A DNA stretch of 64,000 nucleotides from a virus, in the IMG/VR virus record IMGVR_UViG_3300009129_001089, one strand, 5' to 3'. Of the stretch, positions 1 to 64,000 are shown piece after piece (the stretch's first letter is position 1; each line of letters starts with the position of its first letter). The notes beneath the pieces were generated by a model, which made no database searches, was not told where the DNA came from, and saw only the letters and a program-made list of their open reading frames with translations. The translations under genes were made by a program, and so were the position numbers.

Positions 1-1032
1 ATCTAATTGTGGTTTAAAATTTTCAAACGTCATGTGTTCTTCAACACATTTATAATCATCGTATAAACATTGCATCATTATATTAACTGTTCTAGCATGA
101 ATAGTATTTTCTATACAAAATCTACATTTTAATGTTTCATCAGGCATTACAGGATATGCTTCCCATCCTAATTCATTATGTCTATATGGCATTCGCATTT
201 CTGGTGTCCATCCGTTAATACCAATAATCATTGGAGTGTCGGTCATTCCGCAAAATTGCATTAATCCACCTTCGGGCCCAATATAACAATGTGATTTGTC
301 TAATATTGCAATTGCTTCATCTAATGTTGTTTTATGTATCAAGTCGATACATCCTGTTAAATCTAATTCCTCATGAAATCGTGGTCCTATTGACATTTTT
401 TTGTCGCCTATTTGCAAATTAAAAAAATATTTTCCTCCTAATATTACTACTTCATACCCTTTATTTTTACAATATGTTATTATGTCATTTATTGTATGAG
501 CTGGTAATTGGCAAATAGTTTTAGTAGTACCTGGTCCTATTGTAACAAATTTTTTAGGTAAATTAAATCTAGATAAATCTATTTGTTCTACAGGAAATTT
601 AGGATAATTTCGTTCTTCCATAGGTACATTTATTCTACCATCTATTAAATGAAAGTAATGATCAACTGGATGACATTGATGCGGAGCATGAATAGTCATT
701 GAAGTATTGTAAGATATTACTTGTTGGGCCATCGAACCTATAAAAATAGGATCTGTTTCTAATTTTTCTGCATTTGAATCATAAAAAGGATAAAGATTAT
801 TTTCATCTATAAAATATTTTAATATCGGAAGATGATGCTCGTGGCATTTTAAAAATAAATCTTGGTATCTATTTTTAATACTTAATATTACTGGTAAAGT
901 AGTTACCGACATACCTATACCTATTTGTTCCATTTGAAGTACAATAGGCGGTCTATGAAAATAAGATGGTGGATCTTCTCTTAACTTTTCCTCACTATAA
1001 TCACGGGTTCCTGTTGATAACTTTTTAGACAT
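1..1032 (-). CDS. Glycosyltransferase family 9 (heptosyltransferase-like), runs off the window edge
   Basis: Hand-translated open frame from ATG at 1032 (MSKKLSTG...) to base 1; contains IDLIHKTTLDEAIAILDKSHCYIGPEGGLMQFCGMTDTP, a GT9-type motif, then CRFC. Absent from the ORF track because the stop is outside the window. Confidence 0.7.
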   Translation of the reverse strand, partial: MSKKLSTGTRDYSEEKLREDPPSYFHRPPIVLQMEQIGIGMSVTTLPVILSIKNRYQDLFLKCHEHHLPILKYFIDENNLYPFYDSNAEKLETDPIFIGSMAQQVISYNTSMTIHAPHQCHPVDHYFHLIDGRINVPMEERNYPKFPVEQIDLSRFNLPKKFVTIGPGTTKTICQLPAHTINDIITYCKNKGYEVVILGGKYFFNLQIGDKKMSIGPRFHEELDLTGCIDLIHKTTLDEAIAILDKSHCYIGPEGGLMQFCGMTDTPMIIGINGWTPEMRMPYRHNELGWEAYPVMPDETLKCRFCIENTIHARTVNIMMQCLYDDYKCVEEHMTFENFKPQLD

Positions 1033-1825
1033 TGTATTTTTTTGGAATTCTATTATTTTGTAATTTTTTTATAGGATCTTGTGCAAAATCTTCTATTTTA
1101 GTTCTATGTTTTATATTTAATATTTCTAATTCCTGTTCGCCTTCAATTTCTATTGGTACATTATTTTCAAATTCATAGTCTGTTCGTACAAAAGGAATTA
1201 TTTGCATCAAAGGTTGGCCTTGATTTAATTTAATTGTTACATTTGGTTTATTCAATTTAATAAAACAATTAACTTCTTTGTTTGGCAAATGATCAATGTC
1301 TGCATCAATGATGCCTGGTACAACTGTAAAATCACTATTAATATGATAAAATGGGGTTGTATAAAATAAACTAACACCTTTAGGTACATTAGCATACCAA
1401 GGCGTATTTAATTTTATTAAATTGGAACAGCCATCTTCTAAAAACGGTACGCCTTTAGCTTGTTGATAGTCGTGCATTTCCACAGGTTTACTTATAGTAT
1501 TATTAATTATATCTGGTAACATAGAATCCCATCCTCGATTACTTTCACTCCTGCCATCGTCATGAAATCTAAAACACATATCGGTCCACATAGGCAGAAT
1601 ATACCCCGCTCTCATATGATCAAAGATACCTGGACACCCTTTTGCTGTTGGTTGAGGAGGCGCTTCAGGTTCATGTTGATACATTTTATCTAAATGAGTA
1701 TGCCAACTAGGTTTAAAATCTACTGCTGGTCTAATAGGCCATGCATGAGCTAACAATTTATATATTTTTTGCTCATCTACAGTAGTACCTCTACTAGGAT
1801 AAAATTCTATTTTATGTGTTTCCAT
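1025..1825 (-). CDS. Conserved phage protein (CPG..D...GY..P.W / PG..D.D / G.PL.Q.IP family, possibly dUTPase-like beta fold)
   Basis: 266 aa; motifs KGCPGIFDHMRAGYILPMW, KLNTPW, VVPGIIDAD, QGQPLMQIIPFVR. Confidence 0.55.
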   Translation of the reverse strand: METHKIEFYPSRGTTVDEQKIYKLLAHAWPIRPAVDFKPSWHTHLDKMYQHEPEAPPQPTAKGCPGIFDHMRAGYILPMWTDMCFRFHDDGRSESNRGWDSMLPDIINNTISKPVEMHDYQQAKGVPFLEDGCSNLIKLNTPWYANVPKGVSLFYTTPFYHINSDFTVVPGIIDADIDHLPNKEVNCFIKLNKPNVTIKLNQGQPLMQIIPFVRTDYEFENNVPIEIEGEQELEILNIKHRTKIEDFAQDPIKKLQNNRIPKKYNV

Positions 1826-1835
1826 ATTTTCCTTG

Positions 1836-1910
1836 TGGTACCCCGACTAGGAATCGAACCTAGATCAATGGCTTAGAAGGCCATTGCTCTATCCATTGAG
1901 CTACCGGGGC
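1836..1910 (-). tRNA. tRNA-Arg(UCU)
   Basis: GCCCCGG TAGCTCAATGGATAGAGC A ATGGC CTTCTAA GCCAT ... GGTTCGATTCC ... TCGGGGT A CCA. Confidence 0.97.
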
Positions 1911-2455
1911 AATACGTATTCCATATCCGCCGCTACAATAAACCTATTATCGTAACTTTGTAATATGCCTGGCCTATGCCAATAATAACTATCGTAAACT
2001 ACCCACTTGCCTATACATGGTTCGACCCATGTTCGTTTCTTTTTACCTACACCATTTGGTGCAAATTCTGTTCCTGCCTTTTTAAAGTCATCTACATCTT
2101 CTGGTATATGTACATAATATATACCACTTAATAACTTATGCTCTCGTTTATGATCATGATTATGCCAAAGATTTTTTCTGTCTTCTGGATATTCTAACGA
2201 TGTCATGTAACTCCAAGATTGAACTTTACTTATTTGTGCTTCTTTTTCTAAATAGAAAAAACATGCACTATAAAAGCTCATTCTAAGTTTTAACCAATGT
2301 ATTCCTGGTAATGTAAAGACATCAAAATTTGTTTGGTAACGTGGACTATTGGTATAATATTTTCCTTCATTAATAGATGCTTTGACATCTTTGCATATGT
2401 TTTTGCGATCTTTTTCGGTGATTAAACTTGTATAATCAAATACTTTATATTTCAT
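1901..2455 (-). CDS. Putative 2OG-Fe(II) oxygenase; stop codon lies inside tRNA-Arg
   Basis: WHNHDH...LSGIYYV...GTEF...WHRP...RFIVAAD. Confidence 0.65.
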   Translation of the reverse strand: MKYKVFDYTSLITEKDRKNICKDVKASINEGKYYTNSPRYQTNFDVFTLPGIHWLKLRMSFYSACFFYLEKEAQISKVQSWSYMTSLEYPEDRKNLWHNHDHKREHKLLSGIYYVHIPEDVDDFKKAGTEFAPNGVGKKKRTWVEPCIGKWVVYDSYYWHRPGILQSYDNRFIVAADMEYVLPR

Positions 2456-2754
2456 ATTAATATTTTAAATTGTGCCGCATCTTTATAATCCCTAAACCGT
2501 ACATTAAAATACCCTAAAAGATTACGAGAATATGACCATCGCTTTTCAGCAGGACCATATTCTTTAGTCATAAATTTTACAAAATTCTTAAAAAATCGTT
2601 TTTCGTTATCTGGCCATTGTTTTAAGAGAGTAAAAGAATGGGTAAATTTAACTTCACCCAAATTTTGATATATAATTACATCAAATTTTACGAAGGCATT
2701 TGAAAAAGTGCTTTTACCCATGGAGGACATTGTGTTCTCGCAAATACTACCCAA
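2452..2754 (-). CDS. Hypothetical phage protein (start uncertain)
   Basis: ORF with YGP...RW...VRFRD..DA..FKI end typical of small jumbo-phage proteins. Confidence 0.45.
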   Translation of the reverse strand: MGSICENTMSSMGKSTFSNAFVKFDVIIYQNLGEVKFTHSFTLLKQWPDNEKRFFKNFVKFMTKEYGPAEKRWSYSRNLLGYFNVRFRDYKDAAQFKILI

Positions 2755-3068
2755 CCAATTGCAGTAAAAGGTCTACGATTGCGTTGGTATTGTGATAAAA
2801 AATATTCCATAGATCCGCCTGTCGTTAACACATCATCGACTATACAAATCGGATCTCCTTCTTTGCCTGTTGCATGTTCATTAAGTAAATCACCTAATTT
2901 AACACCACCTCTAGGAATACCTACTGCCTCTCTAAACGGTGGTGTTATTTCCATTATCATTTTTTTAATGGTAAACCAGTCTTGCTCACTTAAGGCATCC
3001 ATTTCTATTTTCCAAGTTAAATTTAACCCGGAATGTGATTTAAAATTTACTGATTGAAATAAATCCAT
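2688..3068 (-). CDS. Type I phosphoribosyltransferase (orotate PRTase-like)
   Basis: PRPP-binding motif IVDDVLTTGGS, plus GIPRGG and FKSHSG. Confidence 0.8.
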   Translation of the reverse strand: MDLFQSVNFKSHSGLNLTWKIEMDALSEQDWFTIKKMIMEITPPFREAVGIPRGGVKLGDLLNEHATGKEGDPICIVDDVLTTGGSMEYFLSQYQRNRRPFTAIGWVVFARTQCPPWVKALFQMPS

Positions 3069-3244
3069 TACATTGAATTTTTCTTTTCTTGAATCTCAGC
3101 TCGTCGATGCTTTGATAATTTACCAATTTCGCCCAATGCCTTGCGGGCTCTAGTGGCCGCGGCTTTTACACCTTTGTCTTCCCACTTTTCATGTTCTGCT
3201 ATATAAGCATTAAAATTTTCTACTATTTGTTCATGTATTGACAT
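3068..3244 (-). CDS. Histone H1-like Hc1-family small basic protein
   Basis: Hand-translated 58 aa MSIHEQIVENFNAYIAEHEKWEDKGVKAAATRARKALGEIGKLSKHRRAEIQEKKNSM with AGGAG RBS; KG.KAA.TRARKA motif. Confidence 0.7.
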   Translation of the reverse strand: MSIHEQIVENFNAYIAEHEKWEDKGVKAAATRARKALGEIGKLSKHRRAEIQEKKNSM

Positions 3245-3252
3245 ATTTTCTC

Positions 3253-3654
3253 CTAATTATCATAGTTTGTTTGGTCTGAATAACCTTTTTTATCTCTATC
3301 TACTTTATGAACACCAGGTAAGTAAAGTTCGTCTACTTCCATGGCTTCTCCTTTTATATCATCACGTTGACCTTGATCCCAGCCCATATCGCGAGCTGAT
3401 TTATCAAGAGTTGTATCTTCAAACGTTTTATTACCTTGTCCCCAAGGATTATGATAACTATCTTTTTCCCATCCTGGTCCTGCAAAATGAAACGATGTTT
3501 TATTTGCTGATAGTTTTTCTAGCTCTCCGTCACAACTATAGGGTATAGGACCATCTGCGACGGCTCTACATTCAGTTAGTGGTGGGTCAGAGAACTTTTG
3601 AATTTCTTCAAATTTATTGTTGCATTTTTTACAGCGATAAACGTATATTGGCAT
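3253..3654 (-). CDS. FmdB-family zinc-ribbon protein
   Basis: MPIYVYRCKKC..FEEIQKFSDPPLTEC...C.GEL.K...F.F.GPGW. Confidence 0.8.
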   Translation of the reverse strand: MPIYVYRCKKCNNKFEEIQKFSDPPLTECRAVADGPIPYSCDGELEKLSANKTSFHFAGPGWEKDSYHNPWGQGNKTFEDTTLDKSARDMGWDQGQRDDIKGEAMEVDELYLPGVHKVDRDKKGYSDQTNYDN

Positions 3655-3655
3655 A

Positions 3656-4120
3656 TTATTTGTTAAGTTGCTTTATTTTAGGCATTGCCCTAGATCCAAA
3701 CCAAAAACTAATGATAGCGGCAAATAATGCTTCTGTTTGATCATCCCATACAACTTCAAGAGTTGCATTTAGATCGCTTCCATTTTTAATGGCTTGATAT
3801 ACTAAAGTAACTTTAACTCCGATAAATGTTAAAAAGAATACATAAGTTATAAACGGTCTTACAAATGCTCGTAATGCATTTATAAATCCCGGTTGACTTC
3901 CTAATGCGGCGTCATGTGCTAACAACATTTTTTGTTCTTCAAAGTCTTTCTTTGCATCGAACAATTTTATGTCTAAATCAACACCTTCTTTTTTTGCTTG
4001 TAATTGAAGTTTAAATTCTTCTGTTTTTTGTTTTTTTTCTTCTTTGTCTTTAAAATAGTCTATTACGCTAGGAACTGCTGATCCAGCAAAGCCTAATAAA
4101 CTTCCTAATACTGTAAGCAT
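3656..4120 (-). CDS. Putative 3TM holin-like membrane protein
   Basis: LRAFVRPFITY...SFWFGSR motifs with hydrophobic segments. Confidence 0.6.
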   Translation of the reverse strand: MLTVLGSLLGFAGSAVPSVIDYFKDKEEKKQKTEEFKLQLQAKKEGVDLDIKLFDAKKDFEEQKMLLAHDAALGSQPGFINALRAFVRPFITYVFFLTFIGVKVTLVYQAIKNGSDLNATLEVVWDDQTEALFAAIISFWFGSRAMPKIKQLNK

Positions 4121-4142
4121 GTTAACCTTTATAATTACTCTG

Positions 4143-4718
4143 TTAATTATTTATATTATTAAAAACTGTTTTTTTCATTAAAAGCCTGCATATGATGTTT
4201 ATTCGCATGGAAAAGTATATATGACTAGGTCCTTTTCCATAATGTAATATACTTCCGTCTATGACAATTGCTCTATTATATTTTGGAATAAAAACTTTAC
4301 CTGTATACTCATCATCTGTTAATAAAATGGTTTCTCCTCCCCATGACGGAGCCCATTTCTTTTCCATAAGTACAGGATATATAAAAGAATATTCTGTATA
4401 ATCATCTACGTTTTCTACTGTATTTCCTAATAATACACCCAATTCTGCTTTATTTGATTTATCAAGATGTGGTGTACTGTCCAATCCTTTTGTTTGGCCG
4501 TTAGCAAATATAGATGAAATATAAACATCATCCCATAAGGCATGAACTTTATCTTCAAATAAATTCCAGATAGGTGTATGTTTTAAAGTGGATTTCCAAA
4601 AAGGGGGGCAAATGTCATCGGGCTTATTTCCATAAACCCAATGAGAAGTTTTAAAATATTCTATAACATCTGTTGCTTGTGATTCAGATAATAAATCATC
4701 TAGTATTTTGTATTGCAA
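4143..4718 (-). CDS. 2OG-Fe(II) oxygenase
   Basis: NGQT...PHLD...WGGET...LHYG...MRINI. Confidence 0.75.
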   Translation of the reverse strand: MQYKILDDLLSESQATDVIEYFKTSHWVYGNKPDDICPPFWKSTLKHTPIWNLFEDKVHALWDDVYISSIFANGQTKGLDSTPHLDKSNKAELGVLLGNTVENVDDYTEYSFIYPVLMEKKWAPSWGGETILLTDDEYTGKVFIPKYNRAIVIDGSILHYGKGPSHIYFSMRINIICRLLMKKTVFNNINN

Positions 4719-5152
4719 TAGTCTCTCTTGTATATATCTATATGTGGTGCCGTTGCCACTCTACCTGTTTTCTTATTATAAAAATGAAGTTGCATTAAAT
4801 ACACAGGAATTTCATAATGCGGAGGACAATCCCAATCTATCACATTATTTTTATCTTGAACATAATGGGCTAACTCATGTACAAGATCTGCTTGATATTC
4901 TACAATTGAATAATCGTTGAATTTCATATAAATCACACCTCCATAATAAAATCCTCGTATTTCTGTAGTTCCTTGGGCCAATGAACCATTACGTTTTTCA
5001 AATTCTTTTAGTAATTTTCTTTCCGACATCATTACTATTTTAGGTACTGGTAAATCAAAACCCATATTACAAAAATTTTGTGATTCATGGACCCCTGGTA
5101 CATTGCAGTTTGCCTGCATCCACATCATTATTCCAATTGCTAGTGATTTCAT
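4700..5152 (-). CDS. HExxH-motif protein (putative metallopeptidase-like)
   Basis: LVHELAHYVQ followed by C...E...Y. Confidence 0.5.
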   Translation of the reverse strand: MKSLAIGIMMWMQANCNVPGVHESQNFCNMGFDLPVPKIVMMSERKLLKEFEKRNGSLAQGTTEIRGFYYGGVIYMKFNDYSIVEYQADLVHELAHYVQDKNNVIDWDCPPHYEIPVYLMQLHFYNKKTGRVATAPHIDIYKRDYCNTKY

Positions 5153-5189
5153 GTTATTTTCTCTATATTAATGTTACTGGAAAGGAATA

Positions 5190-5379
5190 GGGCGAATGAA
5201 GTTTTACCAACTTGTTCAACATGCAATAAACAAAATGCAACAAACATTGACCGGCCTGGGAGCAACTCATCAACAAACACATCAAAGTTTTTCTTATCCC
5301 AGGAGCAATCCTTCTGTCGTAAAGTTCATCCATTGTTGCCACCAATTTGGTGTAGTAGTCGATGCCACTCCGTTCGCCC
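5190..5379 (-). ncRNA. Candidate 190-nt rod-like structured RNA of unknown family
   Basis: Nested minus-strand helices GGGCGAACGGAGU/ACUUCAUUCGCCC, ACCAAAUUG/CAAGUUGGU, CAAUGGAUGAA/UUUGUUUAUUG, CGACAGA/UUUGUUG, AUUG/CAAU, CCUGGGA/UCCCAGG; many G.U pairs work only on this strand. Confidence 0.65.
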
Positions 5380-5386
5380 AGCCGAC

Positions 5387-5950
5387 TCAAAGTAGTCCCT
5401 CATCGCTGAGTAACTGCTCCTCATCAGCAGAAAGTTCTATGGTTCGCTTAACATTTACTTCAAGAATTACATCATTAAGATCTTGAAAATTCTTTTTAAG
5501 AGTTTTAACTGTTTGTTTAAACTCTTTGATGTCGTCTTTATCAAAGACATTAGTACTAAAAGAATCTCTACCGTACCTAGATTCTTCGCCTCGTTCTTTA
5601 AGTTTCTCTATTCGTTGCCTAACTTCAAATAAGTCCGGTCGAGGTTTTCGTTCACATAAATTAGTATAAAGATTAATACATGCTTTAATGCGTTCTTGTT
5701 CTGCAAGCATTTTATTAACATCCCATTTGGCGTTAACTATTCCGGTTTTTGCTCGCAATGAATACAATACACTTAATAGATTTTGTTTATAAACTATGTT
5801 GTCTGTAACTTCTTTAAGTTGAGTTTCAATGACCTGTTTAGGATCATTGTATTCATTTATTTCAATGTCTGTATCTATCTCAATAGCATGAACTCGTTGA
5901 AATAGTTCTTTTTGAATTGCTGATGATTTTCTAAGATTGATTTTTGTCAT
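5387..5950 (-). CDS. DIP1984-like long coiled-coil protein
   Basis: Helical pattern LR.K....N.K..V..MLA...RIK...RY.R......D....K.....LKK....L.D.I.E.N....IEL resembles the DIP1984 family; GGAG RBS. Confidence 0.5.
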   Translation of the reverse strand: MTKINLRKSSAIQKELFQRVHAIEIDTDIEINEYNDPKQVIETQLKEVTDNIVYKQNLLSVLYSLRAKTGIVNAKWDVNKMLAEQERIKACINLYTNLCERKPRPDLFEVRQRIEKLKERGEESRYGRDSFSTNVFDKDDIKEFKQTVKTLKKNFQDLNDVILEVNVKRTIELSADEEQLLSDEGLL

Positions 5951-6026
5951 TTTGTTTCTCCAGTATTAGCCTAATCTTTTCTTTAGTAGCCTGAATATCT
6001 TGTCTAACAATTATTCGTTCTGACAT
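5931..6026 (-). CDS. Small 31-aa ORF directly behind an early promoter
   Basis: MSERIIVRQDIQATKEKIRLILEKQNDKNQS with AGGA RBS; overlaps the start of the next gene. Confidence 0.4.
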   Translation of the reverse strand: MSERIIVRQDIQATKEKIRLILEKQNDKNQS

Positions 6027-6068
6027 GATTTCCTGTCTAAAAAGTTCTTTTTCTAACTCTTTTAAACT

Positions 6069-6097
6069 ATTATACAGGAATTCTAGTTCATTGTCAA
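6069..6097 (-). promoter_or_regulatory. Consensus sigma70 promoter
   Basis: TTGACA-17 nt-TATAAT. Confidence 0.85.
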
Positions 6098-6106
6098 CCA
6101 TTTTCT

Positions 6107-6283
6107 TCAATAATGTACTCGTCTTATAAAGGTTTCATTATAATGGCATCGAGGACACATTTGTCCTGCACCTTCAATGTAACCCAATCTGCTATCAATA
6201 TGATCGCTTGTTTTATACTTTGTTTCTTTACCACAACTAACACATAATTCTACTTCTTCTTCTTCCGTACTTGAACTATCCAT
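6107..6283 (-). CDS. Small CxxC...CxxC zinc-finger protein
   Basis: Hand-translated MDSSSTEEEEVELCVSCGKETKYKTSDHIDSRLGYIEGAGQMCPRCHYNETFIRRVHY; GGAGG RBS. Confidence 0.6.
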   Translation of the reverse strand: MDSSSTEEEEVELCVSCGKETKYKTSDHIDSRLGYIEGAGQMCPRCHYNETFIRRVHY

Positions 6284-6391
6284 CCTTTGCCTCCGTCTGG
6301 TGGTATGTAAGATAATCGTGTTATGATTTCTAATTCTTCTTCTAATCCACTGCTTCTTAAATGTTTTATTACTGTAATTGATTCATATTCT

Positions 6392-6520
6392 TTATTTGCC
6401 TTGGCCACGATACCGTTTCCAGTTTTTCCTTTTGTGCTTGTTTAAAGGTCTTGACGACCGAGATCTACCTATGCTTGTTTTTTTAGGTGTTGTAGTTTTT
6501 TTCTTAACTTTTATTATCAT
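6392..6520 (-). CDS. Small very basic phage protein (KRYRGQGK C-terminus)
   Basis: MIIKVKKKTTTPKKTSIGRSRSSRPLNKHKRKNWKRYRGQGK. Confidence 0.6.
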   Translation of the reverse strand: MIIKVKKKTTTPKKTSIGRSRSSRPLNKHKRKNWKRYRGQGK

Positions 6521-6686
6521 TATATTTCTCTTGTTTTATAAACAGTCCCATCATCATAAAACCATATTTCTTTTATTATATGGCCTTTACCATAATAAGG
6601 TAATAATTTTTCTGCTATCTCTTTAGAATCGCATAACTCTACTCTTTTATTATTTGGCCAGTGAATTATTTCCCATTTTTGTTTCA

Positions 6687-6893
6687 TTACATATTGTGTC
6701 GCATTTTATATATTTGGGCTTCAGCATCTATAGGTGGATCGCCCCAATCTATATCTGTTGGATCTCCGCCCATATTTACTTTAGCCCCACCTGCTTCTAA
6801 TTTTCTTGCCCAATAATCCTCTAAACGGCAAGTTCGCAAATATTCTTCTATATCAACAGATGTTCGAGACATCTGAATTTCTTCGTTACTCAT
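6687..6893 (-). CDS. Hypothetical protein
   Basis: 68-aa ORF on the coding strand. Confidence 0.45.
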   Translation of the reverse strand: MSNEEIQMSRTSVDIEEYLRTCRLEDYWARKLEAGGAKVNMGGDPTDIDWGDPPIDAEAQIYKMRHNM

Positions 6894-7080
6894 CTTTATA
6901 TAAAGCCTTCATCCATAACCAAAAGGATACTGTACCTTCGTCACCTTCATGTCTTGTCCTTTTCATTCTGTTCCTTTTAACATTTGTTTTCTAGTTGAAT
7001 GTCTAAATCTTTCTTTCATATTACCCATCCATCGGAAGGGTGTACATAGAGTACATCTTGGAATTCGTTTCCTCCAAGAT

Positions 7081-7278
7081 TTAGACTTGCGTTTTCCTAT
7101 CTTCTTCTTCATATTCTACCCATTGCATTAATTGTTCTTCACCTGTCCATTTGGCAGAAACTACTGGATAATTTTTCCATGCTCGTCGAACAGCATCTTC
7201 ACCGCCCCGACATAATACCTTTGATCCGTCTTCTAATGTTAACTCTACTACTTTAACTGTCTTTGAATGCATTGTCAA
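7081..7278 (-). CDS. Hypothetical protein
   Basis: 65-aa ORF abutting the transporter gene. Confidence 0.5.
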   Translation of the reverse strand: MTMHSKTVKVVELTLEDGSKVLCRGGEDAVRRAWKNYPVVSAKWTGEEQLMQWVEYEEEDRKTQV

Positions 7279-7279
7279 G

Positions 7280-8245
7280 TTATTTTAATTTGGCCTCAAA
7301 TTCTCTTAAACGCCTATAAACACTCATTAATTCAATAATAGTAGGCCATGCTTTTAATAGATATTGCATCGATCCTTCTACTCTACCAAATGCTCTTATT
7401 ATTTGTTGCATTACACCTAGAGTCATTACTCCTGCAACTATTGCTGGTGCTAGGAATACATAAGCGGATAATACATTTGCTTGTAAGTAAGCCATTCGAC
7501 CAATATTAAAATATAGATAACGTATATAACTTAAAAAATGAATTTTACGAACATCATCAAAGAATTCTTCTATTTTCTTTGGTCTAACAGTTCCATCATC
7601 TTCTGCAATAACAAGTATTTTTCTATATGCCGCTTCTTTTGCTTGTATATCATATTCTATACCAACTAAACGCAATATCCACCCTAATCCAATTAAAAAG
7701 GCAGTACCACCTAATGTCCAAAGTAACGCACCTGCAATCAATCCATATTCCCAATCACCAAAAAAGAATATTGGAATACCCAATGATAATCCAAATAATA
7801 TAGGAACAAACTGAACTAAAACCATAACTGATTCGATTAAAGATGTTCCTAAACTTTCCATTATACGACTAAATTTAATTGTATCTTCTTGAACTCTTTG
7901 CGATGCACCTTCTATTTTTCTGGCTTTGTCATACACACTATGATACCATTCAACCATTGCTGTACGCCATCTAAACAAATAGTGAGCTGTAAAAAAACTT
8001 ATTACAACATAGAGTCCAACATATATTCCTGCTAGTGTAATAAATGACAATAAACTTGCAAAATATTCTTCTATTGTAATTGCATTTGGTGTAGCAAGTG
8101 CTTTTTGAATCATATCATAAAATTGACCAAACCATTCATTTATTTTTACATCAATCTTTACTTGAACCCAAAGTGATCCTAAAATAATTATTGAGCCAAG
8201 CCAAGACCATAACAACCATTTTTTATTTAAAAAAAATCTAAACAT
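7280..8245 (-). CDS. SbmA/BacA-family peptide transporter
   Basis: FRWRTAM, IEGASQRVQED, EAAYRK.LV.AED, TLGVMQQI.RAFGRV, W.TIIELMSVY.RLR.FE. Confidence 0.88.
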   Translation of the reverse strand: MFRFFLNKKWLLWSWLGSIIILGSLWVQVKIDVKINEWFGQFYDMIQKALATPNAITIEEYFASLLSFITLAGIYVGLYVVISFFTAHYLFRWRTAMVEWYHSVYDKARKIEGASQRVQEDTIKFSRIMESLGTSLIESVMVLVQFVPILFGLSLGIPIFFFGDWEYGLIAGALLWTLGGTAFLIGLGWILRLVGIEYDIQAKEAAYRKILVIAEDDGTVRPKKIEEFFDDVRKIHFLSYIRYLYFNIGRMAYLQANVLSAYVFLAPAIVAGVMTLGVMQQIIRAFGRVEGSMQYLLKAWPTIIELMSVYRRLREFEAKLK

Positions 8246-8495
8246 AATATCTCTCTATTTCTTTCTCAACTTCATTTATTGCTTTCAAGTATTCTTCTTT
8301 ATTTTCGCCTGAAGTGTTTACTTGTGATAAGCGAAATTTTAAATCTTTTAAAGTTAGCGACACCTCACCTGCTGTAAAACATTTTTTCCATTCCATAACT
8401 GCTTTAACAACAGGTTTTTGTTGGTCGTATATAATTCTTGTTCGTTTAAAATACGGATCCAATTTGTTAATCCCTTGATAGTATACACCTATCAT
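8238..8495 (-). CDS. Hypothetical protein
   Basis: 85-aa ORF, coupled to its neighbours. Confidence 0.45.
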   Translation of the reverse strand: MIGVYYQGINKLDPYFKRTRIIYDQQKPVVKAVMEWKKCFTAGEVSLTLKDLKFRLSQVNTSGENKEEYLKAINEVEKEIERYYV

Positions 8496-8633
8496 GTTCC
8501 TCTTGGTGGTTTAGGTCCTCCATTTTCTATCCATTCTATTAAACTATACACAATGGCTATTTCTAAAGAAGTCCACATTATATTACCACCTGCTAATCCG
8601 ACAAAAAGTAGTATACATATACCTATAACGTAT

Positions 8634-8939
8634 TTAATCATTTATTCTATATAGTGTGTACTTAACGGTAAGTTCTTCGTTATCTTTGATATCTTTAATA
8701 GCAACTAAATGATAATGATTAGTAACCAAATCTTTCCATTTGATTATATTAGGTTCTTCTGAATGATTAATAAATCCGCCTAATGGAGTTCTAATCCAAC
8801 CGTCTTCAAAATCTGCATTATATACATGTGATATGCCTAAATTTGTTCCTTTTGAAATAGAACAGGTAGTAAATAGTCCTAACCCTTCAATATTTGATTT
8901 TTTAATAGTTAGACTATCTAGCAATGGTTTATACATCAT
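8634..8939 (-). CDS. SET-domain protein (lysine methyltransferase-like)
   Basis: IEGLGLF, GGFINHSEEPN, DIKDNEELTVKY. Confidence 0.85.
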   Translation of the reverse strand: MMYKPLLDSLTIKKSNIEGLGLFTTCSISKGTNLGISHVYNADFEDGWIRTPLGGFINHSEEPNIIKWKDLVTNHYHLVAIKDIKDNEELTVKYTLYRIND

Positions 8940-9640
8940 GTATTTATTTTAGAAAAATAAATGTAATGGACTCCATTTTCGTCATGCGAGGTATCCCATA
9001 ATACTTCGTCTGGATTAAACAATCCGTCTATTAGTTTTTTTATTAGTTTATGATTTAAACCATAAACTGGTATTTTACCTTTTACTCCTGACATAAATTG
9101 ATCATCTCCTAAATCAAAATAAAATATAGGAGTAGTATTATCGTCATTATATTCATCGGGCACATGAAACAATCTAAAAAATAATTTACCATTAGGCTTG
9201 AGTATTCTATAATACTGATTTATTATTTTTTGATGTTGCATAGGATGATTGCAATGAAGACATCCTACATCTATTATAGCATCAAACATTTCATTTGTAA
9301 AGTCCAAATATGCCGCATCTTGTGCAGAAAAAACAACATCAGGAAATTCTTTTTGTGCATTATCTATTGCTGTTTGGGATATATCAACACCATAAACATT
9401 ATTAAATTGTTCTAATAATCTTATGTTTTTTCCTTCTCCGCATCCACTGTCTAATATTGTAATATCTTTAGAAAAATTATAATGCTTCAAAAACCATTTT
9501 ACATGAGGATCTGGATCTTGTTTAGACGACCATATGTTACCAGGATCTTTAGCCGCAAAAAATGTTTCCCAATTTGTATTTGCACAATTGCTAGGACTAT
9601 CTACAAATGTTTTTCGTATTCCATCAAATTCTTTACTCAT
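8936..9640 (-). CDS. Class I SAM-dependent methyltransferase
   Basis: ILDSGCGEGKN, GVDIS, FDAIIDVGCLH, LKPNGKLF. Confidence 0.88.
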   Translation of the reverse strand: MSKEFDGIRKTFVDSPSNCANTNWETFFAAKDPGNIWSSKQDPDPHVKWFLKHYNFSKDITILDSGCGEGKNIRLLEQFNNVYGVDISQTAIDNAQKEFPDVVFSAQDAAYLDFTNEMFDAIIDVGCLHCNHPMQHQKIINQYYRILKPNGKLFFRLFHVPDEYNDDNTTPIFYFDLGDDQFMSGVKGKIPVYGLNHKLIKKLIDGLFNPDEVLWDTSHDENGVHYIYFSKINT

Positions 9641-10433
9641 TCATAAACTCATCTAATATATCTTTTAAATAAACATCTAATAATATTTTCTGTCCTTTTT
9701 CGTTATGGTGATAATTATCCATTACTGTTATATCATCAAGTTCATAATTACGAGTGATATATTTACTAAATGATTGGTCTTTATAACATTTAAAGGCAGA
9801 TAACCTTTTTAGTTTTTCTAATGATAAACAGGTATCTGCTATACCTCCTTCGTTTTCTAGCCAACCATAAGGAAATATTAAAAATTTTGAATTTAAAGAA
9901 TCTATGTAACTTAAAATATGATCAATTTCTTTAACTGCAAAGTTTGATCTGGCATAATTTACTACACCAAATAACGGATCTCGTTTTGTTTTATCGTCTT
10001 CTTTGATCAAATTAAATCTTGTTTTAAGTTGCCATAAATTTATAAAATCTGGTAAATGTCCTTGACCCGAGTTTGACAAAATATCGTAATAGAAAAAATT
10101 CTCTTTGCTTTCTCGAATACCAAAAGTATATTCTTTATATAATACTTGTCTTGGTTCGCTTGATGATAATGATATTATAATTTTATCAAAAAAATCTAAT
10201 CCGTATTTGCTCTGTATTTCATCAATAAAAAATCTAGTTCCGTTTAAACCATCACCACCATGACAAAAAACATGTGTCTCAACATTATATTTTTTATGTA
10301 ATTCGTATGGCCATCCTTTAAAATGATCTATATTATAATCGTCTACAAATGTATCTATTGCTATTTGTTTTTTAGCAGGAATAGGATTATATTCGCCGGC
10401 TACAAAACTGCAACCTATTATTGCTATTCTCAT
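9633..10433 (-). CDS. SGNH/GDSL-like protein
   Basis: N-terminal IIGCSF and C-terminal DNYHHN...GQ. Confidence 0.5.
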   Translation of the reverse strand: MRIAIIGCSFVAGEYNPIPAKKQIAIDTFVDDYNIDHFKGWPYELHKKYNVETHVFCHGGDGLNGTRFFIDEIQSKYGLDFFDKIIISLSSSEPRQVLYKEYTFGIRESKENFFYYDILSNSGQGHLPDFINLWQLKTRFNLIKEDDKTKRDPLFGVVNYARSNFAVKEIDHILSYIDSLNSKFLIFPYGWLENEGGIADTCLSLEKLKRLSAFKCYKDQSFSKYITRNYELDDITVMDNYHHNEKGQKILLDVYLKDILDEFMNE

Positions 10434-10996
10434 TTTATAAGTTGTTTAATTACATACGGATACATAAAATGTTCGACATAAGTGTGTATCATTTTTTTTA
10501 CTTCATCTAATGGCATATCTTGTAATTGCATTGCTCGTTGCTCAATTATTGCTCCGCCATCTACTTCTGATGTTACCCAATGTACAGTAGCACCAAATAC
10601 TGTACAACCATAATTGTATGCGTCTTCGATTGCATTTGTTGATCCTTTAAATGCGGGAAGCAAAGACGGGTGTATGTTAATTATTTTACCTGCCCATTTA
10701 TCACAAAACCAATGGGATAAAATTCGCATCCAGCCAGCAAGTACAATTAAATCAGGCTTAAACTTATCTGGTCCGGTACCCCCAAGTGCAAAGTCTATCT
10801 TTTTATCGTACTCTTCTCGTGTTTCCCCTTTATAATGTTTAATTAAACAAGAACTTACCCCAGCATCCTTTGCTCGGTTAATTACTCCTGCATTAGGATT
10901 ATTTGTAATTACTTGATCTACTTCTATATCATTATTAACAATGGCACTAAAATTTGAGCCTTCTCCAGAAGCCATTACTATTATTTTTTTACTCAT
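10430..10996 (-). CDS. purN: Phosphoribosylglycinamide formyltransferase
   Basis: ASGEGSNF, LAGWMRIL, NIHPSLLPAFKG, GATVHWV...VDGG. Confidence 0.95.
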   Translation of the reverse strand: MSKKIIVMASGEGSNFSAIVNNDIEVDQVITNNPNAGVINRAKDAGVSSCLIKHYKGETREEYDKKIDFALGGTGPDKFKPDLIVLAGWMRILSHWFCDKWAGKIINIHPSLLPAFKGSTNAIEDAYNYGCTVFGATVHWVTSEVDGGAIIEQRAMQLQDMPLDEVKKMIHTYVEHFMYPYVIKQLIK

Positions 10997-11022
10997 AACT
11001 TTCGTATAATTCTTCTACTTGA

Positions 11023-12348
11023 TCAGGCAAATCCCCGCAACTCGTAAGAAGTGCAAGGAGTACTAAAAACTTTATGAAATATGTAATCCACATTCTTTGT
11101 ATAATATCCTACATTAAAAATATCGTTTACTTCGTCCATAGATAAAACGTTATTTGCTATTAAATTATCTTTAAATGCGCCATCACCATGGGCGGCAGTT
11201 TGTACTTCTTTATACGCTTGTTCTCTTGTTAAGCCCTTATTATTAATTAAAAAGAGAAGAACTTGTTGAGAATAAACTAAACCGCCAGTAATATTCAGAT
11301 TTTCTTGCATTCGCTTTGTATTTACTTCCATATTTATAACAACTTTTGTAAGCCGTGTTAATGCAAATGATACATAAGAAAATGTATCAGGTAAAGTAAT
11401 ACGTTCGACACTTGAATGGCTAATATCTCTTTCGTGCCATAATGCTATATTATCTAATGATGGTGCGACTGCACTTTTTATAAGTCTTGCAAGTCCTGTT
11501 AAGTTTTCTGTTAATATAGGATTCTTTTTGTGTGGCATTGCACTAGAACCTTTTTGTCCTTTAGTAAATTGTTCTATTACTTCGCCTACTTCAGTACGTT
11601 GTAAATGTCTTATTTCAACTGCTAAGTTTTCTATACAGCCACCTATAATTCCTAAGTAACTCATTAATAACGCAAAACGATCTCGCGGAACAACTTGCGT
11701 ACTAACATCTTCAGCTAACATGCCAAGTTCGTCTGCTAAGTATTCTTCTATTTTTGGGTCAATAACAGAATAAGTTCCTACTGCTCCACTACATTTTACT
11801 CTACAAATATCATGTTCTGCCTGCTCCAATAACTTTAAGCATCTTTGAAATGCTCTGTAATGCCCTAATAATTTTAATCCAAACGTTGTTGGTTCTGCGT
11901 GTATACCATGCGATCTACCTACACATACTGTATTTTTATGATCTTCTGCTCGTTGTTCTAATACACTTACAATGCTTTTTAAAGCATCTTCTATAACAAT
12001 TAATGATTGTTTTATTTGCAAGGCATTGCAAGTGTCTAATAAATCTTGACTTGTCATGCCCATGTGTATATACTTTGCATTAGGACCTATCATATTAGAA
12101 CAATGGGTTAAAAACGCTAATACATCATGTTTAGTTGTCTTTTCTATTTCATTTATTTTTTCAACAAAATTTCCACTTTCAACACAAAGCCATCTGCATT
12201 TGCGTATATCGTTTACTGCTTCTTTAGGAATGTTTCCATATTTTGCTTGTGCTTCACAAACAATTTCCTCAATATCAAACCAATGTTGAAATCTACTTTC
12301 GTCTGACCAAATATTTTCTATATCAGGGCATGTATATCTTTTATGCAT
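11023..12348 (-). CDS. purB: Adenylosuccinate lyase
   Basis: GSSAMPHKKNP signature, HMGMTSQD, GRSHGIHAEPTTFG, LWHERDISHSSVER. Confidence 0.97.
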   Translation of the reverse strand: MHKRYTCPDIENIWSDESRFQHWFDIEEIVCEAQAKYGNIPKEAVNDIRKCRWLCVESGNFVEKINEIEKTTKHDVLAFLTHCSNMIGPNAKYIHMGMTSQDLLDTCNALQIKQSLIVIEDALKSIVSVLEQRAEDHKNTVCVGRSHGIHAEPTTFGLKLLGHYRAFQRCLKLLEQAEHDICRVKCSGAVGTYSVIDPKIEEYLADELGMLAEDVSTQVVPRDRFALLMSYLGIIGGCIENLAVEIRHLQRTEVGEVIEQFTKGQKGSSAMPHKKNPILTENLTGLARLIKSAVAPSLDNIALWHERDISHSSVERITLPDTFSYVSFALTRLTKVVINMEVNTKRMQENLNITGGLVYSQQVLLFLINNKGLTREQAYKEVQTAAHGDGAFKDNLIANNVLSMDEVNDIFNVGYYTKNVDYIFHKVFSTPCTSYELRGFA

Positions 12349-12952
12349 TAAAGTCTTCTAGTATTTTGAATCCGTCTTGTGAGCAATGATAAGTTTCAAA
12401 TGCTCGTTCCGGATGTGGCATCATACCTAATACATTATTATTACGTATTCCACAAATGCCCATTGTGGAACCATTTGGATTGTTTTTACGCAAATAATAT
12501 GAATATGCTACTTTTTGTTCTTCTACTAACTTTGCAGGGTTAGGGTGATAGTAATTACCTTCTGCATGAGCAATAGGTATTCTACGTTGATAGTGTACAG
12601 GCCAAGTAATTATATCCATTGGCTTACATATAAATTTTTCTGTACTGTTTATTCGTAACGTTCCTGGTAACAAACCTGCTTCACATAATATTTGAAATCC
12701 GTTGCAAATGCCTAGTATTTTTCTATCTGTTTTTTTAAGTTCTTTTATAACAGGACTAAGATTTGCTATTGCACCTGCACGTAAATAATCACCATAACTA
12801 AAGCCTCCTGGTATTACATACATATCAACTTTTGGTAATGTTGTTTCTTTGTGCCAGACACGTATAGGTTTAATTCCTGTATGTGCATACAAGAATCTTT
12901 CCATTTCATTATCGCAGTTACTACCTGGAAATATTATAATCGCTGTTTTCAT
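12341..12952 (-). CDS. purQ: FGAM synthase glutaminase subunit
   Basis: [38 protein letters not shown]. Confidence 0.97.
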
Positions 12953-14492
12953 AATTTTCTATTAATCCTACTCCACCTATTACTGGTGTTGGCATAATGC
13001 CTTTACCTAAAGTTTCGTTATAAAAACTTACATTACCACTAACAACCGGAAATTCTAATTCTTTACATATTTCTGCCATGCCTAAACATACTTCTTTAAA
13101 GTCATGCATAACATTTGGATTTTCCGGATTACCAAAATTTAAACAATTTGTTATACCTAACGGTTTTGCATTTACAGATAATAACTTATTATAACAATCA
13201 TATATAATATATCTAATCCCACTTCTAGGATTATAATGGCAAAATGGGGCACTACTCATAGTTGTCATTGCTATTGCTTTTTTACTATTTGGTATCCTAA
13301 CAATAGCAGGATCTGCTTGTGGTCCTTGTATTGTATTCCCTATTACTTGCGAATCATATTGCTCCCATACCCAATTCATATCAAAATCTGTTACTATAGG
13401 TATATCTATAAATTCTGATTTATAAGGCTCTACTGGTCGTTGTAATTCAGGTGCATCTAATGCTTCTAGTGGTACATCACATACTACTTTATCTTTAACA
13501 CGAACAGTATAATTATTTGTATCTGTTAGTGTTCCTATTTCGACATAATCTAAATCCCATTTATTAAATATACTTTCTACTTCTGCATCAGGATTTAAAA
13601 CAAATAACATTCGTTCTTGGCTTTCGCTTAAAAGTATCTCCCAAGGTTCCATTTTTTCTTCTCTTAAAGGAATTTTTGATATATCAATATCAATACCATA
13701 ATTTCCTTTAAGTGCTACTTCCGAAGTTGAAGAAAGTATACCTGCCGCACCCATATCCTGTGCCGCAATTACTGTGCCTGTTTCAAATAATTCTAATGAT
13801 GCTTCTAGTAATAGTTTTTCTTGAAATGGATCGCCTACTTGTACTGTAGGGCGTTTAACCTCACATTCAGTAAATTCCTCGCTTGCCATAATAGCACCAC
13901 CTATACCATCACGCCCTGTTTTAGCACCTACATAAACAACAATGCCTTTTTTATTTGGAATACTTGTAAATATTTCTTTATTAGTATAACCTACTGTCAT
14001 AGCATTTACAAGAGGATTTTCAGCATAACAATCAAAAAAATGGCATTTGCTACTAACAGTAGGAACCCCGACACAATTCCCATAATCAGCAATCCCTTTA
14101 ACCACTCCATCAATAACTCTCCTATCGTCTGTTGAACCAAAATGTAACGAATTTAAATTTGCAATAGGTCGAGCCCCCATTGTAAAAACATCACGCATGA
14201 TGCCGCCTACTCCTGTTGCGGCTCCTTGATAAGGTTCTATATAACTAGGATGATTATGACTCTCTATTTTAAAAACTAGTTTATCACCGTCACCTATATT
14301 GACTACACCTGCATTTTCACCAGGGCCAGATATGACTTGCTTGCCTTCAGTGTATAATTGTTTTAGCCAAAATTTAGAACTTTTATAAGAGCAATGTTCA
14401 CTCCACATTGCATCAAATACATGAGTTTCGGTTACGTTAGGTGCCCGACCTAATCTTTCGTCTATTAATTTTATTTCGTCATTCGTTAACAT
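12921..14492 (-). CDS. purL: FGAM synthase synthetase subunit (short, 523 aa)
   Basis: [51 protein letters not shown]. Confidence 0.95.
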
Positions 14493-15135
14493 GTTTTTCC
14501 CAATTTACATAACTTAATTGTCTATCATTACCTAATTCTTTAGCAAATGTATTAAACGCCAAAGTGTATCTAATATCATTTTGCTGATTAATATTAACAG
14601 AATGCATTATATCTGATGGAAACATAATTAAGTCTCCATTGGTCATTGGTGCATCTACATATTCTGCATTCATACTATTATGGGTAGACTGTTGTAATTG
14701 AATCATAGGTAGATGCCTATTATAAAATTGCGTAGGAGGCATTGAGCTGGTTACATTTAAATAAAATATTCCACTAATAATACTATTTTGATGATGGTGC
14801 GTCGGATGGCCTGCCCCGGACTCATTTTTATTAACCCAAGAATTTGTAATAATCAATTCTGTTTTGGTAGAAATAACATCTATTGCATAATTTTTTATTT
14901 TTTCTTCAATCCAATTTTTAATTTTAGATAATTTTTTATGCCGTAATATGTACGAATCTTCTGTTTTACAATTTCCGTTATATGATCCTTCTTGTCTAAA
15001 TGGTAACTTTTGTATGTATTCAAATTCTTCATCATATGTATCAGGATATTTACTTACAAACATTGTAGTTGGAAAAACATGCAATATTGTATCATCGCCC
15101 TTAACAAATTTTGTTACATGATCTAATACATTCAT
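14479..15135 (-). CDS. Putative 2OG-Fe(II) oxygenase (TIGR02466-like)
   Basis: SWVN...[17 protein letters not shown]...FPS..MHSV...RYTLAFN. Confidence 0.8.
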
Positions 15136-15350
15136 TCTTCCTCTATTTCATAATCATACAATAAGGTATTAACAAGAACTGTTTCGCATAATTCTTTAAT
15201 TTTATGATGAGGGGCATTAAAATAAAATACTTGTCCTACTTTCATATTTTCTACTTGCCATCCATTAGCATTTACGTTTAATGATATATTATCGCCTTGT
15301 ATATCTTTAATACCTTTTCTTAATTTTGTTGTGATTTTGTATTTTTTCAT
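15132..15350 (-). CDS. purS: FGAM synthase PurS subunit
   Basis: 72 aa; LRKGIKDIQG, LCETVLVNTLLYDYEI; lies in the purL/purQ cluster. Confidence 0.8.
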   Translation of the reverse strand: MKKYKITTKLRKGIKDIQGDNISLNVNANGWQVENMKVGQVFYFNAPHHKIKELCETVLVNTLLYDYEIEEE

Positions 15351-15351
15351 A

Positions 15352-15948
15352 TTAATAAATTTGTTCTATCTTATCGCATAATCCTAATTTTTTTGCTTCT
15401 TTAGCACCAAGCCAAACATCATGTGCAGGAAGTAAGTATTTTCTAATATCTGATTCTTTAAGACCAGTACATTTTTTATAATGATTGATCATACGCTCTG
15501 TTGTTAGTTCTAACTCTTTAACTCTAGCAAATAGTTCGTGTTCTTTTCCTATACTGCCCCATGAATATTGGTGCGATAAAATACTTGTGTTTGGTGTTAG
15601 AACTCGTCTACCTTTTGCACCAGTTATAAACATAAGTAATCCACACGAGGCAATCATGCCTAGTCCAACTGTTTTGATAGGAATTTTAGATCCTTTCATT
15701 ACATCTACTAATGCAAAACATGCATTAAGATCTCCGCCTCTAGAACATATACCTAATGTCAATTCTTTTTGCTTTTTTGGTTTATAATTTTCTGCAAGTA
15801 TCCAGTCAATTAACGGACTCATTGATTCTACTGTAACATCACCCATAAAAACCACTACACCATTCATTAATAGTTCCATTTTAGGAACCATTGCTTCAGG
15901 ACTTGACGGTCCTTGGGGAACTCCTTGATCTTCGTCTTCGTTTCTCAT
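15352..15948 (-). CDS. clpP: ClpP-family serine protease
   Basis: SRGG, GMIASCG (Ser), ILSHQ (His), HDVWL (Asp), EAKKLGLCD. Confidence 0.85.
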   Translation of the reverse strand: MRNEDEDQGVPQGPSSPEAMVPKMELLMNGVVVFMGDVTVESMSPLIDWILAENYKPKKQKELTLGICSRGGDLNACFALVDVMKGSKIPIKTVGLGMIASCGLLMFITGAKGRRVLTPNTSILSHQYSWGSIGKEHELFARVKELELTTERMINHYKKCTGLKESDIRKYLLPAHDVWLGAKEAKKLGLCDKIEQIY

Positions 15949-15957
15949 TTTATTCCT

Positions 15958-17001
15958 TTAAAATATTTTATTTTGTTGATTGTTTACCATTACAAAGGTT
16001 GTACATTTTGGAATATCTTTTATTCTTCTTGCACCAATCATTGTACATGCACTTCTAAGTCCGCCTAAAATATTTTTTACTGTATCTCTAACAGGCCCTC
16101 TTGAATCCATTGTAACTCGTTTACCTTCTGTACTAGTATAGCCATCTTTTCGAGATCCATGCACTTCTTTTGCACGATCAGAACTCATGCCGTAAAATTC
16201 ATATTTTCCATCTTGTTTTGGTAAATCGCATTCATCATGAAATGCCAGCATACCTCCTAACATAACAAAGTCTGCTCCCGCTCCAAATGCTTTTGTTATA
16301 TCACCCGGAACAGTACATCCACCATCTGCAATTATATATCCCCCCAAACCATGTGCGGCATCTGCACATTCCATTACTCCACTTATTTGTGGCATACCTA
16401 CTCCGGTTTGCTCTCGTGTTGTACATACACTACCTGGACCTATACCACATTTAACCACATCTGCACCCGATATACATAATTGCTCGGTCATTTCTCCAGT
16501 AATAACATTACCTGCAATTATAATTTTATCAGGAAAATCATCTCGTACTTTAACAACAAAATCTGCAAAATTTTGCTGATAACCATTTGCTACATCTATA
16601 CAAATAAATTTAACTTCTGGCCATTCTGTTAATACTGCTTTTGCAGTAGCATAATCTGTTGCGTTGTCGTCCCAAATAGCATTGGTACCTGTACTAACTA
16701 CTACATTATTTAAACGTAATCCTTTACTTGCCGCTTCTTTCCAGTCATCAAATGAATAATGCTTTCTAATTGTAGTAAGCATATTAAACTCTTGCAGTAC
16801 CATTGCCATCGAAAATGTACCTACCCCATCCATGTTTGATGACATAATAGGAGTACCTGCCCATTTTTGGGAAGATTCGTCCCAATGCCTAAACGTAAAC
16901 TCTCTTTCTAAGTTTATACTTCGTCTACTAGATATTGTAGAACGTTTAGGTTGTAATAATACATCTGAATAATCTAATTTTATTTCAGTGTCTACTCTCA
17001 T
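15958..17001 (-). CDS. guaC: GMP reductase
   Basis: KLDYSDVLLQPKRST, CIDVANGY, GIGPGSVCTTR, FYGMSS, GGLRSACT; no CBS domains. Confidence 0.92.
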   Translation of the reverse strand: MRVDTEIKLDYSDVLLQPKRSTISSRRSINLEREFTFRHWDESSQKWAGTPIMSSNMDGVGTFSMAMVLQEFNMLTTIRKHYSFDDWKEAASKGLRLNNVVVSTGTNAIWDDNATDYATAKAVLTEWPEVKFICIDVANGYQQNFADFVVKVRDDFPDKIIIAGNVITGEMTEQLCISGADVVKCGIGPGSVCTTREQTGVGMPQISGVMECADAAHGLGGYIIADGGCTVPGDITKAFGAGADFVMLGGMLAFHDECDLPKQDGKYEFYGMSSDRAKEVHGSRKDGYTSTEGKRVTMDSRGPVRDTVKNILGGLRSACTMIGARRIKDIPKCTTFVMVNNQQNKIF

Positions 17002-17420
17002 TATGCACCATATGGCTGTTCAAAGTTTATTATGTCTAGGATACGTTTTGCGTATAATGCGGCATTAATTGCACCATGCTTGCCAACTGACATACATGCA
17101 ACTGGTACACCTTTTGGCATTTGTACTATACTTAGTAAACTATCAATACCCATTAAATCACTTTTCATTGGTACACCTATTACTGGTAAATTTGTTTGGG
17201 ATGCAACCACACCTGGCAATGCGGCAGACATTCCTGCGGCCGCAATAATAATTTTATATCCGGATGCTTCCCATTTTTTAATATACTCGGTTACTTTTTC
17301 TGGATTTCTATGTGCAGATGCAGTAACTATTTCATTGCCGATATTTAATTCGTTTAATTTATCAACGCAATTATTCATCGTCTCTAGGTCGCTGTCGCTT
17401 CCCACTATTATTCCTATCAT
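17001..17420 (-). CDS. purE: N5-CAIR mutase / AIR carboxylase
   Basis: GSDSD, SAHRNP, AAGMSAALPGVVAS, PVIGVP, QMPKGVPVA. Confidence 0.95.
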   Translation of the reverse strand: MIGIIVGSDSDLETMNNCVDKLNELNIGNEIVTASAHRNPEKVTEYIKKWEASGYKIIIAAAGMSAALPGVVASQTNLPVIGVPMKSDLMGIDSLLSIVQMPKGVPVACMSVGKHGAINAALYAKRILDIINFEQPYGA

Positions 17421-17589
17421 TTTTCTCCTTAGTTTGAAATTCTTCTAATATTTCAAGTAATCGTTTATATTGTTTAGATGTTAATTTTCTTAACTGTCCA
17501 ATACTTGCTCCATCAAACCCCATTTTATAAAGTTCATCATGTCCAATACCTGCTATCAAGGTAAGCCTCGTTCTTTTGCTTGAAACCAT
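17371..17589 (-). CDS. Hypothetical protein
   Basis: 72-aa ORF inside the operon-like run. Confidence 0.35.
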   Translation of the reverse strand: MVSSKRTRLTLIAGIGHDELYKMGFDGASIGQLRKLTSKQYKRLLEILEEFQTKEKNDRNNSGKRQRPRDDE

Positions 17590-17939
17590 GATTCTGAATT
17601 ATATGATTTATCACAAATGTACATATCAAAATGTGGTTTATTTCCTACTTGTACATCATGGTATTTACATCCCCATTCTAGTAATTGACTTTTGGTTAAT
17701 TCTGTATGGTCTAATCCAGAATGGATACCACGGGCAGTCCAATAAACAATTTTATGACCTTCATCGTATAATTCGTTTATATGCTTAATTCTTTCTGGTT
17801 TCGGAGTTGCTTTTGTATAATCCATAGGTTGGTCATCAAAATTTGGCAACTCTGGATTATCACAAATAGTACCATCTACGTCAACGTAGATAATTTTATG
17901 TTTTTTTAATTTCATTTTTCCTTTAATATTCTGCAACAA
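17556..17939 (-). CDS. HAD-superfamily phosphatase-like protein
   Basis: YVDVDGTIC, YWTARG, KP.FDMYICDK. Confidence 0.8.
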   Translation of the reverse strand: MLQNIKGKMKLKKHKIIYVDVDGTICDNPELPNFDDQPMDYTKATPKPERIKHINELYDEGHKIVYWTARGIHSGLDHTELTKSQLLEWGCKYHDVQVGNKPHFDMYICDKSYNSESWFQAKERGLP

Positions 17940-18531
17940 AAATGTGATACTTTATAATGGTATATATAAATCCTATAAAAAAGATCCCCATACCAATTTC
18001 ATGTAATTTTTTACTATTACTGAATATCATTGGAGTCATAATGCAAAGCATAAGAACTCTACCTATTACTTTCAATGACATTAATTCTCCTTTAAAGAAT
18101 ACAAAGAGATTTGCAAGTAGACAACATTGTAATGCTACTGCCAATCCTAAAATAACCTTATGGTTTTCGTAATAGTATTCACATAAATCAACCGATTTAT
18201 CTTTATATGTCTCCGGTTGTGGAGCAACTACTTCAGTTACCATAAAAAATATTAATGGTACTGAAAGATATAAAAGAAACGTAAATAAATTCCAATCTTC
18301 ATTTGAAAAATATGCTAAGTCTCTTAGTGGATACGAAGTCCACCAAAATAATATAATAGTAAAAAAAGTTATAAAACTAAAAGCCGTATGTGGCCAATAG
18401 AAATAAACATCATCGTCTGGATTATCATTGTAATTTTTTGCTAATAATGAACTGTAATTTATCATTAACCTAACCATAGACATGGCTAAAACTACAAAGG
18501 GTATCATAGATAAATGTGAAAATGCGACCAT
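17923..18531 (-). CDS. Multi-pass membrane protein
   Basis: About 6 hydrophobic segments, 202 aa. Confidence 0.65.
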   Translation of the reverse strand: MVAFSHLSMIPFVVLAMSMVRLMINYSSLLAKNYNDNPDDDVYFYWPHTAFSFITFFTIILFWWTSYPLRDLAYFSNEDWNLFTFLLYLSVPLIFFMVTEVVAPQPETYKDKSVDLCEYYYENHKVILGLAVALQCCLLANLFVFFKGELMSLKVIGRVLMLCIMTPMIFSNSKKLHEIGMGIFFIGFIYTIIKYHIFVAEY

Positions 18532-19470
18532 TCATTTTTCCTCCAACTCGCCTAAAATAAGATGTTCAGTTAATACATTACTTAAATACTGCCATTCACT
18601 ATCTTCTGGAACAATTATAACCATTCCTACACCGCAATTAAATGTTTTCATCATTTGTTTTTTAGTTAAGTTTGCCTCTGCTTGTATCCATTGAAACAAA
18701 CTTTCGTGTCTAAAAAATCTAGTCTCATTTGATTTATTGCCACTTTTTACAGAATGATATAATCTATAATTACATACTAAGTTCTTTGGTAATATTCTTT
18801 TTGTATTAGTATGACCACCTCCTGTTATATGTGCTATTCCTTTTATTTCTATACCTGCTTCTTTAAGTGCATCCAATTCTTTTTTATATATTTTTGTTGG
18901 CTCAAGCAACGAATACATAAATTCTTTTTCGTCTACGTTATTCGGAGTTTTATGTGCATATTCTCGTATCATTGTGTAACCATTAGAGTGAAATCCTGTA
19001 GAAGGCAAACCTATTACTTTATCTCCTGGTTGCATATTATTTTTAGGCAATTGATCCATTGATATACCTACACCAAATCCGCAAACATCAAATGTACCTT
19101 GTTCAATTATGCCAGGCAACTCAGCAGTCTCGCCTCCTACTAATTCTATTCCTACTTGAGAACATCCAAAATATATTCCTTCTAATACTTCTTTAAAATC
19201 TTCCTCGTTAACATTTGCTGAACAAAAATAATCCAAAAAGAACAACGGTTCACATCCATTACATAATAAATCATTAATAACCATTGCTACACAATCTACT
19301 CCTATTGATTGCAACGGCCTACCATATTTTTCCTTTGCTTGTTGTGCTAATAGTATCTTTGTTCCAACACCGTCACAACTTGAAATAAGATTGCCATGCC
19401 TAGCCGCAAAGCCTCCTATCTGTTCTGAATATTGTGAAATACTTTTAACTAGTTTATCATTTTTATTCAT
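18532..19470 (-). CDS. purM: AIR synthetase
   Basis: DGVGTK, DCVAM.INDL, EPLFFLDY, GGETAELPG, G.HSNGY, AHITGGG, TFNCGVGM. Confidence 0.97.
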   Translation of the reverse strand: MNKNDKLVKSISQYSEQIGGFAARHGNLISSCDGVGTKILLAQQAKEKYGRPLQSIGVDCVAMVINDLLCNGCEPLFFLDYFCSANVNEEDFKEVLEGIYFGCSQVGIELVGGETAELPGIIEQGTFDVCGFGVGISMDQLPKNNMQPGDKVIGLPSTGFHSNGYTMIREYAHKTPNNVDEKEFMYSLLEPTKIYKKELDALKEAGIEIKGIAHITGGGHTNTKRILPKNLVCNYRLYHSVKSGNKSNETRFFRHESLFQWIQAEANLTKKQMMKTFNCGVGMVIIVPEDSEWQYLSNVLTEHLILGELEEK

Positions 19471-19477
19471 TATTACC

Positions 19478-21025
19478 TTATTCCCATTCTATTGTTCCTG
19501 GTGGCTTAGAAGTTATGTCGTAAACTACTCTATTTACTCCTGATACATTATTAATAATTTCAGTAGAACATTTACTAAGCACTTCATGTGGTAAATTAAA
19601 CCAATCAGCAGTCATACCATCTTCACTTGAGACTGCTCGTAATGCAATAAGATTTTCGTATGTTCTATCATCGCCCATTACACCTACTGTTTTAATAGGT
19701 ATCAAAACTGCAAATGCTTGCCAAATACCTTCGATATCACCTAACGTCTTTAAAAATACACTATCTGCCTCACGTAATATTCGTAATCTTTCATGTGTTA
19801 CTTCGCCCATTATTCGTACTGCTAGTCCTGGTCCGGGAAATGGCTGGCGGGTTAAAACAGTATCTGGCAACCCTAATTCTTTGCCCAATAATCTTACTTC
19901 ATCTTTAAATAAATTCCTAAGTGGTTCAATTAAAGTAAATTCCATATTGTCGGGTAATCCACCTACATTATGGTGCGACTTAATTGTTGCCGCTATATCT
20001 TTTCCTGATTCAATAACATCAGGATACAATGTACCTTGTGCTAAAAACTTTGCATCCTTTGTAACATCTTCAAAGCATCTAATAAATTCTCTTCCAATTA
20101 CTTTTCGTTTAACTTCCGGATCAGTAATGTTTTCTAATACTTTCCAAAACCTTTGTGTAAAATCATACTTTGTAATGTTTAATCCTAGCTCTTGCATGGA
20201 TTTCATTATTTCGTTTGCTTCGTTTTTACGAAGTAACCCTGTATCAATAAAAACACATTTTGACTGTTTACCTATTGCTTTGTGTAATAATTTTCCTACT
20301 ACTGCGGAATCAACTCCTCCACTAATTGCAGTTATAACTTCTCCATCACCTACTTGTTCTCTTATAGATTTAATAGCATCTTCAATAATATATTTTGAAA
20401 TCCAATCTTTATCACATTGTGCTACTTTAAATAAAAAGTTTCTAAATACATCTCTTCCAATAAGTGAATGTACTACTTCCGGATGAAATTGTACTCCGTA
20501 AATAGGTTTTTCTTTATGCTTAACCGCCGCTATAACATTGTTAGAAGATCTTGCTATAATATCAAATACTTTTGGTAATGTTTGTATTTCATCTGCATGA
20601 CTCATCCATACTTGGGCTCCTTCTATCCAATCTTTGTCACATTCTGCTAATAATGGATCTGGCTTTTCTACGTATATGTTTGCAAGTCCGTATTCGCCTG
20701 TGCCACGAATAATTTTTCCGCCTTCTTTGTGTACTATTTCTTGTAAGCCATAACATATACCTAAAATAGGAATACCTAAGTTTAAAATATCAGGATCTAA
20801 CTTAGGTGCTTCGGTTTCGTATACACCTGATCTGCTTCCTGATAATATTATTGCTTTAGCATTTTTTAATTCTTCTGCTTTAACAGACGGAGCATATATT
20901 TTGGAATAAACATTTTGTTCTCTAACTCTCCTGGCAATGAGTTGTGTATATTGGGCACCAAAATCTATTACTGCTACAGGATTATGTGTGTACTTTGCTC
21001 CAAAATCTATTACCGCGACTGTCAT
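19478..21025 (-). CDS. guaA: GMP synthase (glutamine-hydrolysing)
   Basis: GICYGLQ, QFHPEV, SGGVDS, QGTLYPDVIES, IKSHHNVGGLP, KPPGTIEWE. Confidence 0.97.
   Translation of the reverse strand: MTVAVIDFGAKYTHNPVAVIDFGAQYTQLIARRVREQNVYSKIYAPSVKAEELKNAKAIILSGSRSGVYETEAPKLDPDILNLGIPILGICYGLQEIVHKEGGKIIRGTGEYGLANIYVEKPDPLLAECDKDWIEGAQVWMSHADEIQTLPKVFDIIARSSNNVIAAVKHKEKPIYGVQFHPEVVHSLIGRDVFRNFLFKVAQCDKDWISKYIIEDAIKSIREQVGDGEVITAISGGVDSAVVGKLLHKAIGKQSKCVFIDTGLLRKNEANEIMKSMQELGLNITKYDFTQRFWKVLENITDPEVKRKVIGREFIRCFEDVTKDAKFLAQGTLYPDVIESGKDIAATIKSHHNVGGLPDNMEFTLIEPLRNLFKDEVRLLGKELGLPDTVLTRQPFPGPGLAVRIMGEVTHERLRILREADSVFLKTLGDIEGIWQAFAVLIPIKTVGVMGDDRTYENLIALRAVSSEDGMTADWFNLPHEVLSKCSTEIINNVSGVNRVVYDITSKPPGTIEWE
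20942..21019 (-). repeat. 42-nt-period tandem duplication at the guaA N-terminus
   Basis: VAVIDFGAKYTH-NP-VAVIDFGAQYTQ. Confidence 0.85.
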
Positions 21026-22191
21026 AATGCTTTATATCCAATATCCTTTCGATAAAAACTATCTTCCCAATGTATTTTTTCACATATTTGATATGCTTTA
21101 TTTCGTGCTTCTTGTAATGTTTCTCCTCTAGCAGTTATATTTAAAACTCTACCACCTTTTGTAATATATCTATCATCTATTTTTTGAGTACCTGCATGAA
21201 ACACTTGTACATCAGGATCATCTATTTTATCTAAACCTTTTATTTCAAATCCCTTACCATATTTTTCTGGATAACCTCCTGAACACATACAAACAGTTAT
21301 CGCAGATCCATTGTAAAAATTAGGTGCCGGTAACTCTTTTAATGTACCATTAACACATGCTTCTAAATATGGAGACAAATCACTCTCCATTAACATCATT
21401 AATACTTGACATTCAGGATCACCAAAACGTACATTGTATTCTATTACATATGGATCTCCATTGCAAATCATTAAACCAATATATAATACACCTCTGTAAG
21501 GGATACCTTCTTCTCGCATTCCCCTAAGTGTTGGTTCGATTATTTCTCTTCTAATTCTTGTGTCTAGTTCATTTGTTATTAATGGTGCTGGTGCGTATGC
21601 ACCCATTCCTCCTGTGTTAGGTCCAGTATCTCTTTCACCTACACGTTTATGATCTTGACAATAAGGAAGTACTTTATAATCTTTTCCATCTGTTAATACA
21701 AAACAACTTGCTTCGTCGCCTTGTATAAATTCTTCTATTAATATTTTATTTGATTTAGACTCAAATTTATTATCAATAAATGTTTGTTGAACATTAATAG
21801 CATCCTCTAATGCATCACAAACTGATACACCTTTTCCTCCGCATAATCCGTCCTCTTTAATAACAATAGGAAATTTTTCATTAGGACGCATTATTGCTTC
21901 TTCTATTGTTGATCGATTATATGTTTCCCATCTTGCAGTAGGAATATCATTACGAAGCATAAATTGTTTCGCCCATAATTTACTTGTTTCTAATCGACCC
22001 GCAAGTTTACTTGGAGCAAATACTTTTTTAAGCATACCTTCATAATGCTCAGTAAGTCCGTCTGCTATAGGTTGTTCTGGTCCTATAATAACAAATTCCG
22101 AATTTTCTTTAATCGGAATGCTTTCTTTTTCCAATTTCCAACGTAAGGAATCTTCTCTTCCTCCGTCGCCTATCATAATAGTCGAAATCAT
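21022..22191 (-). CDS. purD: Phosphoribosylamine-glycine ligase
   Basis: G.GGRE, IGPEQP, GL.GGKGV, QDHKR, GPNTGGMGAY, EYNVRFGDPE, FHAGT. Confidence 0.96.
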   Translation of the reverse strand: MISTIMIGDGGREDSLRWKLEKESIPIKENSEFVIIGPEQPIADGLTEHYEGMLKKVFAPSKLAGRLETSKLWAKQFMLRNDIPTARWETYNRSTIEEAIMRPNEKFPIVIKEDGLCGGKGVSVCDALEDAINVQQTFIDNKFESKSNKILIEEFIQGDEASCFVLTDGKDYKVLPYCQDHKRVGERDTGPNTGGMGAYAPAPLITNELDTRIRREIIEPTLRGMREEGIPYRGVLYIGLMICNGDPYVIEYNVRFGDPECQVLMMLMESDLSPYLEACVNGTLKELPAPNFYNGSAITVCMCSGGYPEKYGKGFEIKGLDKIDDPDVQVFHAGTQKIDDRYITKGGRVLNITARGETLQEARNKAYQICEKIHWEDSFYRKDIGYKAL

Positions 22192-23696
22192 GCTACCTGT
22201 TGTTTATATCTGAGTGTGCCTTCTTGTGTAGGATATTTAGATGTTAAACATGCCATACAAAGTTCACTACTATTTTTATTTAACGCTTTTACCATACCCT
22301 CTAACGACAAATATTGTAAACTATCTGCACCAAAATCGCTTGCTTTAGGTTTATTAGTACTTGTGTATAATTCTTTTATAGTTGGAAAATCTATTCCATA
22401 AAAACAAGGCGAAGTAATAGGAGGACATCCAATTCGTAAATGTACTTCTTTTGCTCCGCTCCATTCTTTTAAATTTGTTACTAATGCTCGCATTGTTGTA
22501 CCACGTACAATAGAATCATCTATAAGTATAATTTTTTTACCCCGTAATACCTCACGCAAATGTGTAAATTTTAATTGTATATTGTATGTTCTATTTGTAT
22601 TATCTATAAATGTTCTTCCTATAGAATGATTTTTAAGTAAGCCTTGTACAAAAGGTATATGGGTTTCTTGTGCATATTTTGCTCCTGCAACATACGAAGT
22701 TTCAGGTACAGGTACTACAATATAATCACCGTTAAATTTAACTGTTTCTTCTATTGCTAATTGTTTTCCTATATTTTCTCGTACATGATATACAGATTCG
22801 CCATCCATTACAGATGCAAGATGCCCAAAATAAATCCATTCAAAAAAACAATAACTAGTATTTTTTTTAGAATGTGTTTCTATTAATTTACTTGGACCAG
22901 AATAATATAAACTATTACTTGGATATTGTAAATCCTTATCTATATAACTTTTTACAGTAAAATTATCGCCATCAGCAATAATCATTTCACCGGGTTTCAA
23001 ATCTGTTGCTTCTATTTGTAAATTAGAGAGAACTACGCTTTCTGATGTAAAAACTAATATGCCATCATCAGTAACACCATAACACATAGGTTTTAGCCCT
23101 AGTGGATCTCTGACAGCAACCATTTTCCCGTCAGCATTTACAAAGGCAATGTTCCATGATCCGTCAAAATCTTTTAATAACGTTTTAAATATTTCAACAA
23201 AGTTTAATTCTTCTTGAGGCTTATGTGATTGGACTTCACGACTAAGAAAATGCATTATGACTTCTGTATCAGAATCATAAGTCATATTGTAACCTACTTT
23301 TTCTAAGCCACTTTTTAGTTTATCATAATTTGCTAGGTTGCCATTAAAGGCTAAACTAAACCATTTTGATTTTCTACCATGTGGACGTTCAAATGGTTGT
23401 GCTAATTGATCTCCATTATCACCACTTGTTGCATAACGAGTGTGACCTATTGCGGCATGACCACTATAATCTTCTAATAATTTTTTACTTTTATATTGAT
23501 GGTTGATTTGAAATACTTCGTGTACTTTACCATTGTCTTTATGTGTTTGGAGTATTCTCTTTCTATTTTGATTGTAAGAAGTAAGACCGGCACTAAGTTG
23601 ACCCCGGTGTTGTAAATCTAATAATCCTCTAACAATGAGGGGGTAAACGTTTTTGGTTTTATCCTTTAACGAATACGCCCCAATAACTCCACACAT
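22188..23696 (-). CDS. purF: Amidophosphoribosyltransferase, Fe-S type
   Basis: N-terminal MCG, LQHRGQ, GHTRYATSG, DDSIVRGTT; Cys motifs CFFE, CFYGID, CMAC. Confidence 0.96.
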   Translation of the reverse strand: MCGVIGAYSLKDKTKNVYPLIVRGLLDLQHRGQLSAGLTSYNQNRKRILQTHKDNGKVHEVFQINHQYKSKKLLEDYSGHAAIGHTRYATSGDNGDQLAQPFERPHGRKSKWFSLAFNGNLANYDKLKSGLEKVGYNMTYDSDTEVIMHFLSREVQSHKPQEELNFVEIFKTLLKDFDGSWNIAFVNADGKMVAVRDPLGLKPMCYGVTDDGILVFTSESVVLSNLQIEATDLKPGEMIIADGDNFTVKSYIDKDLQYPSNSLYYSGPSKLIETHSKKNTSYCFFEWIYFGHLASVMDGESVYHVRENIGKQLAIEETVKFNGDYIVVPVPETSYVAGAKYAQETHIPFVQGLLKNHSIGRTFIDNTNRTYNIQLKFTHLREVLRGKKIILIDDSIVRGTTMRALVTNLKEWSGAKEVHLRIGCPPITSPCFYGIDFPTIKELYTSTNKPKASDFGADSLQYLSLEGMVKALNKNSSELCMACLTSKYPTQEGTLRYKQQVA

Positions 23697-24929
23697 TTAA
23701 AATTGCTCGTCTTCTGTTGACCCTTTAATTGCACTTAATGTATTACTACCAGTACATACTTGACTTATTTCGTCAAAGTAACCTGCACCTACTTCACGTT
23801 GGTGTTTTACTGCTGTAAATCCTAATTCTTGTGCTTTAAATTCTTTTTGTTGTAAATCTACAAATCCTGTCATACCAGTATTTTTATAATTTAAAGATAA
23901 ATCAAACATACTATAATTTAAACTATGAAAACCTGCGAGTGTAATAAACTGATATGTTACTCCTAGTTCGCCTAGTTCATCTTTGAAATTGCGTATTTCA
24001 GTATCGCTTAATTTTGACTTCCAATTAAATGATGGTGAACAATTATATGCAAACATTTTATTTGGAAACTCCTTACGAATTTCTGCACAAAATTCCCTGC
24101 ATTCGCCTATGTCGGGTAAAGATGTTTCCATCCAAAGCAAATCACAGTAAGGCGCATATGCAAGTCCTCTTGAAACCGCTTGTGCCATTCCTGCATTTGT
24201 TTTATAAAATCCTTCGGTTGTTCTTTCACCTGTAATAAACGTATGATCATATTCGTCAGCATCAGTTACTAACAATGCACCTGCTAATGAATCTGTTCTT
24301 GCAATTAAAACAGTATCAACGCCCATTATATCTGCGGCAAGTCTAGAAGCAATAAGTTTTGATACCATTTCTTTAGTAGGTACTAACACTTTACCACCCA
24401 TGTGTCCGCATTTTTTAGCAGAAGATAATTGGTCTTCTAAATGCACACCGGCGGCACCGGCTTCAATCATGTCTTTCATTAATTCATGGGCATTAAGGAC
24501 TCCTCCGAATCCTGATTCCATGTCTGCAACAATAGGAAGAAAATAATCTATATCTCCTTCACCTTCCATTGTTTGTATTTGATCTGCACGGATAAACGTA
24601 TTATTAATTCGTTTTACTACGATTGGTACACTATTGGCCGCATATAATGATTGATCTGGATACATCTCCATACTATCATTTGCATCGCCTGCTACTTGCC
24701 AACCACTAAGATATACCGAATCTAACCCAGCCTTTGCTTGTTGCATTGCTTGGTTACCTGTTAATGCACCTAAGGCACTAACGTAAGGTTGATTGTGTAA
24801 TTTGTGCCATAACTTTTTAGCACCATTTTGTGCTAATGTATATTCAACTTTAACTGACCCACTTAGTCGCTTTACGTCTGAGTCGGCATATGGTCGGATA
24901 ATCCCGTCCCATCTATTTTCTTTGCTCAA
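23697..24929 (-). CDS. aceA: Isocitrate lyase
   Basis: [11 protein letters not shown] signature, [45 protein letters not shown]; TTG start after AAGGAG. Confidence 0.96.
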
Positions 24930-24940
24930 TTTTTATCTCC

Positions 24941-25783
24941 TTAAAATTTGCTTGTATACTCTGTCACGATAGCATACTTTCGTTGAACATCAGTTAAATT
25001 TTCTCCGTCTCTAAATGATTGTTTATCTAATTGTTGTTTTGGATCGCCATGTGGCCATATACGCCAACTATCATTATCTATAACGTCTGCAATAACAATT
25101 TCTTTATTTGAATTAATACCTACTTCTATTTTCATATCTATTAAATCTACATTAACTTTTTTCCATGCTTTTTCTATTGTTTCAAAACATGGTATCATTA
25201 ATGAATTTCTAATATATTCTAATGTTACAGGATCTACTACAGGTATTATGTCCATTAATGGTTGCATATCATGTCGTGGTTGCTTAGGAGGATAAAGTAA
25301 CCACGTTTCATCATGTGGTTCTATTAAAGGGTCTGTGTATACAGTTTCTGTCCATTCTCCGTTTCGTAGGTATAATTCTCGAGCTTTATCTTCAGAAATC
25401 ATTTCACCTTTAACTATTGCATGTTTATGAAAAAATTCAGTTTTTACAGGATCAAATAAATCTGAAGAGGATGCTTGAGGTTCTCGTTTAATATAACTAC
25501 CATATGGCCTTCTACGTATAACACATTCAATAGGAATCATTCTACATTTATCTGCAACAAATGATGTTTCGTCATTTCTGCTTTTATATGCAACTGGTAT
25601 TCCTTCACGTTTCAGTAACGCAAATACATGAATTGTCTGGCTTGTTTTATCTTGTGCTACAGGTAGGTCTGCTTGTATTGCGGCATCATTTGCCGTAAGT
25701 GAATCTTTTGTTCGTATTCTAACTAAACTTTTATCATCTAAGGATTCTATTAGTTTAGTTTTACCTTCAATTAGTATTTCCAT
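24941..25783 (-). CDS. purC: SAICAR synthetase
   Basis: EGKTK, KDSLTA, IPIECVIRR..YGSY, LIDMKIE.G, ADVIDNDSWRIW, LDKQSFRD. Confidence 0.92.
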   Translation of the reverse strand: MEILIEGKTKLIESLDDKSLVRIRTKDSLTANDAAIQADLPVAQDKTSQTIHVFALLKREGIPVAYKSRNDETSFVADKCRMIPIECVIRRRPYGSYIKREPQASSSDLFDPVKTEFFHKHAIVKGEMISEDKARELYLRNGEWTETVYTDPLIEPHDETWLLYPPKQPRHDMQPLMDIIPVVDPVTLEYIRNSLMIPCFETIEKAWKKVNVDLIDMKIEVGINSNKEIVIADVIDNDSWRIWPHGDPKQQLDKQSFRDGENLTDVQRKYAIVTEYTSKF

Positions 25784-25982
25784 GTCCGTCTTGTTTTATT
25801 GACACATGATACCCTTGATCAAAAAGACTTTTTGCAAGGTTCTGTGCTTCTTTTAAAGTTTGACAAAATCTTTTTCTAACGTCCTTGGGATCAGGCGGAA
25901 TCCATTTTGCCTGCTCTTTCATTTGGGCATGATTATTGTTTCTATTATCGTTATACTTAAAATATTCTACCCAAATATTCAT
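25767..25982 (-). CDS. Hypothetical protein
   Basis: 71-aa ORF. Confidence 0.45.
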   Translation of the reverse strand: MNIWVEYFKYNDNRNNNHAQMKEQAKWIPPDPKDVRKRFCQTLKEAQNLAKSLFDQGYHVSIKQDGHGNTN

Positions 25983-25990
25983 ATTATATC

Positions 25991-26410
25991 CTAAATAAAT
26001 TTCGGATCACCGTAGTCGACAAGACCTGACCAATGTGCTTTTGTCGAAAATGTAGGTTTTAATTCATGTTCTCTATCCATTAACGTATATGCAACTTTTT
26101 CAGGTTCCATTATGTTTAGGTGTTGCAAAACGTCATGTTTACTAAACTCTGCACAACTATATACATCAAATTGTACTAATGCTGGATCTGTTTCATCCCA
26201 TATGTGAATAGCAATATGTGATGTTTCAATCATTACAAATCCTGTAATTCCTCTATTTCCACATACATCAATGTAACTAGCGAAAGGCCCTTTGATAATT
26301 TTCATATCAATTAATTTAACTAGTTGTTTAAGCCATTTCTTTAATACTTTTTCTTCTTTAATTGGTTTAGTAACTTCAGCTCGAACCAATAAATGTTTGT
26401 GTACCGGCAT
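25991..26410 (-). CDS. speD: S-adenosylmethionine decarboxylase proenzyme-like
   Basis: HKHLL, G.TG...IETSHIAIHIWDE, FDVYSC. Confidence 0.8.
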   Translation of the reverse strand: MPVHKHLLVRAEVTKPIKEEKVLKKWLKQLVKLIDMKIIKGPFASYIDVCGNRGITGFVMIETSHIAIHIWDETDPALVQFDVYSCAEFSKHDVLQHLNIMEPEKVAYTLMDREHELKPTFSTKAHWSGLVDYGDPKFI

Positions 26411-26578
26411 TCATATTACCTCTCTGCTGGGTGAATCGGATTATGTAAATATTTCATAGGTTCCCGATTATGTTCTTCATTTATTATTTGTTCTAACTTT
26501 TCTCTTAAAGATTTGTCTCTTTCTTTGTATTCTTCGTAGTTTTTTTCTATTGCTTCCATGTAAAGTTGGACAACAGAA

Positions 26579-26800
26579 TTACTCACTGTTTAACTCCTTT
26601 TCACATTCACTATCTAGTAGGCCACCAGAACAATTCTTCCACGATGGTTTTGTATCGCACATACCAGTTTTGTATTCGCATTTGTAATGAGTCTTTTTGT
26701 ATCTTTGTCTCTCTTTCTCTTTGTTGATTGATATAATTATACCACTCGTAAGAACAACAAGAGAAACTATACCAAGCACCCATTTAGTTACGTCTCCCAC
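26579..26800 (-). CDS. Small membrane-anchored Cys-rich protein
   Basis: N-terminal TM helix and 4 Cys. Confidence 0.45.
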   Translation of the reverse strand: MGDVTKWVLGIVSLVVLTSGIIISINKEKERQRYKKTHYKCEYKTGMCDTKPSWKNCSGGLLDSECEKELNSE

Positions 26801-26808
26801 ATATTACC

Positions 26809-27006
26809 TCATAGCCATATAGCCGGATCATATTTACATCCTCTGCATTTTCGTGGCACCCATGCTTCTTTAACAGGATCATATTTTTGTGTTTTCGATT
26901 TTCCATTTAATAACCAAGGATAAAGCCCTGTTCTTTTTTTATGCGTTGAATCTGTTGAACACGAAAACATTAACATACCTAATAGAAAGACTGTTAAAAG
27001 TTTCAT
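26809..27006 (-). CDS. Putative small lipoprotein
   Basis: Signal-like MKLLTVFLLGMLMFSC. Confidence 0.45.
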   Translation of the reverse strand: MKLLTVFLLGMLMFSCSTDSTHKKRTGLYPWLLNGKSKTQKYDPVKEAWVPRKCRGCKYDPAIWL

Positions 27007-27022
27007 CTTAACAGTATTTATT

Positions 27023-27099
27023 TGGTAGGCATGGTTGGACTCGAACCAACGACTTCCACCGTATCAGAGTGGCGTTCTAACCAGCTGAACTACACGCCT
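27023..27099 (-). tRNA. tRNA-Ile(GAU)
   Basis: AGGCGTG...CCACT CTGATAC GGTGG...TTCGAGT...CATGCCT A CCA. Confidence 0.95.
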
Positions 27100-27101
27100 A
27101 T

Positions 27102-27178
27102 TGGGTCGACAGACGAGGCTCGAACTCGCAACCTTTGGAACCACAATCCAATGCTCTACCAATTGAGCTACTGTCAAC
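27102..27178 (-). tRNA. tRNA-His(GUG)
   Basis: Encoded G-1 opposite C73; TTGGA TTGTGGT TCCAA; CCA end. Confidence 0.95.
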
Positions 27179-27184
27179 AATAAA

Positions 27185-27261
27185 TGGTAGACGAGATGGG
27201 ATTTGAACCCATGACCTGAACCTTATAAGAATCCTGCTCTAACCAACTGAGCTACTCGTCT
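27185..27261 (-). tRNA. tRNA-Ile(UAU)
   Basis: AGACGAG...GGATT CTTATAA GGTTC...ATGGG TTCAAAT CCCAT CTCGTCT A CCA. Confidence 0.88.
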
Positions 27262-27268
27262 TCAACAC

Positions 27269-27345
27269 TGGCTCCCCGGGCTGGACTCGAACCAGCGACC
27301 CACAGATTAACAGTCTGTTGCTACTACCAACTGAGCTACCGAGGA
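27269..27345 (-). tRNA. tRNA-Asn(GUU)
   Basis: TCCTCGG...ACAGA CTGTTAA TCTGT...CCGGGGA G CCA. Confidence 0.95.
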
Positions 27346-27365
27346 ATAATTAAATATATTGCTAG

Positions 27366-27442
27366 TGGCGGTCCCAACGGGATTCGAACCCGTGTTGCCG
27401 GCGTGACAGGCCGGTGTCCTAGGCCGACTAGACGATGGGACC
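27366..27442 (-). tRNA. tRNA-Asp(GUC) with a Glu-like body
   Basis: GGTCCCA TC GTCTAG...AGGAC A CCGGC CTGTCAC GCCGG CAAC ACGGG TTCGAAT CCCGT TGGGACC G CCA. Confidence 0.92.
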
Positions 27443-27447
27443 AAATC

Positions 27448-27524
27448 TGGTAGGGATGACTGGATTCGAACCAGCGACCTCTACATCCCAAATGTAGCGT
27501 TCTCCCAGACTGAACTACATCCCT
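27448..27524 (-). tRNA. tRNA-Pro(UGG)
   Basis: AGGGATG...CTACA TTTGGGA TGTAG...CATCCCT A CCA. Confidence 0.94.
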
Positions 27525-28117
27525 GGATAAACAAAGAATGTGACTGTCAATCTATCAGTTCCTGCGCCTTCGGCACTATGTACCAATTTTGCATTATACA
27601 TAATCATTCTATTAAATTTATTTTCAATTATACTAGTTTTTTCAAAACTAGTTTTATCTATCATATTAACATTTGTTGGCATTTCTGTGCTTCCGTCCCA
27701 GCCTGTTTCTTTATGCTTATAAAAACAAGTACCTGTATCAGGAGCAGGATTATTATCTAAATAAATTACACCTGCTAGAACTGGATTACCATCTTGATGT
27801 ATATTTCGTTCATCATTTTTTGTTTGTCGTTGAAACAATGCATTTATAGTTATATTATCATTTGGTATTAATGCTAATATTTTTTTTTGAAATTCTTTAT
27901 ATATTTTAGGTAAAATATTTTCACATAATAATGATCGTTGTCCTGGAAATGTCATTCCTATTTTAAGAATTTCTAATATTTTATTATCATTATCTTCGTC
28001 TATTGTTGCTGTATTACTCAACTGATCGCAATAATAAAAATCTTGTTTTAATGCTTCTTCTCTAACATTATTAGGGTCATCAAAAAAATTATCATATACA
28101 GTAATAATATTTTTCAT
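27515..28117 (-). CDS. 2OG-Fe(II) oxygenase-like (DUF6445-like); stop codon lies inside tRNA-Pro
   Basis: DNFFDDP..VR..AL, FPGQRS, IHQD, AGVIYL, GT.FY.HKETG, NKFNRMIMY...HSA...RLT. Confidence 0.75.
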   Translation of the reverse strand: MKNIITVYDNFFDDPNNVREEALKQDFYYCDQLSNTATIDEDNDNKILEILKIGMTFPGQRSLLCENILPKIYKEFQKKILALIPNDNITINALFQRQTKNDERNIHQDGNPVLAGVIYLDNNPAPDTGTCFYKHKETGWDGSTEMPTNVNMIDKTSFEKTSIIENKFNRMIMYNAKLVHSAEGAGTDRLTVTFFVYPGM

Positions 28118-28635
28118 TTGTACACACCTAATATTAAAGTTAATCTTTCATTACCTGCTTCCTCTGCTCTATGTACAAGGTTACCGTTATACATAATCAT
28201 TCTATTAAATTTATTTTCTATTACACTTGTTCTGTTAAAATCGGACCCTATTAAAACTTCTATACTATCTGGTTTTTTGGTACTACCATCCCATCCTGTT
28301 TCTTTATGAGTATAAAAACCTGTACCACTATTTGGCATAGGAGTTTCATCTAAATATACTATACATGTTAAAAATGTATCAACGTCTTGATGTATTTTTC
28401 TATAATCATTTTTTCCTTGTTTTTGAAACCTAGCAGTTATTGTTGAATTTTTAGGTATTAATGGTTCTAAGGACAATTTTAATTCTCTATACATCTCTGG
28501 TAAAATATTTTTACATTGGTCTGTTCGTATTCCAGGATAATTTCCTAATTGATCAAAGGTTTGTTCTAATGCTTTCTTTCGAATTTCGTTGGGATGCATA
28601 AAAAAATCATCGTATACTATTAATCTATAATCCAT
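28114..28635 (-). CDS. 2OG-Fe(II) oxygenase-like (DUF6445-like), tandem paralog
   Basis: YPGIRT, IHQD, GTGFYTHKETGWDG, NKFNRMIMY...HRA...RLT. Confidence 0.75.
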   Translation of the reverse strand: MDYRLIVYDDFFMHPNEIRKKALEQTFDQLGNYPGIRTDQCKNILPEMYRELKLSLEPLIPKNSTITARFQKQGKNDYRKIHQDVDTFLTCIVYLDETPMPNSGTGFYTHKETGWDGSTKKPDSIEVLIGSDFNRTSVIENKFNRMIMYNGNLVHRAEEAGNERLTLILGVYK

Positions 28636-29300
28636 TATGCTAATTTAAATATAAAAGATGTTTGTGTTAATCTACAATTTTCCTTAGTATCCCCAAAACA
28701 AGTTCCAGGAGCATGTAATAATTTACTATCATATAATACAATTCTATTAAAGGTATTTCCGACTACAGAGTCTACTTCAAAATTATCCTTATTTTGGTCT
28801 TGCCTATTCGCAGGATATATATCGTTAAATGCTAGATCTGGTACTCTATCTTTGTTTATGCCATTCCATCCTGTCTTTTTATGTGAATAAAATATAGTAC
28901 CACTATTAGGTCCGGGGTTAGGTGTTAAGTAAACAATAATGGCCATAATAGGATCTGTATCTTGATGAATACTTTTATTAACATTATCATGATCTTTAGT
29001 TTGTAATGTAAAATATGTATCTACTTCTAATTTAGTTTCATCACTAAACTTACAATATTGGTTCACAAAAGTTCGAGTATATTCATCTGCTTCAGGTAAT
29101 ATTTTACTAGCTCGTATTGTTCGTTCACCACAAAAATTTCCTATTTTAGATATCTCAACAACATCATCATTATCTAATTCTTCTGTTCTAATTGTATCAT
29201 GCAAATAATCTGCAGGATAAAATTCCTGTTTTAATAATTTATTTCTAATTAGAAATGGATCTGGGTAAAAATTTTCATATATAATTGAATTTAATCTCAT
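28635..29300 (-). CDS. 2OG-Fe(II) oxygenase-like (DUF6445-like), tandem paralog
   Basis: IHQD, GTIFYSHKKTGW, FNRIVLY...HAPG.CFG...RLTQ. Confidence 0.75.
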   Translation of the reverse strand: MRLNSIIYENFYPDPFLIRNKLLKQEFYPADYLHDTIRTEELDNDDVVEISKIGNFCGERTIRASKILPEADEYTRTFVNQYCKFSDETKLEVDTYFTLQTKDHDNVNKSIHQDTDPIMAIIVYLTPNPGPNSGTIFYSHKKTGWNGINKDRVPDLAFNDIYPANRQDQNKDNFEVDSVVGNTFNRIVLYDSKLLHAPGTCFGDTKENCRLTQTSFIFKLA

Positions 29301-29318
29301 AATATTCCTATATGGATA

Positions 29319-29394
29319 TGGAGCTGGCGACAGGAATTGAACCCGTGACCTGAGGTTTACAAAACCTCTGCTCTACCAACTGAGCTACGCCAGC
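29319..29394 (-). tRNA. tRNA-Thr(UGU)
   Basis: GCTGGCG...GAGGT TTTGTAA ACCTC...CGCCAGC T CCA. Confidence 0.96.
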
Positions 29395-29401
29395 ACTATA
29401 C

Positions 29402-29719
29402 TTATTTAAATCTAACTTTAGGTTCGGTCTTTTGTTGGTATGTCGCCTTAATTTCGGATTTTCTAGCATGTTCAACTATTTCGTCATAGTCTGGATTCTG
29501 CCATCGCTCGTGCCAATCGCAATCAGGGGTAGACACTTCAGTATAAGTACCATCAGGATGTTTCTTGCCAATTTTTTTGCCCCCTTGTTTATGTTTCTTT
29601 TTTTCTTGCTTTTTACGTTCCCGGTTTTCTAGATTAATCATGTGCCGGTATTGGGGCGAACGCTCTAGTGCTTCGTCTCTAAAATGTGGTTTATCTGTCA
29701 TATTAATGTGCTCTTGCAA
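29402..29719 (-). CDS. Hypothetical protein
   Basis: 105-aa ORF. Confidence 0.5.
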   Translation of the reverse strand: MQEHINMTDKPHFRDEALERSPQYRHMINLENRERKKQEKKKHKQGGKKIGKKHPDGTYTEVSTPDCDWHERWQNPDYDEIVEHARKSEIKATYQQKTEPKVRFK

Positions 29720-29817
29720 ATTCTATTCGTTTTAATGCATGGGCAGTATATTCTACTCTATCCTGCCAATAATAATAGTCTTCAACTGTTCGTGCATGTT
29801 TAACTTTATAAAAAGCC

Positions 29818-30081
29818 TCACGCAACTTTTTTACTAGGTCTTTCTTCGATTCCTTCATTTTCTTTCTCTTTAAGAAGGTTATCAATATCGCCCATAGAAA
29901 TAATTTTCTCGGCGTGCTCTACCTCATAATCGAGGATCTCGTAATCTAGCTCAGCCTTTGCCTCTTTAAATAAAAGGCTTTTAAGCCGGCTAGAGGCCTC
30001 AAGCAAAGTATTAAATTCGCTTGTTCTAATTCTAATCCCACCTTGGGGTCTTTCTTCAGTAATTAATTTTAATCTATACAT
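29818..30081 (-). CDS. Hypothetical protein
   Basis: 87-aa ORF directly behind TATAAATA. Confidence 0.5.
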   Translation of the reverse strand: MYRLKLITEERPQGGIRIRTSEFNTLLEASSRLKSLLFKEAKAELDYEILDYEVEHAEKIISMGDIDNLLKEKENEGIEERPSKKVA

Positions 30082-30088
30082 TACTTAA

Positions 30089-30143
30089 TATTTATAGGAC
30101 TGACTTCTATAACTAGTATAACATCTATAATTATTGAAGTCAA
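30089..30143 (-). promoter_or_regulatory. Sigma70-type promoter plus T4-like late promoter
   Basis: TTGACT-17 nt-TATACT (30115-30143) with TGn, then TATAAATA (30089-30096). Confidence 0.65.
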
Positions 30144-30802
30144 TCGGTTAATGGAGGAAAGTTGGGTATATTATCGGAAAAAACAAAATAGTCTCCGTTA
30201 AATAACCAACGGTTATAAACATCTTTTATTTCATTTGTACCATGTAATAGGTATGCAGGAAATAAAAAAAGATCACCTACGATTGGTTGACATTCATATT
30301 CATGTCGCCATTCGCAAGTGTATTCAAGGGCATTCCAAGGAAATAGTCCTTTTGGTCCATTATATATAGGACTTAAAAACCATAAACTAGGGAGAGTACC
30401 CTCTAAATGAAAATAATATGTATAACTAAATAATGCACCTTCGTGATCATGCAATCCTGAACCTGTACTATTGCCAAAATTTAAGAATGCACTTGTTTTT
30501 TTTATTTGTTGGTAGGTTGTATCAATTTGTAAATCCTTAATAAACTTGTCTGCACTTTCGTCAATAAAGTCAAATACTTCTTTAAAGACAGGATTTTTAA
30601 ATTCTTTTCCGTATGTAGGTGAGTTGGTCCAAAACCGTTTTTGAACAGAAGTGTATCCTTTATAATTTACATTTGCCCCATGTTCAAATGGGACATCAGG
30701 ATCCATTGTTCTTTTGGCTTCGTCTAATATTTGTTTATGAAAAGATTTGTCTTTATTAATATTAGTGTGATAAATCTTATGTGGAAATATTTGATGTATC
30801 AT
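30140..30802 (-). CDS. Putative 2OG-Fe(II) oxygenase (TIGR02466-like)
   Basis: LHDHEG..FS..YY, GDLFLFPAYLLHGT, RWLFNGD. Confidence 0.75.
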   Translation of the reverse strand: MIHQIFPHKIYHTNINKDKSFHKQILDEAKRTMDPDVPFEHGANVNYKGYTSVQKRFWTNSPTYGKEFKNPVFKEVFDFIDESADKFIKDLQIDTTYQQIKKTSAFLNFGNSTGSGLHDHEGALFSYTYYFHLEGTLPSLWFLSPIYNGPKGLFPWNALEYTCEWRHEYECQPIVGDLFLFPAYLLHGTNEIKDVYNRWLFNGDYFVFSDNIPNFPPLTD

Positions 30803-30934
30803 TTACTTTTTGTTTTGCAATTTCAAAATATTCTTGTTGTCTACGAGTATGTTCTTTTTGACATAATTCTAAAACTTCTCTTAATTTTTCATCGCTTAAC
30901 ACTCTTATTTGGGTTTCGGTTATTGGAAAATCTA

Positions 30935-31180
30935 TCATAGCCATTTAAGTTTAAATAGTACTTTTAATTTTGGATTTGTAATATCTGCATATATATAAAA
31001 TTTCATCAAATGTTCTTGTGGACTATACATTTGAACATATCGATAATCTTTATCGTATTTAAATTTTGTATTATCAAACCAAATTCGATATTTTTCTAAT
31101 AGTTTACTTGCCTTTGCTTGATGCCAAGGTTCATCATCTGCATTATCAGAGCATATAAAACTAACTAACTTCCGGCGCAC
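30935..31180 (-). CDS. Hypothetical phage protein
   Basis: 81 aa ending FKLKWL. Confidence 0.45.
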   Translation of the reverse strand: MRRKLVSFICSDNADDEPWHQAKASKLLEKYRIWFDNTKFKYDKDYRYVQMYSPQEHLMKFYIYADITNPKLKVLFKLKWL

Positions 31181-31412
31181 CTAATAATCCTACTAAGTCA
31201 GGATATCCGCCTTTTAAATATTTCCCTTCATATATAATCTGTGGAAATATTTTATATGGTCCGATTTTATTATAGAGGTCCCTTGGTGTTAAATCTTCTC
31301 CTACAGTTTGCATAGTAAATTCTATGTTATTCTGCTCAAACAATTCTTTTGCCTTATTACAATATGAACAATCTGGTATTTTTACATGTGTGTATAATAT
31401 TGTTTCACTCAT
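31161..31412 (-). CDS. Glutaredoxin
   Basis: CSYC, FPQI, GGY.DL. Confidence 0.88.
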   Translation of the reverse strand: MSETILYTHVKIPDCSYCNKAKELFEQNNIEFTMQTVGEDLTPRDLYNKIGPYKIFPQIIYEGKYLKGGYPDLVGLLGAPEVS

Positions 31413-32568
31413 TTTCTCTCACTATTTTGTTTATGTTTTCTTCAAAATTATCTAAATTAAATACAGGACTTGCATTATATATGCTAGTCAGGGGTCGTTT
31501 AGTTAAATCTTTACTTTTTGTGTGCCATAGATGTTTTGCCGCACCGATTGCAATTCCAGCATCATCGGCAACAGGTTCTATGAATATATTTACATCTGGC
31601 GGAAGTTCTTGTGTGTATCTAAAATTTGCCAAACAATTCAATGCATAACCACCACTAAAACAAATATTCTTGCAAGCATCAAAATCACAATGATCAAATA
31701 CAAAATTTAAAACTGCATCTTCACTTTCTTTTTGCATTTTTTTGGCTAAATTTGCATAGTCATGATATTTGTCTTTTATATCTCGCATTTGTCCTCTCTC
31801 TAAAAAAGGCACATCTTTTATAATTTCGTTTAAAGTAAAATCTATTTCAGGTTTAATTTCATATCTAAAATTTTCTCCTAATTTTCCTTCGTCTTTAGTT
31901 GGCATTCTATTATATTCATTAAATGATATTGTGCAACCAAAACTATCATTATATCGTGAAGGAACCCATATATTAAAAAAAGGAGGTAAACTTTCATCTA
32001 TAGTACCATATGCACTTAGCCCCATAAGTTTACCATTTTCTAACTCGTCTTCTCCTATTAAATTTGTTATAATAGAATATAATCTAGTTATACCAAACCA
32101 ATGAGAAGGGTTATGTGCTATGCGATTAAAATTAGCAGGATACGATGTTTCAAATATAGTTTCTGTTTCTCTACCTACAAAACTATCTTGTTCTTCTCTA
32201 TAATCTATTGAACCTTGGGAATCGACTACAACAGAATATGCTTCGTCAAACCCTGAATCATAAAAAGCAAGAGAAGCATGACATAAATGATGTTGTCCTG
32301 CATAATCTATTGCTTCTGTTTCTGCCATTTTTTCTGCAAATATTTTCCAGAAATTAGTAGAAAATAATTCTGCAATATCTTCTGTAGGTGATGAATAAGC
32401 AACGGCATCTAGTTTACCTAAGGATAAACAATGTAATGCGGCTTTCATAGGGTTAGCATCTCGTTTCGTATTAGACAACGATTCTTCTTTAATATAAGAT
32501 TCGATTTCGCCGTTATTTAATACTACTGCCTGTGAATCATGTGCAACACCTAATCCTAAAATTCTCAT
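31405..32568 (-). CDS. Carbamoyltransferase N-terminal (Kae1-like) domain, NodU/CmcH family
   Basis: HDS, HHLCHA..AFY.SGF, VVD..G, GKLMGLSAYG, SGGYALNC.AN, P.ADDAG.AIGAA. Confidence 0.88.
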   Translation of the reverse strand: MRILGLGVAHDSQAVVLNNGEIESYIKEESLSNTKRDANPMKAALHCLSLGKLDAVAYSSPTEDIAELFSTNFWKIFAEKMAETEAIDYAGQHHLCHASLAFYDSGFDEAYSVVVDSQGSIDYREEQDSFVGRETETIFETSYPANFNRIAHNPSHWFGITRLYSIITNLIGEDELENGKLMGLSAYGTIDESLPPFFNIWVPSRYNDSFGCTISFNEYNRMPTKDEGKLGENFRYEIKPEIDFTLNEIIKDVPFLERGQMRDIKDKYHDYANLAKKMQKESEDAVLNFVFDHCDFDACKNICFSGGYALNCLANFRYTQELPPDVNIFIEPVADDAGIAIGAAKHLWHTKSKDLTKRPLTSIYNASPVFNLDNFEENINKIVRENE

Positions 32569-33116
32569 ACTACTGCCTTTTCTATTTCAGGAAACCAAAC
32601 AAAATCTAATTTACTATCTAAAAAAACCTCAATTGCTTTTGCAGGGTTAAACACAATTGGTTGACCGGCTAGATTAAAACTAGTATTGAGTATTAAAGGT
32701 ATACTAGTCTGATTATAAAATTCATTAATTAAATCATAGTATAAAGGATTTTGATCCCTATTAACAGTTTGCAATCTACAAGTACCGTCAACATGTATCA
32801 CTGCTGGTATTTTTTCCCATTTGTCTTCCTTTACTGGAACAGCATAACTCATAAAAGGCGAGGATTTAAGTCTACCCATTTCAAACCATTCGTGTGCATA
32901 TTCTTCTAATATACTACATGCAAATGGTCTGTACCATTCTCTATTTTTAACTTCATTAACTCTATCTTTACCATCTTCCATTCTAGGATCAGCAATAATA
33001 GATCTATTACCTAATGCTCTAGGTCCTAATTCTAATTTACCTTGAAAAATAGCACCTATTTCTTTATTAATTAATTTACTTACTATATCTTTAATAGTAC
33101 ATCTTAATGTTTCCAT
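32565..33116 (-). CDS. Carbamoyltransferase C-terminal (YrdC-like) domain, NodU/CmcH family
   Basis: E.GPRALGNRSI, K.REWYRPFA, HVDGTCRLQTV, LNTSFNLAGQP. Confidence 0.92.
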   Translation of the reverse strand: METLRCTIKDIVSKLINKEIGAIFQGKLELGPRALGNRSIIADPRMEDGKDRVNEVKNREWYRPFACSILEEYAHEWFEMGRLKSSPFMSYAVPVKEDKWEKIPAVIHVDGTCRLQTVNRDQNPLYYDLINEFYNQTSIPLILNTSFNLAGQPIVFNPAKAIEVFLDSKLDFVWFPEIEKAVV

Positions 33117-33937
33117 TAGGATCCTAACATGCCATCTTCCATATTTTGATCTCTTTTGGCTTGCTCTAATTCCTCTTGTTCTTTATGAGCAATAGAATCT
33201 TTATTTGGATCAAAATTAATATAATCTGCATTTTCTCTAGTCCACTTTGCATCTTCTAATGCTCCCGCTCTAAGTAATTCTTCAAAAGGTACAGGGTCTC
33301 CTTCTTGCTCGATCCGTTCTGCCGTTGGTACATCATAATACCAACGAGTTTCGTCAGGCGGGTCTTGTCGTCTTCCGGTAGATATTAAATATTTGTAAAC
33401 ATTGTCCCAATGAGTTACTTTATAAGGATCTACATCGTGTGCAACATTGTCTTCTTTTCCGTCTTCAACAAAAAGTTGTTCGACAGTATTATTTTCAACT
33501 ACCATTGCATAACGCCATGATCTTTTGCCGTATCCCATATTTGATTTATCTACTAACATGCCAATTTTTTCTGTAAATTCTCCATTACCATCTGCTATCC
33601 AATCTACTTTAATAACAAAATGGGCCCATAACCAAGATTGCATACAGAAACTATCATTTACGCCAATAAAATATATATTTTCTATATCTTTTGTATACAT
33701 CATATCAAATTGCCCATCATACATTTGCATTTGATGTGTACAATTGTCTGTCCATGCTCCAGGAATGCCTACTATTACGCATCTATCTTTGAACATTTTT
33801 TCAGAATTCCACTTTTGCCAAAGTCGCGGTGGTGCTTTATCCCATGCCGCGGCATGTCCAATAGGACCATTAACTCCTACTTCTCTTCTATACATGTCCC
33901 AAGTAATAATAGGAAGTGTGTCGCCTTCTTTAATCAT
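33116..33937 (-). CDS. Prx5-type peroxiredoxin with C-terminal extension
   Basis: PGAWTDNC, VNDSFCM.SW, ADGNGEFT..IGM, GKRSWRYAMVV. Confidence 0.85.
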   Translation of the reverse strand: MIKEGDTLPIITWDMYRREVGVNGPIGHAAAWDKAPPRLWQKWNSEKMFKDRCVIVGIPGAWTDNCTHQMQMYDGQFDMMYTKDIENIYFIGVNDSFCMQSWLWAHFVIKVDWIADGNGEFTEKIGMLVDKSNMGYGKRSWRYAMVVENNTVEQLFVEDGKEDNVAHDVDPYKVTHWDNVYKYLISTGRRQDPPDETRWYYDVPTAERIEQEGDPVPFEELLRAGALEDAKWTRENADYINFDPNKDSIAHKEQEELEQAKRDQNMEDGMLGS

Positions 33938-33948
33938 AAAATATCTCC

Positions 33949-35583
33949 TTAATGTCGATTATAAACATAATCTAATAATTCTTTATGTGTAATTGCATTT
34001 TCTGCAACTTCGTTTTTTATTTCTGTACACGTATCATAAACTAGTTTACCTATTTTATCTAACTTAAAATTATGTAACTCTCTTTGAGCATTATGAGCTC
34101 CTGCTAATCCTGATCTTTTACCTACTGTTGCCCATGAACCAATTCCAAAAGGTTTTGAAGGATCTGACAAATATTCGTAACCTCTAGGAGGCCGATGGGC
34201 CCATGTCCATATTTTTTCTTTAAGGGATTCGGATATATTATCATCATTTTTAAAATATTTCCAATAGTCTGAATCCTGCCTTTTTTGAAGATGGCAAAAA
34301 CAAATATAATCTCTTGTATGTTCAAATGCACTATTTACTGTATCATTATAATGGTTTACGTCTCGCCCTTCAAATTCCATTGCTTTATTAAACATCGGAA
34401 AAAATACTTGTGTTAAAAATCCTAAGGATAAAATTAATGCACTACCATCTAATGGTTCTAAAAATCCTTCCGATAATCCTACTGCCATACAATTTTTAAC
34501 CCATGATCGTTTGTATCTACCTGGTGTCCACGATAATTGCTTACCTATTGAAGGATTGTACCCTTTATTATTCCAATGTTCTAATTGTTCTTTTTGAATT
34601 GTTTCTTTGTCAACAAATTTATCTGAATAAACATACCCTGTTCCAATTCTATCTCGTAAAGGTATTTTAAACATCCATCCGTATTTTTGTGCATCCAGTA
34701 TTGTAAAAACATTAGGATCTTCTCCTTCTTTATATTTTACACCACCATCAATTAGTGATACAGAATTTTGTGGAATATAGTTTGAATAATCTATCCATTC
34801 TTCGTTGAATATATCGCCTAAAATTAATCGTCTAAATCCAGTACAATCAAAAAAGAAATCACCTTTTATTTTTCTTCCAGTATCTAATTTTAATTCTGTT
34901 AAATTTCCTGTTTTTCTATTTTGCTTCCAATTTACTACTTTACCATCTATTACTGTTATCTGTCGTTGGTTACATATTTTCTTTAAAAAATCTACAGATA
35001 AATTAGCATCCATATGCATACCCATTGTAGCAGAAAGGTCTTGGCCTAACATGCTTTCTAAACGAAGATTGCCTTCTTTTATTTTTTGGATTTGGGGTCT
35101 CCCATTTTCTTGTGTTATAAAAGGTACTTTATTTTCTAAAACTAAATTATCAAATCCATATTCGTTACAATCTTTATTAGCAAGATAGTACAAAATATCA
35201 AGACCCAAATCTAAATAAGGATTATAAAAATCAAAATTATTTGTTCGTGTATGTTCTATTTTTAAATCTAACATAACAGATAGTGCATGAAGCATATGAT
35301 GGTATGATTCTCCTTCATAATTCCAATTGTCAAACCTTGCACTCATTTTAAATGTTCCGTTTGATTCTTTCATAAATTTATAAGGATCTATTCCTACTCT
35401 GTTTAGAAGTATTGGAACATTTTGAGCAGTCGATTCACCGACACCAATTGTACCTATACTAGAAGATTCTATAACTGTAACAGTTAACTCTGGCCATAAA
35501 TTTGTACCAAACGCATATCTAACCAATAATGCTGTCATATATCCGGAAAACCCTCCGCCTACAATTACTATATCTTTTATCAT
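33949..35583 (-). CDS. Flavin-dependent tryptophan halogenase-like protein
   Basis: GGGFSG, IGVGEST, GTFK, DCTGF, GWMFKIPL, GFLEPLDG. Confidence 0.85.
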   Translation of the reverse strand: MIKDIVIVGGGFSGYMTALLVRYAFGTNLWPELTVTVIESSSIGTIGVGESTAQNVPILLNRVGIDPYKFMKESNGTFKMSARFDNWNYEGESYHHMLHALSVMLDLKIEHTRTNNFDFYNPYLDLGLDILYYLANKDCNEYGFDNLVLENKVPFITQENGRPQIQKIKEGNLRLESMLGQDLSATMGMHMDANLSVDFLKKICNQRQITVIDGKVVNWKQNRKTGNLTELKLDTGRKIKGDFFFDCTGFRRLILGDIFNEEWIDYSNYIPQNSVSLIDGGVKYKEGEDPNVFTILDAQKYGWMFKIPLRDRIGTGYVYSDKFVDKETIQKEQLEHWNNKGYNPSIGKQLSWTPGRYKRSWVKNCMAVGLSEGFLEPLDGSALILSLGFLTQVFFPMFNKAMEFEGRDVNHYNDTVNSAFEHTRDYICFCHLQKRQDSDYWKYFKNDDNISESLKEKIWTWAHRPPRGYEYLSDPSKPFGIGSWATVGKRSGLAGAHNAQRELHNFKLDKIGKLVYDTCTEIKNEVAENAITHKELLDYVYNRH

Positions 35584-36434
35584 CTTAATTCTTCTATTGC
35601 TATTTTAATTTCATCAAAAGGAATGTTGTCTATACCTTCGGAAAAACAACATGTATGATCTTTGTGACTTGTTAAACAAGGTGAACAATGTCTTTTGTTA
35701 TATAAGTTTATATTTTGTTCCCAGCCATATTGTTTAGGATCATTTGCTCCCCAAAGAAATAATCCTTTTTTCTTAAAAACTCTAGATGCATGATTTAAAA
35801 AATTATCACATCCTATTACAAATGTTGCCATAGGAATAGATGATAATGCTTGTCTAATAGATATCTGATCCATTAAATTAATTACATTATCTCGTTCTTC
35901 AAATTCTAAATCATAATCTTTAGATCCTATTTGTAAAAATACAATATCTTTATATGTATCAAAAATTTGTTCCCAAACTTTTTTATTAATTGTTTTTCCT
36001 GACATTAATTGTTCATTTTTAGGTGCAGAAAAAACTACTGATGTTGTAAAATCTTTAAAAATATCATCTGGTAATTTATCATTATCTAATAATATTTCCA
36101 TATCATTAGGTGAAGCCTCAACATTATATAATTCGCTCCGTTGTTGAAATAATCCTTTTTGTTTTGTGAAGAATGCCCAACTTAAAAGACCAGTGATACA
36201 TATATGTTTATCATATGCATTTTTAAGTTGATCACTAATATTTATATGGTTATAATTTTTTGGTGCAGGAATTATAGTTTTTAAATAACTTGCACTATAA
36301 AATATTTCAGCATTATCAAAATACGTAAATAAATCTATTTCATATTTGGGATGTTTTTCTTTTAACTTTTTAATAAATGCAGTATCTATTATTGCATCAC
36401 CTAATCCGCCGTTATGCTCAATGAGTAACTTCAT
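35580..36434 (-). CDS. Glycosyltransferase family 9-like
   Basis: GGLGDAI, QIG, IGCDNFLNHA, LWG, CSPC. Confidence 0.75.
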   Translation of the reverse strand: MKLLIEHNGGLGDAIIDTAFIKKLKEKHPKYEIDLFTYFDNAEIFYSASYLKTIIPAPKNYNHINISDQLKNAYDKHICITGLLSWAFFTKQKGLFQQRSELYNVEASPNDMEILLDNDKLPDDIFKDFTTSVVFSAPKNEQLMSGKTINKKVWEQIFDTYKDIVFLQIGSKDYDLEFEERDNVINLMDQISIRQALSSIPMATFVIGCDNFLNHASRVFKKKGLFLWGANDPKQYGWEQNINLYNKRHCSPCLTSHKDHTCCFSEGIDNIPFDEIKIAIEELR

Positions 36435-36756
36435 ATTGGTCTAATTCTTTAGGTCTTTCATCCGAAACAGCCAATATATCGTTTTCATCTATCATGCGAA
36501 TATCTTGAACAAATGTATCTGTTTCTTTATCATGAACTGTAGCGGCCCATGTCCATCTTCCATGAGAAACTAAAATATACTGTCCTGGAACAACATCTTT
36601 TTGCTCTGGACCAATTGCTCGTACTATAAACCATCTAGGTCTAATACCTTCTTCTTTACCGTCATCATCTAATAACTGAATTCCGCTGTCAGTTGTTCTT
36701 GCTCCAATTTCACAAGAACTTGCTAATACTCTACTTTTTAGTGGTTTTACTTGCAT
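36418..36756 (-). CDS. groES: GroES-like co-chaperonin
   Basis: VKPLKSRVL, T.SGI.L, V.AIGP, E.DILAV. Confidence 0.8.
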   Translation of the reverse strand: MQVKPLKSRVLASSCEIGARTTDSGIQLLDDDGKEEGIRPRWFIVRAIGPEQKDVVPGQYILVSHGRWTWAATVHDKETDTFVQDIRMIDENDILAVSDERPKELDQYEVTH

Positions 36757-37123
36757 GTAACTCCTTTTCTTCTATTGAACCATCTGAGTATTCGTACTCT
36801 ACAAACTCTTTGCCGTCACGTGTAAATTTACGTTCAGCAATTATTTCCCATTCTTTTTCTTCTATTACAGTTTGTTTTTTTGTTTTTGTACCAGTGATTT
36901 TTTCTTCTAAATCATCTAGTGTTTTAACTTCTTCTTTAGGTGCAGTTAGTTTTTCTTTATAAAATTCTTTTTGCACTTCTTGGGCAGGTACTTCTATTTC
37001 GCCACCAGGACCAAGAATATCTCCTCTAGCATTCATAGGTATGTTACTAACGGCAACAGAAGTATCATTGGCTGCAATTAATGCGGCCATATTAATTTCT
37101 TTTCCCCTTGCTGTTTTTGTCAT
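36731..37123 (-). CDS. Conserved hypothetical phage protein
   Basis: TARGKEINM...AVSN..MNARGDILGPGG. Confidence 0.55.
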   Translation of the reverse strand: MTKTARGKEINMAALIAANDTSVAVSNIPMNARGDILGPGGEIEVPAQEVQKEFYKEKLTAPKEEVKTLDDLEEKITGTKTKKQTVIEEKEWEIIAERKFTRDGKEFVEYEYSDGSIEEKELHASKTTKK

Positions 37124-37644
37124 TTTAAAAACTCCTTTATGTTTAAGTCATGGTGTAAACTATTTACTTTATGCACACCTAACAGATATAAACAATAACT
37201 AGCAACAGAACTACCTCTGCCTACACCCCAAACTATGTTATTTTCTCGCATAAAGTCTACAAAAAATATCATAAAACGTAATACATTTTTCATATTGCGT
37301 TCTTCAAACATTTGTATTTCTAATTCTACTCTATCTATTTCTTTTTGTGTTTTTGTTAATTCACGTATGTAATTATAAGGATTTATATTTTTATATTTGT
37401 CCGGTATGAACCAATTGTCTAAACACTTTTGTATATATGCTTTTTTATCTTCGGTACTGCTTGTGAATTGCAGTTTAGGCATATCCAAATCATAATTATC
37501 TATTATACTATTATATATCTCTAAATCTTCCGAGCGTTTACACTTAACATTTGTTAAATCAGACCCTTGATATAATAAGTCAAAAACTGCTTTATCATCG
37601 AGTATAATCTCGCCGTTATTATCTATATAATTGTCGTACCACAT
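37120..37644 (-). CDS. DNA polymerase III alpha (DnaE)-like fragment
   Basis: RV..E..MF, VWGVGRGSSVASYCLYLLGV.KVN.L; ends before the catalytic PDxD motif. Confidence 0.75.
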   Translation of the reverse strand: MWYDNYIDNNGEIILDDKAVFDLLYQGSDLTNVKCKRSEDLEIYNSIIDNYDLDMPKLQFTSSTEDKKAYIQKCLDNWFIPDKYKNINPYNYIRELTKTQKEIDRVELEIQMFEERNMKNVLRFMIFFVDFMRENNIVWGVGRGSSVASYCLYLLGVHKVNSLHHDLNIKEFLK

Positions 37645-37871
37645 TAGCCTATTGATAATGAATCGTTATAATCTTCAGAAGATTCTAATTCTTTACGTAA
37701 ACTTTCTTCAGATTTTTCTTTGATTAATAATTCGATTTGATTAAGAATACCGGTTACTTGATCTCTAACTCTTAAGTTATTAATACCCATAAGTTTTTTT
37801 GTTAGTTCGGTTTTCTTTTCAGCAAGTTGCTCTACTGTTAGATTTGAAAAGTCTACAAAAGGATTAAACAT
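37644..37871 (-). CDS. Hypothetical coiled-coil protein
   Basis: 75 aa, MFNPF start, coupled to the DnaE-like gene. Confidence 0.55.
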   Translation of the reverse strand: MFNPFVDFSNLTVEQLAEKKTELTKKLMGINNLRVRDQVTGILNQIELLIKEKSEESLRKELESSEDYNDSLSIG

Positions 37872-38151
37872 TTTTAACTTTATTATGGTGCTCTTGCAAT
37901 TCTTTATGTTTATTCATTGAAGTAACTGCTAAAATCGCCCCAAACGATATGTGAAATATGGCACCTGCACCTAGTGTTAGAGGTTCCCACCTAGTTACAC
38001 CTTCGGCCGCACAATCGTGATTTGCACAATGTTCGGCCATTGCTAAATTCCACATTAAAGGAGCAATAAAAAAATCAATCAGGCAAAGAAACAAATAAAC
38101 TAAACCTGCCCAATCTCTCCAATGTCTATTAATGGTTTTGTTAATACCCAT
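37864..38151 (-). CDS. Putative holin-like membrane protein
   Basis: WR...G.VYL..C..DF...P, W.PLTL.AG..FH..FGAIL. Confidence 0.55.
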   Translation of the reverse strand: MGINKTINRHWRDWAGLVYLFLCLIDFFIAPLMWNLAMAEHCANHDCAAEGVTRWEPLTLGAGAIFHISFGAILAVTSMNKHKELQEHHNKVKNV

Positions 38152-38165
38152 ATTACCTCTATTTT

Positions 38166-38402
38166 TTATCCATAGGGCCTTTTTTCCTTATTTAATATTA
38201 TATTATCTTCATCTACACATTGTCGATAAGGATGTTTATAGTCAGTATTCCACCCTGCTCTAGTACCTCTTTGTAGTCCCCATCGATTCTTTTCCCAATA
38301 TCCATAACAACCATCTCCATTTGAATTTGTGAAGGTTGTACAACTACTAATAACAAAAATCCATATTGTTATCATTATTAAACCCCATAATGATATTCTC
38401 AT
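38166..38402 (-). CDS. Putative lipoprotein
   Basis: Hydrophobic N-terminus ending ISSC. Confidence 0.45.
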   Translation of the reverse strand: MRISLWGLIMITIWIFVISSCTTFTNSNGDGCYGYWEKNRWGLQRGTRAGWNTDYKHPYRQCVDEDNIILNKEKRPYG

Positions 38403-38531
38403 AGTTTTGTTTATACCTTATAACTTAATTTGCATTAATGCTTTTTCTTTTATTTGACTATTTTTTTCCTTTAGAATTTAAATTTTTTCTTTAATTTCTT
38501 TGGCCATGATAATTTCCTATCTATATATCAT

Positions 38532-39248
38532 TTATTCGTCCTCCACGGGACGGGTTATTTCAAACATGCTACATTCCCATCCTTTTCCGGTGGTGTCACC
38601 ACCCATATTGTCTAATTCAGTTGGATCTTTAGGATCATCATCAGGCATAATATAACTAATGCTATTCAAAAAATCGTTCCCATCTAGATCAATTGTATTG
38701 AACACCAATCGTCTTTCATCAAATTTGTGTCCATCGGGCAGTTCAAATTCGCAATCAATAAAGCCACCTTTTTCACTGCTATATGCAGTAAAATAATGAC
38801 CGGGATCGTAACAGTAATTGTTACCTTCACTGGTATAGACTTCTCGTTCTTCACGAATCATTTCGTCTTCGAGCCAATAGTCTTTACCTATATCTTCAAA
38901 AGCATTTTCTTCTGCGTCTTCATATTTATCTCTAATAGCATATGCATTATCATAATTAATTGTCTCTTCTTGCCCTGGTACTTCTATATCTATATATGAG
39001 CTTTCTAAATCGCATCCATAACAATGTTCAACATTATCACATTCATACCAACCTTCTCCATTTAAAAAATCCATATCTTCAGGAATACGATTTTCTTCTA
39101 CATAATCAAATGCATCCCAACAATATTTTTCTAATTCTTCGTCACCTAATGCTTTCCAATATTCATGTTGTTCTTCGGTAATTTTACCTAATACAAATTC
39201 TCCGCCGTATCCTCCAATGTAAATTTTAATTGTATTTTTTTCACTCAT
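38532..39248 (-). CDS. Acidic hypothetical phage protein
   Basis: 238 aa; GYGGE, SEKG.F, DTTGKG. Confidence 0.6.
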   Translation of the reverse strand: MSEKNTIKIYIGGYGGEFVLGKITEEQHEYWKALGDEELEKYCWDAFDYVEENRIPEDMDFLNGEGWYECDNVEHCYGCDLESSYIDIEVPGQEETINYDNAYAIRDKYEDAEENAFEDIGKDYWLEDEMIREEREVYTSEGNNYCYDPGHYFTAYSSEKGGFIDCEFELPDGHKFDERRLVFNTIDLDGNDFLNSISYIMPDDDPKDPTELDNMGGDTTGKGWECSMFEITRPVEDE

Positions 39249-39661
39249 ACATCTCCGTCTAATCTATTTTCGCTACGTTCAGCGGTAAAATGTCCTTCAG
39301 GAAACCTTGCTTTAAGTTTATTCGCATTAATTTCTAATACTTCATTAGGATCAACATTTAATGCTGTACAAGCATTGGCCCAATACCATGCTACATCACC
39401 TAATTCTTTTATTAGTCTTGTGCGGATTCCCTCATCTAAAGTTTTTCCTTGGAACAAAACTTTTTTCACTACCTCAGTGAACTCACCGCCCTCTGATACT
39501 AAACCAAATGCGGCTGTTAATAGTCTTGGTATATTAATATTACCTTGTATATGTGCATCGGATGCTTCTAATTCTGCTAGTCTATGCAAAAAAGAAGTAT
39601 ACACTTTTGATTCGTCACTTGTAATAGAATCTACAAATTTTCGATATTCATCTAATTTCAT
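39245..39661 (-). CDS. MazG-like NTP pyrophosphohydrolase
   Basis: GL.SEGGEF.E.VKK, KELGDV.WY, N..KL.ARFP; start reassigned to MKLDEY after GGAG. Confidence 0.85.
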   Translation of the reverse strand: MKLDEYRKFVDSITSDESKVYTSFLHRLAELEASDAHIQGNINIPRLLTAAFGLVSEGGEFTEVVKKVLFQGKTLDEGIRTRLIKELGDVAWYWANACTALNVDPNEVLEINANKLKARFPEGHFTAERSENRLDGDV

Positions 39662-41313
39662 TCTTCTCCATTGAATATATTTTGTTTTAACCATTCATAA
39701 TGAGTAGGTAAGGTTTTTACATACTTTAAATTTTTTGCTCTTTTTTCTGCTAACCATGTATCTAAACTACGTAACCATTCTTTTGTCTTATTAAAATCAG
39801 CATTTTGTCTAACATGTTGTTCTTTTATATCTCGTAAATATAATGGATTAAAATCCATTCCTGCCATAATAACACTAAGGGCTTCCTGAGGTTGAAAACT
39901 TTGATATGGATTTTCTAAAAACATATGCGGACCTAATACTTTATCTTTATAATAATTTAATGCTTCACATGCTGGAAAAATATTTCCATCATATTGTATT
40001 TCATTAGTAACATATTCCCAATAATCTGTGTCATTTCTTTTACAAAAGGCATAATGAAACATTATAAAAGATGCAAATGCCATATCTGCATGTATCCACG
40101 AATTAAAACTTTGTTTTAAATATCCTGTTACATTTTCACCATTATCGCCCATTTCTAGAGCATTACAAATATTTGTTATATTTTTATGGGTAAGTAATAA
40201 TCCTGTACTTTCTAATGGTTCAATAAATCCACAACTTAATCCTACTGCTATAACATTTTTACACCAAGGTTCTTGCCTAATACCAGTTTTCATATCTATA
40301 TGTAAAATATCTCGTATTGGTTCTTTTCCTGCAATAGGTTTTCTATGCTTTAACAAATATTCTCTAAATTCTTTTTCTGCTTCGTCCTTGGAAATAAAAT
40401 CAGAACAATAAACATATCCTGTACCAATTCTATCATATAAAGGAATATTCCAACACCAACCAGCATTCATTGTGGTTGCATTAGTATTAGTTTCCATTTC
40501 TACATTTTTATCTGTATATGAAATAGATGTTGCTAATGCTTTATCATTAATTAATATATCACTAAATGAATTAAAAGGAACATTTAAAACTTTTTCTTGA
40601 AGAACACTATTAAAACCTGTACAATCAACAAAAAGATCTGCAGAATATTTTTCTTCACTTCCTTCTAATTTTAAATAATCTATATAACCATTTTCTTTTT
40701 GTACTGCATTTGTGTAGGTACCTAAAACATGTTTAACTCCTCGCGGTTCACAATAATGTAACCTCAACCACTCTCCAAATTTAGAGGCGTCAAAATGATA
40801 CGCCCTATCTGTTGCAACTCCACTACGCATTCCTGCAAGAGATGTTGTTTGAAAATTATAAAAAAACTTATCTTCATTTAAAGTAAATTTATTATGATCT
40901 ATTAATTCAATTGTATCCCAAAGAAACTCAGCATATTCTGTAGGAGGAGTATTACATAGTAATTTTCGTTGAAACCATTGATCTTTTCTTTTAAGAGGGG
41001 ATTGTTCTTCTACATATCTAGGATAAAAACCAAAGGGATAATGAAAGCGAGTTCCTTTACCATCCCAATTTGTAAAATCTATTGATAATTTATATGTTGC
41101 TTTACAAAAAGGCATCCAGTCGGTGTCTTTTATGTCTAACATTTTTAAAAAATCATTTATTTCTGCTAAAGTGCTTTCGCCAACACCTATGGTGTTTATA
41201 TTTGCAGATTCAATTAACGTAATATCTTTATTTGGGAATCTACTAATAAGACCAGCGGCAGTCATCCAACCGGATGATCCTCCGCCTAATATTATAATTT
41301 TATTGATTTGCAT
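39658..41313 (-). CDS. Flavin-dependent tryptophan halogenase-like protein
   Basis: GGGSSGW, IGVGEST, ATYK, AYHFDA, GWCWNIP, GFIEPLESTG. Confidence 0.9.
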   Translation of the reverse strand: MQINKIIILGGGSSGWMTAAGLISRFPNKDITLIESANINTIGVGESTLAEINDFLKMLDIKDTDWMPFCKATYKLSIDFTNWDGKGTRFHYPFGFYPRYVEEQSPLKRKDQWFQRKLLCNTPPTEYAEFLWDTIELIDHNKFTLNEDKFFYNFQTTSLAGMRSGVATDRAYHFDASKFGEWLRLHYCEPRGVKHVLGTYTNAVQKENGYIDYLKLEGSEEKYSADLFVDCTGFNSVLQEKVLNVPFNSFSDILINDKALATSISYTDKNVEMETNTNATTMNAGWCWNIPLYDRIGTGYVYCSDFISKDEAEKEFREYLLKHRKPIAGKEPIRDILHIDMKTGIRQEPWCKNVIAVGLSCGFIEPLESTGLLLTHKNITNICNALEMGDNGENVTGYLKQSFNSWIHADMAFASFIMFHYAFCKRNDTDYWEYVTNEIQYDGNIFPACEALNYYKDKVLGPHMFLENPYQSFQPQEALSVIMAGMDFNPLYLRDIKEQHVRQNADFNKTKEWLRSLDTWLAEKRAKNLKYVKTLPTHYEWLKQNIFNGEE

Positions 41314-41332
41314 TAATTAGTTTTAAATTATA

Positions 41333-41737
41333 TTACCATCCTAGGCCTGGCATTTGTCCGTCTGCTGGTATATCTTTTACTGGTGTAAAACTTTCTCCAC
41401 AACCACAAACATGTTCATATTTTAATCGTTTAAATATAAATCCTTGTTCTACTAGATTGCCAACTTTATAATCGACTTCAACATCCCCAATAATATCATT
41501 AAGAATGTATTCGTCTACTACTAGTTTAACACCATATTGTTCAAAAATCAAGTCAGTAGGATCTACTGTATCTTCATAATCTAAACTATACTTCCAACCA
41601 GAACATCCGCCTGAATTTGCTCCTACTCTTAAATATGAATCTGCCCAATGTTTATCTTCATCGATACACATTTGTTTAAATTCTACAGCGGCCTTTTCTG
41701 TTATTTTAAGCTCACATCCAACTTGGTTTGTATCCAT
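41333..41737 (-). CDS. IscA/HesB-family Fe-S carrier
   Basis: GGCSG..Y, CGCGESF; start reassigned to MDTNQV. Confidence 0.88.
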   Translation of the reverse strand: MDTNQVGCELKITEKAAVEFKQMCIDEDKHWADSYLRVGANSGGCSGWKYSLDYEDTVDPTDLIFEQYGVKLVVDEYILNDIIGDVEVDYKVGNLVEQGFIFKRLKYEHVCGCGESFTPVKDIPADGQMPGLGW

Positions 41738-42080
41738 CTTCTTTTTCCTTATGTTCATACATAAATGATGTCCTGCAACCACAGGAACCTTTTGCTGAGG
41801 GATTATTAAATTTCAGACCACGATCATTTAAATCATTTGACCAGTCTACTTCTGTATCTTTAATATATATGTGGCTTTTTTTATCTACTAAAATGTTAAG
41901 TCCGAATGACTCAAATTCTAAATCAAATTTGCCTTTTCTACTATCAAAATCTACTGTATAGGTAAAACCAGAACACCCTCCGCCTTTGACGCCTACTCGT
42001 ACTCTTGTGTCGTCGCCAACTTTTTGCTCATTCATTATATTTGATATTACTTTTACAGCTCGTTTTGTAAATGTTACCAT
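41712..42080 (-). CDS. iscA: IscA/HesB-family Fe-S carrier
   Basis: RVGVKGGGCSGFTY, FNNPSAKGSCGC.TSF. Confidence 0.9.
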   Translation of the reverse strand: MVTFTKRAVKVISNIMNEQKVGDDTRVRVGVKGGGCSGFTYTVDFDSRKGKFDLEFESFGLNILVDKKSHIYIKDTEVDWSNDLNDRGLKFNNPSAKGSCGCRTSFMYEHKEKEDGYKPSWM

Positions 42081-42424
42081 GTTGGGGGAGAATCTCCATC
42101 GGCGGTTTCAGTTAATAATTGGATAACATCTTTTCGTTTTATCATAGTCGAAAGATGATAATATGTTCCTTCATCTCTTCGTTGGAGTTTTCCATATTCA
42201 TCAGAACCATCAGTCCAACATTCTAACGCATTACGAATATAAGGATCACCGGGTAAACTCCACGGAGGTCTATTAACATGTGTAATATCTCTCATGGGTT
42301 TTATATCCGTTACTCCGTACCATTCTTTAAGATGTGTTAGTAATTCTTCAATATTCATGGCAGAAATATCATCCCATCCTAGATGTTTTCCTTTTCTGCC
42401 GGCGTGCCAAAATTTTTGAGGCAT
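42074..42424 (-). CDS. Hypothetical protein
   Basis: 116-aa ORF. Confidence 0.5.
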   Translation of the reverse strand: MPQKFWHAGRKGKHLGWDDISAMNIEELLTHLKEWYGVTDIKPMRDITHVNRPPWSLPGDPYIRNALECWTDGSDEYGKLQRRDEGTYYHLSTMIKRKDVIQLLTETADGDSPPTW

Positions 42425-42430
42425 AAATTC

Positions 42431-42751
42431 TCACCCCGCTTTCTTGATGGTCCCCAAAAGTTCCTTTACTAGAGTTGCTTTTGTTTTGCGTTTATCCAAC
42501 TCAATGTTGAATTCTTTTCTACCTAACGCTTCTAATTGACCTTTCGTCTTTTTCATTAACGAAGTCTTTGTATGTTTTGGACCTGCTTTTTTTGCTTTAG
42601 CCTTTGGTGCAGGTGTCTTTTCTTCCTTTGGTGGTATTTCTCCGGGCTCATAATTCGGTGTAGGTCTTCCTACCATTCCTTCTTCTATTGTACTTGCAGG
42701 AGGAACCGGTGAACCGGTGAGCCAGTCTACCATATTTTTAAAAAATCCCAT
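42431..42751 (-). CDS. Lys/Pro-rich protein with a small C-terminal helical (HeH-like) motif
   Basis: TKGQLEALGR...IELDKRKTKATLV. Confidence 0.5.
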   Translation of the reverse strand: MGFFKNMVDWLTGSPVPPASTIEEGMVGRPTPNYEPGEIPPKEEKTPAPKAKAKKAGPKHTKTSLMKKTKGQLEALGRKEFNIELDKRKTKATLVKELLGTIKKAG

Positions 42752-42752
42752 A

Positions 42753-43136
42753 TTACCTTTTTTGTTTGTTTTTATAATCTTGTATTGCTGATTTAATTGC
42801 GTCTTCGGCTAGTACCGAACAATGAATCTTTACAGGAGGTAAAGATAACTCTTCAACAATGTCTACATTTTTAATACTATCTGCTTCTTCTATGGATTTA
42901 CCTTTAATCCATTCTGTGGCTAAACTCGAAGAAGCAATTGCCGAACCACATCCGAATGTTTTGAATTTAGCATCAATAATCTCATTATTGTCGCCTACTT
43001 TAATTTGCAGTTTCATAACATCGCCACACTCAGGAGCACCCACCAAGCCAGTACCGACATTGTTATCGCTCCCATCCAGACTGCCAACATTTTTAGGTTC
43101 ATTATAATGCTCCAATACATTTTCGCTGTATGCCAT
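42753..43136 (-). CDS. iscU: Fe-S scaffold protein
   Basis: GAPECGDVMKLQI, FKTFGCGSAIASSS, LPPVKIHCSVLAEDA. Confidence 0.96.
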   Translation of the reverse strand: MAYSENVLEHYNEPKNVGSLDGSDNNVGTGLVGAPECGDVMKLQIKVGDNNEIIDAKFKTFGCGSAIASSSLATEWIKGKSIEEADSIKNVDIVEELSLPPVKIHCSVLAEDAIKSAIQDYKNKQKR

Positions 43137-43152
43137 ATAATTCCTTGTTAAA

Positions 43153-43842
43153 TTAAAACCAATAATATTTATCGCCTATAAAAAAGGTTTGTGTAATTCT
43201 AAACTTTTCTAAATAATCTTTATGTTTAACTTCTGCCGAATGGGGAATTCTTTGTTGATATAATATCATAGTATTTGGTACCATTTTTGATTCATATATA
43301 CGTTGTCCGTCTATTGAACTTGTATAAAATCCTGTTCCTCCTGCACATTCTTCTAATAAATTTAAATATATAACTCCTGCAAACATACCTGGAGATGGTG
43401 GTTGTTTATCTCTGTGAGGCAATAAAGATACTAATGGTTGTGTTGCTGTTGTACGTTTTTGAATATGTTTTGTGTTTAATATGCCTGTTGTAAAAGGAAA
43501 ATATATTGGTTTAGTATGTGGACCTCCCCATTCTTCAGAAAAATGTTTTAATAAAACATCATTTATTAATGTCCATAATGGAGTTTGGTCGCAAATATAA
43601 TGAGCTCTATGACCAGGATAATTTGTATGTTTATCTACATTTCTGGCAAACATACAAGGAAGTTCTAATGCAAATTGTCTTACAGAAATATAATCTTCAT
43701 ATACATCAGGAATTTCTGCTACTTTGAGAGGAAATCTATCTTCTATATCTATATCAATTATTTTAATGTCACGTTCTTTGTTTATATCAACATCAAAAAC
43801 ATTACTATCGATAATTTTTGGTATAGATGGTTGTTCTATCAT
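43153..43842 (-). CDS. 2OG-Fe(II) oxygenase-like (DUF6445-like)
   Basis: YPGHR, PHRD, AGVIYL, GGTGFY, N.MILY...HSA, RITQ. Confidence 0.7.
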   Translation of the reverse strand: MIEQPSIPKIIDSNVFDVDINKERDIKIIDIDIEDRFPLKVAEIPDVYEDYISVRQFALELPCMFARNVDKHTNYPGHRAHYICDQTPLWTLINDVLLKHFSEEWGGPHTKPIYFPFTTGILNTKHIQKRTTATQPLVSLLPHRDKQPPSPGMFAGVIYLNLLEECAGGTGFYTSSIDGQRIYESKMVPNTMILYQQRIPHSAEVKHKDYLEKFRITQTFFIGDKYYWF

Positions 43843-44375
43843 TGTCCGTCTACATCAAATAAATCTTCATTCCATTCTCTATGACCTTCTCTGTAAGCCA
43901 TATTAGTTTGAGTTTCTCTTACTTCTACTCTGAAACACCAAAGACGCTCTGCTTCTCCGGGGCCCCACATATCTGGAATAAATACTCCATTTACATATTT
44001 GTATAGCTGATCAGCAAGACCTTCGCATCCAAGTTTTGGTAATATAGTAAGTTTTGCTAATCCTGCTTTTTCTAGTTGTTTGTAAAGTTCCATCTCTGGT
44101 TCATCTTCGGCAACTAATAGAGTATGGTCAAACTGTTCATCAAGAAATTGTTTAAGTTCGCCTAAACCACCATAATCTGCAACCCAGTTTCTAACATCTA
44201 AATGATCTGTACCAAAAAAGAATCGCATACTAAAACTATAACCATGAATAATATTACAATGACTGTCTGCTCTCCATTGTCTATATGCACATGGAAATTT
44301 ATCAACGTATTCTTTCGTGCTATTATATTTGTATGTTCTTGGTTGCCTATTTTCTAAAGTTATTGTGTCGCTCAT
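43839..44375 (-). CDS. queD: 6-carboxytetrahydropterin synthase / PTPS family
   Basis: CAYRQW.A.SHC..IHGY, NWV.DYG, FDHT.LV, GCE, EVRE. Confidence 0.8.
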   Translation of the reverse strand: MSDTITLENRQPRTYKYNSTKEYVDKFPCAYRQWRADSHCNIIHGYSFSMRFFFGTDHLDVRNWVADYGGLGELKQFLDEQFDHTLLVAEDEPEMELYKQLEKAGLAKLTILPKLGCEGLADQLYKYVNGVFIPDMWGPGEAERLWCFRVEVRETQTNMAYREGHREWNEDLFDVDGQ

Positions 44376-44776
44376 GCTGGATCCTTGCTTTCCTGTAATT
44401 TTTGTTTTATAATTTGTTCTGTACATAACATACCGAACATATTTGACATTGATCGTTGTTCTTCTGTTAATTCACCGCCCCAATTTTTTAAAAATTCTTT
44501 TGCTGGTACTGCTTCTCTAAGTCCATCCATTATACAACCACAAATGTTTTTTAAATCATCTGGCCAAAGTTGATCTGATTTGTATTGTGCATCTTCAAAT
44601 GTCATATAACATCCATTAATAAATCCATATATTACACCTGAAGGATATTTAGGTTCAAATATTGTTTTGCTTTCTTCGGCATGCACTTTTCCATAACTGT
44701 CAGTTATTAAAGTCATGCAGGTTATTGGTAAACTTATAGCAAAAAATAATAATATTGCAATTATAATTTTTCCCAT
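44372..44776 (-). CDS. Secreted Cys-containing hypothetical protein
   Basis: Signal-like N-terminus; F.NGC, C.C.MD. Confidence 0.5.
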   Translation of the reverse strand: MGKIIIAILLFFAISLPITCMTLITDSYGKVHAEESKTIFEPKYPSGVIYGFINGCYMTFEDAQYKSDQLWPDDLKNICGCIMDGLREAVPAKEFLKNWGGELTEEQRSMSNMFGMLCTEQIIKQKLQESKDPA

Positions 44777-45117
44777 GTTGAATCTCCTAATTGTCTTACT
44801 TTAGCAATACACTTTCCGTATGGAGATTTGGGTTTCCATTCTTCTGGTGCTATTAATGTTAAAGTTAATTTTTTATTTTTTTCGTACAAATAATATTCTT
44901 TTAAATGTACTGGCTTAAAGCCATATTCTGCTGTTGCTATTTTCTCTGCTAATTCCACTCTGTCTACAATTTCTTTTACTTGTTCTACTAATAAATCTGC
45001 ATGTTCTTGTAATTTTTTTATTTGTTCATTTGCGTGATGACGCATTGCTGTCAAACTATCTTGTTTGACTAAATCTATTTCAAAATTACCTTTCCATACT
45101 ATATTTTTTCCACTCAT
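44761..45117 (-). CDS. DUF2452-like protein
   Basis: FKPV....YYLY, LIAPEEW, D.TWE. Confidence 0.65.
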   Translation of the reverse strand: MSGKNIVWKGNFEIDLVKQDSLTAMRHHANEQIKKLQEHADLLVEQVKEIVDRVELAEKIATAEYGFKPVHLKEYYLYEKNKKLTLTLIAPEEWKPKSPYGKCIAKVRQLGDSTWEKL

Positions 45118-45476
45118 TTATATGTATATTATTGCAAGTATTTTACCTGTAATAGCACCAGCAATAATTGCAAATAAAATTAGATACAGTTTCCACATTC
45201 ATAGGCCTAATTGGTAAATGATGTTTGTACTCCTAATAATTGTGTCAAACATATATTTCTTTTTTTAGGTATTTACTGCTTTATTACATTCATACCTAAT
45301 ATTATTTAAACAATTATTACATATGGTATTATTTTCTCGTTTTTCTTTCGTTTTTTCTAATACATGGTCTAATATTTTAAGTATTTTTCTTTTAGTATTT
45401 TTTATTTGGCTTGAAAGATAATTTTCAGAAAAGGTTATATATTTGTTTTTTATATAATGCATAATTTGCTCCTATT

Positions 45477-45719
45477 TTATATAATTGTATTAGTAAGTTT
45501 TGACGATGTATCACGCAACCCTTGCACATATGCTTCTCGCCAATGTTCATTTAATGCATTTTCTACTAATTCTGCTATTTCAGGTTTATTTAAAACAAAT
45601 TCTCGTAATAATCGAACGTCGCAATGAGTAACCTCATGCGGACAATGTTCGAGACATTCTTGAATATTTACTTCAAAACACGTTCTATCTTCAACTTTAC
45701 TTTTTTCTTGTGGTTCCAT
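45477..45719 (-). CDS. Small Cys-rich protein, paralog A
   Basis: EC...CP....C.VR.LR...LVE.AL.EHW..AY.QG. Confidence 0.6.
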   Translation of the reverse strand: MEPQEKSKVEDRTCFEVNIQECLEHCPHEVTHCDVRLLREFVLNKPEIAELVENALNEHWREAYVQGLRDTSSKLTNTII

Positions 45720-45956
45720 TTAAACACTTCCTTTATAAGATAATACTGTAAAATCTTTTACACCGTCTTTAATATCATTTAGCGTATCTACTACTCCTTG
45801 ATCGTAGGCGGTCATCCAATGTTCGTCTAATGCCTGTTCTACTAAATCTACTGTTGATGTATTACGAACTGCAACTCTTAAATCTCTAACAGTACAATAT
45901 GTTTCTGGACATTCTGTGATACATTCCTCGACCGGTATTTGATTACAATTTACCAT
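45720..45956 (-). CDS. Small Cys-rich protein, paralog B
   Basis: Same motif as the neighbouring gene; AGGAG RBS. Confidence 0.6.
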   Translation of the reverse strand: MVNCNQIPVEECITECPETYCTVRDLRVAVRNTSTVDLVEQALDEHWMTAYDQGVVDTLNDIKDGVKDFTVLSYKGSV

Positions 45957-45975
45957 AGTTTTCTCCTTTATTTTA

Positions 45976-46515
45976 TTATGTTAAATTAAGTTGTGCAAAG
46001 GAGGCTTGTACACCCAATATTTGATTATAACAGTCATATAAACAATGATGTTTTGCAGTTTTAGGAAGTTGCATATCTACAAGGCTGTACAATGTTCGGG
46101 TGTCCCGTATTTGCCAAAATTTCCACGGATTGCCTCTCTGTAGTATTTTATTTATAGTTTCTATAATCATTATATCGAATATAGAACCATGAGCCCAAAA
46201 CTGATCGCACCCTTTACAAAACATGTAAAAGTCTTTTAATACATCTGCTATGTCACATCTATCTTCCGGAGCAAATGCTTCTTCTTTAACTTCATCGTCT
46301 TGTTTTGCCCACCATTCTAAAGTGGGTTCGTCTGTTCGCAAACCTATTTTTGTACAAGATTCAGGATCAACACGTCTGTAAAAATGTTCCATATTAAATG
46401 GATCCTTATCTACATCATTGTCTGTGGGCCTGAACCGTATAGCACCAAATGTTAATAATACTGCATCGGGTCGAGTACTAAGGCATTCAACATCTATCAT
46501 CACATGGTTTTTCAT
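45976..46515 (-). CDS. DEDDh 3'-5' exonuclease (Rv2179c-like)
   Basis: MIDVE.L, W..G..FD, RDTRT, H..L.D. Confidence 0.85.
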   Translation of the reverse strand: MKNHVMIDVECLSTRPDAVLLTFGAIRFRPTDNDVDKDPFNMEHFYRRVDPESCTKIGLRTDEPTLEWWAKQDDEVKEEAFAPEDRCDIADVLKDFYMFCKGCDQFWAHGSIFDIMIIETINKILQRGNPWKFWQIRDTRTLYSLVDMQLPKTAKHHCLYDCYNQILGVQASFAQLNLT

Positions 46516-46521
46516 GTGTTT

Positions 46522-46550
46522 ATTATAACATAAAAAATTTATAAAGTCAA
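46522..46550 (-). promoter_or_regulatory. Sigma70 promoter, likely leaderless transcript
   Basis: TTGACT-17 nt-TATAAT with TGn; ATG follows the -10 box after 6 nt. Confidence 0.7.
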
Positions 46551-48124
46551 ATTGATTCGTACCATTCTGTTAGAAAATCATAATGGTTAGGAAAAGTTTT
46601 TATTACATTGTCCATTCTATGTTTATGAACATCTAATACCATTTTACTATACTGTATAAAATCATCACTATATGATCTTTTAATATTTTCGTAATGACCA
46701 AATCCTTTTAATAATTGCCACCAATGACCAGAAGCAAATATAGGAGAATTTGCTTCAACATATCTAAAACCTGGCATGTCTTTCATTTGCATATCATAAA
46801 ACATAGTTTGGGATAAAGGCCCATCTTTTATTGCATTATACATAGGCATTATTTTATCTGGTATTGGTCTTTCTTTTATTTCTTTCCAAAATTGTGTATC
46901 ATTTTTTGGCGCCATTCTATAATGCATATATATAAAATCTACCATTTCATCTACTTGTATACTAAACATTCGACTTATATGCGATCCCATAGCCTCATTA
47001 TACATATTTTGTGTTTCATATAATAACTTGGCTAAATTACCTATTGCAATTACTGTAAATGCTAAATTTGTTGCTTCTAATGGTTCTAAAAATCCTGCAG
47101 AAAGCCCAACAGCATATACATTTTTAATGGATATTGTTTCTCGTGTTCCTGCTTTAAATGGTATATGTAATGCTGGCGAATCCCAATCATTTATTTTTGT
47201 TCGTATTTCTTTTTCTGCATCATCTTTATCTATATATTTGTCACTGTAAACATATCCATAGGCTAAATCATCATAGGTAGGTATTGTCCACATCCAGCCC
47301 GAAGTCATTGCAGTAGATTTGGTATAAGGATGACATTCTTTTTGGGGATTGGTATATTTTTTTCTTATCGCTATAGCATTATTTGTAGGTAAAATCTCCT
47401 GTACCGAATGCCATTGGCATTGATATATAAGATCAAATAAAACAGAATTAAATCCCGAACAATCTACAAAAATATCACCTGAAAGATTTTCCATTCTATC
47501 TTCTAAAATTAACTCTTTTACATATCCTTCTTGATCTAAATTTGCATCTACGACACTATCAACGACATGTGTTACACCAAGTTTTATACATTCTTGTTTT
47601 AAAAAATCTATTACTGCAATATTGTCCCATTGTACTGCATTAGGCGGAGGAGTAGAATGACCATTAAGATAATTAAATCGCTCCTTACCCATTTTAGGTG
47701 ATTTATTGTTTATTGCTAATCGATATGAAGGAAACCAATTAGACCAATCTTTTGCAGTCATGCCTGTTGCTATTGCGGCATCATGTGTACCATACGAATC
47801 ATATTCTGTTGTATCTAGTATACTAAATACTGCCGATTCACTATCGACTAAAAATTGATTATCAGGATTCCATCCGTCAAACATTACTCCCGATTTATAA
47901 GTTGCCTTACATTTTGGCATCCAGTCTGTTTGATTATATCCTGCGAATTCGAAAAAAGCAGAAACCGATGGTTGAGTACTTTCACCTACTCCTATGGTGG
48001 ATATCTTTTTTGATTCTATTACTGTTATATTATATTCTTTTCTTTTTAGTAAGAATAGTGCGGCCATCCACCCAGAGGTTCCGCCACCTATAATAACAAT
48101 ATCTTTTACTTTTATATCTTTCAT
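46547..48124 (-). CDS. Flavin-dependent tryptophan halogenase-like protein
   Basis: GGGTSGW, IGVGEST, ATYK, DCSGF, GWMWTIP, GFLEPLEAT. Confidence 0.9.
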   Translation of the reverse strand: MKDIKVKDIVIIGGGTSGWMAALFLLKRKEYNITVIESKKISTIGVGESTQPSVSAFFEFAGYNQTDWMPKCKATYKSGVMFDGWNPDNQFLVDSESAVFSILDTTEYDSYGTHDAAIATGMTAKDWSNWFPSYRLAINNKSPKMGKERFNYLNGHSTPPPNAVQWDNIAVIDFLKQECIKLGVTHVVDSVVDANLDQEGYVKELILEDRMENLSGDIFVDCSGFNSVLFDLIYQCQWHSVQEILPTNNAIAIRKKYTNPQKECHPYTKSTAMTSGWMWTIPTYDDLAYGYVYSDKYIDKDDAEKEIRTKINDWDSPALHIPFKAGTRETISIKNVYAVGLSAGFLEPLEATNLAFTVIAIGNLAKLLYETQNMYNEAMGSHISRMFSIQVDEMVDFIYMHYRMAPKNDTQFWKEIKERPIPDKIMPMYNAIKDGPLSQTMFYDMQMKDMPGFRYVEANSPIFASGHWWQLLKGFGHYENIKRSYSDDFIQYSKMVLDVHKHRMDNVIKTFPNHYDFLTEWYESI

Positions 48125-48125
48125 A

Positions 48126-48410
48126 TTAATTTAATAATTTAGAATTAGGAATAAGTTCGGATAATTCGTCTTGGTCACCTTCGTAGACTTCAACTACTTC
48201 TCCGTTATCACCTAATTTAGAAACTGAAATTGATTTTTCTATTGACCCGTTTTCTAATTGTTTTACATCTAATTCAAAAAGAATATTGTCATGTGTAACT
48301 ACTTCTATATGTCCTTCTTTAATAAAATTAGGATTAATATCGGGATCGTCTTCGATATTATCGTTAAAGGTTTGTATTACTTTTCGAAGCTCATATAATA
48401 TATCATTCAT
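48126..48410 (-). CDS. Hypothetical acidic protein
   Basis: 94-aa ORF. Confidence 0.5.
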   Translation of the reverse strand: MNDILYELRKVIQTFNDNIEDDPDINPNFIKEGHIEVVTHDNILFELDVKQLENGSIEKSISVSKLGDNGEVVEVYEGDQDELSELIPNSKLLN

Positions 48411-48652
48411 AGAAGTTTTAATATTATAGAAACAGAAGGGTCAGAAAGCCAAAAAAGGCGTTTAACATTAACTCGCCCTTGCTTAAATTTTTTAAGAGTA
48501 TTTTTTTGAGCTTTCCAACCAGTTCTACCTAACGTCCTGTTTAGGTAATGAACAATAGAATAGAAATGATCTCTATCACGTATGTTCAAAGATACAGCGA
48601 CATATTCTTCTTTGTCTACCTTATAGGCTTTGCCTTTCCTTAATTTTTGCAT
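48407..48652 (-). CDS. Hypothetical basic protein
   Basis: 81-aa ORF. Confidence 0.5.
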   Translation of the reverse strand: MQKLRKGKAYKVDKEEYVAVSLNIRDRDHFYSIVHYLNRTLGRTGWKAQKNTLKKFKQGRVNVKRLFWLSDPSVSIILKLL

Positions 48653-48744
48653 ACCGTATCTCTTAGTATATTAAAAAATAAAACATGTAATCAGCGGTAT
48701 TATTGCCATATACTCAATTTAAGAACGAAAGCAAAATCTTTTTG

Positions 48745-49000
48745 TTTTTAGCCATATCGCGAATAGGCTAAGGTTTGTTGATTTCGCATTTCCTGAACCG
48801 GCTACGATTAATTTTCAACATGCTTGCATATTACAGGCAGAGGTTAATAAGAGCGAACCGAACTTTGTCACATCCTGTTTCTATCGGTAGGCGGACTTTA
48901 TGGTCATTTGAAACACATCTTGATCAAGTTTACTACTATAAACAGCACGTAATTGATTAGATCAGTTCTTCCTGTTTACATGACGATATTTGTCCGCCTA
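48745..49000. ncRNA. Candidate structured intergenic RNA
   Basis: Perfect 9-bp TAGGCGGAC/GTCCGCCTA enclosing GTCAT/ATGAC, AAACA/TGTTT, TGATC/GATCA, GTTTA/TAAAC; further hairpins ACCGA/TCGGT, TGTTGA/TCAACA, TTAGCC/GGCTAA. Confidence 0.5.
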
Positions 49001-49003
49001 AAA

Positions 49004-49759
49004 TTATTTATCTTCAATATACTCTGTTAATTCGTAAATCTTGCCATTAGGGCCGGAAAGAAGGTATTTTCCTGATCTTTTATCAAGTGATGCCATGCCC
49101 ATTTTATCATTATAATTAAATGCTATTATAGTTCGTTGGCCGGGCCCTTTAAATGGATATGCTATATGCCCAATAGATGCTGGAAACAATATTACTAATC
49201 CTGGTTCAGGTTGTACATAATATGAATGATTTATTTCTAAAGTATGCTCATCATAAATTCCGTTACTTAATAAATGTAACATACCATCAGGAAATGTCTC
49301 TGGTTTAATACTATCGGGTACTTCTAAAAATAAAACTGCCGATAACGCACATTGGGGATGAGTATGCCATGCTTGATAATCTCCTTCTTTATATCGTACA
49401 GTCCATAAATTTGTAACTTCAAATTCTCTACTTTTAATCCAATTAGCCGTACCCATATTATGATGCATATCTACATATAATTTTGCGAGGTTTTCTAAAA
49501 ATTTAGTAACTTCACCTCGAACTTTAATCCATTCGTCATCTTCGTATGCATTCCAAGTTGTAAGATCATTCATCTTTATATTACGTTGATATGCATTATA
49601 TGATGATGTATTACCTATTTGATTTGTTATATTTTCTTCTTCAGTTATTTTATCCGGCATTCGGTTGTTTAATTCTAAGAAATATTTAAACACCGGTTCA
49701 TCAGATATGTTAAAAGCGGAAATATGTGTATGGAATATATTACGAGGTTGTATTTTCAT
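49004..49759 (-). CDS. Putative 2OG-Fe(II) oxygenase (TIGR02466-like)
   Basis: W.V.Y..GDYQ.WHTH, LSAVLFL, FPA...H..YPF, R.IIAFN. Confidence 0.8.
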   Translation of the reverse strand: MKIQPRNIFHTHISAFNISDEPVFKYFLELNNRMPDKITEEENITNQIGNTSSYNAYQRNIKMNDLTTWNAYEDDEWIKVRGEVTKFLENLAKLYVDMHHNMGTANWIKSREFEVTNLWTVRYKEGDYQAWHTHPQCALSAVLFLEVPDSIKPETFPDGMLHLLSNGIYDEHTLEINHSYYVQPEPGLVILFPASIGHIAYPFKGPGQRTIIAFNYNDKMGMASLDKRSGKYLLSGPNGKIYELTEYIEDK

Positions 49760-50886
49760 TTTAATATCATTACTTGAGTTCTCATAGGTAAATCCATGTA
49801 TCCTTTTGGAAAATTAAATTTATGAAAATATTCTCCCGGAAATAAAATACATTTATTTATTTTGCCAGGTATAGATTGAATTAAATCATATTCTGTTAAT
49901 GTATGCTGTTCGTCCCATACCGAATCACTTAGTTGTTTATTTGTTTTAAATTTATCTGTTTCTGTTAGTTGACCATAATGCCACGATTCGTAATAAAATA
50001 ATTGTGATATTATTTCTTCTTTTTTTAATTCGTCTTGGGTTATTTTATATCTTTCATGATCAGAAACCTTCATAGGTTTATGTTTCCAAAATTGAATTTC
50101 AGGGATTTCCTTCCATTGAGGATCGGTATTAAAATCTAAAAATATAAAACATACAAAACTATTTTCGGGTAACCATTGGGGCCTATTAGGATGATTTTGT
50201 AATTTTAATCTTTTAGATGTTGGCAAATAATTATAAAAAAAATATGATTTTTTTAAAGCCCCCGGATATATAGGTCGTTCTGCAGAAATAATGTCTAACT
50301 CGGTAGCACTATCATAAAGTCTTTGCTTACATTGTTCACGTTCTTTATTCCAAGAATGACATTTATCTATTTCCTCGGGAGGGACAAGCATACTATCTAA
50401 AAGATGTTTCTCGCCTTTTTCAAAAAGTTCATCCCAACATGCCGTCAAAACATTATCATGATGTGAATTATATGCATCAACATGCATTTCATAATCCCAA
50501 TATGTAGAACTAATACATTGGCTTTCAACACTAGTAACATCTTTATCATACACTTCTTTAATGATAGGTTTAAGTGTGTCTAATGTATTATAATCTGGAA
50601 AAATATCCGACACAGTTCCAGCTGGACCGACAGGTAACAATCGAGGATATAATCTATCTCTTGTTTCAGGTTTTAAAGTTAATCGTTTTTCTATTTCTTT
50701 AAGAACTTTTTTAGATTCTTCTGAATTATCTAAATAATCGTTATTATATTTCCAATAATCAGATTCTTGAGTATGATCTGGACACATGGATCTTAATTCT
50801 TTTAAATCTTCATAAAAATCTTCAAAAGATAATGCTATATTGTCACCAATAACATGTCGAGTATAATTAGTTGTTTTTATTTTCAT
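49756..50886 (-). CDS. Divergent 2OG-oxygenase-like protein
   Basis: EDFYED, F..FIFL, FWKH, K.NKCILFPG.YFH, RTQV; no clear HxD. Confidence 0.45.
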   Translation of the reverse strand: MKIKTTNYTRHVIGDNIALSFEDFYEDLKELRSMCPDHTQESDYWKYNNDYLDNSEESKKVLKEIEKRLTLKPETRDRLYPRLLPVGPAGTVSDIFPDYNTLDTLKPIIKEVYDKDVTSVESQCISSTYWDYEMHVDAYNSHHDNVLTACWDELFEKGEKHLLDSMLVPPEEIDKCHSWNKEREQCKQRLYDSATELDIISAERPIYPGALKKSYFFYNYLPTSKRLKLQNHPNRPQWLPENSFVCFIFLDFNTDPQWKEIPEIQFWKHKPMKVSDHERYKITQDELKKEEIISQLFYYESWHYGQLTETDKFKTNKQLSDSVWDEQHTLTEYDLIQSIPGKINKCILFPGEYFHKFNFPKGYMDLPMRTQVMILK

Positions 50887-51442
50887 AAGGTAGTTTTTCT
50901 ATTTTTCTATAATTTCTACATCTTCCGAATTCATGTATTGCCATTCCACCAATTCGTCTAAATTGGATATTGGGAAAGGAATGAAAGGTCCAGAGAAGTT
51001 GTCTTGTGGTAGCAGATTCCACTGAGAAGTGGCGTTCTGAGCCTCTACTACAATAATGGAGAGATCCTTCGTAGATATTTCTGTATTCTTCTTCTCCGCC
51101 AATGTCAAATCCTATAAGATATATTATATTTGGTAATTGCGTTGCGGCATAATAACATGCTAATGCTCCACAATTCCATTTTTTCCATTTATTATTTGTT
51201 TCGATATGTGTCGCCGAAGGACAACTATATTTATTCGGTGAAATTACTGTATGTGCTTTTGAATAACCACTTACATGAATTTCATTGCACATTCTATCAT
51301 CAACACAAAAAAGAATGTCAGGTTGAAATTCTCTATATATTGCATTACATCCGTATACTATATAATCTTTTTTTAGTTGCCAAAGATCTATATTTTTTCT
51401 ACTAACACCATTTCCGACAACTATAATATCATACTGTTTCAA
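50867..51442 (-). CDS. MptE/DUF115-like Rossmann-fold protein
   Basis: IVVGNG.SR, YGCNA.YR, VD, IYLIGFD. Confidence 0.6.
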   Translation of the reverse strand: MKQYDIIVVGNGVSRKNIDLWQLKKDYIVYGCNAIYREFQPDILFCVDDRMCNEIHVSGYSKAHTVISPNKYSCPSATHIETNNKWKKWNCGALACYYAATQLPNIIYLIGFDIGGEEEYRNIYEGSLHYCSRGSERHFSVESATTRQLLWTFHSFPNIQFRRIGGMAIHEFGRCRNYRKIEKLPYENKNN

Positions 51443-51743
51443 TTTCGACGTTTAGAGGATGGCCTTTAGATCTTGCCAAATGAGTAGTTTCTAATGCTTT
51501 TTGTTCGGCTATTTCATAAAAAAACACACCAGCAGTTCCTTTACCTTTTTCATGAATATCTATCATTATCTTTTCTGCGGCTTCTTTTGAATGATGAAAA
51601 ATAGCCATTAATGCTTCTACAACAAATTCCATTGGTGTAAAATTATCATTAATAAAAATGACTTGATATTTTTCGGGTTCTTTTAAATTTTGAACTGTTT
51701 TTGTATCTTTTTCAACTATAGTTTCAACATCAGGCATGAGCAA
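51429..51743 (-). CDS. clpS: N-degron adaptor ClpS
   Basis: Y.VIF.NDNFTPMEFVV, IM.DIH.KGKG.AG.F.YEIAE.K, HPL. Confidence 0.93.
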   Translation of the reverse strand: MLMPDVETIVEKDTKTVQNLKEPEKYQVIFINDNFTPMEFVVEALMAIFHHSKEAAEKIMIDIHEKGKGTAGVFFYEIAEQKALETTHLARSKGHPLNVEIETV

Positions 51744-51770
51744 ACCTTTTTTTATATTTAGTTAATATGA

Positions 51771-51796
51771 ATGCGGTGCCAGTTTTGACACCGCAT
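51771..51796 (-). terminator. Hairpin after hsp20
   Basis: ATGCGGTG(TCA)...(TGG)CACCGCAT stem. Confidence 0.55.
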
Positions 51797-51806
51797 ATAA
51801 AGTTGC

Positions 51807-52268
51807 TTAATTAACCGTGATAGGAATTACCTTAGGCTTTTCTTCCTCAGGAATTTCCTGTTCTAAATCAATAGTCAACATGCCATTTTTAAGGGTTGCA
51901 TCCTTAACTAGCACATGTGGACCTAAACGAAAAGTTCGCTCAAAAGAACGGTTAGCAATACCACGATGAGCAAAATGATCTTTGTCATCATTTTCTTTAC
52001 TTTCAATTTTACCTTTAACTGTAAGATTGCGTTCTTTTTGTGAAACTTCTATATCATCTTCACCAAAGCCAGCAATGGCCATTGAAATTACCCATTTACC
52101 GTCATCAAGTTGCTCGATGTTGTAGGGTGGATACCCTGTAGACGAACCTGTATATGTGTTAGAAAACTGCTCTAAGTCTCTAAACATACGGTCCATTCCA
52201 ACCGTAAACGGTGTTAGTGAAGTAATGAAATCGCTAAGATTTTCGGTTGTGAGGTGTCTATGTGTCAT
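51807..52268 (-). CDS. Small heat-shock protein (IbpA-like Hsp20)
   Basis: GYPPYNI, A.AGF, HRGIA.RSFER.F.L, NGML.I.L...IPEE.KP; start reassigned to MTHRHL after AAGGAG. Confidence 0.93.
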   Translation of the reverse strand: MTHRHLTTENLSDFITSLTPFTVGMDRMFRDLEQFSNTYTGSSTGYPPYNIEQLDDGKWVISMAIAGFGEDDIEVSQKERNLTVKGKIESKENDDKDHFAHRGIANRSFERTFRLGPHVLVKDATLKNGMLTIDLEQEIPEEEKPKVIPITVN

Positions 52269-52273
52269 AATTT

Positions 52274-52333
52274 TCTCCTTTTTTATAAGCAAGACAGAGT
52301 TAGATTAACCCATTATGGCATTAATCTTCTCCT
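52274..52333 (-). promoter_or_regulatory. ROSE-like RNA thermometer
   Basis: AGAUUAA/UUAAUCU hairpin, then UCUUGCUU pairing with AAGGAGA (SD) with a bulged G. Confidence 0.65.
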
Positions 52334-52349
52334 CATATTATTTATCACT

Positions 52350-52378
52350 ATTATAACATGGTATAATGATAAAGTCAA
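52350..52378 (-). promoter_or_regulatory. Sigma70 promoter for hsp20
   Basis: TTGACT-17 nt-TATAAT with TGn, followed by GATAAATA. Confidence 0.75.
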
Positions 52379-52587
52379 TAATTTTTTATTCTACCTTCAT
52401 ATAATTTTTCCAAGTTTCGTTCTATACGACGAATTGCTTGAGCTTTAAGTCTGCGCCTTTTCTTTGACGGTTTTTCATAGGATTGTCGGTCCCTACATTC
52501 TTTTAACGTGCCTTCGGCATTAATTTTTTTCTTTAATAATTTAATTGCTTTTTCTGCATTATTATTTCTTACTTCAATTGTTAACAT
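52375..52587 (-). CDS. rpsU: Ribosomal protein bS21
   Basis: VR.N..EKA.K.LKKK...EG.LKE.RDRQ.YEKPS..RR. Confidence 0.9.
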   Translation of the reverse strand: MLTIEVRNNNAEKAIKLLKKKINAEGTLKECRDRQSYEKPSKKRRRLKAQAIRRIERNLEKLYEGRIKNY

Positions 52588-53129
52588 TTTAAAATTGCTA
52601 CGATACTTGAACCGACAAATTTAGGCTCTGAAAGGAAATCTGTTTTCAAACTTTTCGATAATCGTTCAAAAAGTTCTAATCCGTGCTCTTTGTATATATA
52701 CCGTTCGCGACCTTTAAATCGAACTACAATTTTTACTTGATCACCTTTATCTAAAAACTTTTTAATTTTGTTTGCTTTAACTTCAAAATCATGGTTATCA
52801 ATTTTTGGTCTAAATTGCATTTCTTTTAACTCAGTCCGAGTTGCACGAGCATTTTTTGCTAGAGCTTTCTTCCTTTGTTGTTCTTTATATACGTATTTAT
52901 TTAAATCCACAATTTTTGCAACCGGTGGATCTGCTTTTTCAGATACAACTACAACCTCTAATTCCCGTTCACGAGCAATTGATATGGCTTTTCTAGTCTC
53001 CATAACTCCCAATTGTTCGCCCTTTTCATCTATAAGCCGTAACATAGGGTGGCTTATATAATTACTTCGTCTGTTGTTTTTTCCCGTAAACGAGGAATGG
53101 TTCCTGTTGTTTCGTGATCGTGTCTTCAT
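52581..53129 (-). CDS. infC: Translation initiation factor IF3
   Basis: [41 protein letters not shown]....FKGRE. Confidence 0.93.
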
Positions 53130-54294
53130 TTATAACTACCTTTTCTATGCCTTTCTTTTCGTATGTTGGTAAGTTAAATTGCACATCTAATAATGCATTT
53201 TCTATAACTGATCGCAATCCTCTTGCGCCGACTTTTGTATCATTACAAATTTTAACTATTTCTTCACATGCTTTATCTGTAAATTCTAATTTAACATTAT
53301 CCATTTCAAATATTCGTTTAAATTGTTTAATAATGCTATTTTTAGGTTCTTGTAATACTTGTATTAACTGTTTTTTTGTAAGTTCTTTTAAACCTACACG
53401 TACAGGTACTCTACCTACTAATTCAGGTATCATGCCATACTCAACTAAATCGTCTGGTTCTACTCGATTAAAATAATTTGTGTCATCTTGTTGTTCATCT
53501 ATTATTGCTCCAAATCCTATCGATTTTGTTTTGTTTAATCGTTTTTTAATATGCTTTTCTAAATCTATAAATGCTCCTCCTAATATAAACAATATGTTTT
53601 TAGTATCAACTTCTACTATTTCAGATTGAGGATGCTTTCTTCCACCTGCTGGGGGTACACGAACTTCGGTGCCTTCTATCATTTTTAACAATGCTTGTTG
53701 GACTCCTTCGCCGCTTACATCTCTCGTAATACTTGCAGATTCAGATTTTCGTCCTTTTTTATCTATTTCATCAACATATACAATACCTTTTTCTGCCCTA
53801 TCAATATCATATTCTGCATTATGCAATAGTTTAGTTATTAAATTTTCTACATCATCGCCTACATATCCTGCTTCTGTTACTGTAGTTGCATCGGCTATTG
53901 CAAATGGCACATCTAATATTTTTGCTACTGTACTTGCCATTAATGTTTTACCACAGCCAGACGGACCTAATAACAGTACATTAGATTTATCCAATTCTAT
54001 GTCTGATGCTATATGATTAATTCGTTTATAATGATTATATACTGCTACTGATAAGACTTTTTTTGCTTCGTGTTGACCAATGACAAATTCATTTAAATGG
54101 TCGTAAATTGCTTGTGGGGTGTAAACATAATGTTCATTAATTTCACTTTCTTCTTCACTAATAATATCAAAGGAAAGTTTAATACATTCGTCGCATATAA
54201 AAGCGCCGTTGTCAGGACCTTGAATTAATTTTTTAACTTCTTCTCGAGTTTTATTACAAAAACTACAGATAAAGTTTTTAGTGTTCGGGTTCAT
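53062..54294 (-). CDS. clpX: ATP-dependent Clp protease ATPase subunit
   Basis: CSFC...ICDEC zinc finger, [35 protein letters not shown] loop. Confidence 0.97.
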
Positions 54295-55891
54295 GTGGTG
54301 TATTAATCCAACTCACTTTCTTGCTCTTGCCGGATGCTAAAGATTTTAATAATGACCTTCCTTTACTAACTAATGGTTCTAAAACTGTTTTATTTGTTTT
54401 ATCAACTAATACTGGTACTACTTCGTCGTCTTCTTTTTCTAATTCTTTTGCTACTTTTTCTCTTACTTCAGGATCTGCTTTCTCTAATATTTCTTTTATT
54501 TCATTTATATTCTGTTCTGTTTCTTCATCTTTTTCTGGATGAATAATTCCAGCAATTCCTGGTTCAGGTGATCGTGTTGCTTTTCCTATTGCAGGTCTAA
54601 TATCGTCCCGCTGAACTTCCTCACTTGCTTCTGAAACGCCAACCTCTTCTTCCTCTTTATGTTCAACAACATCTTCATCAACTCTAACTTCTCGCTCAGG
54701 TTCAGGCGGTTCCGGCTCAGGCTCTGGTTCTGTTTCAGGAATTGGTCTTTCTGGTATATCTTCCTGTTCAATTCTAACATCATTATCGTCTTCCTTTCGC
54801 ATATTTAAAGGTTTTAAATCAATATATTGCCGTATAGTCATATTTCCTGCAATAACTAATAATACTGCAAGAGGATCAAAAACAAATATTAATAATAAAA
54901 TAACTCCTCTAACTGCACTATCTAACATACCCGATGCATTATCACCATATATAAATTCTGCAATATATTTTACCGGACCAACTTCTACTTCTAATGCTCT
55001 GTATGTTTTTTCTAAAACCAATTTATCATCCCTAACGCTATCGACTATTACTTGTTCTGCTTCAATAAATCCTTCTAATTCGTTTACACGTTTATCTATA
55101 TCTTCTGTTTTTAAATTAGATTGTTCTTTAAGTGTAGCAATACGTTTATTAACTGCATCTACATCAGGTGCATATCTTTTATCTATTTCTAATAAATCTA
55201 ATTTGAGTTGATCTTGTATTTTACCAATATCTCTACGAGCAATCCATGCAATGCCTCTTTCACGTTGTCGTATTTTATCTATTTCTTCTTGATTGTCACC
55301 TTCACGTTTACTAATAAGTGCTATATCATCTTTTGTTCTTTGATCTGAATCTTTTAATTTTTCTTGTTGTATATCAATTGCGCCTTTGGCAGTTAATCTT
55401 AATGCTTCTTTTTCTGTATCAATACGACTGTATAATCGTTGTAGTTGCTCTTCTTCACTAGCAACTATATTATCTACTCTAACGTTTTCGCCTTTGTTTA
55501 ACCGATCTATTTCATCTGTCCAGCGTGTTATTTTTGCATTTGCTCTAACTAACTTGCCTTCATAAACTGTTATTTGGGCAACTTGCTCTTCAGACATTGC
55601 AGTTTGTTCTAAGTGTGCTTTAGATAAAAACCCAAAGATACCCATAGATGTAATAAACATTAAACCTACTACTGCACCTGTAAGATATATTTTAAGAAAT
55701 CTAGGTACTACCTTCCAATAATTATAAAGCCAACTTGCTGTAACTAATTTACCTACTTCTAATACTCCGCCCATAATAGCAATTGCCAAAGCGGCTCCAC
55801 TAAAAATAGCCATTAGTCCAACAATAGAATACCAGGCGGCTACTCCTGATATTAATAATGCCGTAAATAGCACAAATAAACCAAATATCAT
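54278..55891 (-). CDS. Membrane-anchored coiled-coil protein with an acidic Pro/Glu tail
   Basis: Three N-terminal TM helices, long coiled coil, EVGP.KY.A, FDPLAV. Confidence 0.65.
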
Positions 55892-56673
55892 TCCGATAAT
55901 GCCTCCGTTAGTCCAATTTTTGTTATAGTTGTATTAAAATCATGCCATGCATCTTCTACTATTTTAGTAGGTGGTAATTTATAATCTAATCCAACTGGGT
56001 CTATATCAAAAGAATATGAAATTCTGTCTTTTGAAGATTTGTTTACATCTGTTCCGTGTAATGCAACAGAAGGAAATATTACGAACTGCCCCGGCTTTAC
56101 TTTTATATGAGATCTTTCAGCAGGCCCTTTGTTAGGTTCGTATAATAAAAAATGTCCATATGGATCGCCCCTGTCAAACCAAAGATCTCCTTGGTCAGGA
56201 CTATGAGATGGATAATATGCTGAGGCAAACATATGACGAGAATGATTGTGTCCTCTAATTACATCACCTGGTTTTGTTATTGTCGACCAGCATCGTTCTA
56301 TGTATAACATACAATTTTCTGGTGCTTTTAAAGATGCACCTACATACTTTGCATAATCATATGCACATGTCATAATTTTACCTAAAAGTTCCTGAGGAAA
56401 TCCAGGAAAATTATGACACCTATTCATAATCCATGTATGGGCACCAATAAACGATTCTTTATTATCATTATATTTTGTACGGACACCCATTTCGGCACCA
56501 GGTATTTCCCAAAAAGTATCAGCGTGTTCTTGTGAAAATTTATCAAGAGTATATGCCCGTTCCACCAACCATTGGTTTATTGAGTGATGGCAGTCAAGGT
56601 CATATACACCTATTCTAAACCCAAAGGGTTCATATATTTGTCTTTTTATAATTTGCTTATCGGGTTTGGCCAT
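55888..56673 (-). CDS. Putative 2OG-Fe(II) oxygenase (TIGR02466-like)
   Basis: W...KPG...HNH, S.YY, FPS..LHG, RISYSF. Confidence 0.75.
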   Translation of the reverse strand: MAKPDKQIIKRQIYEPFGFRIGVYDLDCHHSINQWLVERAYTLDKFSQEHADTFWEIPGAEMGVRTKYNDNKESFIGAHTWIMNRCHNFPGFPQELLGKIMTCAYDYAKYVGASLKAPENCMLYIERCWSTITKPGDVIRGHNHSRHMFASAYYPSHSPDQGDLWFDRGDPYGHFLLYEPNKGPAERSHIKVKPGQFVIFPSVALHGTDVNKSSKDRISYSFDIDPVGLDYKLPPTKIVEDAWHDFNTTITKIGLTEALSE

Positions 56674-56676
56674 ATA

Positions 56677-57399
56677 TTATGGATGACTATGTGTCGCATT
56701 TTGAATAGTCTCGGTACAGCCCATTTTTCCATATAATGTGGCTACATCCGTATCTAAAACAGGACATGTAATTTCTTTTCGTTGGTAATAAAGTTTATTT
56801 TCAGTACCTGCTGTTATTTTTTTAGGATAATAAACATGTCTAAGTTGGGAAGTTGAAACGCCATTGAACGATATTCCTTCGGCGGCTAATCTTTTTACTG
56901 CTAATGCTCCGGCAGTATATGTTGAATCTGGGTGTGTTGGTTGTTTTGCATATGTTACTGTAAATGTACTTGATGCTGTAGGAACACCTGTGCCTGCAGG
57001 TAATGTTTCACTATCGATTTCAAAACGTACAATTTCTTCTGTTTCTCCTAGTCTAGCAAGCATATTATGAAAACGCATATTACTTCGTTCTATTGCTTCT
57101 GCTTTAGCATCTGTGCTAATATTAGCTGAAGTATATGCAGAACTATCTGCACTTGCAACTGTTCCATTTGTGCTGGAGGCAGTCATAGATCCAGTAGTAA
57201 TAGCATATTCATATAATTTAGGAGTAGCGGCACCATCAGCATTTGAATTAGAAATATTTGTAGTACTATTAACTGTTAGCGGATCATTTAAAAAAGTTGC
57301 ACCTGCATGGTTTTCTCCGGACCCATTTGTTTTACCTTGGGTAGAAGATCCATCTGATCCGTATGCTGGGCTTGTTATTGTAAATCGTTCTTGTGACAT
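56677..57399 (-). CDS. Ser/Thr/Ala-rich probable virion protein
   Basis: Amino-acid composition; AGGAG RBS; TAAATA upstream. Confidence 0.45.
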   Translation of the reverse strand: MSQERFTITSPAYGSDGSSTQGKTNGSGENHAGATFLNDPLTVNSTTNISNSNADGAATPKLYEYAITTGSMTASSTNGTVASADSSAYTSANISTDAKAEAIERSNMRFHNMLARLGETEEIVRFEIDSETLPAGTGVPTASSTFTVTYAKQPTHPDSTYTAGALAVKRLAAEGISFNGVSTSQLRHVYYPKKITAGTENKLYYQRKEITCPVLDTDVATLYGKMGCTETIQNATHSHP

Positions 57400-57421
57400 T
57401 TATAACTCCTAAGTGTTTTAA

Positions 57422-57781
57422 TTATTTATCTTCATTTGTTGGATAAGGGGTAGCAAATCCTTCTTTTATAATTAAGTCATTTATGTTTGTAAGTTCGCCA
57501 TGTTCTTCTTTAACAAAAATAGTTCCTAATATTCTTCCAACTTTACCTCGTTTATTTAACATTGTTCGTACTACAATTTCCTTAGGTAAAATTTCTATTA
57601 ATCTATTCTTTGATGCTAATCCCTTTTCTCGTTCTACACTATCATGTGATTTAGGATCGGGAGCATTAACACCAAATAGTTTGATACGTTGGCCAATATG
57701 GACTTGAAATCCCATATCAATATCGGCATCAATAGTACCCCCATCTATAACTCTTACAAGTCGTGCTTTGTATTCGTACAT
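57422..57781 (-). CDS. Thermonuclease (SNase)-like protein
   Basis: MYEY...RVIDG.TID..IDMGF, G.NAP, GK.GRILG, LI.EG.A..Y. Confidence 0.75.
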   Translation of the reverse strand: MYEYKARLVRVIDGGTIDADIDMGFQVHIGQRIKLFGVNAPDPKSHDSVEREKGLASKNRLIEILPKEIVVRTMLNKRGKVGRILGTIFVKEEHGELTNINDLIIKEGFATPYPTNEDK

Positions 57782-57794
57782 GCATAATCCTCTT

Positions 57795-58472
57795 TTAATC
57801 TAAATTTTCTATATACTTTAAAATTTTATTAATTAAATTTCGCATAGTTTTATTATCTGTATCTTCAAAACTAGAAAGATACGCAACGAAATTTATGCTA
57901 TCTTTTAGAATACTTAAATCACCCGTTCTAAATGCATTTATGATAGTTTCTTTATCATGCCGACGTAACAATTCACTTGCTATATTGTACGAAAAAGCTT
58001 CTACTTCGTCGGGTTTTCCTAAATAATCTCTTTCTGCCTTGCCTTTTTCAGGTCCTGTATATTCAGAGCCTGGATGGCGTAATTTTCTTTTTCTTGCCTG
58101 TCTTTGATGAATTCTTTCGTGTCCTATTGCATCATTAATTCTAACAACCAATTCATCAAAACCTTCTTTAGAGAAACTATAAGTTCTCTGTCTATTATTA
58201 AACAACAAATCTAAATTTGTTGCATAATGATCTGGATCATTCCATTTATCAACACTTTGGGAATAACCAGCATTCATATTTATTTCATCCTTAGGTACGT
58301 TAGATGTGTTTGTAAATTCAACCTCAACTCTATATGGTTCTAACGCATCTTGGACAATACTAGTTAATTTATATTTGTCTAATCGTTGCCCTACTATTTC
58401 TGGCTCCATACTTTTTAATGAAGCCAGTAATTTTTTATGTGCATACGGTTTTGTTACTTCATATATAAACAT
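57795..58472 (-). CDS. HExxH-motif hypothetical protein
   Basis: HERIHQRQ, YL..PDEVEAF. Confidence 0.5.
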   Translation of the reverse strand: MFIYEVTKPYAHKKLLASLKSMEPEIVGQRLDKYKLTSIVQDALEPYRVEVEFTNTSNVPKDEINMNAGYSQSVDKWNDPDHYATNLDLLFNNRQRTYSFSKEGFDELVVRINDAIGHERIHQRQARKRKLRHPGSEYTGPEKGKAERDYLGKPDEVEAFSYNIASELLRRHDKETIINAFRTGDLSILKDSINFVAYLSSFEDTDNKTMRNLINKILKYIENLD

Positions 58473-58480
58473 ACAAATAT

Positions 58481-59104
58481 TTATCGTGATGCGAGTAGTT
58501 TAGGATTCTCCCATCTATAGAATAAATGTGTATCTATTGTTACCGTTTTAACAAAATTTTTACGTTTTGACCATCGAGGAAACTTCTCCATCCAACCTGC
58601 ATGATAATGAGTTGCTCCTTCGGTAAAATCAATAATCATCATCGAGCGTTTAAGAAAATATTCTGATAAGGCCAATGAATATGCCCAGGCTTTTTTATTT
58701 TTTGGTTCATCTAATTTTCCATCGCAATACCAACTAAATTGACAGCGGTCTCTAAAAGGATAATATTTTTTCTTTTTCTCATTGTAATAATGTTTTCCTT
58801 CATGAACTACTTTACAAATAGAAGCAGGAAATCTTTTATCTGCAACTCTATTCATTGTAACCAATATTACCGCAATCTTTCCTGATAAACTTTCATTCCT
58901 TGCTTCATGATAAATGTTCATAGCAAGACATTCTACTTGTTCTTTTGAGAACACCATAAACGTATTTCTAAATTTTGGTTCTGTATGTTGTTCAATTTGC
59001 TTTGTGGCTTTTGATATCTCGCCCTGGATTCCTAACGCCATTCCACCTAAAAAAAGATATGACAAGGCGGTTAGTATAATTTTTTTCATACTATTATTCC
59101 TCAC
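58481..59104 (-). CDS. Cell-wall hydrolase (SleB/Hydrolase_2)
   Basis: CLA.NIYHEARNE, V..NRV...FP..IC.VV, CQFSWYCDG, GATHYHA, H.FYR. Confidence 0.9.
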   Translation of the reverse strand: MRNNSMKKIILTALSYLFLGGMALGIQGEISKATKQIEQHTEPKFRNTFMVFSKEQVECLAMNIYHEARNESLSGKIAVILVTMNRVADKRFPASICKVVHEGKHYYNEKKKKYYPFRDRCQFSWYCDGKLDEPKNKKAWAYSLALSEYFLKRSMMIIDFTEGATHYHAGWMEKFPRWSKRKNFVKTVTIDTHLFYRWENPKLLASR

Positions 59105-59221
59105 TAAATTTTAAATATTAAATTATTTTTTTTGTCATTGGTGTAAACCTCAAATTCGTAAAAGGAATCCCTGCCTAGGATCATTCGTGAAATAAGACAG
59201 GGACTAGTTTAGAATTCCTCG

Positions 59222-59449
59222 TTACTTCTTGTTGTAGATTCCCCAAAGGATCCATAACGCGATTAAGCCAACAAGTCCTTCTCCACCTAATGCTTTCACG
59301 AAACTGATTACATTACCTAGGATGTCGATAGGAAGGAATACTACGTTTGTACCAAAAATGATTTGGAATACAACGCCTAATGCTATGACCGAAAGACCAA
59401 TTTCTGTAAGTCCTCTAATCCAAGCAGATACATTTTTAATAATGTCCAT
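59222..59449 (-). CDS. Small two-helix membrane protein
   Basis: 75 aa hydrophobic; AGGAG RBS. Confidence 0.65.
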   Translation of the reverse strand: MDIIKNVSAWIRGLTEIGLSVIALGVVFQIIFGTNVVFLPIDILGNVISFVKALGGEGLVGLIALWILWGIYNKK

Positions 59450-59569
59450 AGTTTTTTACTCCTGTTAGTGATTATCTATAATCACTAGTATATTTACCTG
59501 GTTTTTTAGTATATTTGGTTGTTTTGACCACTTTTCAGTGTTTTTTGGTGGTTAACTATTACTATAATA

Positions 59570-59588
59570 AGGGGGACTTAGTCCCCCT
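59570..59588 (-). terminator. Intrinsic terminator
   Basis: AGGGGGAC-TAA-GTCCCCCT followed by TATTAT. Confidence 0.7.
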
Positions 59589-59596
59589 AATTTAAA

Positions 59597-59827
59597 TTAT
59601 TTGTTTTCAACAAATTCGTAGAGCTCAGTGGCCTTAGTCTTAATATCATCAATGCTATATGACTTTGGCTGAAGTTCTTTCCAAAACTCCATAGTTGCGG
59701 TACCGTTCTCTATTGCTAGATTCCAAGCATCCGTAACAAATTGCTCTTGCCTTGCTGTTTGTTCTTGAAGATAGCCTTGGGCCATTTCAAGTAATTTGAA
59801 TCTAAGTTCAAATGGATTACTAGACAT
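59597..59827 (-). CDS. Conserved phage protein downstream of tmRNA (NPFELR motif)
   Basis: MSSNPFELRFKLLEMA...A.ELY.FV; start reassigned after AAGGAG and a CA-rich leader. Confidence 0.7.
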   Translation of the reverse strand: MSSNPFELRFKLLEMAQGYLQEQTARQEQFVTDAWNLAIENGTATMEFWKELQPKSYSIDDIKTKATELYEFVENK

Positions 59828-59857
59828 AATTTTCTCCTTGTGTGTGTCTGTGTGTAA

Positions 59858-60027
59858 TGGGGGAATTCTTCTGTTCCCAAGTGACCCCCCGGAGGACAAT
59901 CCTCTAACTCGGCTACTGATTATGCGGCAAGCATAACCTGTGCAGGTGAATAATCGTTATTATTTGCGATTATGTTTTTTGTTGTCTCGTCGTTGCATCC
60001 CACGGTGTCGATATCTATTTCACCCCC
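59858..60027 (-). ncRNA. ssrA: tmRNA coding piece (permuted two-piece gene); 3' end approximate
   Basis: 5' GGGGGTGAAATAGATATCGAC; tag frame 59967-59920 encodes ANNNDYSPAQVMLAA*. Confidence 0.9.
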
Positions 60028-60039
60028 ATCAACTAAAAA

Positions 60040-60171
60040 CTAAAAGAGCCAAATACTGTTATTTTCTAAAAAATTTATTCCAAACAAAACAATACCTATT
60101 ATAAGACTAATAATAACGATTGTAGCAAATTCCCCGTCCATACCGATTCTCCCCGGAAGTACGAGTTTCAT
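60040..60171 (-). CDS. Small TM peptide in the tmRNA intervening segment (43 aa, or 33 aa from ATG 60141)
   Basis: MKLVLPGRIG-MDGEFATIVIISLIIGIVLFGINFLENNSIWLF*; GGAG SD before the second ATG. Confidence 0.5.
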   Translation of the reverse strand: MKLVLPGRIGMDGEFATIVIISLIIGIVLFGINFLENNSIWLF

Positions 60172-60201
60172 TTATTCCATTAAATGCTTCTAATTTTTAT
60201 T

Positions 60202-60267
60202 TGGTGGAGGTGGGCGGAATCGCACCGCCGTCCAGTCGTTTTCAACAAAGAGTCTTTAACAACATTA
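60202..60267 (-). ncRNA. ssrA: tmRNA acceptor piece; 5' end approximate
   Basis: GAC GGCGG TGCGATT CCGCC CACCTCC A CCA; pairs with GGGGGTG giving G3.U70. Confidence 0.9.
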
Positions 60268-60273
60268 ATATTT

Positions 60274-60302
60274 ATTATAACATAATTAAAATTGTGTGTC
60301 AA
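60274..60302 (-). promoter_or_regulatory. Consensus sigma70 promoter of the tmRNA precursor
   Basis: TTGACA-17 nt-TATAAT with TGn; overlapping TAAATA. Confidence 0.85.
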
Positions 60303-60311
60303 CCGTCTATT

Positions 60312-62732
60312 TTATGCACTTATTACATTACTATTATCAATTCTTATCCAATTAGCACCGTTATATACAACCATGCAAGCACCACCTGTTTCATTTGAAC
60401 ACCATGCTTGTGAACCTTGATCATTAGCACTATAAAATGCCGCTAATGCATTTAGTTCAGCAACTGTATAACTAGGTGTTTTAATTGTGCCTGCCGCCGA
60501 AGATACTGTTAATGAAGCAGTTGAATTTCCTGCTGAATTAATTGTAAATGTAGATTGAAATGTACTTGCCATTGCAATACCTGAAGTATTTTCTACAGGA
60601 GAAACATGATCATCAGATGAACCTATTGTAGGATACATTGCTGATGTATTTTGACCAACTATAGTTAATTGATATACATTGCTTGCAATCATGTTTTCTA
60701 CTGGTGTGTATGTTAATAACTTATTACTATATGTAATAGTTCCGCCTGTTTCAAATGTATTTGTTGTAGAATTTTTAAATTTTACTGAACCACTACCTGC
60801 TGTTAATACTGCAACATTACCTGTTGCTGTCCAATATGACGAACTAGTTGGTGGTACTTGGTTTGTGTTATTGGCTACTGCTGAAGAATATTCTGCTCCA
60901 TTATATTCTACCAAATCACCTATTGAATATACTTTAGTAGCCGACCATGTAGTTTGAGTATCACCTAATGTAAACGTACTAAAATCCATATCTTGATTAA
61001 ATCGTACTTGAACTATTCCGTCAATTACAACGGTTGTATCGCCCGAACTAGGTGTAATTTCAAGAATTCTAGGTCGCTCAGATGCCAATGTTGTGACTGT
61101 ACCTGCGGCAATTGCATCTGGTGTTTCTAATGATCCTTGGGTAAATTCATATTTGTAACCAATTACATTACCACAATAATCTTTTTCTGCAACTTGGGTA
61201 TAAACAGGTGCAATATAAGATTCTCCTGCAGATGCTAATGCAATTGAATCTTCGTCTAAAAATGCATCAAATATATTAGTTAAAATTGTACCATCTGTTC
61301 GTTGAACAGGATATCCTGCCAATTGATTCCATATTGTTAATATATTTTGAGCGTTATTAATTGCAGTAGGCATATCTTGATAATTTGCTATTGCTTTTTG
61401 TTGTTGTTCTGGAGTTTGATCAGGTAATGATGTTCCTACATAATTTGTTGCACCTTCTCCTGCTACTGCCTCTTTACATGTAAATTGAATTGCTTGTATA
61501 GAAAGCATTTCTTTGCCAGAAATTGAGGTAGGTTTAAGTGGAGAAGTATCATGGTTAGTCGAACCAACTGCAAATGTAAATGTTGAACTTTGATAGGTTG
61601 AAGTATCTAAAACAACTGTCCCACCAAATATTGTATCTCCGTCACCTTCTGGCTTAGGATTAATTGCTTGTACTCCTGTTGAGTTCCAAATTCGTTCATT
61701 ACTACCATTGATATCTGGTCCGCCAAGTATTCTTATAGTTCCGTAATATCCCGAACTAGGTGCCGTAGAATCAGGTAACCTACAAGTAAGTGATGCTGGA
61801 TCCATTTTTTCTGTAAATTTAACAACAACATCTAATGTAACTTTTGTCGATGTTGTTGCTGTTGCATTGTTTATTTTTGTAACTATTATTGGTGCTACTT
61901 CTGTCCCATCTGCGGCAAATTGTACAGTACTATATCCTGATTGAAATATTTGTACTTCGGGATTACTATCAGGTAATGTTACAGGTGCAAGGCTATCTCC
62001 TGTGCCTCCGCCCAATCCATTTTGCTCCATTGCCGCATTTGCTATGTCATTTTCAAATTGTATAATTCTTTTAAAATCATCAGCAATAGACATTAATTGT
62101 GCAATCCAATCATCAACCATACCACTAATATCTATACCTGCTTCTAATGCATCACGAATTTCTTGTAACAATCCACCATTTATATAAGCATCTGTATTGA
62201 GCTTTCCTGTAGAAAAATCAAAACAGACACTTGCTCTATCTGGTATTACTCTACCTAATTTATTAAGAATTGCTTCGCCTTTACCTAAAAATGCTCCCAT
62301 AACTGTTTCCAATAAATTTGGAATAGGTTTGGGATTTATCGGTGTGGCACAAAAGTTAATCATACTTGCTATTGCCGCGGCTTCACCAATAACTGCATTA
62401 AGTCTCATTAATGTAGCAGATAAACCTGTATGGGTATTAAATGCTTGAAGAGCCGATCGGCATGCCCCTAATGCACCCATTAATGCCGCATTTGCACTTG
62501 CAAGACCTAATAATTCATTTAGGTTCATATCTAAACAAATTTGTATTTGAGGCATAGGTTTTAAACCATTGCCTGCAAGTAAATTACAAATCATAGTTTT
62601 CATATTTCCGCCTATTTCTGCCCGTACTACTGTAGAATCTCCATATGTACCTTCAAGACCTACCGAGTGCTTTTCAGCTGAAATATAATTATTAAATGTT
62701 TGTAAATTGTCTCTAAATTCGCTGTATGCCAT
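60312..62732 (-). CDS. Large virion (baseplate/tail-associated) protein with Ig-like and carbohydrate-binding-like modules
   Basis: P.I..ITP......V.......V.FN..MD Ig-like pattern; WSATKVYSIGDLVEYNG.EY CBM5/12-like; next to a PAAR-like gene. Confidence 0.6.
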   Translation of the reverse strand: MAYSEFRDNLQTFNNYISAEKHSVGLEGTYGDSTVVRAEIGGNMKTMICNLLAGNGLKPMPQIQICLDMNLNELLGLASANAALMGALGACRSALQAFNTHTGLSATLMRLNAVIGEAAAIASMINFCATPINPKPIPNLLETVMGAFLGKGEAILNKLGRVIPDRASVCFDFSTGKLNTDAYINGGLLQEIRDALEAGIDISGMVDDWIAQLMSIADDFKRIIQFENDIANAAMEQNGLGGGTGDSLAPVTLPDSNPEVQIFQSGYSTVQFAADGTEVAPIIVTKINNATATTSTKVTLDVVVKFTEKMDPASLTCRLPDSTAPSSGYYGTIRILGGPDINGSNERIWNSTGVQAINPKPEGDGDTIFGGTVVLDTSTYQSSTFTFAVGSTNHDTSPLKPTSISGKEMLSIQAIQFTCKEAVAGEGATNYVGTSLPDQTPEQQQKAIANYQDMPTAINNAQNILTIWNQLAGYPVQRTDGTILTNIFDAFLDEDSIALASAGESYIAPVYTQVAEKDYCGNVIGYKYEFTQGSLETPDAIAAGTVTTLASERPRILEITPSSGDTTVVIDGIVQVRFNQDMDFSTFTLGDTQTTWSATKVYSIGDLVEYNGAEYSSAVANNTNQVPPTSSSYWTATGNVAVLTAGSGSVKFKNSTTNTFETGGTITYSNKLLTYTPVENMIASNVYQLTIVGQNTSAMYPTIGSSDDHVSPVENTSGIAMASTFQSTFTINSAGNSTASLTVSSAAGTIKTPSYTVAELNALAAFYSANDQGSQAWCSNETGGACMVVYNGANWIRIDNSNVISA

Positions 62733-63310
62733 TATCCACCTATCTTAACATTAGGAGAAATCATTTTTTCCAATTTTTTCTTAATTGCTTTATCATAAAT
62801 GCCGTAATAACTTTGTTTCGGATTAGGATTACTAGGCGGTGTTTTAGTTAAATCTAATCCAGTTTTATTACATTTGTCCCAATCTGCATCGCCAGGACTT
62901 GCTTCAACTGAAGGCAAATACCATTGATAATCTGGTGGAACTCCATTTGAAGTATTACCTGGACCTGCTCCGGCACATGCATTACTAGGAGGAGTAGACC
63001 CGCCACTACCATATTTTTGACGTAAATTATGCCACATTTCCATATCGGATTCATTGGCGGCACTATTACCGTCTATAAAACATGTTTTTGGGGTATTAAC
63101 TCTATGTGAGGGCTGAAGTGAATCCCGTGTTTTTATTGCATCTGTATAAGATGTATCAGGAGCCGTTTGGTGCAACGATATAGGTTTATCATTACATTTT
63201 ACTGTAGGATTTGGAATGAAATTTATTCGACTGTAATCCATCATTTCCAAACCGTTTGCTACACAAACCTTGCTTGAAGGTTTTGTTAATTCTGTCATTG
63301 CCGCGGGCAT
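62732..63310 (-). CDS. PAAR-like spike-tip protein with insertions
   Basis: MPAA start, TV..N.KP, T.FIDG..AA...D, SPNV.IGG end. Confidence 0.5.
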   Translation of the reverse strand: MPAAMTELTKPSSKVCVANGLEMMDYSRINFIPNPTVKCNDKPISLHQTAPDTSYTDAIKTRDSLQPSHRVNTPKTCFIDGNSAANESDMEMWHNLRQKYGSGGSTPPSNACAGAGPGNTSNGVPPDYQWYLPSVEASPGDADWDKCNKTGLDLTKTPPSNPNPKQSYYGIYDKAIKKKLEKMISPNVKIGG

Positions 63311-63321
63311 TCATATTTCCT

Positions 63322-63615
63322 TTATACTAATGTTATACCGCTCATTTGTGAACTGTATTCTTTTGCTATACTTTCTACAGGTTCAGCAATTGCAACGATA
63401 TGTTTTTTACTAATTTTTACTGCCTTACCTGATTTCATATCTACGGCTTGTAACCAAGGCATTAATGCTATGCCTTGTTGTGTTATTCCTACCATAAATG
63501 GTCTATCTACAGTATATGAATCAGCATCATCTTCTACGTAAGAGCATATTAACTCTTCGGATGTTGTTAATTTTAATGTAACAACATCTCCTTTTTTATT
63601 TGTTTCTACTAACAT
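63322..63615 (-). CDS. Conserved phage protein (Sm-like beta fold)
   Basis: GDVVTLKL.T.EE.I, G..L.PW, SGI. Confidence 0.55.
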   Translation of the reverse strand: MLVETNKKGDVVTLKLTTSEELICSYVEDDADSYTVDRPFMVGITQQGIALMPWLQAVDMKSGKAVKISKKHIVAIAEPVESIAKEYSSQMSGITLV

Positions 63616-63617
63616 AT

Positions 63618-63893
63618 TTATTTGTTTTTTAGGAGTTGATCGACAGCGGATATTTTTACAGGAATTAAATTTGTTCTATAAATTGCTTTCCATAATTCAT
63701 TGGCTCCGCCTACCCGCCAATTACCATAATAAACAAGCGGAGCCTTATCTGCATTGTGTTTTTCTTTAAATTCTTTTTTTGGTATATCTATGCCAATACG
63801 AATTTCATCATATTCGACTCCTCGTTCTTCCATTATTATTTTTGCATGGTCACATAATTTACAATTATCAATAGTGTAAATTGTTACATTCAT
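63618..63893 (-). CDS. Glutaredoxin
   Basis: IYT..NCKLC..AK, AP.V, VGG. Confidence 0.85.
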   Translation of the reverse strand: MNVTIYTIDNCKLCDHAKIIMEERGVEYDEIRIGIDIPKKEFKEKHNADKAPLVYYGNWRVGGANELWKAIYRTNLIPVKISAVDQLLKNK

Positions 63894-64000
63894 GCAACTT
63901 CTTTTAATAATGTTGTCTTAGGATCTTCTTCTTCTAATGCCCATTCTTTTTGTTCTTCATCAAAATCAATAGGACATCCACCTGGTGCTACACCACAATC
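63890..64000 (-). CDS. C-terminal end of a probable ribonucleotide reductase (class II-like)
   Basis: Hand-translated DCGVAPGGCPIDFDEE...KEVA*: C-terminal redox Cys pair, followed directly by glutaredoxin. Confidence 0.55.
   Translation of the reverse strand, partial: DCGVAPGGCPIDFDEEQKEWALEEEDPKTTLLKEVA

Follow-up and report, generated by a model that had tools for sequence, protein, structure and literature searches.

Bacterial RNase P cuts at position +1 of the tRNA, and in mitochondria the excision of tRNAs together with polyadenylation completes stop codons of which U or UA is encoded. Mitochondrial tRNAs, as Ojala, Montoya and Attardi reportedly described in 1981, abut the coding sequences, and their excision sets the ends of the mRNAs. 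The idea that overlaps between protein-coding sequences (CDSs) and tRNA genes give rise to non-stop mRNAs was already published in 2014 by Hudson, Lau & Williams, who traced such messages to t(m)RNA genes overlapped by a CDS of the same strand and drew the parallel to arfA (PMC4131195). Their survey of bacterial chromosomes covered 115,660 t(m)RNAs and recovered 250 upstream-CDS overlaps, which mostly represent a few lineage-specific events (PMC4131195). The arfA message of Escherichia coli, as summarised in the same study, is cleaved by RNase III and subject to non-stop regulation (PMC4131195). In Proteobacteria, selB reads into or through the same-strand selC gene, so that the C-terminal extension of the protein consists of translated tRNA (Mukai 2021; PMC8124441). 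Some lineages have conserved the selB-selC arrangement whereas others have lost it; it was judged to be non-essential, and processing of the tRNA has been put forward as a means of repressing full-length SelB (PMC8124441). A further case is the secG-leuU transcript of E. coli, in which a 14-nt spacer separates both genes and a single RNase P cut releases the two RNAs from each other; their joint transcript has a lifetime of <30 s, the freed secG mRNA undergoes exonucleolytic decay in <30 s, and about 80% of the secG mRNA 3' ends are located within the coding sequence (PMC2241853).

Here we report a comparable junction in a stretch of 64,000 nucleotides from the IMG/VR record IMGVR_UViG_3300009129_001089, whose full length is referred to as the window in the following. 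The window represents a large marine phage-like genome; it is AT-rich (32.8% GC), nearly all of its genes are located on one strand, and about half of the adjacent gene pairs overlap or abut. A protein that is 99% identical to the product of one window gene is present on a contig of 309 kb. The features relevant to the current study are compiled in Table 1.

Table 1. Position and supporting evidence of the investigated features (coordinates of the window).
Feature	Position	Strand	Evidence or remark
Downstream CDS, 266 aa, phrog_7084	1025..1825	minus	AAGGA Shine-Dalgarno at 1830-1834
tRNA-Arg(TCT), CCA encoded	1836..1910	minus	ARAGORN; Rfam RF00005 at 1839..1910
CDS/tRNA overlap, 10 nt	1901..1910	minus	ORF and ARAGORN coordinates
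2OG-Fe(II) oxygenase CDS, 184 aa	1901..2455	minus	PF13759; sole in-frame stop TAG at 1903-1901
Upstream small CDS	2452..2754	minus	Its TGA overlaps the oxygenase ATG (ATGA)
ClpP homologue	15352..15948	minus	PF00574, 98.8 bits
tRNA-Pro(TGG), first of a six-tRNA array	27448..27524	minus	10-nt overlap with the 200-aa CDS
DUF6445/2OG-oxygenase-like CDS, 200 aa	27515..28117	minus	Ends TAT CCA GGG ATG TAG
ClpX homologue	53062..54294	minus	zf-C4_ClpX and AAA_2
Permuted two-piece alpha-type tmRNA	59859-60306	minus	Rfam

The minus strand at the junction reads ...GAA TAC GTA TTG CCC CGG TAG CTC AAT GG..., and the C-terminus of the oxygenase in the ORF listing is ...MEYVLPR, without any in-frame stop codon ahead of the terminal TAG. 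The Leu codon TTG takes its third base from the first nucleotide of tRNA-Arg (window position 1910), nucleotides 2-4 provide the Pro codon CCC, nucleotides 5-7 the Arg codon CGG and nucleotides 8-10 the TAG stop. The statement of the first-pass annotation that this ORF has its only stop codon at nucleotides 8-10 of the tRNA is thus borne out by the sequence, the ORF listing and ARAGORN. The tRNA itself is valid, with a score of 70.8 bits for Rfam RF00005 (gathering score 29), and its acceptor stem contains the wobble pairs G1.U72 and G7.U66, the latter being represented by A7-U66 in some relatives. The oxygenase ORF matches PF13759 (2OG-FeII_Oxy_5) with 29.6 bits at a Pfam gathering cut-off of 27 and phrog_81 (“2OG-Fe(II) oxygenase”) at 2.6e-06. 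A homologue search recovered 173 sequences at E<=1e-3, and an alignment of 27 oxygenase sequences contains 35 invariant columns. The Pfam match and the homologues document that the ORF is a real gene.

The close packing of the locus extends to the other side of the tRNA. The Shine-Dalgarno sequence of the 266-aa gene begins 2 nt past the CCA end of tRNA-Arg and its ATG is found 11 nt past the CCA, so that the tRNA is wedged between two co-oriented genes. The geometry of the overlap, designated -10 in the following, has a simple basis. Seven of the eight tRNAs of the window carry TAG at nucleotides 8-10, and any ORF that enters such a tRNA in the respective frame must stop there. The other two read-in frames of tRNA-Arg encounter their stops at nucleotides 36-38 or 49-51, which would append 12-17 junk residues compared with three in the -10 frame. 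Given the near-universal TAG at this position and the longer run of the other frames, the -10 geometry is the cheapest of the three read-in outcomes and not an improbable coincidence.

The explanation that we favor, and consider reasonably probable, is that the oxygenase borrows its stop codon within a polycistronic transcript punctuated by tRNAs, and that this arrangement results from genome compaction or cassette turnover. The oxygenase gene, tRNA-Arg and the next gene follow each other head to tail on one strand and gap-free, and the oxygenase ORF, which has no stop of its own, is read as Leu-Pro-Arg through the acceptor stem and ends at U8-A9-G10. Full-length oxygenase would be translated before the precursor is processed, either as transcription proceeds or shortly afterwards, while the terminating ribosome, positioned on roughly nucleotides 1-20 of the tRNA, would block its folding. 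After translation the tRNA would fold and then be cut by RNase P at +1. The prediction of the first-pass annotation that this cut would leave a non-stop mRNA finds support in the physical position of the stop codon within the tRNA: the upstream message, having lost its 3' end, should terminate with ...GUA UU and then decay along the established pathways. Ribosomes left on the cut message would be subject to trans-translation, thereby yielding ...MEYV-(A)ANNNDYSPAQVMLAA with a ClpXP-type degron. The further claim that release of the tRNA and synthesis of a stable protein are mutually exclusive does not follow, since translation of the precursor and subsequent tRNA release are sequential steps that a single transcript can pass through. 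The secG-leuU precedent indicates that a message followed by a tRNA soon turns into short-lived and mostly non-stop RNA, whether or not it has a stop codon; a shift of the spacer from +14 or 0 to -10 should accordingly change little, and overlaps of this kind can be expected to be tolerated and recurrent. They would arise repeatedly by small deletions or cassette exchange at the 5' edges of tRNAs. The best reading of our analysis is that regulation is not the purpose of the Arg overlap.

Relatives of the Arg junction were drawn from a protein cluster database and a metagenome scan. Among the searches for close relatives in the phage GenBank collection and IMG/VR, blastn returned tRNA-level matches only, and tblastn gave a single match with 30% identity. 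A search for related loci with the oxygenase protein alone revealed nothing, and a tRNA-Arg pattern search of IMG/VR had no match. The nearest protein cluster (92% aa identity) is represented on many marine contigs from Tara and JGI with an unchanged layout and the junction ...GTA ATG CCC CGA TAG, and the metagenome scan with the tRNA-Arg sequence added 11 further contigs. Seven distinct oxygenase sequences, including the one of the window, were thereby obtained (91-96% aa identity to the window). The -10 overlap is present in 7/7, and an upstream stop has been gained in none of these distinct gene-bearing sequences. The tRNA-Arg sequence is near-invariant among the relatives, and the junction varies at three places, namely (i) TTG or ATG at the codon whose last base is nucleotide 1 of the tRNA, (ii) C3 or T3, which encodes Pro or Leu and pairs as C-G or U.G, and (iii) the synonymous exchange of G7 and A7 (CGG or CGA), which pairs with U66 as G.U or A-U.

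The oxygenase is not a constant companion of this tRNA. In four loci (L111, L113, L116 and L120) an identical tRNA-Arg, the upstream small gene and the downstream 266-aa gene are kept and the oxygenase is absent; the small gene stops 21 nt before the tRNA. Locus L121 has the identical tRNA-Arg and the upstream small gene, also lacks the oxygenase and differs from the other loci in the sequence that follows the tRNA. The two ends of the oxygenase gene are still represented by short matches in the oxygenase-less loci: L113 contains ATAT-AATATAAA...CGTATTG, and the remnant of the oxygenase ends in L121 reads ATGAAGTAT-TAG...AATACGTATTG. We infer that these loci are deletion derivatives, a reading that would make the oxygenase dispensable while tRNA-Arg is retained.

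The reading of a shared precursor presupposes that gene and tRNA are transcribed together. Neither a sigma-70-like promoter nor a convincing terminator was detected on the minus strand from the oxygenase start to tRNA-Arg. The closest strong match to a promoter, a perfect TTGACA-17-TATAAT, is located at 6097..6069. The T4 late-promoter motif TATAAATA is rarer in the window than expected and does not occur in the vicinity of the Arg junction. The negative scan for sigma-70-like promoters within the oxygenase gene makes co-transcription of the oxygenase and tRNA-Arg likely, although it is weak evidence. Six metatranscriptome runs match small parts of the stretch; the four runs examined provided short contigs that derive from related strains, none of which covers >=31 nt on each side of the Arg junction. 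An alternative scenario, in which there is no interplay because the tRNA originates mainly from its own start site, or because the oxygenase message ends or decays independently, would make joint precursors rare. It can draw on the 21-nt AT-rich spacer of the oxygenase-less relatives, which contains TATAAT/TATAAATC-like motifs and hence a possible promoter, and on the possibility that this phage uses promoters unlike the sigma-70 consensus. In the window, however, tRNA-Arg is preceded by coding sequence, which has no promoter-like match on the respective strand. Moreover, as the ORF is otherwise devoid of any stop codon, every full-length oxygenase requires a transcript that reaches at least nucleotide 10 of the tRNA. 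We therefore regard a lack of interplay as very unlikely.

The wider oxygenase family presents another picture. All homologues with 46-55% aa identity have their own stop codon, and most of them have no neighboring tRNA. Three of the homologues (L044, L050 and L052) end with ...ADMVF-TAA. In L015-type lineages the gene's own stop is located 14-15 nt ahead of a tRNA-Arg(TCT), in L094 the distance to tRNA-Arg(TCT) is 0 nt, and in two further loci (L089 and L091) the stop is found 1 nt ahead of a tRNA-Gly. The conservation of the overlap among relatives, which the first-pass annotation had named as a check, hence stands for the close relatives (7/7 at 91-96% aa), but does not extend to the homologues at 46-55%, which stop upstream. 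In the maximum-likelihood tree of the family, a long stem leads to the clade of the window, which groups with lineages that have no neighboring tRNA and is separated from the spacer-type lineages, and the distribution of the tRNA-adjacent state requires at least 2-3 changes. The adjacency of the oxygenase family to tRNAs has probably arisen more than once, as judged from the tree. An origin of the overlap from an L015-like ancestor (EYVL-TAG, 14-nt spacer, tRNA-Arg) by an 18-nt deletion was also considered; the spacer types belong to the opposite half of the tree, and this history is unsupported given the position of the window clade and the 2-3 state changes.

The -10 geometry is not restricted to the Arg junction. 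A second example in the window, 25 kb away, is the DUF6445 gene upstream of tRNA-Pro: nucleotides 1-10 of this tRNA read A GGG ATG TAG, and the stop of the 200-aa CDS corresponds to nucleotides 8-10. The Pro junction is exactly -10 in relatives with 73, 72, 66 and 58% aa identity, and 11 of the 12 aligned DUF6445 sequences, including the ORF of the window, end with ...Y-x-G-K/M or similarly. A compensatory change in the tRNA-Pro stem between U6-A67 (window) and A6-U67 (relatives) flips the last codon between ATG and AAG, and hence the last residue between Met and Lys, which argues that the overlapped codons are set by the pairing of the tRNA and not by the protein. The codon of the last conserved residue, a Tyr, is followed by the tRNA after only 2 nt, too short a distance to accommodate a stop codon of the gene's own. 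The retention of the Pro overlap down to 58% aa identity and of the Arg overlap in 7/7 sequences would also fit selection, and counts against compaction.

A third example was found in two relatives (L101 and L102), in which a PEPCK gene is located between tRNA-His and tRNA-Ile. It ends with TTA ACA GGC GTG TAG, and its stop coincides with nucleotides 8-10 of tRNA-Ile; both tRNAs are adjacent in the window and in other relatives without PEPCK between them. The genes at the recurring -10 junctions share no functional theme, which speaks for the compaction reading. Among 118 distinct tRNA junctions, -10 is the sole overlap class, a count that is biased because the loci were mostly fetched via overlapping genes; the remaining junctions of these same biased loci mostly have short spacers of 0, 1, 6-8 or 14-15 nt.

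Such a cassette, inserted exactly at the 5' edge of a tRNA, is what would be expected if the conserved tRNA served as a homology arm for recombination, with genes fused to its 5' edge being preferentially co-transferred and -10 junctions recurring as a consequence of this transfer rather than of expression. Several observations are compatible with this scenario, namely the high conservation of the oxygenase (91-96%) and the nearly invariant tRNA compared with 56-88% identity of the flanking 266-aa gene across loci, the alternative downstream flanks behind the same tRNA in L114 and L121, and the at least 2-3 changes that the tRNA-adjacent state requires in the family tree. This recombination module is inferred only; it is compatible with the compaction reading rather than exclusive of it, and as an explanation in its own right we rate it as highly improbable.

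The claim that the phage has its own tmRNA, ClpX and ClpP was confirmed by the matches to Rfam and Pfam (Table 1) and by the tag of the tmRNA. The tag frame GCA AAU AAU AAC GAU UAU UCA CCU GCA CAG GUU AUG CUU GCC GCA UAA encodes ANNNDYSPAQVMLAA, which ends with LAA. The permuted tmRNA was called by Rfam and missed by ARAGORN, and ClpP was found by Pfam, while a regular expression for the ClpP motif gave no match. A non-exhaustive scan of ORFs in the window recovered no SmpB. Two-piece tmRNAs are known from pelagimyophage and Melnitz-like marine phages (PMC9004378). The tmRNA, ClpX and ClpP of the phage may lower the cost of the overlap, and nothing ties them specifically to the Arg junction. 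The coincidence of two -10 junctions with tmRNA, ClpX and ClpP in a window of 64 kb is nevertheless suggestive, and it represents a counterpoint to compaction.

These genes are central to the proposal that the overlap is a selected coupling. Maturation of the tRNA would then make the oxygenase mRNA non-stop, and the protein tagged after ...MEYV with (A)ANNNDYSPAQVMLAA, for which the expected product is ...MEYV-AANNNDYSPAQVMLAA, would be degraded by the ClpXP of the phage. The junction could thereby act as a timer or switch that trades oxygenase against tRNA output, or as an arfA-like readout of the tmRNA capacity. The stop within tRNA-Arg, the phage-encoded tmRNA with its LAA tag, ClpX and ClpP, and the overlap in every gene-bearing close relative are in agreement with this proposal. 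The same is true for the second junction, which also involves an oxygenase and is conserved to 58% identity, and a comparable repression hypothesis exists for selB-selC (PMC8124441). However, the third junction affects an unrelated gene, PEPCK, the overlapped codons follow the pairing of the tRNA instead of the needs of the protein, and the conservation of the Pro junction is explained by the 2-nt gap between Tyr and tRNA. The arfA-like switch envisaged by the first-pass annotation is also unsupported in view of the lack of any link between the oxygenase and ribosome rescue, the absence of the gene from near relatives that retain the same tRNA, and the wider family (46-55%), which always has its own stop. 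In E. coli, RNase P cleavage dooms the upstream mRNA despite a stop codon and a 14-nt spacer (PMC2241853), so the overlap would provide little added leverage. Taken together, a selected coupling appears unlikely. An even broader variant is that this lineage of large marine phages systematically uses its stop-in-tRNA junctions (Arg, Pro, Ile) as timers to which the genes for rescue and proteolysis are co-adapted. Accessory enzymes would be made from the nascent precursor only, and late products, synthesized after the action of RNase P, would be tagged by tmRNA and destroyed by ClpXP. We consider this variant to be quite unlikely.

If the borrowed stop codon is merely tolerated, the Arg junction is a well-documented example of the extent of phage compaction at tRNA islands. 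It would also provide a rule for annotation, namely that a CDS that seems to be stopless before a tRNA usually ends at U8-A9-G10. Stop-in-tRNA junctions can persist stably over long divergence, and phages with many of them may routinely make non-stop messages. Such messages might be among the reasons for the presence of tmRNA and Clp genes in some marine phages.

The comparison with the described systems places the junction among the overlaps of Hudson et al. (2014), because it matches their sequence criteria: the tRNA is valid, the CDS is Pfam-positive and located upstream on the same strand, and its stop lies inside the tRNA. In contrast to these chromosomal cases, it is found in a marine phage with tmRNA, ClpX and ClpP and with at least two such junctions in 64 kb. 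It shares with secG-leuU (Mohanty & Kushner, PMC2241853) a protein gene directly upstream of a tRNA, the phage case being known from sequence alone; secG has its own stop and a spacer of 14 nt, whereas the spacer of the phage is -10 and a cut would remove the stop. As in selB-selC, the phage CDS reads into a tRNA of the same strand. The stop, however, is located at nucleotides 8-10 and not at nucleotides 46-48 or beyond the tRNA, and SelB and its tRNA are functional partners for which a feedback is sensible, while no functional relation is known between the oxygenase and tRNA-Arg.

The resemblance to arfA consists in a programmed cut by an endonuclease ahead of the stop codon, which would yield a tmRNA substrate. 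ArfA is a rescue factor whose truncated form is active, which makes its circuit logical; the oxygenase has no such link. The comparison with an arfA-type switch fails at two points: the product is not tied to rescue, and the stop-removing element is not family-wide, the overlap being confined to the clade with 91-96% identity within the oxygenase family. The nearest architectural analogue is the punctuation of mitochondrial transcripts, as tRNA-Arg is flanked without spacers by co-oriented CDSs (-10 upstream and a Shine-Dalgarno sequence at +2 downstream). The outcome of processing would nonetheless be the opposite. Addition of A to ...GUA UU at the Arg junction would give UUA and addition to ...UAU CC at the Pro junction would give CCA, so that no stop is formed; mitochondrial processing creates a stop codon, whereas processing in the phage would remove it.

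In five related metagenome loci (L111, L113, L116, L120 and L121) the tRNA-Arg is identical and preceded by the same small gene, but the 2OG-Fe(II) oxygenase gene whose stop codon lies within this tRNA in the window is missing. All five near relatives still contain short stretches from the two ends of this gene and therefore probably represent deletions. The downstream gene for a 266-aa protein is retained in L111, L113, L116 and L120, and L121 has another downstream flank. The latter consists of an alternative sequence that is shared with a further locus, L114, and both edges of the tRNA-Arg thus act as mosaic boundaries. The closing pair of the tRNA-Arg is a G1.U72 wobble, and the U at position -1 could pair with A73, thereby forming an 8-bp stem. 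Stems of this kind are known to shift the site choice of RNase P, but the stop codon would be lost whichever of the two sites is cut.

The overlap of 10 nt between the DUF6445-like ORF and tRNA-Pro is maintained in relatives with an amino acid identity as low as 58%. The last codon of this ORF switches between ATG and AAG via a compensatory change in the acceptor stem of tRNA-Pro. One DUF6445 relative, the 255-aa protein P0134, extends beyond the usual ...FFVYxGK terminus (...YAGQWWYDAPSTERYF) and may represent a lineage that has lost the TAG within the tRNA or exchanged the tRNA itself. A third example is the PEPCK_ATP gene of L101 and L102, which separates the tRNA-His and tRNA-Ile that are direct neighbors in the window, L106 and L109. 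It appears to be a recently inserted cassette that adopted the same stop-in-tRNA geometry.

Location of features in the window and in related loci (L-numbers)
Feature	Location	Strand	Remark
tRNA-Arg with 5' flanking bases	1836-1912	-	
Sigma-70 consensus TTGACA-17-TATAAT	6069-6097	-	perfect (12/12)
SbmA/BacA-like inner-membrane transporter gene	7280-8245	-	PF05992, 448 bits
Purine-biosynthesis genes, long run	10430-25783	-	
ClpP, HSP20, IF3, ClpX, permuted tmRNA	15352-15948, 51807-54294, 59859-60306	-	
DUF6445/2OG-oxygenase-like ORF and tRNA-Pro	27448-28117	-	second stop-in-tRNA junction; ORF stop = tRNA nt 8-10
Three paralogous tryptophan-halogenase-family genes	33949-35583, 39658-41313, 46547-48124	-	PF04820, 287-346 bits
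Many 2OG-Fe(II) oxygenase/DUF6445 paralogues	14479, 28114, 28635, 30140, 43153, 49004, 55888		alongside halogenase genes
PEPCK_ATP gene in tRNA array	L101:4473-5766; L102, same coordinates		stop at tRNA-Ile TAG, nt 8-10
Remnants of oxygenase gene ends	L113:2440-2500; L121:6085-6135		also in L111, L116, L120

The sigma-70 consensus represents the closest strong promoter-like site upstream of the gene string with the oxygenase and tRNA-Arg. The tag of the permuted phage tmRNA ends with LAA, and SmpB was not found in a non-exhaustive scan of the window ORFs. P0121, a protein with 99% identity to the 200-aa DUF6445-like ORF, is encoded on a 309-kb contig, and the window may therefore be part of a jumbo phage. 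The purine run comprises genes for a formyltransferase, parts of FGAM synthase, adenylosuccinate lyase, a member of the IMPDH/GMP-reductase family, AIR carboxylase, GMP synthase, amidophosphoribosyltransferase and SAICAR synthetase. The SbmA/BacA-like transporter is an unusual cargo for a phage.
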